Source of the DNA: Mobula hypostoma
Taxonomy: Eukaryota
NCBI RefSeq assembly: GCF_963921235.1
Contig: NC_086108.1
Span: 55,244,001 to 55,308,000 of the forward strand
DNA: 64,000 nucleotides
Reading direction: 5' to 3'
Shown here: positions 1 to 64,000 of the stretch, piece by piece
How positions within the stretch are numbered: the first letter of the stretch is position 1
Layout of the letters: every line of letters begins with the position of its first letter
The notes under the pieces: model-generated
Database searches by the model: none
The model's input: only the letters and a program-made list of their open reading frames with translations
What the model was told of the DNA's origin: nothing
Made by a program: the position numbers and the translations under genes

Positions 1-945
1 GAATTGAACCACTGTTTGGTCTATGTATTCCACTGAGCTTTATTGTCAGAGGGTGATGCTGTACAGCAGGGACAGGTGGTGGATGACCTTTATCTTCAGT
101 GTATTAACTAAGCTTTGCTTCAGGTAACAAGTTGACAATAACAACCTTTCCACATGTCTGGACCCCAAGCACCAAGCTGTTTTCTGTAGCTGGTGACTGC
201 AGCTGGAGTGCTATTAATCTTAGAGAGTAGGTGATTTACGATGAATGATTTACCACTTGAGCTGTAGATTAGCTTCGTGGCGGCAGATAGTCTGAGCAGC
301 GACTGTCCTGATGCAGGCTTTTGACCAGAAATGTTAACCATACCATGGCCTTTCCAGCTGCTGCTCCACCCACTGGATCCATCCTGCAGTTTACTTTTTG
401 CTCCAGAGAGCAGTGTACAGACTTGCATTTTGCTCTGCTGCCACAGCCCAAGGTCTCCAGATGCTTTGACATCGATATCACCGTATTAAATGAAAGATAA
501 TAGGCAGGTGAGGACAAACTCAGAACTCAACTAATGGGTAAATCTTCTGGAAGGGCACTGTGGGTGGACATGGATTTTCAATGAAAAAGTGAAGGGATGG
601 AAGAACAATGAGTTAAACAGCATTTGTGGAGGCAAGTCTATTTTTCTGAGAATACAAATTGGATAGGCATGGACGTTGCTGTCAATAATGAGCTAATCCT
701 ATAACTCAGAATCTCCCCTTGTTGGTCAAGCAAAAGTCTTATGGCCTTCCAACTTACTTTACCAGAGGAACAGTTTGGTAGGGACGTCAGAATTTACACC
801 CCAATCCTAATTCTTTGGGTGCGGCAATTAATCAACGTTTATTTAGCATTCTTCATCAAAACACATTATCCTGGCAAAATTATAGTACAACATGACGATC
901 TTGAGGTTTCACCACAGAGTGTTCGTATTTACACATAAATAGACG

Positions 946-954
946 ACTTACCTG
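946..954 (-). other. Consensus 5' splice donor (CAG|GTAAGT) of a leftward-transcribed first exon
   Basis: Plus-strand ACTTACCTG is the reverse complement of CAGGTAAGT and lies at the left edge of the CpG-rich region. Confidence 0.45.
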
Positions 955-1506
955 CCAAAAAACGGGCAGCAGCCGCTGACGTAATCAGCGTAGCGGAACC
1001 CAGGGCGAGTTAATTGCAAAGCTACGCCCCTTTTCAATGCCTTTGCGCATGTTACTGGTACTACACTTTGCACTTCATTCAAATGCATGCGGAAAACCAG
1101 ATGGAGCTGTCAGAGGGAGACAGATAAATGTACGGCACCTTGCCAGGCTAGAAATGGGGCTGTAAATACAGAGAGCGGCAGGAGACTGTCGCATTGCCCA
1201 GGAACCTGACCTTCCTTAGCAACACTGCCTTCACTTGAGAGTGGGATCAAGTAGCCCGATAGGACACTGGACGTGGAGCGCAATAGCCCGCAGGAACCGG
1301 ACACCACCGCTCGCGTGAGCCAGGCAGCCGGAGAGCAGAGGCTCGAGCTTCAGCTGGACATTCACCAGCAGCACGGGCTCGACTGTTGGACACCGAGAGG
1401 GACAGTCTGACGAGGCTTTCAAACGCTTAGGTTTATTTTTAATCCCACTCTTCGCCACCTCGTTTTCCCACCTTCAGTCCGACGACAACACTTGTCTTCC
1501 GATTCC

Positions 1507-1515
1507 AAGGTAAGA
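1507..1515 (+). other. 5' splice donor (AAG|GTAAGA) of a rightward-transcribed, probably non-coding first exon
   Basis: Strong donor at the right edge of the CpG-rich region; no convincing upstream ORF. Confidence 0.45.
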
Positions 1516-4500
1516 CTCGGGGAATAATCCGTAGTGTGCTGAGTTTGTGTTCACATTCTTATAGACATAAGCAGATAACAGATGAGCTGCACTGTACGGT
1601 TCCCGGTGAACACTCACAACAAACAATGCACAGTCGACAGAGGTTTCTTCTTCTTGGGCTGCCCTACTTGGGTGCTAGCAAGTACTTGGCTGATCTTGTA
1701 TTTTATTTGTATTCCGTTTTAGTAAATTATCCATTGCCCCTCCCCCTTCCCATCACCCTTGCATCATTTTAAAAGACGTTTTAAAATACACAAATTCCTT
1801 GTGGCCCAGAATGGCACGTGTTGGAATATACACTCCCAGAACTGACCAGCTGAACTCCTGTTAAAATTTTGTGTGTTTTGAAGAGTTTTCTTGTCTTTGT
1901 ATGGTCGCTAGCAATATAGGCTGGAACAAACTCGTGCCTTCCCTCCCTTTCATTGGTTGATAAAGCTGTGCAAACGTACCGACCAGAGGGTGATTTCGAA
2001 CGGCTTGATTGTAAGAAGGTTCCCTTCCATATCTTCACTTTTTCCATCTGAAACACCGAAGCGCTGAATGTACTGTATCTGCTCTTTTTATACACAGAAT
2101 ACAAAGAAACACTATTTTTAGCTGCAGTGTTTAGTCTTCCTGTTTGCTAAGCATAGCAAATAGATCGTAAACCTATAAACGTCCAATCCTGCAATTGTTG
2201 TGAGGACATCCAAATGGAGTTCAATGATTGAAACAAGACAAACCATCACCGAACAATAATGCAGTTTTGATCAGAAAATATTCATGGAGAATTTTGTATC
2301 AAACCGAAAGAAAATAGCTTTAGGATTTGATCATAGGCATCGTACAAATTTTTCCGATGTCTTCGCAAACTTATAAAATGAAAGCGTGTTACCAGTCCAC
2401 TTATTAATGGCAAAAACACGATGCCCTGTTGGTATAATTGACAGGTTCAGCAAATCCTGATTAATTGATTTTCGAATTCGAGTGCGTTCAAAATAAAAAA
2501 AACGTATTTCTGTTTCTTCAAGTTTAGTTTTGACTGTTATGGACATAGTAAGTTTTTTTTTAATGTGTTTGCCCATTAATATCATGTACTAAAACACTTG
2601 TGATATTAGAATCTTTGGCATTTCTTGCTTTATTAGTTCTTCCGTCAGGAGATACAGGACAATTGAACATTTAGACACTCCATTGTAGAAAGAATATTGA
2701 AGTAGAAAGGAAGCTTGAAATGTTGCATTTGTTCACTGGACCATTCTGACTTTCCAAACAAAATTGTAAAACTGAATTCTTGTTTTGCCAAAAGAAAGCA
2801 TGTTAATGGATACTAAATTGTTTTGAAAACCTTGTCTTACTGTCCATACATATCAATTGATTGTGACAGTGTATTGAGGAGGTACAAGGTAAAATATAAA
2901 CACGGCAGAATAAAATGTTACAGTACAGTAAAAGTGCAGTATGGGTCCATCAGGGACATTGTTAAGCATCAGATTGCACAGTAAGTAAGTAACAAATGAA
3001 AAAGGATATTTTGATTTAAATTGAGAAACTTGAAGAGTTTCCACACAAAGTAACTACTGTTGAAACCAAATAAACCGTGACATTTGATAGGAGACTAAAT
3101 TTAAACCCCCTACAGAGTAAGCATTGAGAAGTAGCATCGCTAATAGTTTTGGGGGAGAGCTAGTACTGATGCAAGAATAAACTGAACAGTGTTGAAATGT
3201 ATGCATATCTGTGTATCTCAAAATATAGGAGAGGCTGCATTCATCACAGATGTGATATAGCTGGCATCCCATAAGGATGTGTCTAAAACCTATAATTTTT
3301 ACACAGATTTGTGTTTCGGAAACAAAATCGACCAGAATTCATGCTCTTTTTGAGGTTTGTGGGTCTGTAGCTGCTGTAGAATGAGAACTGCAGCAGTCAA
3401 ACAAGCTGTTAATCTGGACCTTCCCCTGTGTTAACCAACTCTAATGTGTTTAAAATTTAAATACTTCCCAGTTGTATAAAGATGCTTGTTTATAGAATGA
3501 ATTGTTTAATGTGAATAGTGCATTATAAATTTTAATTTGCCTGAATCCTCATTTGTTAAATAAGCAGCTGCAGGCACTGCAATAACTCATCTGATTGTCC
3601 TACTCATTTGCACTCGAGTAAGGATGATGCTGGTTAAATTTCCGATTAATTTGAATAGACTGGCACATAAGCACCACAGATACTGCTGACTGGCAATAGG
3701 CAGACATTGATGTTCACAAACTCCAAAGCATGGAGTGCTTTTTATTGGCCTCTAGTGGCTAATGAGATTTCTAGTAAAATTTCAACTATACTATTGTTTG
3801 GCCTAGATTTATTTCTGTGTCGCCTGAATGGTTTTCCATCTTTCATCTTCATAAACCTGAGTCTTTCTACCCAGACTCTTCCTCTTGTCCATCAACTCCA
3901 CAGAGTTAATCTCCATAGGCTCCCAATCTATTTCCATGGGCTCAGGCCCCTCTGTGGCCTCAAACCCTTCCTCCCACCCCCATCCCTAGAACCTATCTGG
4001 CCCAGTTGCTGGATCTGTTCTGCTAACTCTGCATTCTTGTGCATTTTGCAACATAGCTGTCAGGTTTTTGTTGTCTGGATTTTGACTTCAGGATTACCTA
4101 TGTTGTCTTATGACTCCACTCTTAAAATGCATTTTCATATCTAACCCTTAACTAAGGTTTTGGTACATGTCCTAACATCTTTTTCTATGAAATTGTCAGC
4201 TTTTTCATCTTGTTTAATCTTGTATGGAGCTTTTTTGCACAAAATACCTCCTTATGTAACATAAATGCAAGTTAGTAATGTCATAGTGAAGAGATGTCTT
4301 CAGATTTTAATTGATAAATTAGTTTATTATTGTCAAAATGTACTGTGGTGTAATGAAAAACCTGTACACTGTACATCAATTCATTACAGCAGTACAACAA
4401 TACAAGGTAAACCAGGAGTGCAGAAGAGTGTTGCAATTAGAGAGAAAGTACAGTGCAGTTAAGTGCAAGGCCATTACAAGGAAGACTGAGGTCGAGTTAA

Positions 4501-5669
4501 GTTAGCATATTAGGTAATTGTATATTGTCTTATAACAATGGGATAGATGCATGCTTTCAGACTTTTGTATCTTCTGCCTGATGGGAGGGGGGGAAAAATG
4601 AATGTCCAGGGTAGGGGTATATTTGATTATGCTGTTAGCTTTACCAAGGTAGAGAGTCCATGGAGTGGAGGCTGGCTTCCATGATGTGCTGAATTGTGTT
4701 TTCAACTCTCTGTAGTCTCCTTTGGTCACAGGCAGAACAGTTGTCTTATAGAGCCATGATGTATCTGGATTGGATGCTTTCTAAAACTGGTGAGGGTCAA
4801 AGGAGATGTGCCATATGTTTTTGGGCTCCTGAGGAAGTAGTGATGTTGGTGTGCACTCTTGACTGTAGTATTTATGTGGTTGGATTAAAAAAAAGGTTAT
4901 TGGTGATGTTCTCTCCTAGGAATATGAAGCTCTCAACTTTCTCAACTTCAGCACCATTGAATTAAACAGGAGCATGTGCACTGTCCCCCTTCATGAACTC
5001 AATGACCGGCTATTTTGTTTTCCTGGCACTGAGGTAAAGGTTGTTCTTGTGACATCATGCCATAGGCTCTCTCTCTCACTCCTTTTCCTGTACTCCATTA
5101 TTATGAGATACAGCCCACTATGGCTGTATCATCTGTAAACTTGTATATGGAGTCGGAGGAGTATCTGGCCACACAGTCTTGAGTGTATGGGGATTATAAT
5201 AGGGGGCTGAGGACACACACTTGAGGGGAACTAGTGTTGATAATCGTGATTGAGGTGTTGATACCTATCTGTATTGATTGCAGTCTGTTGGTTGGGAAGT
5301 CAAAGTATTCGGCTGCAATGAGAGGAGGTGTCTCAGTCTCGCAGTTTGGAGATCAGTTTGTTTGGAATGATAGTATTGAAGTTGAAGCTGTAGTTAATAA
5401 ACAATAGTCAAATGTTGGTGTTTTTATGGTCCAGATGCTCCAGAGATATGTAGGGAATTGCCATGCACTGTAGACCAGATTCAGTAACAGGTAAGTTGCA
5501 GTAGGTCAAGGTTGTCTTGGAGGCTGGAGTCAATATATGCCATGACCAGCTTTTTGAAGCACCCATGATGGAAGCCAAAGCTACCGGGCATAGACATTGA
5601 AGTATATTACTTGGTTTATTCAATAGCTGGATGATAGTCATGCCCTTAAGCAAGTGGGAATCTTCTATT

Positions 5670-6056
5670 TGTTGCATAAATTAAGTCACTGGAGAAAAGT
5701 ACTGGTAGAAATGAAGCAGCCTCTTTATTTGACTAAACAAGGTACAGCAAGCATCATATTGATAGTCCTTCAGTGGAAACGTCTGACTGGCCTAATGCTA
5801 CCTGATATTTTGTGTGGCAAACATTAAAGGACAATCCCATATTTACAATATATCCACAATGCTTTCTTTGAAACTACACATAAACTTCACATCTCTGAAA
5901 TCACACTCACACCACAGATGTCTAAATGAATTCTGATCATCATTGTCCAGTCTGGGAGCTGCACTTTAAATTTAAATCTACAATCTATATTCAGAATTGA
6001 AGATCGGTGGCTGAAGTTATTTACTAAATGTTCAAAACCCAAAAATCGCTCTAGCA
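5670..6056 (-). repeat. ERV 3' LTR
   Basis: TGTTGCAT...CTCTAGCA; direct repeat of 10102-10509; minus-strand AATAAA at ~5724-5729. Confidence 0.88.
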
Positions 6057-6068
6057 GTCCCTGCTCTT
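6057..6068 (-). other. Polypurine tract (AAGAGCAGGGAC)
   Basis: Purine-rich run immediately 5' of the 3' LTR on the minus strand. Confidence 0.65.
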
Positions 6069-6779
6069 GGCCGTCCTGGACAAAAATAAATTTGTAGCAG
6101 AAAGGCCAAACTCAAATAGGGCAGCAGAAATGCCCTGCCATGGAATTCCCTCAATTACATTATGTGCATTTACCTCTAGCCTATCTTCCCTAATGGTACC
6201 TACAAAATGCTAAGCAGAGTGATTGTTCCAGAAATTTGAACAACAGTCTTTAGAAATGTAGCTTTGTTTGTATGCCTTTTGGCTCTTTCCCCATTGGCTG
6301 GTTACAGCTTAATCAAATTTCTTGTCTTCACCCCTTCACTCTCTTTCCAGAGGCACCAGCAAGTTAAGTTCATCAAGCTCAAGGGTCCTCTCATTAATGC
6401 ACAGGAAGGGGCTGGGGTGGGCTCTATTTGAATGACTGCAAGGACCTCTCCCTCATGGCACTAACTTCCGAATTGTCCAGTTGATCGCTGACCCCAGCCA
6501 CTGAAAGGGGCTAGCTCGCCTGCATTCAGCCTTGGGATGACTGCCTTCAGAGGCCATGTGCAATCTTTCTCAGGTTGCCATGCCATCAAAGTTATGGAAC
6601 CTGATGTCTCTGCTTTAACTCTGTGTCCTGTGGTCACCTTCCCGTTTCCTGTGGGTGTGTTTCCATTAACTGTGAGCAGGTCTGGTGTGGTCGGCTGATG
6701 TTCATCTCTTAGGTTCTCTGTAACTACATGTTTACTGGGTACACTTGATTCCCCGGCTCTCTCTGGGGGCAATGTGAAG

Positions 6780-7760
6780 ATGAGTCGTACAGTGTAACCC
6801 GAGTCCAGTGTTTCCTCTGACTACCTCGCCGAGTCTGCACACAGGCGCAAGTGTCACTTGTTAAAAGTGCTGTCTGTGGTCCCATTCATCTGGGAGCAAG
6901 CCCTGCTCTTTTCTGGCAGCACCCTCACCATGTCTTGGTCACCCTGCTATCTCCTTTCCATCTGGCTCTCTCTCTCTGATCAGCAATGTGCTGCTGTTGT
7001 TTTGCTTGGCCCTTTAACATATTAAGTTGGTTACAAAGGTCCTTCGCATACTGTCATTCTATCCCTGAAAGTCCCAAGCTCACTGCAACCTATAATTACC
7101 CCATCAGAGAGTCACATGGCTTGCCCTATCAGTAATTCGTAGGGGACTGAGACCCAGCGTGCGGTTTGGGGTTGCTCGCAATCTCATCAGAATTCCTGGT
7201 AGTACATTAACCCATGTCTTTCCCATCTCAGCTATAGCTTTGGCTAAGGCATTCTTGATTGTAAGGCATCCTTTCTCCTATTCCTGAACTCTGAGGGTGG
7301 TAGGGTATGTAGAACTATTGTTGATTCCCTAAGAGTCAGCATATTTCCCTAATCACTTTCCCTGTGAAATGTGCTCCTTGATCTGAGTCCACCTGGACTG
7401 GGGTTTCCCACCTTGGGAGGATTTCTTGAACTAGAATTGGTGTTGATCCTTGTTGGGAAAGCCTTTACCCGCTGGATGATGTGATCTATAACTACTAGAC
7501 AACTGCTGTTTGGCAGGGGCCCTGTGAAGTCCATCTGGATGTTATCCCAGGGTCCCCTTGGCCATGGCTAGTTTGTCAGCTGTGGCTTTAAGCCCTTACC
7601 AGAGTTATACTGGGCATAAGTGGTACTACAGTAGCAGAGCTTCTCAACGTCCCCAACCATCCCTAGCCACCACTAGTCTAGCCAAAGTCTTGTGATCATG
7701 CTCTGTCTTCCCTGATGTATCACCCTCTGGTATGACATCAGGAGGATCTTCCTAATGCAT
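6780..7760 (-). pseudogene. pol: Retroviral integrase remnant
   Basis: Degenerate zinc-finger region (HQG...WW..M..DV...AQYN), WDNIQMDFTGPLP, SDQGAHFTG, FYIPYHPQSSG, C-terminal PR*MGPQTALLTSDT...HWT; contains stops and frameshifts. Confidence 0.85.
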
Positions 7761-7909
7761 GGTGGGGCCACTGCAACTCCTTCCACCCCATGGGTCCAGA
7801 TCCTATCTGGTCCCTTTTCTCCCTTTCTCCTCTATATATTTTTTTTATTAAACTGTTTTAAGTCATTTCTTCCTGCACACTTGTAATTTCAATTGCCTCT
7901 TGTTCCTCT

Positions 7910-8858
7910 GTTTTCTTCACATTGATGTCTGCCCACTCATTTCCTTTCTGCTCCTTACTCTCCCCTTTCTGGTGAGCTTTTACTTTAATTGCTGCCACCT
8001 CTGCTGTCAGGCTCACTGCTTCCAGCTGTTGTTGTATTAGGTACCCGTGCTGAATACCTGCCCATATGCTCGTCGTGCCAATGCCATCAGATAATCACGC
8101 TCACCCTGACGGCATACCGGCTGTCTGTGTATGCGTCGCTTAATGTCCACGATACATTCTGTGAAATTGGACGTTATATGATTTGGACGTTGTGCAAACA
8201 CCATATTATATACTTAGCAAACCTATATGGAGTTCTGTAGTGTACCTGTATTGACTAAATAGCCAAGAACTTGCACTAAAACTGTATACTGTACACTATA
8301 ATACATACACTATAATTTTTAATTTCATTTTAACCTTTTTATTTTTTTTCACTTTTTAAACTTTTATGTAAACACTTTCTTAGCCTATATCACACACAAT
8401 TTATCAAAGATGATCAGGATTGTCCACATCACTGTTCTCAACTTCCCCATAGTGTTCCACTGGAAGAGTTTCAGGTTGAATAACCTGCATTTGGAACCCA
8501 TGATGCACTTTACGGTAATATTTTCAAAATAAAATTAAACAGAGAGATAATGCTACTTCACTCAAGAAACACGCGATACACGAGATTGGTTATGTCTGCT
8601 ATGTCACGTTCTCCGATCAGGACTATGGACGTATATGCGATTGGACGTTGTCCGAATGGACGTTAAGCGGCGCACACCTGTATATTTGTTCGTCTGCCTT
8701 TACTGTAGGGTAGTGCTTCTATCAGGGCCACCGGCTCTGCCACCTGGACTGAGAAGCCCCCCGGGAGTGCTCCTGAATCTAATTTGTCACCAGTTTGCTT
8801 CACCATGGCTCACCCAGTCCGTGGCTTACTGTCTATGAAACTCCAAGACCCATCCGTT
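7910..8858 (-). pseudogene. pol: Retroviral-type RNase H remnant, split by a Tigger-like MITE
   Basis: TDGS...G*AMV...SVQVAEPVALIEAL...KGRRTNI|YTDSRYA...VAAIKVKAHQKG...GNEWAD. Confidence 0.85.
8132..8680. mobile_element. Non-autonomous TcMar-Tigger (Tigger3/Golem-like) element
   Basis: Termini TGCGTCGCTTAATGTCCA and TGGACGTTAAGCGGCGCACACCTG are inverted repeats resembling Tigger3 ends; flanked by TA on both sides; the left TIR tip is missing. Confidence 0.75.
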
Positions 8859-9047
8859 TTTTTAAAAAAAATCCTGTTCTTCCCCTTCCAGAGGTTGTTC
8901 CTTCACACTGGTATCTTCTTCCTATTTCTACTTGGCTCTTGTGTGTCTCCCCCCTCTGTTAGGATGGTGCTCATGGGATTCATTCCACTATTGTTACTGA
9001 CTTGTGAACAACTGTCAGTGGTTCAGTTTTTATAGGATACTGCTTAC

Positions 9048-9377
9048 ATAGAAACATAGAAACGTAGAAAATAGGTGCAGGAGTAGACCATTTGGCCCTT
9101 CGAGCCTGTACCACCATTCAGTACGATCATGGCTGATCATCCAACTCAGAACCCTATACCTGCCTTCTCTCCATACCCCCCGATCCCTTTAGCCACAAGG
9201 GCCTTATCTAACTCCCTCTTAAATGAACTGTTTCCTGTGGCAGAGAATTCCACAGATTCACCACTCTCTGTGTGAAGAAGTTTTTCCTCATCTCGGTCCT
9301 AAAAGGTTTCCCCTTTATCCTCAAACTGTGACCCCTCATTCTGGACTTGCCCAACATCGGGAACAATCTTCCTGCGT
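9048..9377 (-). mobile_element. 5'-truncated CR1-type LINE 3' end inserted in the ERV RT start
   Basis: (ACATAGAA)n tail; flanking CTTAC duplication; ERV frame SSK|QYP rejoins when it is removed. Confidence 0.8.
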
Positions 9378-9579
9378 CTTACTGGATTTATGCAAGCCCC
9401 CTTTTATTTTAACTGGGTGTATCTTTACTCGACTCCACTCTTGCTTGTGTCCAGCCCACACTCCTGGGAACTGCTGACAGTAACCCATGGACATCATTCT
9501 GGCTCCAGTCCCTGATGATCGAAGCTGCTGTGATTACGCTGACCATGTTGTGTACTCCGGTTGTACGTGTTCACTTGTC

Positions 9580-9880
9580 CATATTATTTCTCCCTTTCCT
9601 CAACCTGTAATGGCCATTACTTCCTTTGAGATGTTCTTTCCAAGGATAGCACCCTTGTTATTTGGACAGACCCAGAAGTACAGTGGAGCCTGCACCCTGC
9701 TGATTTCGAGTATCTGTGACTTGCTTCTTTCTGTTTTCAATGTTTTTCCTCTTGCACCTGTAATATTAATAGCCTGTCAAGTTGTTGGCAAGGGTAGGTC
9801 AGTTGTTGATACTGATGCTCCTGTGACAACTAACATATAGCATTGCTAGCCCCCTAACAATGCTGTTGTATACAACTGTG
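9580..9880 (-). pseudogene. pro: Retroviral aspartic protease remnant
   Basis: YMLVVTGASVSTT (catalytic D mutated to V) ... AILGKN, followed by PGVWA...PVKIKG...KQYP (start of RT). Confidence 0.8.
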
Positions 9881-10081
9881 GGATAAGGGTGCTGGCAGTG
9901 GGGGGCCGCTGTGACATCTTTTTCTGCCCTAGAAACCACCTTCAGCAGCTCTATGATCTGACTGACAGTCAGATCGGGTGCTGATGAGGTGAGAGATTGC
10001 ACGTCTGCCGTGACTTTTACCTGCTTTTTTTAAATTATAAATCCAAGAGTATTTTCACTTTGCTCACTTTGATGCAAATAT

Positions 10082-10099
10082 ATCCCACTCCTGACCCCA
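10082..10099 (-). other. Primer-binding site complementary to tRNA-Leu
   Basis: TGGGGTCAGGAGTGGGAT, 2 nt after the 5' LTR; 17/18 match to the vertebrate tRNA-Leu(CAG) 3' end ATCCCACTCCTGACACCA (recalled sequence). Confidence 0.8.
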
Positions 10100-10101
10100 A
10101 A

Positions 10102-10509
10102 TGTTGCATGAATAAAGTCGCGGGAAAAAAGTACTGGTAGATATGAAGCAGCCTCTTTATTTGACAAAACAAGATAGAGCAGGCATCGTTTTGAGACTCT
10201 TTTGGTGGACAGGTCTGGCTGGCTCAACACTACCTGTTATTTTATGTGCTAAACATCAAAGGACACTTCCATATTTACAATGTATCCACAATGCTTTCTT
10301 GGAAATGCACACAAACTTCAAACTTCCTGATTCACACTTGAACCACACCTATCAAAATTAATTTTAATCAGCATTGTCTGGTCAGTAATTCAAGGCTTTG
10401 ATGAATCTATTGTTCAGAGCTGTCTTTTAAATTAAATCTATAATCTATATCCAGATTTGAAGTTTGGTCACTAAAACTATCTGCTAAACCCCAAAAGTCA
10501 CTCTTAACA
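10102..10509 (-). repeat. ERV 5' LTR
   Basis: TGTTGCAT...CTCTTAACA; direct repeat of 5670-6056. Confidence 0.88.
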
Positions 10510-10648
10510 ATATTGAAGCAGGTGAAGTTTAAAAATGTGTGCAGATATACTTGCTGGGCAATCTACATAGGGTCTGAGGACGTTGCCGGGGACACTAGCT
10601 GAGCCAGATGCTTTCAGGGTTCACTCTCCAGAAAACTGATCTTGTTTC

Positions 10649-11406
10649 TGTTACGTGTCCACATTTTTGTTTTCCTGGGAGTCCATAGTTTCGTTTACTG
10701 TGAGCATTACATGTCGCCAGTTTCATTTTACTGGGAGTCCACAGTTTCGTTTCTGTGAGCGTTACCTTATGACATATGCTGATGGTATAAAAGAAATTTG
10801 GACATAGTGCTGAGGAGGAGTTGAAGGAAAGAGAGAGAGAGAGTGAAGATTGTAGACTTCGAGCTGTCAAGGAACAGCTCATGATCAAGAAGGGTAAAGT
10901 CTAATGCTTACCCATACCCAAAGGATTGGGTTAATCAGCGGCACACTGTGCATTGTGGAGACGTATCTGTCCTTCATATGATCCATGAGTGTGGATTTTG
11001 TGACAGTCACTTTGTGAAATCGCTCTTCGTGGTCGTTGGAACAGCATTTCTCGGCTGGGATTATCGGTAACCGTTTCTTCGTTCGCTAGCCGTGGAATCT
11101 TTGGAATTCATCGTGATCGCCTCGTCGCTGCACTGTGAATCCACAAGTCTCTCCTCTCACCTATTTCGTGAATTACTGGGACTCTCTGAACTGCCACTTT
11201 AAGACTGTGCTTCAGTAAGATTTGTTAAGAACGGGTTTGACTGTAAGGGAGCTATAGACGCATAACACTGTTAACTTCTGTTTAAGAAAGTAGTTTATTT
11301 AATTTTCTATATTTTTGAGTAGATGTTAATAAATATAGTGGTTTTAATATTAAAACCCAACTCAATTTGTCATCTCTTGCTGCTGCTATGTTACAGAATC
11401 GTAACA
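10649..11406 (+). mobile_element. Solo LTR of an unrelated LTR element
   Basis: Inverted termini TGTTACG...CGTAACA; perfect 4-bp TSD TTTC; TATAAAA ~10786 and AATAAA ~11328. Confidence 0.85.
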
Positions 11407-12179
11407 TTTCTGCATTGGTGGCTGTAGGTTCAGGTGCTTTGAAGGCTGTTGGGGTGGATGATGACATTCCAATTTCCTTGTGTCAAAAATCTGCATAGAA
11501 TTAATTAAAATCACCGGGATGGGATGTACTGTTGTGGGCAATGCTGCCTGACTCTGTCTTGTAGCTCATTATAGCATGTCAGCCCTGACATAACTGATGG
11601 CTGGTCAAAGACTTCATTTTAAACTGGTATTTTTTCCTTGGTGTCCCTGACAGCTTTACAGAGTTCACATTTTGATTTCTTATAAATATCAAGGTAATCA
11701 TATTTGAACACTGTAATCTTAGACTTAAGTACAAAGTTGTCCTCCAGGTTTATCCATGGTTTCCTGTTTGGGAACAATCAGATCGCCCTCTTTAGTACAC
11801 AGTCCTCTACATACTTTTGTTGAAGTCCATCAAGATGGCAACATGCTCATTTAGGCTAGTTGGTGAGTCTTTGAACATGGACCTGTATACAGACTGCAGT
11901 CAAGTAGAATCTCATCTACTGTATTTCCTCAGGTCAGCACTGTTGAACTTTCAGTGCCATGTCCTCGTGTTCAATTTGTTTGTACGTGGAGGTAAGGTCT
12001 GATTTCCAAAAGTGTGGGTGGGTGGTGGCTTGATAAGCATCTTTGGTTGTTTAGCAATGGTCAAGGGTGTTTGCCCTCTTGGTGGGACAGGAGACACGCT
12101 GTTTGTGTTTTGTAGCACATTCTTGAAGTTGACCTGATTGAAGTTACCTGCAGAGAGCACAGACGAACATCTGGAGAAA

Positions 12180-12668
12180 TTTCTAAAATGCCGGTTTGCT
12201 GCCGCTGTTACAGGGCGATCGAGAATCTTCCGGAGGGAAGGCCTCAAAATCCCCGGCTGGTGGTGACTGAGACTGAGGTCGAATCGTTCGGATAGAGATG
12301 GTGCTTGGTACTTTGTGTCGGAGGGCTGATCGGAAGCTCGAAGTTTTCGGACGACTCAGAGTCGGACTGTGGTCGGGCATGGCGGGGAGAGTTTTCTTCC
12401 TTCTCCCGTCTGCCTGAGATGTGGGACATTCGAGAGACTTTGAACTTTTTTTTACTGTGCCATCGCCTGTTCTTCATCAAGTTATGGTATTGTTGCACTG
12501 TTGTAACTATATGTTATAATTATGTGGTTTTGTTAGTTTTTTCAGTCATGGTCTGTCCTGTGTTTTGTGATATCACACTGGAGGAATATTGTATCATTTC
12601 TTAATGCATGCATTACTAAATGACAATAAAAGAGGACTGCATGTCCTCATAATCTAATCTAATCTAAT
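12180..12668 (+). mobile_element. Non-autonomous non-LTR element with (AATCT)n tail, 5'-truncated
   Basis: AATAAA followed by (AATCT)3 tail; homologous to the minus-strand copy at 33355-34040. Confidence 0.7.
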
Positions 12669-13074
12669 GAAGAGTGCCTCAGTGTATGCTATTTCTAGGC
12701 TGCTTTCCACAGTTGATTGAGTGCAGGGTTCACGGCCACCTGGCGTGGGATGTAGACTGCCATCAGGATAGCTAAATTGAACTCCTGTGGCGGGTAGCAT
12801 GGTTAACATTTCTGTGTTTGATATTTTTACAAGCTGATTGAGCTGGAACTTGTCAGGACCCTCGTGTCTAAGCACCGTGAAGCAGAGCCCTCCACCTATT
12901 GCTTTGCCTGGGGAATCCATACAGTCCATTGAGTGAATTGAGAAGCCCTCATATTGTATGTTCTAGTCACATGAAGCAGGTAGAAGCCATGTTTTGGGCT
13001 GATGTAGCACACAGCAATAATATTTGTTCTGTGGAGCTAAACGTTGTTGAATAGTTATTCAGTAGGTTATACTT

Positions 13075-13480
13075 CGAGGTTGCATTATGGTCATTGCAGG
13101 TGGTGAGTTGGAGATGTGTCTCTACCGAAGGAGGTGTAAAGTGCTCCTTCGCTCCGCTAGCCTGCGTGTTACCTTTGGCAAGGTGTAGGGCTTGTTTAGC
13201 CCCCTGATCAGTGTCATGTGAAGCCACGGGAGCAGGTAGTGGATGTTCATATGAGCAGGTGGTGCATATCGTAAGTCCTGGTTATGCGACCACTAATGCC
13301 AGGCAGACAACCTCTGAAAAGTGTTGATAATGGCTGGGTTCACTCATCTTGTAAAGACACTGCCCAGAAGAAGGCAATGGCAAACCACTTCTTCAGAAAA
13401 AATAGCCAAGAACAATCATGATCATGGAAATAACATGATCACCCACACATCATGTGACATGGCACGTAATGAATGAATGA
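13075..13480 (+). mobile_element. RTE-related SINE-like element
   Basis: Contains GAAGAAGGCAATGGCAAACCACT (RTE/BovB-related motif) and ends in (AATG)n. Confidence 0.55.
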
Positions 13481-14499
13481 TAGTGATTAAACAATCGACT
13501 TGGGTAGCTGACTCTTATGCAAACCCATTGCCTAATTTGTGTTTTATCTGAGACAAGCAGCCTGGTGATGTTTATCATGGAGAACCAGTCTTGGATCCTT
13601 TATGTAAAGAATTCATTCTCAGTATTTGCTACAAGTTGGGAAGGAGTTCAAAATGGTGTTGGTGAAACACAGCTATGCTTTGCTGGAAGGCTTTAAAATT
13701 TCTAAATGTACTTCTCCTGAAATACCCCCACTGCACTCTGTGGCCTGTAATTTCCGTTTAAGTTATGTACTTCTAAACTGTCTTAATGATTTCACAATCT
13801 TCTGAAAAACTTAACTATCAAGAATGCAGGTTTGACACCTTTATGCAGATGAAGGTATATCACCACAGCTGGAAGAAAGGAGGAGGAGAAGGCTCCAAGT
13901 CAGACTAAAACATTGGAGTATGACACTTCCTCTACCCAGTATCTTGTTAGGAAATGTAAAGGTCACTGGAGAACAAAATTGAGGTCCAAAGGGCAAGACG
14001 ATTGAATTGGAGAGAAATGAGGGATTGCTGCCTTCTGTTTCACAGAGACATGGCTAACCTCAGGCAAGCCAGATATGTTGGTAAGAAATGAGGGCTTTTC
14101 AATAGACTGGATGTACTGGACTGCTGATTCTGGAGAAGGCAAAAGGTGGGGTTCTGTGTTTCATGATAAACACATAAAATGGTGCTTGGATGTAGTACTC
14201 TTGTTTCCCCAAATTGCAACATTTAATGATTAAGTGTGAACCGTTCTGCTTACGAAGACAGTTCTCCTCTATGAGCTTACATACTGCCAAGCCCGATGCC
14301 ACGCCAGCACTTCATGTACTGAGTGCTGTGATCAGTGAACAAGAAGCAGCCTGAGCTGATGCATTTCAGATCATTGCTGGGGACTTCAAACAGGCTCATT
14401 TGAAGAAATCTCTGTCCAATTATCATCAATATGTCACCTTCAGCACAAGGAGTTCCAACACATTCGACTGCTATTATACCATGATTAGAAATGCTTACC

Positions 14500-16290
14500 G
14501 TTCGACCATTGGTGGTAGATATAGGAACAATACAAAATGACGCTGGAGATGTTGTAATGAGAGACGCAGAGATGGCAGAGGAACTGAATGTGTATTTTGC
14601 ATCAGTCTTCGTAGTGGAAGACATCTGCAGTATACCGCACATTCAGAGTACCAAGGAAGTGAAGTATGTGCAGTGAAAATTACAACTAAGGAGGTGCTCA
14701 GGAAGCTTAATGGTCTGAGGGTGGATAAATCTCTTGGACCTGATGGAATGCACCCTCAGGTTTTGAAGAAATTAGCTGCAGAGATTGCGTAGGCCTTAAT
14801 GATCTTTCAAGAATCGATAGATTCTGGCATTTTACCGGACGAATGGAAAATTGCAAATGTTACTCCACTATTTAAGAAGGGTGGGAGGCAGCAGAAAGGA
14901 AATTATAGACCTATTAGCCTGACATCAGTGGTTGGGAAGTTGTTGGAATCGATTGCTAGGGATGAGATTACGGGGTACCTGGAGCCACATGATAAAATAG
15001 GCCAAAGCCAGCATGATTTCCTGAAAGGAAAACCCTGCCTGCCTAACCTACTGCAATTTTTTGAGGAAATTACAAGCAGGGTAGACAAAGGAGATGCAGT
15101 AGATGTGGTGTACTTGGATTTTCAGAAGGCCTTTGACAAGGTGCCACACATGAGGCTGCTTAGCAAGATAAGAGCCCATGGAATTACTGGGAAGTTACTA
15201 GCATGGGTGGAGCATTGGCTGATCGGCAGAAAACAGAGAGTGGGAATAAAGGGATCCTATTCTGGCTGGCTGCCATCTACCAGTGGAGTTCCACAGGGGT
15301 CTGTGTTCAGACTGCTGCATTTTATGATGCGTGTCAATGATTTGGATTTGTGGCTAAATTTGCCAATGATACAAAGATAGGTGGAGGAGTGGGTAGTGTT
15401 GAGGAAACAGAGAGCCTGCAGAAAGACTTAGATAGTTTAGGAGAATGGGCAAAGAAGTGGCAAATGAAATACAATGTTGGGAAGTGTATTGTCATGCACT
15501 TTGGTGGAAGAAATACACGGCAGACTATTAATTTAGATGGAGAGTAGATTCAAACTGCAGAGATGCAAAGGGACTTGGGAGTCCTTGTACAGGATCCTCT
15601 GAAGGTTAGCCTCCAAGTTGAATTGGTGGTGAAGAAGGCAAATGCAATGTTGGGATTCATTTCTAGAGGTATATTCTATACCTAAGAGCAGGGATATGAT
15701 GTTGAGGTTTTATAAGGCACTCGTGAGACCACACTTGGAATATTGTGTGCAGTTTTGGGCTCCTTATTTTAGAAAGGTTATACTGACATTGGAGAGGGAT
15801 CAGAGGAGATTCATGAGAATAATTCCAGGAATGAAAGGGTTACCGTATGAGGAATGTCTGGCAGCTCTTGGGCTGTATTCTCTGGAGTTCGGGAGAATGA
15901 GGGAGAATCTCATAGAAACATTATAAAAGTTAAGAGGCCTGAACAGATTAGATATGGCAAAGTTATTTCCCATGGTAGGGGAGTCTCGCATTAGAGGGCA
16001 CGACGTCAGGGCTGAAGGATGTCTATTTACAACAGAGATGCGGAGAACTTACTTTAGCCAGAGGGTGGTAAATCTGTGGAATTTGTTGCCATGAGTGGCT
16101 GTGGAGGCCAAGTCATTGGGTGCAGTTAAGGCAAAGATAGATACGTTCTTGTCTGGCCAGGGCATCACAGGGTATGGGGAGAAGGCAGGGGAATGGGGAT
16201 GACTGGAAGAATTGGATCAGCCCATGATTGAATGGCAGAGCAGACTCGATGGGCCAAATGGCCTGCTTCTGCTCCGTGTCTTATGGTCTA
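14500..16290 (+). mobile_element. CR1 LINE, 5'-truncated, disrupted RT
   Basis: WKIANVTPLFKKG...NYRPISLTS, YLDFQKAFDKVPH, SGVPQGS, KFANDTK, LVRPHLEYCVQFW; CR1 3' UTR. Confidence 0.92.
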
Positions 16291-17421
16291 ATCCCTAGAC
16301 CATATTTCAGGGAATCTGATCAGTCTCTCTCTACCTGCGTGCAATCAGAGGCTAAAAGAATAAAACTCCAGGTGGAAGGACAACAAAGGTGGTAGCGGGA
16401 GGCACAGGAGTAGCTATGGAATTACTTTAAAGATGGTGGACTAGGCCATGTTCAAGGACTCCTCAGAGAATCTGAACGCTATGGATGTCAAGGATTTTAT
16501 AAAAACAGTTGTGGATGAGTGTGTCCCCACAAAATCATTGTCTTCCCCAACTAGAAACCCTGTATGAACCATGAGATCCACAATCTGCTGAAGGCCAGAA
16601 CAGTGGTAGTCGGGTCTGGCAACCAAAAAACACAAGAGCTTCAGATATGACCTCTATCTGACATTTGAAGTGGCTATTCTGGAACAAACTTAACTACTGA
16701 AGGATGTTCAACATCTGTGGCAGGGTTTGAAAGCTATCATCTCCTACAAAGTGACATGGTTTCACTCCCGGTTGAGCTCGATGCCTTTTATGCCTGCTTT
16801 GACCATCAAAACATGGAGGCACCTTAGCAACTTCCCACAGTCCTGATGACCCTGTGATATCTGTCTCTGCAGCCGATATGAGAGCATCTGAACCCATGGA
16901 AATCATCCAGTCCAGACGGGGTAACTGGCTGAATACTAAAGACCTGTGCTGATCAACTGGCTGGAGTGTTCACTGAGAACTTTAACCTCTTGCTTCGGCA
17001 GTCTGGGGTTCCCACCTGCTTCAGGCAGGCTTCAATTATACTGGTGCCTAAGAAGAACATGGTAACCAGCCTCTATGATTATTATCCAGTAGCACTTGCT
17101 TACATCCACTGTGGTGAAGTGCTTTGAGAGGTTCGTGATGAAACTAATCATCTCCTGCCTGCGGTGCAACTTGGATCCACTCCAGTTTGCCTACTGACAC
17201 AACAGGCCCACGGTAGATGCCACTTCATTGTCTCTTCACTCAACCCTGGAATGTCTGGATAGTGAAGATGCATTCATCAGGATGCTCTTTATCGACTGCA
17301 GCTTGGCATTCAATACTATGATCGGTTCAAAACTAATCAATAAGTTTCATTTTCATTTTTAAAATCTTTTTGTTGATATATAATCTTCTACAGCTATAAA
17401 ATACAAAAGTTCAACAAATTA

Positions 17422-17444
17422 GTGGGTGTGTGTAGGTGTGTATG

Positions 17445-17482
<38 letters not shown>

Positions 17483-17676
17483 AGCTGAGGAAAAAAAACT
17501 AATGCTAATGGAAAAAAAAATGTAAGGAAAAAAGAGAACCCCAACTAACTACAAAAAACCCCTACTAACTGCAAAAGAAAAAAACATTGGGAACCAACTC
17601 CCGGAGCAATACATCTTACAATTTTTAAAAATTTATATATGTATATATGTGTGTGTGTATGTATATGTATGTAGTA

Positions 17677-17725
<49 letters not shown>

Positions 17726-17757
17726 ATATATATATATGTGTGTGTGTATATATATAA
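17422..17757. repeat. (TA)n/(TG)n compound microsatellites (~17422-17478 and ~17632-17757)
   Basis: Directly visible dinucleotide runs within the L1 3' UTR. Confidence 0.95.
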
Positions 17758-19390
17758 TAGAAAGAACAGCAACAACCAAATCACATTTATATAACATAAA
17801 TTTGGAAGGAAACCATATAAATTAATTCAAATTAAATGATAATATTTGGCAAAGGAGCCCCACCTTCTCTCAAAATCGAATCTGGGATCAAAAGTTCTAC
17901 TTCTAATTTTTTCCATACTAAGGCATAACATTACTTGGGAAAACCATTGAGTTAGTGTAGAGGCAGAAGTATCTTTCCACTTCAGTAAAATAGCCCTTCT
18001 TGCCAACAATGTAGCGATTGCAATTAGATGTTGGTTTGAAAATGAAATACCCTGAATATGATGTGGAACTATTCCAAATAGAACAGTCAATGTATTAGGC
18101 TGTAAATTAATTTTCAAAGCTTTAGAAATTGTAGAAAATAAAGATTTCCAAAGAGATTTTAATGAGAAACATGACCGGAACATATGTGACAAATAGCTAC
18201 TTCATTTTTACACCTATAACAATAGTTGTCTATATTAGGAAATATTTTTGATAGCCTCTCCTTTGTTAAATAATAACGTTGAACAATTTTAAATTGAATT
18301 AAACAATGATTGGCACATGTTGAAGAAGAATTAACCATTTTCAGAACTCGCAACCAATCTTCATTAACAAAAGTCATATTAAATTCTCTCTCCCAATCTT
18401 GCTTAATCTTTAGTGAGAGGTTATCTTTTTGCAGTAAAAATAAATTATAAATTCTACCAATGGAACCTCTCACTAAAGGATTCATATTCAAAACAGTATC
18501 CAACAAATCAGATTCTTGCATATATGAAAACGTAGAAACATATTTTTGTAAAAAATGTCTAACCTAAAAATATTGCAAGAAATATGTATGAGAGAGAGAA
18601 TATTTGCTAATTAACTCTTCAAAAGTCATCAATCGACCATCACTAAACAAATCTGCAAAAGAACAGATCCCCTTATTTCTCCATAAAAGAAAAATGGGAT
18701 CAGTAATTGAAGGTTTAAATAGCAAATTTCAAAACACAGGGCTAGGCAATTTAAATTGTTTAAAATTATAAGAGTTGCGAAACTGAAACCAAATCCGTAA
18801 GGACTGTTAAATAACAGGGTAGAGATTTAAATTGGGAATTTTAGCAAGTTGTAAAGGTAATGGTGCTCCTAATAATGAAGTTAAATGAAATTGTTTAATA
18901 GCTTTTAATTCCAAATCAATCCAAGCTGGTTTTTGGCTCTTATCAGGCCAATATAACCAAAAGTATAGTTGTCGAATATTAACAGCCCAATAATACAATC
19001 TAAAATTTGGTAGCGCAAATCCACCATCTTTTTTGGATTTTTGTAAATGAAACTTATTAACTCTTGGTTTTTTATTATTCCAAATAAAGGACAAAATAGT
19101 AGAATCAATTTGATCAAAAAATTTTTGAGTTAGAAAAATAGGTATATTTTGGAAAATATATAAAAATCTAGGTAAAATCATCATTTTCACGGCATGAATA
19201 TGACCTATTAAAGAAAGTGTAAGAGGATTCCATCTAGAAAATAATTGTTTCATACAGTCCAATAAAGGAACTACATTAGCTTTATAAAGATCTTTAATTT
19301 TTTTTGTAATGATAATACCCAAATATGGAAAAGAATTCACAATTCTAAATGGAATATCATTATATATAAAAACAGCAATATTTAAAGGGA

Positions 19391-21493
19391 AGGTGGGAAA
19401 CCTTCAAAGCAGAAATTTTGAGAGTGCAGAATTTGTATGTTCCTGTCAGGATTAAAGGCAAGGTGAATAGGAATAAGGAACCTAGGTTCTCAAGGGATAT
19501 TGCAACTCTGATAAAGAAGAAGACGGAGTTGTATGATGTGCATAGGAAGCAGGGAGTAAATAAGGTGCTTGAGGAGTATAAGAAGTGCAAGAAAATACTT
19601 TAAGAAAGAAATCAGGAGGGCTAAAAGAAGACATGAGGTTGCCTTGGCAGTCAAAGTGAAGGATAATCCAAAGAGCTTTTACAGGTATATTAAGAGCAAA
19701 AGGATTGTAAGGGATAAAATTGGTCCTCTTGAAGATCAGAGCGGTCAGCTATGTGCGGAACCAAAGGAAATGGGGGAGATCTTAAATAGGTTTTTTACAT
19801 CTGTGTTTACGAAGGAAACTGGCATGAAGTCTATGGAATTAAGGGAAACAAGTAGTGAGATCATGGAAACTGTACAGATCGAAAAGGAGGAGGTCCTTGC
19901 TGTCTCGAGGAAAATTAAAGTGGATCAATCCCCAGGACCTGACAGGATGTTCCCTCGGACCTTGAAGGAGACTAGTGTTGAAATTGCAGGGGCCCTGGCT
20001 GAAATATTTAAAATGTCGCTGTCTACAGGTGAGATGCTGGAGGATTGGAGAGTGGATCGTGTTGTTCCGTTGTTTAAAAAAGGATCGAAAAGTGATCCGG
20101 GAAATTATAGGCCAGTAAGTTTAACGTCGGTAGTAGGTAATTTATTGGAGGGAGTACTAAGAGACAGAATCTACAAGCATTTAGGTAGACTGGGACTTAT
20201 TAGGGAGAGTCAACATGGCTTTGTGCGTGGTAGGTCATGTTTGACCAATCTATTGGAGTTTTTCGAGGAGGTTACCAGGAAAGTGGATGAAGGGAAGGCA
20301 GAGGATATTGTCTACATGGACTTCAGTAAGGCCTTTGACAAGGTCCCGCATGGGAGGTTAGTTAGGAAAATTCAGTCGCTAGGTATACATGGAGAGGTGG
20401 TAAATTGGATTAGACATTGGCTCGATGGGAGAAGCCAGAGAGTGGTGGTAGAGAATTGCTTCTCTGAGTGGAGGCCTGTGACTAGTGGTGTGCCACAGGG
20501 ATCAGTGCTGGGTCCATTGTTATTTGTCATCTATATCAATGATCTGGATGATAATGTGGTAAATTGGATCAGCAAGTTTGCTGATGATACAAAGATTGGA
20601 GGTGTAGTAGACAGTGAGGAAGGTTTTCAGAGCCTGCAGAGGGACTTGGACCAGCTGGAAAAATGGGCTAAAAAATGGCAGATGGAGATTAATACTGACA
20701 AGTGTGAGGTATTGCACGTTGGAAGGACAAACCACTGTAGAACATACAGGGTTAATGGTAAGGCACTGAGGAGTGCAGTGGAACAGAGGGATCTGGGAAT
20801 ACAGATACAAAATTCCCTAAAAGTGGCGTCACAGGTAGATAGGGTTGTAAAGAGAGTTTTTGGTACATTGGCCTTTATTAATCAAAGTATTGAGTATAAG
20901 AGCTGGAATGTTATGATGAGGTTGTATAAGGCATTGGTGAGGCTGAATCTGGAGTATTGTGTTCAGTTTTGGTCACCAAATTACAGGAAGGATATAAATA
21001 AGGTTGAAAGAGTGCAGAGAAGGTGTACAAGGATGTTGCCGGGACTTGAGAAACTCAGTTACAGAGAAAGGTTGAGTAGGTTTGGACTTTATTCCCTGGA
21101 GCGTAGAAGAATGAGGGGAGATTTGATAGAGGTATATAAAATTATGATGGGTATAGATAGAGTGAATGCAAGCAGGCTTTTTCCACTGAGGCAAGGGAGA
21201 AAGAAACCAGAGGACATGGGTTTAGGGTGAGGAGGGAAAAGTTTAAAGGGAACATTAGGGGGGGCTTCTTCACACAGAGTGGTGGGAGTATGGAATGAGC
21301 TACCAGATAAGGTGGTAAATGCGGGTTCTTTTTTTAACATTTAAGAATAAATTGGACAGATACATGGATGGGAGGTGTATGGAGGGATATGGTCCGTGTG
21401 CAGGTCAGTGGGACTAGGCAGAAAATGGTTCAGCACAGCCAAGAAGGGCCAAAAGGCCTGTTTCTGTGCTGTAGTTTCTATGGTTTCTATGGA
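19391..21493 (+). mobile_element. Young 5'-truncated CR1 LINE
   Basis: Long uninterrupted RT frame; (TTTCTATGG)n tail; L1 sequence rejoins on either side. Confidence 0.93.
19569..21230 (+). CDS. CR1 ORF2 reverse transcriptase region (553-aa open frame, lacks endonuclease)
   Basis: PGPD, NYRPVSLTS, YMDFSKAFDKVPH, GVPQGSVLGP, KFADDTK motifs. Confidence 0.85.
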   Translation: MRSIRSARKYFKKEIRRAKRRHEVALAVKVKDNPKSFYRYIKSKRIVRDKIGPLEDQSGQLCAEPKEMGEILNRFFTSVFTKETGMKSMELRETSSEIMETVQIEKEEVLAVSRKIKVDQSPGPDRMFPRTLKETSVEIAGALAEIFKMSLSTGEMLEDWRVDRVVPLFKKGSKSDPGNYRPVSLTSVVGNLLEGVLRDRIYKHLGRLGLIRESQHGFVRGRSCLTNLLEFFEEVTRKVDEGKAEDIVYMDFSKAFDKVPHGRLVRKIQSLGIHGEVVNWIRHWLDGRSQRVVVENCFSEWRPVTSGVPQGSVLGPLLFVIYINDLDDNVVNWISKFADDTKIGGVVDSEEGFQSLQRDLDQLEKWAKKWQMEINTDKCEVLHVGRTNHCRTYRVNGKALRSAVEQRDLGIQIQNSLKVASQVDRVVKRVFGTLAFINQSIEYKSWNVMMRLYKALVRLNLEYCVQFWSPNYRKDINKVERVQRRCTRMLPGLEKLSYRERLSRFGLYSLERRRMRGDLIEVYKIMMGIDRVNASRLFPLRQGRKKPEDMGLG

Positions 21494-24400
21494 ACAATTC
21501 ACTTTTATTTAAATTGAGTTTATATCCTGAAAATTTTCCAAAATCATTTAATAATTCCAAAAGATTAGGAATAGGTTCTTCAGGATTTGAAATATAAACT
21601 AAAAGATCATCTGTATAAGGAGAGATCTTGTATATGGTCCCATTTATAGAGATACCATGAATGTTTCAGCTTCACGAATTATTATAGCCTAGAGATAATG
21701 TTAGATAAAATGTTTTCCAAACGATTAGCCATTATCTTAGAAAGAATCTTAGCATCCATATTTAATCACGAAATAGGTCTATAAAATGAGCATTCAGTAA
21801 GATGGTTATCTTAAGGATTAAAGAAATAGAAGCTTCATAAAAAGAAGGTAAATTACCTTTCTCAAACGATTCATGAAATATTTCCAAAAGGTATGGGGAA
21901 AGTAACTTTTCAAATTTTTTGTAAAATTCTACCGAACAATTGGAGCAATCACGAGTCTGTTTCAAGACCTTGTCCTCAATACCTCCTTGAGAAAGTGGAT
22001 CCTCTGTTTCCTTACTTGCAGACCCCAGTCAGTTTGAATTGGCGACAACATCTCCTCCACAATCACCATCAGCACGGGGGCACCTCAGGGCTGTGTGCTT
22101 AGTCCCTGCTCTACTCACTTTATACCTGTGAATTTGAGGCTAAGCACAGCTCTGATGTCGTATTTAAGATGTTGATGATGCCATTGACATTGGCTGAATC
22201 AAATATGACAAATTGAAAAGATGGCTTGGTGGTGCCACAACAACAACCTCTCAGTCAATATCAACAGGATCAAGGAACTGACTGTTGACTTCAGAAGGAG
22301 GAATCCAGAGGTCTATGAGCCAGTTTTCATCGGGGATCAGAGGTAGGGCGAGTCAGACACTTTAAATTCCTTGGCGTTATCATTCAGAAGATCTGTCAGG
22401 GGCCCAGCACATAAGTGTCTTTACACATAAAGTGCAGCAGCACCTATACCTTCTTAAAAGTTTGTGAAGATTTGGCATGTCATTGAAAACATTGACAAAT
22501 TTCTTTGGATGTGTGATGGAGAACATATTGATCGGTTGTATCACTGCCTGGTATGGAAACACCAATACTCTTAAATGGAAAAGTTTACAAAAAGTAGTTT
22601 TACAGCCCTGTCAATCCCATCTGAAGCCCTCACCACCATTGGGCACATCTACGTGGAGTTCTGCTGCAGGAGAGCAACAGCAAGTCTTGATGAAGGGTCT
22701 CAGCCTGAAATAGTGACTGTTTACTCTTTTTCCGTAGATGCTGCCTGGCCTGCTGAGTTCCTCTAGCATTTTGTGTGTGTTGCATCCATCATCGAGCCCC
22801 CACCATCCAGGTCATGGTCTCTTCTTGCTGCTACCACCAGGAAGGTACAGGACCCTCAAGACCTATGCCACCAGGTTCAGAAACAGATATTATCCCTCAG
22901 CTATCAGGCTCTTGAACCAGAAGAGATAACTTCACTCTTTCTATCATTGTCCTGTTCCCACAATTTGTGGTTCACTTTCAAGGACTCTTCGTCTCATGTT
23001 CTCGTTATTTATTTATTATTCTCCTTTTTGTCTTTATACAGTTTATTTTTTTGCAATTTGGTGTTTGGCCATCTTGTTGGATGCGATCTTTTATTGATTC
23101 AGTTGTGTTTCTTTGTGAATGCCTGCAAGAAAGTGAATTTCAGGTTTGTGTATGGTGACATATATGCACTTTGATCATTTACTTTGAGCATTGACTTTCT
23201 CTACTGCTGAAGCTGCAGGGCAGTTGTTTAAAGAGCATTATTTGAAACGTACTTGAATAACTTTAGTCAGTCATCCTGGGGTAATGAGTGAAAGGAAGAA
23301 ACTCATGAGACTAAGGGAATCACATCTTCCAGGGGTAACTTGAAAGCTACAATTTTGGTGGTGATATATTCACTTTTTCTTGATGAGTTGTCAATTTTTA
23401 ACATCCTGTTTTATTGGCCAGTCTTGTTTTGTTTTGCTCTTCAGTTGCCCTTCAGGATATAAATTCATGTGAACATAAGTAGGATCATCTGGTGAGTTGC
23501 AAGATCTTTTTCTAACAGAGAGTATCTAGAAATGACTTGGAACAAAATGTGTACTTTTGTTAGATATAAAATAGATAGAAATTGCCTCTCGTCTGTTGAC
23601 TTTGTAATTCTTGGGAGAATCTCAGGGTTGATTTTCTAAATGCATACTTCCATTACAAAACCATATTTTTTTTTACCTTGATAGTGGTTTATTTATGACC
23701 TGAGTTTTCATTAAAAAAAAAGACATGATTTTCTGAATCTTCAACAGTTTTGCACTTGTTTCATTTATAAATATATTGTACTGTCAATTCACGTTCCTGA
23801 CAGGAATAGCAGGAGTGATGAAATTGTCTTTGCAAAGAATGGAAATGTATTTGTATGCAGTCGTTTAGTATCTGGGCAGAGTACTATATGATTGAAAATT
23901 CCTATTCCTTGGTGAGTGCAACTAAGCAAAGGTTGAAATCTTCTGTTGATGTAAATGTGTCCATAACCATAGCTTACGGTCCAGTGGTAATCCATCACCA
24001 GCTCTATCATATAAAGAAAGCTCTTGAGTCTGTTTGTTCATTCACTTATGGGATGTAGGTATTGGTGTGAAGGCCATGTAAATATGTCCCATTCTAATTT
24101 CCCTTGCAAAGTTAGTCTTGGCTTGAGCTGCAGACTGTGTCAAAGGCACTTCTGCTGCACCATGAGGTAGGGAATGTCAATATTTATTTCCATTTACAAT
24201 AAAAGATGTTTTATATATGCAAGCTTTCATGTTTCATAGCATCTGCTACCCTTCTTTGAAGCAGTAGAGTTCCATGGTTTGGTAGGTACAAATGAAGAAG
24301 CCTTGAATTTGTGATTGAAGTTATCTGTATTGATGGCTTAAAAAACTATTTCTCAGTACATGTGACAATAATATAATTTTACCAGCATGTGAATAGTAAG

Positions 24401-25171
24401 CAGGAAGTCGGACCAATTTGGGACAAATAGTGGACAGCACTAGAGGTAAAAGCCAAGGTTAAAATGTATCTGGATGCTAAGGAAGAGACTAGTAAGAGTA
24501 AAGATGGTGGATAGGCTGAAAATTGATAAACAAGTTATACGAGAAAGAATATCTATGCTTAGCTGATAATCTGCCCATCCAGATGGCTTAGACCCAAATT
24601 GAGTGTTGGTGATGGCATTGAAAATAGTTGCCATGATCTAGCAATATGCAATAGTCATGGAGGAGATCTTGGAGATTGGAAATTGGCAAGTTTGATGACT
24701 TTGAAGAAAAGATGTATGAGTATTCCTCATACCAGCAAGTTGGTCAAATTAACATTAATGGTAGGAAAGGATTCAGAAAGATAACCAGGAGAAAGATTAA
24801 TAAGTACTAGAAATTTGAATTAAATGAGGAGAGCCAGCAGGGGTTTGTTGAAGATCATGTATGATTCGTCCAATTGAATATTTCAATAAATTAACAAGGG
24901 TGATAAGGAGAAAGAGACTGAGGTTGTCCATATGGATTTTGAGAAAAGAATTTGATAGAACATTATCTAAAAGACTAGTTGATAAAATTGAGGCTCGTTA
25001 ATGGGGAGGGTTAATGTCATCTTGGATTAAAAATGAAAATGGCTTATGGCAGAGAGCAGAGGTTTATGATAAATTTTGTTTATCAGATTGGAGGATGACA
25101 AGTAGAGCTGATCCCCAAAGAACATGGTGGGGATGCTGCTTTCCTTAACATACAGTGGCATGCAAAACTTT

Positions 25172-26563
25172 CTTTTTTTTCAACCTTTGTGTTGATTTTT
25201 TTTTAAAAGGTGTGTATACAAACAAGAGTAGAATATCTCTGGTATATACCAGTAACAGTACATACAGAAGGTAAAATAAACAATATCAGAATCACACATA
25301 GTGTTGATCTACAAGGTATAAATTTGATATAGAATGTATAATACAGAAAAAAAATGTAATTCATTCTCCTCTTATCAAATTATGAAGAAAGGAAGGACTA
25401 TTAAAAATTATTGTATATATAAAAACAAGAAAAAAACCCACTATTCTAAACAGGAAAAAAAAAGGACTGGGCAGTCCATCCTGAGAGAAAAACCAAGAGA
25501 AGAGAGACTCTCTGATCAAATCCAAGGTTCTGAAAAAATAGCTGGAAGAGGATCAGTACAAAAATCAGATCATATGAAAATATTGAATAAAAGGTCGCTA
25601 GATTTCTTCAAATTTAAAGGATGTGTCCAATGTCTGACTTTTATTTTCTCTAGACTTAAACAGGACATGATAGAGGAAAGCCAATAAAAGGCGGTAGGAG
25701 GGTTAGGGTCCTTCCATTTAAGTCAAATGGCTTTCCTAGCCAATAGGGTTGAAATGGCTATCATCCTCTTAGCGGAAGCAGGAGTATATCCTGTAAGATT
25801 GGTAGACAAGACCTTAATCCTGTTATTAAACATACATTAAGAATTTGGTTTCAGTTTCACAGATTTTTTGAATTAAATAATTTTGTCCTTTCTCGTAAAA
25901 TATATCGTAATTATTTTTTTAAACTATTAATTTTAGATCAGGCTTTTTAATTTGGAAAACCAAAGGAATAGTAACGTTTTTGGATTTGTTTAAAGGGGAT
26001 TGTTTAATGTCTTTTACTCAGCTAGCGAATAAATTTGATTTATCCAATGTACACTTTTTTAGATACTTACAAATTAGGAATTTTTTTTTACGTACTTTGC
26101 TTCCAAGTTATCTTTCCGCTTATCCATCTAATATAATAGATACCCTGTTTCAGGTTAAACCACTCCAAAAAGGATTAATAGCTACAATTTATAAATGGTT
26201 ATTGAATTTACAAATTATATCTAATGACAAAATTAAAGCTGCCTGGGAATTGGAATTTCAAGAGTTACTTTTGATAATCAATGGAGTAAAATTTTTCATC
26301 TGGTAAATACTTCATCTATTTGTGCCCGTCATTCCTTGATACAGTTCAGGGTAGTGCATCGGGCACATATGTCAAAAGATAAGCTAGCCTGTATTTTTCC
26401 CAGTATTAATCCTATTTGTGATAGATGTAATACTCAGGTGGCCACTTTAACTCACATGTTTTGGTCTTGCATAAAGTTGGAGAATTTTTGGAAAGATGTT
26501 TTTAAAACCTTATCAAAAGCGCTGGATCTGGATTTACAACCAAACTTATTTACAGCTATTTTT
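25172..26563 (-). mobile_element. L1 insertion with 5' inversion (3' part on minus ~25172-25800; inverted ORF2 part on plus ~25805-26563)
   Basis: 18-bp TSD AGTGGCATGCAAAACTTT (25154-25171 and 26564-26581); T-rich tail; adjacent ORF2 segments in opposite orientations. Confidence 0.85.
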
Positions 26564-26779
26564 AGTGGCATGCAAAACTTTGGGCACCCCGGTCAAAATT
26601 TCTGTTACTGTGAATAGCTAAGCGAGTAAAAAAAATGACCTGATTTCGAAAAGACATAAAGTGAAAGATGACACATTTCTTTAATATTTTAAGCAAGATT
26701 ACTTTTTTATTTCCACCTTTTACAATTTCAAAAAAGGAAAAGGGCCTGAAGCAAAAGTTTGGGCACCTTGCATGGCAGT

Positions 26780-27788
26780 AATTAGTAACACCCCCTTTGG
26801 CAAGTATCACAGCTTGTAAGCGCTTTCTGTAGCCAGCTAAGAATCTTTCATTTCTTGTTTGGGGGATTTTTGCCCATTGTTCCTTGCAAAAGTCTTCTAG
26901 TTCTGTGAGATTCTTGGGCCGTCTTACATGCACTGCTCTTTTGAGGTCTATCCATAGATTTTCGATGATGTTTAGGTCGGGGGACTGTGAGGGCCATGGC
27001 AAAACCTTCAGCTTGCATCTCTTGAGGTAGTCTATTGTGGATTTTGAGGTGTGTTTAGGCTCATTATCCTGTTGTAGAAGCCATCCTCTTTTCATCTTCA
27101 GCTTTTTTTTTTTACAGACGGTGTGATGTTTGCTTCCAGAATTTGCTGGTATTTAATTGAATTCATTCTTCCCTCTACCAGTGCTACTGGCTACAACACA
27201 AGCCCAAAGCATGATCTAAGCACCCCTGTGCTTAACGGTTGGAGAGGTGTTCTTTTCATGAAATTCTGCACCCGTTTTTCTCCAAACATACCTTTGCTCA
27301 TTGAGGCCAAAAAGTTCTATTTTAACTTCATCAGTCCACAGGACTTGTTTTCAAAATGCATCAGGCTTGTTTAGATGTTCCTTTGCAAACTTCTGACGCT
27401 GAATTTTGTGGTGAGGACGCAGGAAAGGTTTTCTTCTGATGACTGTTCCATGAAGGTCATATTTGTGCAGGTGTTGCTACACAGTAGAACAGTGCACCAC
27501 CACTCCAGAGTCTGCTAAATCTTCCTGAAGGTCTTTTGCAGTCAAACGGGGGTTTTGATGTGCCTTTACAGCAATCCTACGAGCAGTTCTCTTGGAAAGT
27601 TTTCTTGGTCTTTTAGGCTTAAACTTAACTTCCACTGTTCCTGTTAACTGCCATTTCTTAATTACATTATGAACTGAGGAAACGGCTACCTGAAAACGCT
27701 TTGCTGTCATCTTATAGCTTTCTCCTGCTTTGTGGGCATCATTTATTTTAATTTTCAGAGTGCTAGGCAGCTGCTTAGAGGAGCCCAT
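26780..27788 (-). pseudogene. Tc1 transposase, disrupted
   Basis: N-terminal HTH MGSSKQL...RPRKLS; catalytic QQDNEPKH...WPSQSPDLNIIENLW; split by stops and deletions. Confidence 0.9.
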
Positions 27789-28699
27789 GGCTGTTGATTA
27801 TTGGGACAAGGTTTAAGGAGTCAGGGTATTTATAAAGCTTTGAAATTTGCATCACCTAGCCTTTCCTAATGATGATTGGGAACAAGCCATAGCCCTAATA
27901 AGCTAATTAAGGTCTGAGAACTTGGTAAAAGTTATCTGAGAGCTTAAATCTCTTGGGATGCCCAAACTTTTGCAAGGTGCTCTTTTCCTTTTTTTCCTCT
28001 CTAAAATTGTACAAAACAAAAAATAATACACTAACCTTGTTTAAAATGTTGAAAAGAATGTTTCATCTTTAACTTTATGACTTTTGGAGATCAGTTCATC
28101 TTCTACTCACTTAACTATTCACAGTAACAGAAATTTTGACCAGGGGTGCCCAAACTTTTGCATACCACTGTATGTAAATGACTTAAATATTGGAATACAG
28201 TAAAATTTTAAACATTTGTGCATGGTGCCAAAGTTAGCTTGACAAATAGAGAATATTATAATGTACAGAAACTGTCAGGTTAGCGGAACTAGCATACAAG
28301 TGGCTGAGGAAATTTAATATGGAGAAGTACGTGGTGACACAGCCTAAGAGCAGGATGGGAGAAGTGAAATAGGTGATTCTGTTGTTCTGAAGAATGTGCA
28401 GGGACTGAGTAACCTGTGGTTCATGGTGCATAGATGGTTAATGGTGGTTGGACATATTGAGAAAGTGGTTAACAAACCAAAAGAAATTTTGAACTTCATG
28501 AAATGTGGTATTGAATACTCAAGCAGGGAAGTTATTATGAACCATTGCACAATTATGGTTATACAATTAGCATATTGTGTCCAATTCTAGTCAACACCAC
28601 ATTAGAAAAGATGTATGCATCTTTCAAAATGCAGAAGAGATTTATTAGTGCATGAGACCAGGGATATGAGAGTTTTGCTATCAGATTAGGATGGACCAA

Positions 28700-31600
28700 T
28701 CAAGAATCTGTCAACCCCTGCCTTAAGCATAGATAAAGACTTGGCCAAAGGTATCAAGGTGGCAGGGATTGAACAGAAAGTGGCGTTATTCGCAGATGAT
28801 GTTTTGGTCTATCTGAGTGAACCAGAAAAATCATTTATAGGATTGTTTACACTGTTGGATGACTTTGGGAAAATATCAGGTTATAAAATAAATGTAAAGA
28901 AAACGCAGGTTATGTCCCTAAATTATACACCATCCAAAAAATTGCAGGATACATACGATCTTAAGTGGGAAGCTAAATCATTAAAATATTTAGGAATAAC
29001 CCTGCCGAAGGATCTTTCAACACTGTCACAGGTAAATTATGGGCCTTTAATCTCAGAGATAAAAGCAGATATGCATAGATGGAATCTTATCCCTTTTTAA
29101 GTTTAAATTCAAGGATAAATACTATAAAAATGAATATTCTTCCTCGGTTATTGTATCTTTTCCGTACTTTACCAGTGGAGGTGGATGATAATCAATTCAG
29201 GGAATGGGACAAATGGATTTTCCGCTTCATTTGGCAAGGAAGGAAACCTAGAATTCGATATAACACCTTACAGTTAGGGAAGGAAGGAGGAGGTATGGTT
29301 CTTCCTTGCCTGAGAAATTATTTTTATGCCTCACAGATAACCCCTCTGTTATATTGGTGTAATAGGGAATATAAGGCTAGATGGAAGGAAATAGAATTTG
29401 GATTAGTTGACAGTTTTCCTCTTCAGGCCTCAATAGCTGACAAAGGATTGATGGCCCAGTTGGAAAAATTTAATAATGCTTGGATAAATCTTACATTAAA
29501 AGTATGGCAGAAGGTGGTTAATTCATGTGGAATTAATAACATGTTAAAACTCTTTAGATGGTGTGCATATGATACCGAATTCCTTCCCAACAGAGGAGAT
29601 AAAAGATTTGAGCTATGGATAAAGAAAGGTCTTACAACCTACCTCTCATTTATAGATAAAAGAGTATTACAAAGTTTCCAAATCCTGCAGGACAAACATG
29701 GCCAAGAACATAATGACTTTTTTAGGTACCTTCAAATACGAAACTATGTTAACCAGAGTTGTAGATATACAGACCTATCAAAAGTAGAATTAGAATTTTT
29801 CAAGATTCTGAATTCGGCTTGCAGTTCAATACCTAGTAAATCAGTTTCTCGCCTATATAATGCACTCTCCCATGCTAAAAATGTAAATACACTGTATATT
29901 AAAGAGAAGTGGGAGAAAGAAGCAGGGTTGGTACTTTCAGAGGAGGCTTGGGGGAAAATCTGCAGCTTTCAATGGTCCTCGACTAATTCTTTGACTTGGA
30001 GAGAACATTGTTGGAAAAACATTATAAGATACTTCAAGACCCCATATCAGGAAAAATATAAAGATATAAATATGATGTGTTAGAGAAGGTGTGGCTCCAA
30101 GGAGGCGAATCATTTTCATATTTTCTGGGATTGCCCTAAATTAAGTCTATTTTGGGAAGGTATTCATAGAACATTAGTTAAGGTACTTAGGTCCCAGATA
30201 CCTCTGAACTTTGAGATGCTCTATTTGGGGCATGTAATGTTCCTTGAACAGAAGGAAGATATAAAGTTGCTGCAGGCCCTCTTAGCGGCAAGTAAGAAAT
30301 CAATCACTAGAAAATGGCTAAATCCAATACCACCTACATTAGAAGATTGGTACGAAATTATCTTGGAAATATTTAAAATGGAAAAGTTGACTTACTCCCT
30401 GAGAACTCAAAAAGAAACGTTTTATCAAATCTGGAATAAATGGATTGAATATATAACCCCAATGCGAGCAGACTTTAGATGACTCTCCTAATGATTTATA
30501 TTGCTCTTCTCATCAACACAGTAATATTGCTAACGTAAACACCCCTAGTCTAAATGTTTGTTTTTTTTGGAAAATAGAGAATTAACACAAGTAAAGGGAA
30601 AGATTTGGGAAAGGGATAAAAAAAATGAAAAAATTAAGTAAATAAGTACATAGGGATTGGATAATTATGTCTGCGGGCAGGAACAAGCATGAACAAATTG
30701 GGATATAAACACCTACAATGGTTGGTATATAGGCTTGTATGCAACATTTTGGACCAGTGGAAATGGTCCAGAAGGGTTGTATGGAAACTATTATTACCAT
30801 TTTTCTTAACAACTAATTTCATTACTTAGCCTAATAGGTTAGATTTACCACAGTACATAATTATCTATTTAAATGTTTATTTTCCTTTTATATCATCTCA
30901 ATGTGTACTTAAGAATGTATAAATAATTGTAGTTTTATACATATAAAAAAATGGAAAAGGTTATATGTGTGAAAAAAGTACATGATAATTGTGAATTCCT
31001 TATCCAAATAAAAATAAAATTTTAAAAAAAAGATAAAGACTTGGCCTTCACAGTTATCTGTGGCAATGAATTCCATAGATTTACCATTCTCTGGCTAAAG
31101 AAATTCCTCCTCATCTCTGTTCCAAAATGCTGCCCCACTATTCTGAGGCCGTCCTCCTGATCTTGGACTCTCCAACCATAGGAAACATCCTCTTTACATC
31201 CACTCTATCAAGGCCTTTTACTATTTGATAGGTTTCAATGAAGTCACCCCTTATTCTTCTGAGTTCTCCTGAATACAGGCCCGGAGCCATCAAATACTTT
31301 TCACATGACAAGCCATTTAATCCTGGAATCATTTTCATGAACCTTCCTTGAACTTTCTCCAGTTACAGCACATTTCTAGGATGAGGGCCCAAAACTGCTC
31401 CCAATACTCCAAATGACACCTCACCAGTGCTTTATAAAGTTTCAACACTACATCTTTGCTTTTATATTCTAGCCATCTTGAAATCAATGCTAACGTGCAT
31501 TTGCCTTCCTTACCACAGACTGCAAACTAACCTTCAGCGAATCCTGCACAAGGACTCCCAAATCCCTTTGCGCCTCAGTTTTTTGTATTTTCTCTCCATT

Positions 31601-32535
31601 TAGAAAATAGTCAATCCTTCATTTATTCTACCAAAGTGCATGACCAGACACTTCCTGACACTGTATTCCATCTGCTACTTCTTTGCCCATTCTCCTAATT
31701 TGTCTAGGTCTTTCTGTAGCCTCTCTACTTCCTCAAAACTACCTGACCCTCCACCTATCATCATATTGTTTGCAAATGTTGCAATAAAGCCATCAGTTCC
31801 ATCATCCAAATCATTGATATATAACGTACAAAGAATTGATCCCAACACAGATCTCTGTGGAACACCAGTAGTCACCAGCAGCCAACCAGAAAAGGTTCAC
31901 TTTATTCCCACTCTTTGCCTCCTGCCATTTGGCCATTGCTTTATCCATGTAAAATCTTTCCTGTAATAGCATGGGCTTGTAGCTTGTTAAGCAGCCTCAT
32001 GTATGACACCTTATCAAAGGCCTTCTGAAAATCTAAGTACACAACATCAACTGATTCTCCTTTGTCTAACCTGTTATTTCTTCACAGAATTCCAACAGAT
32101 TTGTCAGGCAAGATTTTCCCTTGAGGAAACCATGCTGACTATTGCCTATTTTATGATTTGGCTCCAAGAACCCTGAGGCCTTATCCTTAATATTTGACTC
32201 CAACATCTTCCCATCCACTGAGGTCAGGCTAACTGGCCTCTGGTTTCCTTTCTTCTGCCACTTTCATTTCTTGAAGAGTGTAATGACTTTTTCAATTTTC
32301 CAGTCTTCCGGGAGCATTCCAGAATTTAGTGATTCCTGAAAGGTCATTACTATTGCCTCCACAATGTCTTCTGCCACCTCTTTCAGAACCTTGGGGCATG
32401 CACTAGCTGGTCCAGCTGATTTGTCTATCTTCAGACCTGTCAGTTTCCCCAAATATCTTCTCCCTAGTAATGGTAACTTCACATAATTCATGACCCCTGA
32501 CCCCTGGAACTTCCACCATACTGTTAGTGTCTTCT
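28700..32535 (-). mobile_element. CR1 LINE fragment (28700-28746 and 31047-32535) interrupted by L1
   Basis: GVPQRSVLG, YINDLDD, PEDWKI motifs on the minus strand. Confidence 0.85.
28747..31030 (+). mobile_element. Young 5'-truncated fish-type L1 (ORF2 3' half, 3' UTR, poly-A)
   Basis: ALFADDVLVYL, KYLGI, KMNILPRLLYLF; 16-bp TSD AGATAAAGACTTGGCC (28731-28746 and 31031-31046); AATAAA plus A tail. Confidence 0.93.
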
Positions 32536-32582
32536 CAAGTACCTATAAATGGGATTAATACAGAAACGAATTTGATTTGCAT

Positions 32583-32839
32583 TTAAAAGTTGCTGGTGAA
32601 CGCAGCAGGCCAGGCAGCATTTCTAGGAAGAGGTACAGTTGACGTTTCGGGCCGAGACCCTTCGTCAGGACTAACTGAAAGTAGAGCTAGTAAGAGATTT
32701 GAAAGTTAGTCCTGACGAAAGGTCTTAGCCTGAAACGTCGACTGTACCTCTTCCTAGAGATGCTGCCTGGCCTGCTGCGTTTGCCAGCAACTTTTATGTG
32801 TGTTGCTTGAAATTCCAGCATCTGCAGATTTCCTCGCGT
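32583..32839. mobile_element. Short Penelope-like insertion made of two inverted 3' ends
   Basis: Inverted arms; 12-bp TSD TTTGATTTGCAT (32571-32582 and 32840-32851); homologous to the ends of the GIY-YIG elements at 49 and 58 kb. Confidence 0.85.
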
Positions 32840-33354
32840 TTTGATTTGCATGGATGTGCTGAGCTCAAGTCTGCTCTGTGCTGTCTGACTGTATAACTGC
32901 ATGAATTTAGTTTTGCCAAAGCCATTAATACTTCACATGGCCAAATGATGTCTCGCTGCTGAGGGCCAGCACGCTTGTAATTCATCTTACTTATCTTTAA
33001 ACTCTGACTGTATTGAGTTCTGCATAGGAGTCTGAGTGTTGTGAGCACACTATTGGCGAATATGACCTGGTTCACAACATTACTGATGCCACTATATGGG
33101 CTGAGAGTAGTCTGATAGCTTGATGAAACTTCTTCTGTACCTGTGAGGGTTGGAATTTTCTTGGCAGATGCGTTTTGAAAGTTTGGGTGCATTCTTTTCC
33201 ACCCATTATATTGGAGGTTTGGTGAATACATACTTAACTCACTGATAAATGCTCATAAAAGGTTTATTTTTTTCTGGGAGCTTAAATTTTTAAGAATACC
33301 AGCATACTGCTGTCCTTTCATGAATAACACCAAAATCTTGGATCTGTTATTTTA

Positions 33355-34040
33355 GATCAGATTAGATTATGAGGACACTCAGTCCTTGTTTATTGTCATT
33401 TAGAAATACATGCATTAAGAAATAGTACAATGATCCTCCAGAGTGATATCACAAAAAAAAAACAGGACAAACCAAAGACTAACATTGACAAGACCACATA
33501 ATTATAACATATAGTTACAGCAGTGCAAAGCAATACCATAATTTGATAAAGAGCAGACCACGGGCACGGTTTAAAAAAAAAAGTCTCAAAGTTCCGATTG
33601 ACACCCAATAGTCCCGATAGCAGGTGGCAAAAAGGAGAAACTCTCCCTGCTGTATACCTCCAGGTGCCGACAATTGCCGATGCATTGGAAGCACCCGATC
33701 ACAGCCGACTCGGAGTCCATCCGAAAACTTCGAGTCTCCAACCAGCCTCTCCGATACAGCCTCCCGAGCACTATCCTCTGCTGAGCGCTTCGACCCCGCC
33801 CCGGCAGCCAAGCAACAAGCAAAGCCGAGGACTCGGGGCCTTCCCCTCTGGAGATTCTGGATCAAACAGTAGCAGTGGCAGCGAAACAGGCATTTCAGAA
33901 GTTTCTCCAGATGTTCCTCCATGCTCTCACATCTGTCTCCATCAAATCAGGATTGTGCACGGCACCCTACTTGACAGATGACAGATAGCATTCACCGGAG
34001 TGGCCACTGCGCGCTGTGTCGCGCAGCCATCTTCTCCGAT
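33355..34040 (-). mobile_element. Non-autonomous non-LTR element with (AATCT)n tail
   Basis: Homologous to 12180-12668; begins with an AAGATGGC motif on the minus strand. Confidence 0.7.
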
Positions 34041-34094
34041 TATTTATTTTAATCTTCACCAATTTGAGCCCATGTTCTTTGCTATAACACCCTG

Positions 34095-35929
34095 GTTTAT
34101 TTAGAAAAATACAGCATTGCATGAATGTATGCCTTTCATGATGAAGATGTCTCCGAGTTTAAGGGAGGGGCCATGAGCTTCACCTGGAAGTGCACGAGGA
34201 CGTTGTCCCCCCAAAGATCGGCCAGGGTCTATCCAAACCCGAAACCCTGGATCAACAGTTCCATGCACACTGCACTCATCACGCGAGACAGAGGTTTCGC
34301 AGCCAGTAACCACCAGAACTCAAGAAGTGCAGTTACAATCTACACAAAGTCATCGAGGCAGCGAAATGACAATACAGGGACAAGATCCAGACACAACTGT
34401 CCACGAACAACACACGCAGCTTATGGCAAGGTCTGCACACCATTGAAGATTTAAAAGCTAAATGCGATGGTGCTGCTGACATTGCTGCTTCTCTACCAGA
34501 TGAGTTAAATCTTTTTTACGCTTGGTTTGATGTCGCCAACACTGAGTCCCCGGGGAGAGCCACTGAAGCGACCTGCACCTTGGTCATCTCTGAGGCTGAA
34601 GTACACAGGTGTTTCCAACGAGTGGACAGTCGCACGGCTGCGGAACCAAACGGCAACCCAGGGCGGATACTTGGAGTATGCGTGGCACCACTGGCTGGTG
34701 TGTTTGCAGACATTTTTAATCTCTCCCTCTCCCAGTGTAGAGTGCCCTCCTGCTTCAAAACATCCACCTTTGTCCCTGTACATAAAAAGACCAAGGTAAC
34801 CTGTCTGAACGACTGGTGTCCAGTCACACTCACCTCAATAATAAGCAAATGCTTTGAGCTGCTCAAGGACTATATCTGCAGCATGCTACCACCCACACCG
34901 GACCCCCTACAATTTACCTACCAACACAGCTGATCAACAGATGATGTAATAGCCAATGCTCTACACACTGTGCTTACACCTGGAGAGGAGGGATGCTTAT
35001 GTGAGAATGCTGTTCTTGGACTACAGTTCAGCATTCAACACATAATTCCCTCCAGGCTCGACAAGAAGCTCAGAAACCTCGGCCTTCACCCCACTTTGTG
35101 TAGCTGGAAACTGGACCTCCTGTCAGATCACTGGCAGGTAGCAAGAGTGGGCTCCCTCACCTCTGCTGCTCTGACCCTCAAAACAGGAGCCTCTCAGAAC
35201 TGTGACCTAAGCCCCCTCCTTTACTCTCTGTACACCTATGACTGTGTTGCCACCTACAGCTCCAACCTGCCAATTAAATTTGCTGATGATACTATATTGA
35301 TTGGCCTCATCTCAAATAATAATGAGGCAGGGTGAACAGCTTCAAGTTCCTTGGTACACACATCACTTGGTTTATACATATTGGCTGTGTGGTGTAAAAA
35401 GCATAACAGTGCCTCTTTCATCTCGGACGGTTGAAGAAGTTCGGCATGAGTCCCCAAATCCTAAGGACTTTCTACAGGGGCACAATTGAGAGCATCCTGA
35501 CTGCCTGGTATGGGAACTGTACTTCCCTCAATGGCAGGACTGTGCAAAGAGTGATGCGGACAGCCCAGCACATCTGAACTTCCCACCATTCAGGACGTTT
35601 AAAGTGACAGGTGAGTTAAAAAGGGCCCAAAAGATTATTGGGAACCCAAGTCATCCAACCACAAACGTTCCAGGTGCTACCATCCGGGAAACGGTAACGC
35701 AGCATTAAAGCCAGGACCAACAGGCTCCGGGACAGCTTCTTCCACTAGGCTATCAGACTGATTAATTCATGCTGATACAATTGTATTTCTATGCTATACT
35801 GACTTCTGTGGTACATACTATTTATTACAAATTACTATAGTTAGCACATTGCACATTCAGATGGAGATGTAACGTAAAGGTTTTTACTCCTCAGGTATGT
35901 GAAGGGTGTCAGAATTCAATTCAATTCAA
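34095..35929 (+). mobile_element. Rex1/Babar-like LINE, disrupted
   Basis: YPNPKPWIN, VFADIFNLSL...VPSCFKTS, LSPLLYSLYT, IKFADDT; (AATTC)n tail. Confidence 0.85.
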
Positions 35930-37319
35930 GCCCATGTCGACCATTGTATCTATCCAGTTAGTCCCAATTTCCTATATTTCACCCATATCCCTCCAAACCT
36001 TGCTGCTCCATCTACCTGTCCAAATATTTGAAACCTATTTTCCACAACTTTTCCTGTATTTTTTTTTTCTTATTCTCTTCTTTTGAGGGGGAGGGTGTGA
36101 GCTGGAATTTGCTGGGAAGACCAGAATGTACAGCTCATTCTTAGTTGCCTCAAAAAAGTGGTGCCTGGCTTCCTCCATGTATCACAAGTCCTTCTGATGA
36201 AGCTACTTCCACAGTTTTGTTGAGTTGGAATTTCCAAAATCATATTCACAGGTGATGAAGACGTGATTATATAGTTCCATATCTGAGTGGCGTGGAACTT
36301 GAAGAATGTGAGGTAGCTTTGCTTCCCGTGTCCACTGCTCTTTTTGTCCTTGATGACAGAGATGACAGCTAATGCTGACAGAGTAGCTCGTGCAAATATC
36401 TATAGTGTATCTTGCTGTGGTAAATTCTGCAGCTACTGAGCTAATGGCAGATAACACCACTTCATGGAAGAGGAATCAATTGAGTACGAACTTTGAGAAG
36501 ACTCTACTCAAATCTTTCATCTCCTCAATACAGCCTCGCGCCCATTTGTCCATTTCTCTTTTGTTTCTTGGTCAGTATTTAATAATTGTGTATGAATAAT
36601 TTTTGTGAGTGGGACTTATTTGGTGTTTTTCTAAATTGACTTTCATGTGGAGCATGTCTCAGATCATTTCAGATACATTGCTTGCAGTGACTTTTTTTTC
36701 TGTATTAACTTCTGATTTGCTTGTGATAAACAGATTTCTCCACTCAGTGTTAGATAATTGATTCACAGATCCTCCCTAGGTTACAAATGCCTAACTTGCA
36801 TGCAGCTGTACATATGAGCATTTAGGGGCTGGTGCAATGTATTTGGTGGCTGCTGCAGGCATCGTCTATCACCTGGTTCATGGCTGCATTTCCTGTTATA
36901 TGAACCAAGTGGGTTGTGAACATTTCAGAGAAAATGAACCTTTCTGTGTCCTGGGGAGAACTGGTACCAGTAATATCTATCAGTGTAAGGTTGTCAATGG
37001 ATCAAAAATAAACTTATGCTTGGCAAAATAAATTCACCCATTTCCCTGGTCATTGCACTCCAGAAGAATAGACCTACTAGAAGTCTGTGTTATACACTGT
37101 AACTCTGCTTTATTGAAATGGAACTGTTCAAAGTATTATCAAAGTACATTTATGTCACCATATATAACACTGAAATTCATTTTCTTACAGGCAATCACAG
37201 TAAATACAAGAAACACAACAGAATCAATGAGAGACCACATCTAATAGGAGTGACAACAACCAATGTGCAAAAATGAAAAACAAACTGCAAATACAAAAAG
37301 AAAGAATAAGTAAGCAATA

Positions 37320-38840
37320 TGTCCCTGGCACCTGCGAGGCAACATATCATCCTGGAATATTGCTGTCATCAGTAGAACCTCCTGTCTGTTCCCCTAACCA
37401 ATGAATCCACTATCACTGCAGCTTGCTTCTCTCTTCTCCCCCCCCTCCCCACCCCCACTTCCCTTCTGAGCCACAGAGCAATCTTCAGTGCCAGAGATCT
37501 GGCCGCTGTGGCTTTCCTTGGCTATATCATCCCCCAACAGCATCCAAAGCAGTATAGAATTAAAACAAATTAAACATATATAAAAAAAAAAGATCTACCT
37601 ACAACCTTTTCCTCTCCTAGCTGGAACCTCTATGAGCCAAAGCCAGAGCCAAACTCTCTCGCACTGTGCACTCTGCATAAACCTACCTCTTTTTTATTGA
37701 CCCTTGTCATGTGCCTAATTTGCACAATCCAAAGTCTCCTTGGCAACTGTGGCACACAGAATGTCGCGACTGCTCCCACTCACTACCTTTCACTACACAT
37801 GCCAACATTTTCTCAGAGATGGTGGCACACAGAATGTCCTTACTGTCCTTGCTCGCATCTGTTGAAATCTCTCTCCCTCTACTCAATCTAGCATCTCCTT
37901 GTGAACTGTGGCGGGATGTTAAAATTTTGATTCCTCTCGAAATGAATGCTAATATTGCACTTGCCTCCTTTGCTATCAACTCAACCTGTAAGTTAATCTT
38001 TATGGAATCCTGCACGAGGACTCCCAAGCCCCTTTGTGCATCTGATTTGAATTTGCTCCCCATTTAGAAAATAATCCATGCCTTTATTCCTTCTACCAAA
38101 TTGGCGAGATTGTACATTTCCTTACACCATATTCCATCTGCCACTTGTACATTCGTCTAATCTGTTCAAGTCCTTCTGCTGACTTCCTCAATACTATCTT
38201 TTCTCTCCATCTGTCTTTACATTGTGCACATACTTGGCCATGAATTCATCAATTCCATCATCCATATCATTGACATATAACGTAAAAAGAAGCAGCCCCA
38301 ACACTGGCCTCTGCAGAACACTAGCAGCCATGCAGAAAAGGATCTCTTTGCTTCCAAAGGTCAACCAATCTTCTATCCATGCTAGTATCTTTCCTGTAAT
38401 ACCATGGGCTCTTATCTTGTTTAGCAGCCTCAGGTGCAGCACCTTGTCAGAGGCCTTCTGAAAATTGAAGTAAACAACATCCACGGATTCTCAGTTGTCT
38501 ATTATGCCTGTTACTGCTTCTGAAACCATTCCAGAATCTCGAGATTCTTGAAAGATCACTACTAATGCCTCCACAATCTCTTCAGCTACCTCTTTCAGAA
38601 CACAGGAGTTTTGTCCATCCGGTCCAAGGGATTTATTTACCTTTCAACTTCCCAAGCACCTTCTGCTTAGTGATAGTAACTACACTCATTTCTGCCCCCG
38701 AAACGCTCCAATTTTTGGCATGCAGTTTGTGTCTTCCACAGTGAATATTGACTTTAAATACATATTTAGTTTGTCCACCATTTCTTTGTCCCCACTGCTA
38801 CCTCTCCAGTGTCATTTTCTTGTGGTCCAACATCCATTCA
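37320..38840 (-). mobile_element. Degenerate CR1 fragments
   Basis: DVVYFNFQKASDKV, LYVNDMDDG motifs; ORF1-region remnant near 37320-37700. Confidence 0.7.
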
Positions 38841-38939
38841 TTTTTTCCTCTTCTGTATAGCTATGGTGGTTGTGCAATATTTTGCACACAGTTCTCCTAA
38901 GATGCAATATTCTATATTTAGAGCTAGGTATACAGTATG

Positions 38940-39040
38940 AACAAAGGCCTGGCAATCTACTTCCATATCTTAGACAAAAACTGCGTAGGGTCACCATGAG
39001 TCAACAACGACTTGATGGCACTCAATAACAACAACAGCAA
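38940..39040 (+). mobile_element. RTE-type 3' tail fragment
   Basis: GGGTCACCATGAGTC...GACTTGATGGCAC followed by (ACA)n. Confidence 0.55.
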
Positions 39041-39789
39041 TGTACAGTACCTTTTAAGCCAAACCTTCATACCCCCGTTGTGTATTTTTTAACCACGAGC
39101 ACTTGTTTTGGTCTGAAGGGGAAAAAAATCTTTTATCTTATTGAGGCTTTTAAATCATGTAATTTTTTTTTCCCTGTCCTCTAAATTTTACTCTTCAGTT
39201 TGTTCATAACGAGCCATTTTCAGGTCAGTCACACTGGTGCAATGAATTTTTTCAATTAGATGAATCATTCCTCCTATCGATTTTTAGAGAATATTTTCAT
39301 GTGTAGATTACTGTACTATTGGAAACTAGCAGAGTGCTTTCTTCAGCACCAGACAATATTTATTTTGCTTTAGTAATGTAATGGAGCCAAATTTGGCACA
39401 GCATTATTTTGAATGCTAAAAAAAGAAAGCAAGACACAGAATGTATTTCTGTGCAGGTCTTGCTTAGTGAAACATGCTGCACCTGCACTATTTATTTTCA
39501 AAGTTGTGTATCAATCCGCATTTTTGCTGATTTTTCATGGGATGCAGCTTTTTTAAGCTAAATTTTCTGAAAGTTGTTCTTGCTCTTGGGAAATTTACTT
39601 CCTCCAGTTTAAAAAAATATTTTGTCTAATTATTTTTAAAATCAATGGAAGGCTAATTATTGGTGAGTATAGCTTTATTCAACCAAATTTTTCTAGTAAA
39701 GCCAAAATATGATTGATTAATTTAGCTATTAGATTCCCAGTCTAAACTTGAATTTCCTTTGGCTTTGATCCTAGATTAATTGGACAATG

Positions 39790-40500
39790 CAGAACAAGGG
39801 TAGGAATTGCAGTTGAGTGGCAGGGATCTGAGGAATGTGGTAGAAAAGAGAGATCTGGGAATACAGATCCATAATTCTTTGAAAGTGGTAGATAGGTTCA
39901 TAGGGAAAGCTTTCTACACATTGGCCTTCATAAATCGAAGTATTGTATTCAGGAGTTGGAACGTTGAGGTTGTATAAGTTCATTTAGAGTATTGTGCATA
40001 GTTTTGGTCACCTACCTACAGAAAAGATATCAGTAAGGCTGAAAGAGTGCAGAGAAAATTTACAAGGATGCTGCCAGGACTTGAGGTCCTGAGTTATAAG
40101 GAAAGGTTGAATAGATTAGGACTTTATTCTCTACAGCGTAGAAGAATGAGGGGAGGTTTGGTAGAGATGTGCAAAATTATGAGCGAGATAGATGGGTAAA
40201 TGCAAGCAGATTTTTTTTTTCCTGCTGAGGTTGGGTAAGACCAGAATTAAAGGTCACAGGTTAAGGATGAAATGTGAAGTATTTAAGGGGAATATGAGGG
40301 GGAATGTCTTCTCTCAGGGTGGTGAGAGTGTGGAGCGAGCTGCCAGTGAAAGTGGTGGATGTGGGTTTGATTTCAACATTGAAGATGGGAGGAATGTGGA
40401 AGGCATGGTCCAGGTGCAGGTTGATGGGACTACCCATATTAATAGGTCAGTATAGACTAGATGGGGTGAGGGGCCTGCTTCTGTGTTGTCATGTTCTATG
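39790..40500 (+). mobile_element. CR1 3' fragment
   Basis: Homologous to the 3' part of the CR1 at 19391-21493. Confidence 0.8.
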
Positions 40501-41204
40501 TCACTATTACTGCAATAATTAAGTATTGTTCATGTCTTATTGGACTAGTGCATCTTTTCCATGTTGTCATGGTAGGTAAATCAGTTTATCATTTCAATAC
40601 GACTTGGCAGAAGATAAACTGTCCTTGGTTACTGATATGTGCATATTTGATACTGGAACATCAGAACAAGTAGGTGTCTAGCTTGATTTTTTTTAACTTC
40701 TTTTTGAGTCGGCTGTCTTGGCTGGAGTGGAAGAGGTTGTATAGCATTTGAGAGTTTAGCAATAATGTGATGATGTGGGCAAGACTTAAAAAGATTCATG
40801 CTATTATTAACTTTGAAGTGTAAGTGCCCTAAGATTCTGTGATGTCCTTGTATTTGCATAAGCATTTGCTTTTGGTATTGTGTACGCAATCATGCAGCTT
40901 TTCAAATATATTTTTATAGTTTGAAGTAATGTTATTAAATTTAACACTGAAAGAACAATTACTTTTCAGAAGCTTTCAAGTAACCTCTATTTTGCTGCAA
41001 CCTTTCCTTTTGAAGGGAGTGTGAATTGTATTGAATCAAATGCACAACTTAGAAGTGATTCTTCAAGGCTATTCGTTGTTTTGTTATGGCTGGCTGTTTA
41101 TTGACTGCTTTCAAAAGGAATAAAATTATGTTGTTTGCGTATGTCAGTAAATCACCTTTATTCAGTAGATGCTGTGGCATGTATTTGAAGCATTATCGTC
41201 CAAG

Positions 41205-44200
41205 ATATCCTGCAGTGGGAGGGAGAACAGCCAGAGGTCGTGGTACATATTGGTACCAATGACATAAGTAGGAAAAGGGAAGTCCTGAAAAAAGACTACA
41301 GGGAGTTAGGAAGGAAGTTGAGAAGCAAGACTGCAAAGGTAGTGATCTCGGGATTACTGCCTATGCCGTGCAACAGTGAGAATAGGAATAGAATGAGGTG
41401 GAGGATAAATGTGTGGCTGAGAGATTGGAGCAGGGGGCAGGGATTCAGATTTCTGGATCATTGGGACCTCTTTTTGGGCAGGTGTGACCTGTACAAAAAG
41501 GACGGGTTGCACTTGGATCCCAGGGGGACCAATATCCTGGCGGGGAGGTTTGCTAAGGCTACTGGTGAGAATTCAAACTTGGAATTGCCGGGTGGTGGGA
41601 ACCGAACCGAAGAGCTGGAGGAAGGGGTGGTTGGCTCACAAATAGAGAAAGCTTGTAGACAGTGCGAGAGGAAAGAGAGGCAGGTGATAGAGTAGGGTTG
41701 TGCTCAGACCGAAGGTTTCAGATGTATCTATTTTAATGCAAGGAGTGTTGTGAACAAAGCGGATGAGCTTAGAGCCTGGATCAGTACTTGGAGATATGAT
41801 GTGGTGGCTATTACAGAGACTTGGATGGCTCAGGGACAGGAATGTTTACTTCAAGTACCGGGTTTTAGATGCTTCAGAAAGGACAGGGAGGGAGGCAAAA
41901 GAGGTGTGGGCATGGCACTATTGATCAGAGATAGTGTCATGGCTGCAGAAAAGGTGAACGCCATGGAGGGGTTGTCTACGGAATTTCTGTGGGTGGAAGT
42001 TAGGAACAGGAAGGGGTCAATAACTTTACTGGGTGTTTTTTATAGGCCGCCCAATAGTAACAGGGGTATTGAGGAGCAGATAGGGAAACAGATCCTGGAA
42101 AGGTGTAATAATAACAGAGTTGTCGTGATGGGAGATTTTAATTTCCCAAGTATCAATTGGTATCTCCCTACAGCGAGGGGTTTAGATGGGGTGGAGTTTG
42201 TTAGGTGTGTTCAGGAAGGTTTTTTGATACAATATGTAGATAAGCCTACAAGACGAGAGGCTGTACTTGATTTGGTATTGGGAAATTAACCTGGTCAGGT
42301 GTCAGATCTCTCAGTGGGAGAGCATTTTGGAGATGGTGATCATAATTCTATCTCCTTTACCATAGTATTGGAGAGAGATAGGAACAGACAAGTTAGAAAA
42401 GCGTTTAATTGGAGTAAGGGGAATTATGAGGCTATTAGGCAGGAACTTGGAAGCATAAATTGGAAACAGATGTTCTCAGGGAAAAATACAGAAGAAATGT
42501 AGCAAATGTTCAGGGGATACTTGTGTGGAGTTCTGCATAGGTACATTCCAATGAGACAGGGAAGTTATGGTAGGGTACAGGAACCGTGGTGTACAAAGGC
42601 TGTAATAAATCTAGTCAAGAAGAAAAGAAAAGCTTACTAAAGGTTCAGGAACTAGGTAGTCTTAGAGATCTAGAAGATTACAAGGCTAATAGGAAGGAGT
42701 TTAAGAAGGAAATTAGGAAAGCCAGAAGGGGCCATGAGAAGGCCTTGGCGAGCAGGATTAAGGAAAACCCCAAGGCATTTTACAAGTATATTAAGAACAA
42801 GAGGATAAGACGTGAAAGAATAGGACCTATGAAGTGTGACAGTGGGAAAGTGTGTATGGAACTGGAGGAAACAGCAGAGGTACTTAATGAATACTTCAGT
42901 GTTCACTATGCAAAAGGATCTTGGTGATCGTAGTGATGACTTGCAGCAGACTGAAAAGCTTGAGCGTGTAGATATTAAGAAAGAGGATGTGCTGGAGCTT
43001 TTGGAAAGGATCAAGTTGGATAAGTCGCTGGGACAGGATGAGATGTACCCTAGGCTACTGTGGAAGGCAAGGGAGGAGATTGCTGAGCCTCTGGAAATGA
43101 TCTTTGCATCATCAATGGGGACAGGAGAGGTTCTGGAGGATTGGAGGGTTGTGAATGTTGTTCCTTTATTCAAGAAAGGGAGTAGAGATAGCCCAGGAAA
43201 TTATAGACCAGTGAGTCTTACTTCAGTGGTTGGTAAGTTGATGGAGAAGATCCTGAGAGGCAGGATTTATGAACATTTGGAGAGGTATAACATGATTAGG
43301 AGTAGTCAGTATGGCTTTGTCAAGGGCAGATCATGCCTTACGAACCTGATTGAATTTTTGAGGATGTGACTAAACACATTGATGAAGGAAGAGCAGTAGA
43401 TGTAGTGTATATAGATTTCAGCAAGGCATTTAATAAGGTATCCCATGCAAGGATTATTGAGAAAGTAAGGAGGAATGAGATCCAAGGGGACATTGCTTTG
43501 TGGATCCAGAACTGCCTTGCCAACAGAAGGCAAAGAGTGGTTGTAGGCAGGTCATACTCTGCATGGAGGTCGGTCACTAGTGGAGTGCCTCAGGGATCTG
43601 TTCTGGGACCCTTACTCTTCGTGATTTTTATAAATGAGCTGGATGAAAAAGTGGAGAGATGGGTTAGAAAATTTGCTGATGACACGAAGGTTGGATGTGT
43701 TGCGGATAGTGTGGAGGGCTGTCAGAGATTACAGCGATTGACATTGATAGGATGCAAAACTGGGCTGAGAAGTGTCAGATGGAGTTCAACCCAGATGAGT
43801 GTGAAGTGGTTCATTTTGGTAGGTCAAATATGATGGCAGAATATAGTATTGATGGTAAGACTCTTGGCAGTGTGGAGGATCAGAGGAATCTTGGGGTCCG
43901 AGTCCATAGGACGCTCAAAGCAGCTGCGCGGGTTGGCTGTGTGGTTAAGAAGGCATACAGTGTATTGGCCTTCATCAATCATGGAATTGAATTTAGGAGC
44001 CAAGAGGTAATGTTGCAGCTATATAGGACAATGATCAGACCCCACTTGGAGTACTGTGCTTAGTTCGGCTTGCCTCTCTACAGGAAGGATATGGAAGCCA
44101 TAGAAAGGGTGCAGAGGAGATTTACAAGGATCTTGCCTGGATTGGAGAGCGTGCCTTATGAGAATAGGTTGAGTGAACTCGGCCTTTTCTCCTTGGAGCA

Positions 44201-44582
44201 ATGGAGCATGAGAGGTGACCTGATAGAGGTGTATAAGATGATGAGAGGCACTGATCGTGTAGATAGTCAGAGGCTTTATCCCAGGGCTGAAATGGTTGCC
44301 ACAAGTGGACACAGATTTAAGGTGCTGGTGTTTAGCTACAGAGGAGATACCAGGGGTAAATTTTTTACTCAGAGAATGGTGAGTGCGTGGAATGGGCTGC
44401 TGGCAATGGTGGTGAAGGCGGATACGATAGGGTCTTTTAAGAGACTTTTGGATAGGTACTTGGAGCTTAGAAAAATAGAGGGCTATAGGTAAGCCTAGCA
44501 ATCTATAAGGTAGAGGCATGTTCGGCACAACTTTGTGGGCTGAAAGGCTTGTATTGTGCTGTAGGTTTTCTATGTTTCTATA
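41205..44582 (+). mobile_element. Long CR1 LINE: ORF1 esterase C-terminus, APE endonuclease and RT, disrupted
   Basis: VHIGTND...DGLHL (SGNH esterase), ITETW, YRPPN, MGDFN, LDLVL, KFADDTK; TTTCTA tail. Confidence 0.93.
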
Positions 44583-44934
44583 TTTGGAAATGTAGTAAGT
44601 ATCCACTAATGGGCTGAACTGAACAGAAATGGCTAGCTTCCAGGTTGAACAGATGTAGCAGTAGCTTCGGTACAAACTAATTGCTTTGCTACTATTCAAA
44701 TAGAAAAATAATACTTTGGAGTCACAATGGATTTACTTTATGTTGGCTGAGTTATCGATTAGAGGTGAAACTGGTTGTGAAATTGCAGCCATGGTTTGTT
44801 TTTCTATCTGATAATATAAAAGGATATTAAATTCTGCCAGGAAGTAAGAGAATTGGTAGAATTGGCACTCGCTGAAAGTACCACTCCTCAGAAATAAGTT
44901 GATTTAATTTCAGAATCAGGTTTATTATTGCATA

Positions 44935-45845
44935 CTTTATACTTTATTGTCACCAAACAATTGATACTACAGCGTGCAATCATCACAGCGATAATTGATT
45001 CTGCACTTCGCATTCCCTGGAGTACAAATCGATAGTAAATAGTAAAAATTTAAATTATAAATCATAAATAGAAAAGGGAACATAAGGCAGTGCAAAAAAC
45101 CGAGAGGCAGGTCCGGATATTTAGAGGGTATGGCCCAGATCCAGGTCAGGATCCATTCAGCAGTCTTATCGCAGTTGGAAAGAACATAGAATAGTACAGC
45201 ACAGTACAGACCCTTCAGCCCACAATGTTGTTCCGACCCTCAAACACTGCCTCCTATATAACCCCCCACCTTAAATTCCTGTTCTCAAATCTGGCCGTAC
45301 GAGTCTTCAAGCTCCTGAGCCTTCTCCTGGAGGGAAGAGGGACGAAAAGTGTGTTGGCTTGGTGGGTCGTGTCCTTGATTATCCTGGCAGCACTGCTCCG
45401 ACAACGTGCGGTGTAAAGTGAGTCCAAGGATGGAAGATTGGTTTGTGTGATGTGCTGGGCTGTGTTCACGATCTTCTGCAGCTGCTTCCGGTCTTGGACA
45501 GGACAACTTCCATACCAGGTTGTGATGCACCCTAGAAGAATGCTTTCTACGGTGCATCTATTAAAAATGAGTGAGGGTTTTAGGGGACAGCTCAAATTTC
45601 TTTAGCTTTCTCAGGAAGTAAAGGTGCTGGTGGGCCTTCTTGGCAGTGGACTCTGTTTGGTTGGCCCAAGTCAGGTCATTTGTGAGATTGACCTCGAGGA
45701 ATTTAAAGCTTTTGACCTGTTCCACTTGCGCACCACCAATGTAAATGGGGTCGTGCGGTCCACTACTCCTTCTGAAGTCAACAACCAATTCCTTCGTCTT
45801 GCTGATGTTGAGGGATAGTTTATTGTCTTCGCACCATGCCACCAT
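44935..45845 (-). mobile_element. Rex1/Babar-like 3' fragment with a small CR1 tail inserted (~45183-45278)
   Basis: WCEDNKLSLNISKTKELVVDFRR, ESILLGCITTWYG motifs. Confidence 0.82.
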
Positions 45846-47853
45846 TTATTACTGACATGTATTTTGAAATTTGTTTTGTGGCAGCAGTGTGAGACAAAAT
45901 TTACTGAAAGTTACAATAAATGGTGCAAAAGAGGAATAGCAAAGTTATGTTCATGGACCATTCAGAAGTCTGATAATGGAGGGGGAAGAAGCTGTTTTTA
46001 AAACATTGAATCGGGGTCTTCAGTCTCCTGTACTTCCCTGGTGGTAGTAAAAAGAAAATATAATGGTTGTTAAGGGTCCTTAATGGTGGATGCTATCCAG
46101 AAGAATCACCTTGTGAAGATGTCCTTTATGAATGGAGCAGGCGGCATCTACAACCCTCTGACAGCGTCTTTCAGTCCTGCATATTGGTGCTCCTATACCA
46201 GGCTGGAGGCAGTGAGTCAGAATACGTTCCACTGTATATCTGAAATGTATTAGTTTTTGACATATTAAATCTCCTCAAACTCCTAATGGAAGCTACCAGA
46301 ATGAACAATGTATGTTTAAGCCATTTCAAACAATTCGACCATTTTGCACTAAAGTGGAAACAATAACTTTCTGACAACTGGCAGGATGTTCTATAGTCTC
46401 TCCAGGATTATTCTTGTTTCTCCTCTTGAATATTGGAACAACAATTAGCTACTCACCAGTCCTCTGAAACATTGCCTGTGGTTAGAGAGGACAAAGATAT
46501 ATTGATCAAGGAAAATAAACAACCCTCAGGCAGAGAATATGTGGACTGGAGCTAAGGGAGGTTTGGTAAGTGAGAAGTGGCCATGAGAAAAGTTACTGGG
46601 GTAAGAGAATGAGAAATACCTCCCTCTTTTTCTGGAAATTTGAAGCATAAGTTAACATATTCTTGACATGTAGCAGATAGATGGCAGTATGGGTTTGGGA
46701 ACCATGCTGATCAATATATCAAAAAGTCCAAGTTTAGTCAGTCTCCATAAAGCTAATACTCTCCAATGTGATTCCTATTGAACCTTTTCTGCACCCTCTC
46801 CACATTCTTCCTGTAGTTTAATAACCAGAACTACACACAATATTCCATATGATTTCACTTTTAAAAAAAAATGCAGCTGCAACAAAACCCCATAAAATCA
46901 GATGTTGAATCAATAACCTCAACATGGCCAGACTGATATAGTAGTTGCAGAGTGTCACACTGCTAGTTCAGTGAGGTTTCTGTCAATGATGACTTTCAGG
47001 AATTTACTGGTGGAGAATTTGATAACTGTAATTCCTTTGAGTGTTAAGTAGAAGTGGTTGGGCAGTCACCAATTGATCATTGGCCAGGGATGTATCTGGC
47101 TTGTATGTTATTTGCTACATAATCGTTGAACACTTTTTAGATCATTAGGACATGGGCTTAATTACCGAAAAATTTGTTTTAAAACTGAAAAATGTGGAAT
47201 CACCAACAAATACTAACACTTCATACCCAAGTGATAGAGAGAAAGGAGGTAAGTAAGCCAATGGGTACTTGAATGTTATTCCACTCAAAATATTATCCTC
47301 AGGAATTCATGTGACTGATTCTGATATCCAAGAATCTCAATCACCTTCCTTTATCTACGCTAATCCAACTAGTGGAAAGTTTTCCCCATAATACCTTAAG
47401 ACATAAATTCTAATAGGGATGTTTGAAGCTTTATGTGGTTGAATACTGCCCGGGCTCCAAGAGCAGTCATTTTCGCCTTACTCCTGGAATTCAGTATGAT
47501 TTGACCAAATTGTAATAGGGTCTGGTGCATTTGAAGCCAAGCTAGGCAAATGAAAACTAAAATTGTTAGATTAACTGATCACTATGGAAAGAGAAATAGA
47601 GTTAAAATTCTTCAAAGACTATTTAGAGCATCAACAAGCATGCTTCTTGTTATTAAATGGCACTTAGAGAGGCATTATCCATAACTCTTACCAGTTGTCC
47701 ATCATTTAAGTGATGTAACTGAAGTAGCATAAATTGCCTGCAATTGAATTCCATTACATCTTGTGAATAGGACATATCTAGGACATTTTTAATATTATAT
47801 GATAAATGCTAAGGACAATGTGTTTCAAGAAACAGTTCATTTTGGAGTCCAAG

Positions 47854-48295
47854 ACTTCACTATTATAGCCACTATGATACCAGGACTCGGGGCCTTTACT
47901 TCACCGTTATAGCCAGTATGATACCAGGACTCGGGGCCTTTACTTCACCGTTATAGCCAGTATGATACCAGGACTCGGGGCCTTTACTTCACCGTTATAG
48001 CCAGTATGATACCAGGACTCGGGGCCTTTACTTCACCATTATAGCCAGTATGATACCGGGACTTGGGGCCTTTACTTCACCGTTATAACCAGTATGATAC
48101 CGGGACTCGAGGCCTTTACTTCACCGTTATAACCAGTATGATACCGGGACTCGGGCCCTTTACTTCACCGTTATAGCCAGTATGATACCGGGACTCGAGG
48201 CCTTTACTTCACCGTTATAACCAGTATGATACCGGGACTCGAGGCCTTTACTTCACCGTTATAGCCAGTATGATATCGGGACTCGGGGCCTTTAC
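47854..48295. repeat. 44-bp minisatellite, ~10 copies
   Basis: Unit ACTTCACCGTTATAGCCAGTATGATACCRGGACTCGGGGCCTTT repeated head-to-tail with no spacers. Confidence 0.95.
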
Positions 48296-48439
48296 CGTTC
48301 TGAGACTACTTACCCTGTTTGAGATATCATGTTTGTGAATTAAGCTGGTCAAAGATCAACTTCTCCAAAAGTTGGCTGTAACATTCTGTATTGGCTATGG
48401 CTATGAGCATTTACAACTGGATGATCAAGGATGACAGAG

Positions 48440-48603
48440 AAACACACACAAGCTGCTGGAGGGACTCAGCAGGCCAGGCGGCATCCATGGAAAAGGGTCT
48501 CGGCCTGAAATGTCGACCGATGCTGCCTGGCCTGCTGAGTTCCTCCAGGTGTGTGTGTGTGTGTTGCCTGGATTTCCAGCATCTGCAGATTTTCTCTTGT
48601 TTG
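48440..48603. mobile_element. Older short Penelope-like inverted-end fragment
   Basis: CAGCAGGCCAGGCGGCATC / GATGCTGCCTGGCCTGCTG inverted arms around a partial ribozyme motif. Confidence 0.7.
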
Positions 48604-49181
48604 TGCTGGGAGAATAGAGTTGTGACCTCAACTGTTAATTGGAATCATTTATTTTGGAATCCCATTTCTGATTTCACTAGTGCTTATCCTCACAAGGCTC
48701 CATTAGGTTCATAGGTACATTTAATGTCAGAGAAATGTATTGAGCATTTCAATTCCATGTCTCACAGATGCAAAAAGGCTCCAAACCAGAACTTCCTCAC
48801 AATCTCCTTTAGCAAAACTATCAGCATGTTCACCTCTTCCCTTTGCCGTTGTTTATATCATTTCCCCTATTAATGCAGCACAATTAAATTAAGAAGAGTA
48901 GAATGGCAATACAAAATACTGACAAAACCAAATAGGCTTCATCAGCCCACACTGATGGTGGAATTCAGGAGTATGATACTAAAGATTCAGAGAAAACAGT
49001 TCAAAGACTGCTAAAAATAAAGATAAACTAGTTTGTATTCTAAAACCTAATAGAGATCTTTTAGTTAATAAAGACATCTAGAAGAATGTAAATATGTTCA
49101 TGGTGGAATAATATTAAGTAGAGTGTGCATTTTTTTTTTGAATCGGGTGTGACTCTCACAAAGCCATACAAGCTAGAAAGG

Positions 49182-51183
49182 AACGCAAACACGAGGAATT
49201 CTGCAGATGCTGGAAATTCAAGCAACACACATCAAAGTTGCTGGTGAACGCAGCAGGCCAGGCAGCATCTCTAGGAAGAGGTACAGTCGACGTTTCAGGC
49301 CGAGACCCTTCGTCAGGACTAACTGAAGGAAGAGCTAGGAAGAGATTTGAGGGGGGAGGGGGAGATTCAAAATGATAGGAGAAGACAGGAGGGGGAGGGA
49401 TGGAGCCAAGGGCTGGACAGGTGATTGGCAAAGGGGATATGAGAGGATCATGGGACAGGTGGCCCAGGGAGAAAGAAAGGGGGGGAGGTCCCAGAGGATG
49501 AGCAAGGGGTATAGTCAGAGGGACAGAGGGAGAAAAAGGAGAGAGAAAAAGAATGTGTGTATATAAATAAATAATGGATGAGGTACGAGGGGGAGATGGG
49601 GCATTAGCGGAAGTTTGAGAAGTCAATGTTCATGCCATCAGGTTGGAGGCTACCCAGACGGAATATAAGGTGTTGTTCCTCCAACCTGAGTGTGGCTTCA
49701 TCTTTACAGTAGAGGAGGCCGTGGATAGACATATCAGAATGGGAATGGGATGGGGAATTAAAATGTGTGGCCACTGGGAGATCCTGCTTTCTCTGGCAGA
49801 CAGAGCGTAGGTGTTCAGCGAAATGATCTCCCAGTCTGCGTCGGGTCTCGCCAATATATAGGAGGCCACATCGGGAGCACCGGACGCAGTATATCACCCC
49901 AGCCGACTCACAGGCGAAGTGTTGCCTCACCTGGAAGGACTGTCTGGGCCTGAATGGTGGTGAGGGAGGAAGTGTAAGGGCACGTGTAGCACTTGTTCTG
50001 TTTACAAGGAGAAGTGCCAGGAGGGAGATCGGTAGGGAGGGATGGGGGGGGACGAATTGACAAGGGAGTCGCGTGGGGAGCGATCCCTGCGGAAAGCAGA
50101 GTGGGGGGAGGGAAAGATGTGCTTAGTGGTGGGATCCCGTTGGAGGTGGCACATCCGCTCCCACTCCATCCTCCTGTCACCCCACTAGGAATAGGGTTCC
50201 CCTTGTCCTCACCTACCATCCCACCAGCCTCTGGGTCCAACATAGTATTCTCCGTAACTTCCGCCTCCTCCAACGGGATCCCACCACTAAGCACATCTTT
50301 CCCTCCCCCCCCCCCCAGCTTTCCGCAGGGATCACTCCCTACGCGACTCCCTTGTCCATTCGTAACCCCCCATCCCTCCCCACTGATCTCCCTCCTGGCA
50401 CTTATACTTGTAAGCAGAACAAGTGCTACACATGCGCTTACACTTCCTCCCTTACCACCACTCAGGGCCCCAGACAGTCCTTCCAGGTGAGGCGACGCTT
50501 TACCTGTGAGTCGGCTGGTGTGATATACTGTGTCTGGTGCTCCCGATGTGGCCTTCTATATATTGGTGAGACTCGACGCAGACTGGGAGATCATTTTGCT
50601 GAACACCTACGCTCTGTCTGCCAGAGAAAGCAGGATCTCCCAGTGGTCACACATTTTAATTCCACATCCCATTCCCATTCTGATTTGTCTATCCACGGCC
50701 TCCTCTACTGTACAGATGAAGCCACACTCAGGTTGGAGGAACAACACCTTATATTCCGTCTGGGTAGCCTCCAACCTGAAGGCATGAACATCGACTTCTC
50801 AAAATCCGCTAATGCCCCACCTCCTCGTCATACCCCATCCGTTATTTATTTATATACACACATTCTTTTTCTCTCTCTCTCTTTTCTCCCTCTGTCTCTC
50901 TCACTATACCCCTTGCCCATCCTCTGGGTCCCCCCCCCACCCTTTCTTTCTCCTTGGGCCTCCTGTCCCATGATCCTCTCATATCCCTTTTGCCAATCAC
51001 CTGTCCAGCTCTTGGCTCCATCCCTCCCCCTCCTGTCTTCTCCTATCATTTTGGATCTCCCCCTCCCCCTCCCACTTTAAAATCTCTTACTAGCTCTTCC
51101 TTCAGTTAGTCCTGACGAAGGGTCTCAGCCTGAAACGTTGACTGTACCTCTTCCTAGAGATGCTGCCTGGCCTGCTGCGTTCA
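49182..51183. mobile_element. Penelope-like element (GIY-YIG endonuclease) as two inverted arms (minus ~49182-50149; plus ~50150-51183)
   Basis: GVIYCVRCSRCGLLYIGETRRRLGDHFAEH...PVATHFN on both strands; imperfect TSD CAAGCTAGAAAGG / CATGCTGGAAAGG. Confidence 0.92.
49285..49320 (-). ncRNA. Minimal type I hammerhead ribozyme motif in PLE terminus
   Basis: AGTC-CTGACGA-A-GGGTCTCGGCCT-GAAAC-GTC-GACT on the minus strand. Confidence 0.75.
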
Positions 51184-53999
51184 CATGCTGGAAAGGTGGT
51201 ACCATTACTGCTTGTAGGATTCTTCAGAGGATGGATAATGGAGGTCCTGATCAGATGTCTGTTCTTATTGAAAGGACAATTATGAAAGACAGTAAATTTG
51301 AAACTAATCTGAAGAAATATTCCAGTGAGTGAGTAGTCAATCTATGGAAACTATCTCGAGGGAGTTTATAAAAGCAATTAGTATTGATTAATTGAAAATG
51401 AAACAAGATAGATTTCTTTTAGAAACTAGCATGTTGTAATGTACGAGGAATCTGAGACATGGCAAGGGATAATTGGGTTTTGCTTGAGATAATGAAGTGA
51501 CTTTGGTTACAATTTTCACTGCCAGTAGGGATTCTTCACATGTTTATTAAAAACTATATGAAGGGGATTGGCGAGTGTTGTCACTGCTAACCATGCTGTT
51601 GCTTGGCTGCTATTTGTAAAAGGCTAGGATTACTTAAAGATAGCTTGCACTTAATTCAAGGGAAGGACATGGTAGCCAGCATGGCATGAGACTTGGAAAT
51701 TTTTACAGGTGTTCTATGGAGAGCATTCTCACTGGTTGCATTACTCTGACATGGAGACTCTCAGTGCACAGGATCATAAGAGGCTGCGGAAGTTTGTGGA
51801 CTCAACCAGCCCCATCACATGTACAGGCCTGCCCAACAATGACATCTTCATAAACCAATGCCTCAAGAAGATGGCATCCGTGATTTAAGGATCCTCACAT
51901 GCCCTCATCTCATACTTACCATCAGTAAGCTGGTACAGGAGTCTGAAGATGCACTAAATGATTTAGGAATTGCTATTTCCTCTTCGCCAAATTTCTGAAC
52001 AGTCCATAAACCTATGAGTCCTTTGGCCAAAGCTGACTTGTGTAATAAAAAGACAATCAATTCTCCCTGATGCTGGATACATTTCCTAACAAGCTGAAGC
52101 TCAGGTGGTTCATCCCTTAGCCATCGTGGGCTGGGGTGCACTCCACATACAGTGGGTAATCATGACTGGCATGATTACCAGTCACACCAACGCTGTAGAA
52201 TGAGATGCAGCAACCGAGCAGGTTTAATGACTTCATGTGTAGTGAATACATCTTCAAAATGCAATATTCTACCAACAGCTATTTAATTTCAAATATTGCT
52301 TAAAACATCACACCTCTATCAATCTGAAGTTATTCCTAAAATTCCGTATCAATTTTACAGAATAAGCATTATTTCATACCTTAATTCCATATATTAAATC
52401 TTGCACACATGGACAAATACTTCACCATAACAGCTTTGTTACCATACAAAAAAATGGATTGAATAACACTAAAGGAACATTTTCTTTTCTCTGGCAGAAA
52501 ATGTGTAAAATAAGAGGAAATAATCAGCAAGGGGAAGAATGCACTTGCATGTTCATATTCCAGGAAGGAGATGATGTGGTGACCTTGTTTCTATAAAACT
52601 TTAACCAGTAACAGATGGAGATAATGGCAATCCAACTCCAAATGTTTTTCCAGCACAACTCTTCCAGCATAAGAGCTGCAAATAAAACAAAGACACCGTC
52701 CTTTCTATCCTAATCTCACTTTTCCCTACCCACCCCCCCACCCCCCCCCCAATTAGAGAGGAAAGTTCGATTAGGCCAGGCTGTGAGGGATAAAACAAAA
52801 ATGGAAATAAAGGCCACTGACAGTCAATTTCAGTCAGCCTTCATTTTCTCAGTCATCTCAAGGGGATTTGTTTTTTTTTCCCCATTCTTAATTTATAACC
52901 CACCTCAAGATGTGACCATTACAGCAAAGGACCCAGTGGGAAATTACGTAATAGATGACCATAAGATTTAAGATGGTAACTATAGAATTCTGAAGGAACC
53001 TGGGATCTCAAGGCCACAGGAGTCTTCAGAATTTGACGAAATTCATTTTGTGTCCATGTATTGCACCTACTTTAAAAATGCTCATTTACAGTACATGATT
53101 CGCTGGAGAACCAGAATTTGCTACTATCCCCCAAATGCATTTGAGAAAGTATTGTGGTTAATACACAATGCCTGTACCCATTTGGAAGGAATTCCAACAC
53201 TTTCTCTGGGAACAAAGCTTGTAGCACTCCTATAATCCAGAATAATGAATGACTTGGAGATGAATGCCGCGGATGGAAGTGACAGTACTCCCACATGCAT
53301 GCTGCTTTCTAGCAGGCAAAGGGCATGAATTTGGCAAGTGCTTTGAAAAATGCTGAGGCAATTTGCTGCAGTAGATTCTATAATTGACATATCTGGCTGG
53401 AATCGTAGGTAGCAGATGAGCTACAAATCATAATTCCCTGCTTTCTCTAAGATATTATTGACATTAGAGTGCTAGAGCTGTGCTTATCTCAGAGTAGTAG
53501 TACTTCTTCACTCTCCTTATTTGTACTGAGCTAGAAGCTTTCTACTGAGCACGAGAGATGCAAACTTCACTTCTGTCTTTGTAGCACAAGTCTGAATGTG
53601 GCCCAGGACTGTTGCATGCAGGTATGCATAGCTTCATTATAAGAAGCTGCAAATCAAACTGAACATCGATCAGCAAAAATCGATGGTTCTAATGTTATGA
53701 CTGATGAAATGTCATTGTTATAGCAGCAGAAGACAGCTGGGGCGAATTTATTGCCCTGAGGAAGACTTGTCACTTTAAGCTGAAGGTGTTATTTATTTAA
53801 TGAGATACAGCCGGAAGAGACCCTCCCAGCCCTTCATGCCACACTGCCCAGCAACCCCCAATTTAACCCTTGCCTAATCACGGGACAATTTACAATGAGC
53901 AATTAACCTACCAACCAGTGTGTCTTTGGACTGTGGAAGTAAACTGAAGCACCAGGAGGAAAATCACAATGACTATGGGGTGAGCCATTTGTGTTTGAG

Positions 54000-55200
54000 C
54001 CTGTAGAACCAATGCCTAATATGGGACAGTCAGCATAGCTTTGTGTGGAGCAATTCATGAATTACTAGCTTGAATTTTAAGGAAGTGACAAAGGTAGAGC
54101 TGTGGATATTGGCTACATGGATTTTAGTCAGGTGTTTGATAAGGTTTCTCATGAGAGACTCATCCAGAAGATTAAGATGTTTGGGATTAACAGTGAATTG
54201 GCCATTTGGATTGAGTATTAGCTTGTCCACAGAGGTAATGGTCAATGGGATTAACTCTGGTGGGAGTTTCATGGCTTGTGGGGGCAGCTCGCAAGTGCTG
54301 TCACACTTCCAGTGCCAATGTGGCATACCCCATACCCACATTTCACTACCTGTATGTCTCTGGCATGTTGGAGGAAACCGGAGCACTGAGAGGAAACCCA
54401 CAAAGTCATCTGGCAAACATACGAACTGCTTACAGACAGCGATGGGAGTGATCACCAGATCCATAAAGTGATAATGCTGACCTCTACTGTGCCAGACCCA
54501 GAATGCACTTTAATGGAAAGACCCTAAATGGTGTTGATGTACAGAGTTATCTTGGAGTCTAAGTCCATCATTTCTTGACAGCGGCTACAGTGTTTAATAG
54601 GGTGGTAAAGAAGGTAGTTGGCATGCTTGCCCTTTAGTTCAAGAGTCAGGAAGTTATGTTGCAGCTTTATAAAACATAACCCTGCATCTGGAGTATTGCA
54701 TTCATTTCTGGTCACCCCATTTATAGGCAGGGTGTTGAGGCTTTGGAGAAGGTGCAGAAGATGATAATCAGTTTGCTGATTGGATTTGAGTGCATGTGCT
54801 ATAAGGGGAGTGTAGACAAGAGTTGTTTTCTGTGGGGCGGCGGAGGCTGAAGACAGATCTCATAGAGATTTATAACATTATGAGGGGCGTAGATAGCCAA
54901 TATCTGTAACCCGGGGTCGTAATACCTAATACCAGTGGGTTGCATTTTAGATTAGAGATTTACTTAGAGGGGTAAGTTGAAAGGAGATGTGCGGGACAAT
55001 ATTTTCACACAGAGTTGTGGCCACTTGAAATATGCTGCCTGGGGTGATGTGCACTGGAGGTGTTCAAAACGTTCTTGGGCACATTTATGTGCAGGAAACA
55101 GAAGGATACGGGCATTATGTGGTAAATGCAGAAGGAATTAGTTCAGCACAATATTGTGGACTGCAGAGACAGTTCCTGTACTGTATTATTCTATGTTTAC
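54000..55200 (+). mobile_element. Degenerate CR1 fragment, with SINE-like pieces nearby (~53795-53960, ~54280-54490)
   Basis: Eroded CR1 RT and 3' sequence; SINE-like GTGTCTTTGGACTGTGG...AAAC.GGAGCAC motifs. Confidence 0.6.
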
Positions 55201-58200
55201 TTTTGTCTTGCAGGCTAAGTAAAATAATACAATAAGTTTATTACATGAAGTAGTTATGTGATTACTGATAGACTTGGTGGTCTTGACATGTTTTATAGGA
55301 AGGCACAATTACAAACTTTACATGCTGTCATTAATAAAATTTGATTATGATAGAAATTTATTTCTCACAATGGAAATCCTTTTAGAATTCCCATTAGCTA
55401 CATTATAGATGTTTTTGTTTTGCCTCTGTTGGCATTCACTGTGCTTCAAATAAAATGGGTACTTTTTACTTAAAGTGAAGTGTTTATATGTTTCAACATT
55501 AATGATCAATTAAGCATAAAATATTTACAAAATTTATTCTTATCAGGAAGGAGGGCTTTTACAGTTTGACTTTATTTGCTTCTGTAACACAACATGATTC
55601 ATTAGCTGGTCATTCAACTGGTTGGCACAGATCAAGGAGTGAGGTCATTTGTATCAATACAACCACTCTTGTGATTGACATACTAGAGGATAAAGTAATG
55701 GGTATGGTTTTCACCAGTAACTGGGCTAATGCTGTGAGTTGGATCTTTGGATGATCTATTCTGTAATCCATTTAAGTGATTCCTCTACAGGTAAGAACTT
55801 TTGATAGTTGGCTAACATTTGGATATGAATTCATAAGTCAAAATGTACACAGTAGAGATAGAATGAACTCTGTTATTAGTAATCATATATAAAGCAAAAT
55901 TACCAATCTTTCAGACTGGAATATATAATTGAGGGGAAACCCCTTGGTTATTATCATTCCAAGATGAATAATGAAATTAATAATCATAATAGTAAAATTA
56001 CTGTTCTATGTTCATTGATTTTTAATGTTCAATTAATTATTTAATATTTCTTGAATAGTCTTTAGTCTGATTCTGTTATTTTTAGAAGATTGAACCTCCT
56101 AGCATACTCCTGTAAGATGGAATGTTAATTCTATTCTTGGCAAAGATATTGAGTGTTTAGAAGGACCTTTGGTGGGATGGTACAAATTATAATTTGATAT
56201 TGTATTATAAAAATGTAGTATGGTTTTTTAAAAGCCATATGCAAGCCAAGAGGATGGATGAATTAGCCACGTGCGAACATTTTCATACCCACTCATGAAT
56301 ACAGAAAATGGGTGAAATAAAGCCATGTGGCTCCGTGAAACTGTTTTATTATTCAAAAATACAATTAATTATCTAGCAGAATAACAAATAATTTTAGGAG
56401 TCTATTTATAGGTGGAGTATAAATCTGCGCTAGTTCATATTATACTTGCTTCATTGACTGCATCCATATTTGCAAATTGATGTGTGGCTTAGGGAAAACC
56501 TCACATGAACAGTAGGCAGGATGTAGAGCAAGATCCCTGTGTGTTTTTTTAAAACTCTGTCCTGAGATCTAGAGGTAAAAGATGGGGGGAGAAGTGGCCC
56601 TCGGTATAGAGGGCAGAAATGTTACAGAAGGTAAATAACAAGGGCATTAGAGGAATTAGCTAAGGATATGACTGCAGTATCCCTAGACTGTGATCATGAT
56701 GACACAAGAAGTGTAATGACCACACGTATGGAACTCTTCAGGGATATGGTGTGCTTACTCCTCTGCCTTCAGCCTCCATTAACTAGGAGGCCTCGTCCAA
56801 GGTTCTCTCCTCTGACTCATCTTACTGGAGGCTTATTACTAAAGCCCCTTTTTCTTTTGAGGTTTTATTTCAGTAATGAGCAGAAATTTCTTTAGTAATG
56901 ACCTAACTAAGCCCAAAGAGCTGTCATTTTGAACCAGTGACCAATAAGCTGGCAAATATTAAAGGACTCTTTCCTGAAGTGTAGGTATAGGATTGCTTCC
57001 TGCCACATTTTTTAATCTATTCTACTATGTGAAGCGTAGACTGAGTTGCAGGAATATGGCCCAGTATGGTTGGACAAGCATCCACTGTTGCAGGAGGATT
57101 GGTGGCATTGCTTCATATTGTTCTTTTTGGCTGTGTGTATCTGATGTGGACAGAATTGCATGATTGAATGTCTCAACCTGCATGTAGTGAGTTATCGTGC
57201 ATCACATGCAAAATGCGTAAAGAGGCACTTATGGTTCAAAAATCTTACAATCTACTTTTTGATTATTTTTGTTTACTATCACTCACAGACATTTGGCATT
57301 TAAAACAAAATCCTGAATCAAACCCTTTAAACAAGGCAATTTTTCCTCAGAAGATGATTCTTTGAAATGACAACTCTTAATTTCACTCTTACTCAGCCAT
57401 ACAAAATGATGCCTCTTTTTTTTATTGTCTTTCAGAGAGGTTATGCCTCATTCTTGGACACAATAGAGAACATGCAACCAATTCCCAATCTCATTCATTG
57501 GAAAGCAGCTTCATTCCTTTCTAGTGATGATCACTTGTGTACTAATGATGAGGCCATCTCTGACCACCTCTCAATATTTTTCATTATTGGTTCCAAGCTT
57601 ACATTCTTCTGTATCTGCCTTTGGTGCAAACATTCTGATTCGCTTGCCTTGCATTTCAAAATCCTAGCCATCTCGTGTTTGGCTTCAAATTCACCACAAC
57701 ATTTTGCTGTTGCTGGCCTGCTCTGCTGCCTTTGCCTTGGAACGTAATACCTTCTCACCCTGGCTTTTCTTCCTGGTATCACTTGCATTTCCCTCCCATT
57801 AAGACGAGTGTGTCAAACTAAAAACATATATGACACATACTGTGGACATTAAACATCAAACTGCACAGTCACAGTAAAAAGAGTCCTACAGCCACGAACG
57901 CACATCAAAGTTGCTGGTGAACGCAGCAGGCCAGGCAGCATCTCTAGGAAGAGGTACAGTTGATGTTTTGGGCCGAGACCCTTCGTCAGGACTAACTGAA
58001 GGAAGAGCTAGTAAGAGATTTGAAAGTGGGAGGGGGAGGGGGAGATCCAAAATGATAGGAGAAGACAGGAGGGGGAGGGATGGAGCCAAGAGCTGGACAG
58101 GTGATTGGCAAAAGGGATACGAGAGGATCATGGGACAGGAGGCCCAGGGAGAAGGAAAATCTGGACTATTCCTCTTCTCACCCTGTCTCTTGCAAAAATG

Positions 58201-59013
58201 CCATCCCCTTCTCGCAATTCCTCCGTCTCCACCACATCTGCTCTCAGGATGAGGCTTTTCATTCCAGGACGAGGGAGATGTCTTCCTTTTTTAAAGAAAG
58301 GGGCTTCCCTTCCTCCACCATCAATTCTGCTCTCAAACGCATCTCCCCCATTTCACGCACATCTGCTCTCACTCCATCCTCCCGCCACCCCACTAGGCAT
58401 AGGATTCCCCTGGTCCTTACCTACCACCCCACCAGCCTCCGGGTCCAACATATTATTCTCCGTAACTTCCTCCACCTCCAACGGGATCCCACCACTAAGC
58501 ACATCTTTCCCTCCCCCCCCCGCCCTGCTTTCTGCAAGGATCGCTCCCTACACGACTCCCTTGTCCATTCGTCCCCCCCCCATCCCTCCCCACTGATCTC
58601 CCTCCTGGCACTTATCCTTGTAAGCGGAAGAAGTGCTACACATGCCCTTACACTTCCTCCCTTACCACCATTCAGGGCCCCAGACAGGCCTTCCAGGTGA
58701 GGCGATACTTCACTTGTGAGTCGGCTGGGGTGATATACTGCGTCCGGTGTTCCCGATGTGGCCTTCTATATATTGGCGAGACTCGACGCAGACTGGGAGA
58801 TGGTTTCGCTGAACACGTACGCTCTGTCTGCCAGAGAAAGCAGGATCTCCCAGTGGCCACACATTTTAATTCCACATCCCATTCCCTTTCTGATATGTCT
58901 ATCCATGGCCTCCTCTACTGTAAAGATGAAGCCACACACATGTTGGAGGAACAACACCTTGTATTCCATCTGGGTAGCCTCCAACCTGATGGCATGAACA
59001 TTGACTTCTCTAA

Positions 59014-59448
<435 letters not shown>

Positions 59449-59449
59449 T

Positions 59450-59485
59450 AGTCCTGACGAAGGGTCTCGGCCCGAAACGTCGACT
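59450..59485 (+). ncRNA. Minimal type I hammerhead ribozyme motif (best copy)
   Basis: Stem I AGTC/GACT, core CTGACGA, stem II GGGT-CTCG-GCCC, GAAA, loopless palindromic stem III ACGT, GTC cleavage triplet. Confidence 0.82.
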
Positions 59486-60702
59486 GTAGAGATGCTGCCT
59501 GGCCTGCTGCGTTCACCAGCAACTTTGATGTGTGTTGCTTGAATTTCCAGCATCTGCAGAATTCCTTGTGCCTACAGCCACGAGCCACGATTGGATCTTG
59601 CAGCGTGAGGCCCAAGACTCCTGCACCTTCCCCCAGCAGTTGCAAGTGGGAGACCAGGCAGATGCGCTGAATACCCGTTCACCTCCCTCTCTTGTCCTCT
59701 CCAATTTCAATTTGCTGGGTGCTTTAATTGGCGGGGTGTAATGGAGCCGACTATTGAGTTTTGGTTCCAACATTAGGAAGCACCGGCCGCACACTCCACT
59801 CTCAGCCTCCTCGAATTCCCCAAGAGATAACAAAAGCACTAGATTACTCACAGCCCAAAAATACACCATAAAAAATGGAAATTACAGGCTGAAATTGCTT
59901 ACAGTCCGTAACTGATACAGTAATCTGTAACTGAGAAGCCAATTCTAATTAAAAATAGCAGTTTTCTGTTCAAACTTACGAACATTGTGGGTGACAGGGC
60001 CCATGCTGTGCTCTGTGCACAAATAAATACAAAGCATGCTCGAATCATAAGAGTGAGTGTGTTCTGGGCCTAGTTATAGGCACAACAGTTACTCTGACAC
60101 ATGCTGCTACGTTGGCTAATTTGTAACACTTAAAAGTGACCACACAGCCTTCAGAACAGCTGAACTTTTGCCTCCTCTCTTCTAAACATTAAACACTAAC
60201 CTTTCTCACTTTACAGGTTGGATCACAAAAATCATTCTGACTGTGCTGCCAAATTTCATATTCTTGCCTTTCCAAGAGCTTCACGGGTGAATCCTTCCCA
60301 GGCATGTTTCTTGCAAGCTGAAGAACCAAAGAATGTTTTTTTATTAGTGCCAGTGATTTCCTGTTTGTTGTTTTTATTTTTAGGTTGGTTCTAAACTCTT
60401 ATCTCCTTGTCATCCTTGACCCATCTGCAGACTTTGTCAATGGGTGCTCTCTCTTCCTTTGTTCAATTCACTGAGCTACCACTCCTCTGGTTCTATTCTC
60501 ATCTTGCAAGCCAGGCAATTATTGCAATGGGTTTACTTCCTGATCCTCCGTTATCTCTGAAGTCCCTTGAGCATCAACCAGTGGTTCTCTCCAATTATGT
60601 GAAAGCATCACAGCTTCTCTAGAGATTCCCATTCACCATAGGATTTAGGAGCAGAATTAGGACATTCAGCTCAGGTATTCACTCATGGCTGATTTTATTT
60701 TC

Positions 60703-63700
60703 ATAGAACTTAGAAATGTACAGCATATTACAGACGCTTCGACCCACAATATTGTGTTAACCACATACTCTAGAAACTGTCTAGAATTTCCCTACCGCAT
60801 AGTCCTCTATTTTTCTAAGCTCCATGTGCCTATGGAAGAATCTCTTAAAAGACCCTATTGTATCCACCTCTACCACCTTCGCAGGTAGTGCATTCCATGC
60901 ACCCATCACTGTGTGGAAAAATTTACCCTTGACATCCCCCTTGTACTTACTTCCAAGCACCTTAAAATTATACCCCCTTATGTTAGTTATTTCAGCCCTG
61001 GGAAAAAACCTCTGGTTATTCATACAATCAATACCTCTCATCATCTTATACACCTCTATCAGGTCACCTCTCATCCTCCATCACTCCAAGGAGAAAAGGC
61101 CAAGGTCAGTCAACCTATTGTCATAAGGGACGCTCTCCAATCCAGACAATATCCTTGCAAATCTCCTCTGCACTCATTCTATTGTATCCACCTTCTTCCT
61201 TCAGTGAGTTGACCAGAACAGAACACAGTACTCCAAGTGGTGTCTGACCAAGGTCTTGTATAGCTGTAACATTACCCCACAGCTCTAGAACTTAATCCCA
61301 TGGTTGATGAATGGCAATACATCATATGCTTTCTTAACAATTTTGTCAACCTGCGCAGCAGCTTTGAGTGTCCTATGGATATGGACCCCAAGATCTGTCT
61401 GATCCTCCACACTGCCAAGAATTTTACCATTAATATTACATTCTGTCTTCAAATTTGACCTACCCAGATGAACTACTTCACACTTACCTAGCTTCAACTC
61501 CACCTGCCACTTCTCAGTCCGGTTCTGCATCCTGCTGTAACCTCTGACAACCCTCCAGACTATCCACAACACCCGTAACCTTTGTCATCAGCAAATTTAC
61601 TAACCCACCCTTCTACGTTTGTACTTCCCATCCAGATCATTTATAAAAATCACAGAGGAGAGGTCCCAGAACAGATCTCTGTGGAACACCACTGATCACC
61701 ACCTCCATGCAGAATACAAACCATCTACAGTCACCCTTTGCCTTTAGTGGGCAATTCAATTCTGGATCCACAAAGCAAGGTCTCCTTGAATCCTATGTCT
61801 TCTTACTTTCTGAATGAGCCTTCCATGGAGAATCTTATCAAATGCCTTACTGAAATCCATATACAGTACATCCATTGCTCTACCTTCATCAATGTGTTTA
61901 CTCACATCCTCAACAGATTTAATCAAGCTCATAAGGCATGACCTGCCTTTGACAAAGCCATGCTGACTATCCCTAATCATATTATGCCTCTCCAAATGCT
62001 CATAAATCCTGCCTCTCAGGATCTTCTCCAACAACTTGCCCACCACTGAAGACAGATTCATTGGTCTATCATTTCCTGGGTTATTTCTACTCCCTTTCTT
62101 GAACAAAGGAACAACATTTGCAACCTTCCAATCCTTTGGAACCTCTCCCATCCATATTGATGATGCAAAGCTCATTGCCAGAAGCTCAGCAATCTTCTCT
62201 CTCACTTCCCACAGTCGCCTGGGGTACATCTCATCAGGACCTGGTAACTTATCTAACTTAATGCTTTTCAAAAGCTCCAGCACGTCCTCTTTCTTAATGT
62301 TTATATGCTCGAGCATATAACTCTATCAGTTCCTAGCTTCTTGAACCTTTTATAAGCTTTTCTTAACTAGATTTTCTGCATCCTTTGTACCATGGTTCTT
62401 TTATCCTACCATCCTTTCCCTGCCTCAATGGAACATACCTATGCAGAACTCCATGTAAGTATTCCCTGAACATTTGCCACATTACTGCTGTGCATTTCCC
62501 TGAGAACATCTCCCAATTTATGCTCCCAAGTTTCTGCCTAATAGCGTCATATTTTCCTCTACACCAATTAAATGTTTTCCCAAATTGTCTGCTCTTGTCC
62601 CTCTCCAGTGCTATGGTGAAGGAGATAGTTGTGATCACTACCCCAAAAATGCTTTCCCACTGAGAGATCCGACACCTGACCAGGTCCATTTCCCAATACC
62701 AGATCAAGTACAGCCTCTCCTCTAGTTGGCTTATCTACATATTGTGTCAGAAACCTTCCTGAACACAACTGACAAACTTCACCCCATCTAAACCTCTTGC
62801 TCTAAGGAGATGTCAGTCAATATTAGGAAAGTTAAAAATGTCCTATCACAACAACCCTATTATAATTGCACCGCTCCAGAATCTGCCTCCCCCATCTGTT
62901 CCTCAATATGCCTGTTACTATTGGGGGTCTATTTATATTAAAAAAAAACCACCCCAGAGAGTTATTGCCCTTTTCCTGTTCCTGACTTCCACCCACAATG
63001 ACCTAGTAGATAATCCCTCCATGACTTTCTCCTTTTCTGCAGCCATGACACTATCCCTGATTATCAATGCCACGCCCCCACCTTTTTTGCTTCCCTCCCT
63101 GTCCTTTTTGAAACCTCTAAAGCCCAGCACACTCAGCAGCTATTCCTGCCTCTGAGACATTCCAAGTCTCTGTAATAGCCACAACATCATAGTTCCACGT
63201 ATTGATCCACGATCTAAGTTCATCCGCCTTGTTTATGATACTCCTTGCATTAAAATAGACACCTCTCAGACCATCAAGCTGAGTGCATCTTTGCCTGCTT
63301 ACCCTTCCTCATAAACTCCCTACAAGCTGCCTCTACTGCCTACCAACTGCCCCATCTCTGCCTCTTCACTTTGGTTCCCACCCCCCTGCAATTCTAGTTT
63401 AAACCCTCCCCAATAGCCTTAGCAAACCTCCCCGCCAAGATATTGTTCCCCTCAGATTCAAGTGCAACTGCCCTTTTTGTACAGGTCACACCTGTCCTAG
63501 AAGAGGTCCCAAAGATCCAGAAATCTGAAACCCTGCCCCCTGCTTCAATCCTTCAGCCAAGCATTTATCTGCCACTTCATTCTTTTCCTAACCTTACTGT
63601 CTTTGGCACAAGCAGCAATCCCGAGATTACAAGGTCCTGCTTCTCAGCTTCCTTCCGAACACCTTGTATTCTGCTTTCAGGACTTGCTCCGTTTTTCTAC

Positions 63701-64000
63701 CTATGTCGTTGGTACCAAAATGTACCAGGGCTTCTGGCTGCTCACCCTCCCATTTCAAGTTATTGTGGATACATTCAGAAACATCACAAAGCTTGGCACC
63801 TGGGAGGCAAACTACCATCCACTGCCATCTTTCTCATTCCCAATGAATCACCTATCTGTTCCCCTAACTATAGAGTCCCCTATTACTGCTGCTATCCTCT
63901 TCCGTTCCCGACCCTTCTGAGTCACAGGGCCAGACGGTGTCAGAGGCATGGCCACAGGGTTGCTCTTCACTACCTGAAGCTCTCCCTTCCCAGTCACCCA
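60703..64000 (-). mobile_element. Long CR1 LINE (ORF1 esterase, APE, RT), disrupted, running to the window edge
   Basis: VVCLPGAK...VHFGTND, GGGVALII, LDLVLGN, PGPDEMYPR, YMDFSKAFDK; CATAGAA tail. Confidence 0.92.

Follow-up and report, generated by a model that had tools for sequence, protein, structure and literature searches.

A decayed provirus of Mobula hypostoma and its probable place in a turtle and shark branch of clade Huo

Structure of the provirus

The stretch of Mobula hypostoma DNA that was analysed (64,000 nucleotides, contig NC_086108.1, positions 55,244,001 to 55,308,000 of assembly GCF_963921235.1; hereafter the window) contains a minus-strand provirus that is decayed and internally deleted, with many stop codons and frame changes. 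In this minus-strand orientation the LTR at 10102-10509 is the 5' LTR. The features are listed in the orientation of the element.

10510..10514, no strand: target-site duplication (TSD), right copy ATATT, 4/5 match to the left copy
10102..10509, minus: 5' LTR, 408 bp, TG...CA, AATAAA at 10156-10161
10082..10099, minus: primer-binding site (PBS), tRNA-Leu(CAG), 2 nt inside the 5' LTR
9879..10081, minus: leader and short gag tail, ~200 bp, gag mostly gone
9378..9878, minus: protease and RT start, single frame with 3 stops, resembling rh_ty_ERV4 and pe_si_ERV12 by eye
9048..9377, no strand: inserted LINE 3' tail, 5-bp duplication on both flanks
9022..9047, minus: RT N-terminus, final remnant, QYPI at 9042, from sequence comparison
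8681..9021, minus: tether end plus N-terminal half of RNase H (TDGS at 8857)
8132..8680, no strand: inserted MITE, terminal inverted repeats with a 17/21 match
7880..8131, minus: RNase H C-terminal half (YTDSRYA, KVKAH, GN..AD), broken
7100..7783, minus: degenerate zinc-binding region and catalytic core of integrase, with stops and frame changes
6790..6969, minus: integrase C-terminal domain remnant, GPY/F-like, blastp E 6e-4
6069..6789, minus: 3' region, no homology assigned, ~720 bp
6057..6068, minus: polypurine tract, weak, 10/12 purines before the 3' LTR
5670..6056, minus: 3' LTR, 387 bp, TG...CA, AATAAA at 5724-5729
5665..5669, no strand: TSD, left copy CTATT, 4/5 match to 10510-10514

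The original prediction, made from the letters alone, had proposed a diverged LTR pair, and the two LTRs aligned from end to end with 301 of 377 columns identical (80%) and a K2P divergence of 0.238 (95% CI 0.18-0.30). Both begin with TG, end with CA and carry AATAAA near the minus-strand 3' end. The proposed 5-bp TSD was also upheld, a 4/5 match being reached by 1.9% of random 5-mer pairs from the window and the 4-bp and 6-bp readings matching one base each. The predicted leucine tRNA PBS was found, and presumably matches the end of tRNA-Leu(CAG) at 17 of 18 positions. No tRNA gene was detected in the 64-kb window for comparison with the PBS. Fourteen of the PBS bases are present in tRNA-Leu(CAG) gene primers in the accessible part of a preprint (bioRxiv 10.1101/2020.12.15.422816). 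A purine-rich tract does precede the 3' LTR, as expected of the predicted polypurine tract, and it is a weak one.

Remnants of the predicted protease, RNase H and integrase were all recovered by sequence comparison, with stops and frame changes, and from 5' to 3' the provirus still has protease, RT start, tether end, RNase H and integrase in succession. The protease matched a gammaretroviral Pol (blastp E 3e-6) and gave no match in Pfam or PDB. A second RNase H, of the vertebrate retrovirus type, sits between the tether and the integrase; paired TG...CA LTRs, PBS, TSD and second RNase H, which characterize retrovirus-type elements, are thus all present. The best PDB match of the integrase N-terminal half was foamy virus integrase (E 2e-8), the Pfam rve match (E 7e-5) fell under the curated cut-off, and the D-X35-E spacing is kept. 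The GPY/F-like remnant matched two class I Pols (P0022 and P0023) at the listed E value and had no Pfam match.

The provirus has lost the RT core and almost the whole of gag, which the original prediction did not mention. QYPI and TDGS lie 185 nt apart, against 431-459 residues in four references, and the RT/tether deletion junction lies in the upper part of 8681..9021. Because it has no RT, the provirus is unable to copy itself; the copy is dead, and there is no sign of a host function. In the ~720-bp 3' region no env was found and no relevant Pfam match to any family, nor a PDB match in two frames, nor a tblastn match among 41 reference loci, and a conserved open reading frame was unsupported, stop density being not below that of shuffles (P=0.37). 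The env gene may be deleted or too decayed in this region. Capture of a host gene there likewise had no support from Pfam, PDB or the viral references. There was no Pfam match to dUTPase in three frames, some lineages being known to lose dUTPase, and no accessory genes were found in the provirus.

The two inserts that had been proposed at 8132-8680 and 9048-9377 are real, as contigs that skip them were present in 4/4 sequencing runs, with joints at 8061>8681 and 9046>9405 respectively. We take the MITE to be Tigger-like and the LINE tail to be of CR1 type. The LINE tail resembles further places in the window, and its read-contig depth is very high.

Copies, shared site and age

Contigs covered the whole of the internal region in 4/4 runs, and at one integrase site ~50 contigs per run carried a difference from the window; the provirus is a member of a family with many copies. 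One contig (run X5, record 32) spans the junction of the 5' LTR and its flank at 10354-10699 with six differences, and the provirus occupies the same site in a related species. The closest copies in runs X5, X10 and X11 stop matching at 10057. The copy would have been fixed long before the split of the two related organisms carrying the site (~11 times older), decay would have followed fixation, and at least part of the leader and gag loss would have been late.

The best protein match was to the RNase H of XP_059837178.1 from Hypanus sabinus (63-65% identical, 63% over 123 columns), in line with the cartilaginous host that the original prediction had inferred, and in the RNase H tree this protein and the window row were sisters (99/97). 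This 'ribonuclease HI-like' protein is probably a copy from the same family that was annotated as a gene model; it differs in being a 150-residue fragment and in coming from another ray (Atlantic stingray).

At rates of 2, 1 or 0.5 e-9 per site per year the LTR divergence of 0.238 corresponds to 60, 119 or 238 Myr, and at 2.2e-10, the rate used by Han (2015), to an implausible ~540 Myr. An absolute date was rejected as unreliable. The LTRs are 7-10 times more diverged than those of two dated elephant-shark ERVs. A locus common to related species could calibrate ERV age in batoids.

Further relatives were sought in several ways. With the RNase H alignment as query, a homolog search gave 17 Pols, 33-44% identical and none of them close, which look class I by motifs and trees. 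A word-indexed homolog search with two integrase pieces gave no match, nor did scans of viral contigs for related loci, whether the queries came from the window or from the family, and a protein cluster atlas search named only RNase H clusters. The single match of a metagenome scan (L044) was discarded as a chance bacterial-type contig. The batoid ERV literature, searched outside most subscription journals, Repbase and Dfam, yielded no description of the family.

Likeness to turtle and shark ERVs

Clade Huo, in which snakehead retrovirus (SnRV) groups with class III ERVs, is defined by RT phylogeny and the RT core is missing here, so protease, RT start and RNase H served as proxies. Identities were counted by eye against the S2 data of Xu et al. 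(2018; PMC6001957), over the first 400 letters of each row. The protease start was identical to that of the whale-shark consensus rh_ty_ERV4 at 20 of 26 positions, against at most 9/26 in 19 references, and the RT start was identical to that of the turtle consensus pe_si_ERV12 at 18 of 38 ungapped positions, against at most 9/38 in 27 references. In the S2 tip order both consensus elements lie between SnRV and the foamy clade, and they appear to belong to clade Huo, as read from the order of the figure text and not from its topology. The accessible part of the same survey reports no reptile member of clade Tu.

At the protease start ~52 of 71 bases are identical to rh_ty_ERV4 by eye, and the RT start has a similar pattern. 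The second half of the protease is only weakly alike, so this is a different family, and rh_ty_ERV4 in the rows available keeps gag zinc fingers and RT, both of which the window copy lacks. The turtle consensus elements pe_si_ERV12, ch_my_ERV12, ma_te_ERV13 and ch_pi_ERV20 all have the H-K-x-x-x-Q-Y-P-I-K end in these rows, and their group also takes in ap_sp_ERV15. Their hosts are turtles whereas the window element is in a ray, and the comparison covered the RT start.

These data suggest that the locus is most probably a dead, deleted provirus of a multicopy ERV family belonging to a deep turtle and shark branch of clade Huo. The ancestor would have used tRNA-Leu(CAG) of the host to prime reverse transcription, made a 5-bp staggered cut on integration and spread through germ-line copies. 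Such an assignment extends to rays a thinly described Huo branch hitherto represented by turtle and whale-shark consensus ERVs; only three cartilaginous fishes are covered by the Xu et al. (2018) survey, according to its accessible part. The suggestion of a poorly sampled deep lineage therefore stands as to thin sampling and not as to novelty, since shark and turtle consensus ERVs match.

Class I-like and class III-like features had further been put forward as an unusual mixture. This did not hold up, as the same mixture has been described for SnRV- and Ovex1-related ERVs. The integrase of SnRV, a virus regarded as intermediate between epsilon and spuma-like viruses (Jern 2005), also ends in an MLV-type domain (Pfam MLVIN_C, E 1e-5; W-x-G-P-Y). 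In the sections available, GPY/F motifs are noted in SnRV/Ovex1-related ERVs (Chong 2014; PMC4299795), the RNase H and integrase of Ovex1 resemble those of SnRV, MLV, WEHV and foamy virus about equally, a comparison made by description (Carre-Eusebe et al. 2009; PMC2717909), and SnRV-like ERVs are known from a chimaera (CmiERV lineage I; Han 2015; PMC4422223). The combination of a class I-like RNase H motif and GPY/F-type tail with class III-like TSD and primer is thus largely expected, being the reported SnRV/Ovex1-related state and no new hybrid.

RNase H and integrase phylogeny and competing assignments

SnRV (locus L019, identified through the SnRV row in the PMC7947760 supplement) shares with the window element S-x-Q-V-A-E-x-V-A-L-x-E-A-L, KVKAH and a GPY/F-type integrase tail, at 34% (RNase H) and 28% (integrase) identity. 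In the RNase H trees the window, P0004, P0006 and SnRV grouped at 88/95 and 90/92, unstarred, SnRV forming a long branch. In the integrase tree the window did not group with SnRV and was sister to class I (93/97, 94/94), which itself grouped without the window at 92/89 and in 93% of bootstrap trees. The RNase H and integrase had been expected to cluster firmly within no described family; this was borne out for the integrase, which joins no reference family, and less so for the RNase H, whose grouping with SnRV has moderate support (90/92). The trees were built without ERV-L, ERV-S, ERV4, Ovex1, lokiretrovirus, rh_ty_ERV4 or fish foamy-like ERV sequences, and near-duplicate or long-branch rows were dropped (10/35 and 16/35 for integrase, 8/32 and 12/32 for RNase H).

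The prediction of a retrovirus-type element that is neither standard class I nor ERV-L or foamy was upheld. The 5-bp TSD agrees with ERV3/ERV-L; assignment to ERV-L was nevertheless rejected, since the window RNase H has YTDSRYA against TDSWA in HERV-L and MuERV-L and a GPY/F-like remnant is present. ERV4, compared by description in the accessible part of Chong et al. (2014; PMC4299795), has a 5-bp TSD like the window element and no dUTPase, for which no match was found here, but by definition lacks the GPY/F motif and is known only from crocodilians and turtles; it was set aside on the GPY/F-like remnant, itself weak (E 6e-4, no Pfam support). A spumavirus-like (clade Tu) assignment was rejected by AU tests of window plus foamy for RNase H (p=0.023) and integrase (p=0.033), in trees without fish foamy-like ERVs. 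A lokiretrovirus assignment is opposed by the RNase H motifs of 13 lokiretrovirus rows, which differ by eye. Lokiretroviruses are also marked by an RT sister to that of all retroviruses and by a fusion-protein-like Env, and neither an RT core nor an env was found in this copy.

The discordance between RNase H, with SnRV, and integrase, outside class I, might reflect a mosaic, in which a Huo-type protease, RT and RNase H were joined, by replacement or by recombination at the RT deletion, to an integrase of separate source near the class I stem. Placing the window with SnRV in the integrase tree was weakly rejected (AU p=0.032, SnRV being the sole Huo reference), repeated replacement of integrase and RNase H has been reported (Wang and Han 2021), and the 5' and 3' halves meet at the deletion junction. 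However, the RNase H lies 3' of this junction and yet groups with SnRV, contrary to recombination there. The window integrase may simply be the normal integrase of the turtle/shark branch; the crocodile consensus cr_po_ERV12 has a similar integrase by eye, the SnRV branch is long and the window row is degraded. We consider a mosaic unlikely.

Within the preferred Huo assignment, a tentative extension would have a deep shark-ray-turtle branch basal in Huo, with a separate integrase sister to all gamma/epsilon and outside the groups of Wang and Han; this locus, given a 24% LTR divergence and a host that evolves slowly, would then be a Mesozoic insertion and among the oldest LTR-paired proviruses of cartilaginous fishes. 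Should the integrase position stand up to adequate sampling of Huo, the branch would bear on the origin of class I integrases.

Assignment to class I as a divergent epsilon-like ERV (clade Mu) would account for YTDSRYA and the GPY/F-type tail, and for raw similarity: RNase H and integrase score better with class I Pols than with SnRV, and summed tblastn scores are highest to class I Pols. The integrase core is ~50% identical to WDSV/WEHV over 56 residues, and window plus WDSV/WEHV was not rejected for RNase H (AU p=0.12). Against this, the TSD is of 5 bp, whereas the accessible part of Chong (2014; PMC4299795) gives 4 bp for ERV1 and a 4-bp reading here matches at 1/4; the integrase falls outside the gamma/epsilon group; protease and RT start reach at most 9/26 and 9/38 identities with class I references; and D-x-x-GPLP is absent from every class I Pol whose motif was displayed. 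Class I membership is considered quite improbable.

A position beyond the five described retroviral clades, or among lokiretroviruses or foamy-like elements, is very improbable: integrase identity is about the same to class I, SnRV and foamy (28-32%, one partial row 37%), the N-terminal half of the integrase has the foamy PDB match noted above, one lokiretrovirus integrase is alike by eye and window plus Gypsy was not rejected for integrase (AU p=0.087), leaving a basal position open, but foamy placement is rejected for both domains, lokiretrovirus RNase H rows have DG(C/S), CTDS/CSDS-x-Y and KV(K/P)GH, unlike the window, the lokiretrovirus paper names no cartilaginous host, and published consensus ERVs of shark and turtle match directly. 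The best integrase trees placed the window among retroviruses, and identity to three Gypsy-type rows was 22-25%.

The first integrase and RNase H trees placed the deltaretrovirus rows within class I; this artefact reflects the little signal in these short alignments.

A decayed provirus with recognizable parts

The element is a real, old and dead endogenous retrovirus (ERV). Its coordinates and motifs were correctly given in the original prediction, and the LTR pair proposed there aligned over its full length, at 301 identities in 377 aligned columns with two gaps, of 30 and 8 bases. Each LTR starts with TG, ends with CA and has kept an AATAAA close to the same one of its ends, showing that the element reads on the minus strand:

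10102-10509, minus strand, 5' LTR
5670-6056, minus strand, 3' LTR

The 5-bp target duplication (CTATT/ATATT) was likewise upheld: four of five positions match, a level equalled by random window pairs 1.9% of the time, and both the 4-bp and 6-bp readings of the same flanks fail. The primer site, 18 bases situated 2 nt inside the 5' LTR, shares 14 bases with tRNA-Leu(CAG) gene primers listed in bioRxiv 10.1101/2020.12.15.422816. The polypurine tract is weak, and no tRNA gene was found in the 64-kb window. By standard retroviral biology, reverse transcription would have been primed by tRNA-Leu, the duplication made by integrase and the family spread through the germ line.

Six-frame translation gave, from 5' to 3', a leader/gag tail of ~200 bp, protease and the start of reverse transcriptase (RT), a LINE tail, a QYPI motif and the TDGS motif of RNase H. 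QYPI and TDGS lie within 185 nt, compared with 431–459 residues in four reference Pols; this copy therefore lacks the catalytic core of RT and the greater part of the tether. An element of 549 bp that has inverted ends interrupts RNase H, and the integrase (IN) that follows is spread over several frames, with D-X35-E spacing present and a weak GPY/F-type tail. The ~720 bp preceding the 3' LTR had no detectable homology, to env or anything else, in Pfam, PDB or the viral reference loci; a 119-codon stop-free stretch after the integrase (6461-6820, minus strand) also had none, and its stop density was not below chance. The internal region minus inserts is 3,166 bp, and this copy is incapable of autonomous replication.

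A multicopy family and a shared insertion

Of the 24 runs listed, 20, representing nine coded organisms, contained part of the internal region. Four runs were compared in detail with the window at 80% likeness, and all four covered the entire element. At one integrase site ~50 contigs per run departed from the window sequence, and each run also contained contigs skipping each of the two predicted inserts, which are thus real but secondary in a multicopy family. Among 1.84 billion representatives, the top protein match was the Hypanus sabinus gene model XP_059837178.1 (63–65% identity), in line with a probable batoid host.

In each of the four runs, summed contig depth over 8778-8998 and 9883-10103 was lower than elsewhere in the internal region, by a factor of ~5 to 20; these segments may be absent from many family copies, or else the window copy is <80% identical there. 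The LTR end (5670-5904 and 10104-10324) reached ~3–10 times the internal-region depth in run X1. Abundant solo LTRs would produce this pattern; summed depth does not equal copy number. In runs X5, X10 and X11 the match of the closest copies ended at precisely position 10057 and 106–131 other letters followed, while X1 read through it. A leader/gag deletion private to organism A is likely and, from these contigs, would have occurred late.

One contig from organism B, a species related to A, runs across the junction of 5' LTR and flank, differing at 6 of 346 bases, so the same insertion is present in B. No junction piece for organism D or E was among the matches listed, a minority of the pieces. 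Over four pieces totalling 1,761 bases, organism B showed 37 differences from the window (2.1%), against an LTR–LTR divergence (K2P) of 0.238, making the insertion ~11 times older than the A–B split, provided that there was no LTR conversion. Estimates of absolute age ranged from 60 to 238 Myr over the rates tried (2 to 0.5 e-9 per site per year); shark rates are described as low and uncertain (PMC10587355; PMC10699275).

Probable relationship to the snakehead retrovirus group

The combination of lineage features had been predicted to be unusual, but it is normal for ERVs related to snakehead retrovirus (SnRV). SnRV Pol itself carries an MLV-type IN C-terminal domain, and the virus has been placed between epsilon and spuma-like viruses (Jern et al., 2005, PMC1224870). 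ERV3 and ERV4 have a 5-bp duplication and some SnRV- and Ovex1-related ERVs a GPY/F-like motif (Chong et al., 2014, PMC4299795), and RNase H and IN of Ovex1 are similar to those of SnRV, MLV, WEHV2 and foamy viruses (PMC2717909). A Leu primer site with a 5-bp duplication is reported in frog class III ERVs (PMC8278194), and SnRV-like ERVs in elephant shark (PMC4422223). The window element appears to work like other SnRV/Ovex1-related ERVs.

The clearest lineage signal came from the consensus ERVs of Xu et al. (2018, S2 data), compared over the first 400 letters per row, hence over protease and RT starts, with identities counted by eye. The protease start shared 20 of 26 residues with whale-shark rh_ty_ERV4, and the RT start matched turtle pe_si_ERV12 at 18 of 38, ungapped, and is also common to three more turtle rows; the same anchored counts gave at most 9 identities in 19 protease and 27 RT references. 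Both tips follow SnRV and precede the foamy clade in the text order of the S2 figure, and the spumavirus-like clade Tu is described with no reptile member found (Xu et al., 2018, PMC6001957), so they most likely belong to clade Huo, which includes SnRV and is ascribed the widest host range among the clades (PMC6001957). The window element is most probably a new ray member of a described Huo branch, membership of the clade being defined by RT, whose core is missing here.

Natural references for RNase H and IN were taken from viral contigs: gammaretroviruses, epsilonretroviruses, foamy viruses, deltaretroviruses, three Gypsy-type elements and L019, with RNase H motifs identical to the SnRV row in the PMC7947760 supplement. 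For RNase H, most class I rows were 33–37% identical and the frog fragment P0007 45%, with SnRV at 34% and foamy viruses at 20–23%. RNase H trees, from a short alignment (164 columns) with a degraded window row and a long SnRV, grouped the window RNase H with proteins P0004 and P0006 and SnRV at 88/95 and 90/92; topology tests rejected a foamy grouping (p=0.023) but did not reject one with WDSV/WEHV (p=0.12). P0006, an unnamed protein of 197 residues that spans RNase H and the start of integrase and lies on a 2.4-kb JGI/IMG contig, would be a further member of this branch.

IN identity was 28–32% to class I, SnRV and foamy viruses alike and 22–25% to Gypsy. In IN trees (about 255 columns, with the same degraded row and long SnRV) the window IN branched outside class I, as its sister group; AU tests placing it with SnRV, foamy viruses and Gypsy gave p=0.032, 0.033 and 0.087. 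This position is the one result left over by membership of Huo, SnRV being the only Huo reference in the IN tree. The predicted poorly sampled deep lineage stands in so far as the element is neither foamy nor, by IN, inside class I, but not where protease and RT starts match described, Huo-listed consensus ERVs. A deep shark-ray-turtle branch at the base of Huo, with a separate IN sister to all gamma/epsilon INs and outside the Wang and Han groups, and with a Mesozoic locus among the oldest LTR-paired proviruses of cartilaginous fish, is an unlikely alternative.

Other repeats in the window

The window is dominated by repeats. The elements with inverted arms are presumably Penelope-like, and the LINE fragments we take to be CR1-type.

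49186-51184 and 57897-59570, elements whose inverted arms, ~900 bp long, are 92% identical, plus further inverted copies
47854-48295, tandem array of 88-bp period, 91–95% identity
14701-16275, 19560-21482, 31035-32448, 41189-44732 and 60799-63769, many LINE fragments, one with a 556-codon open frame
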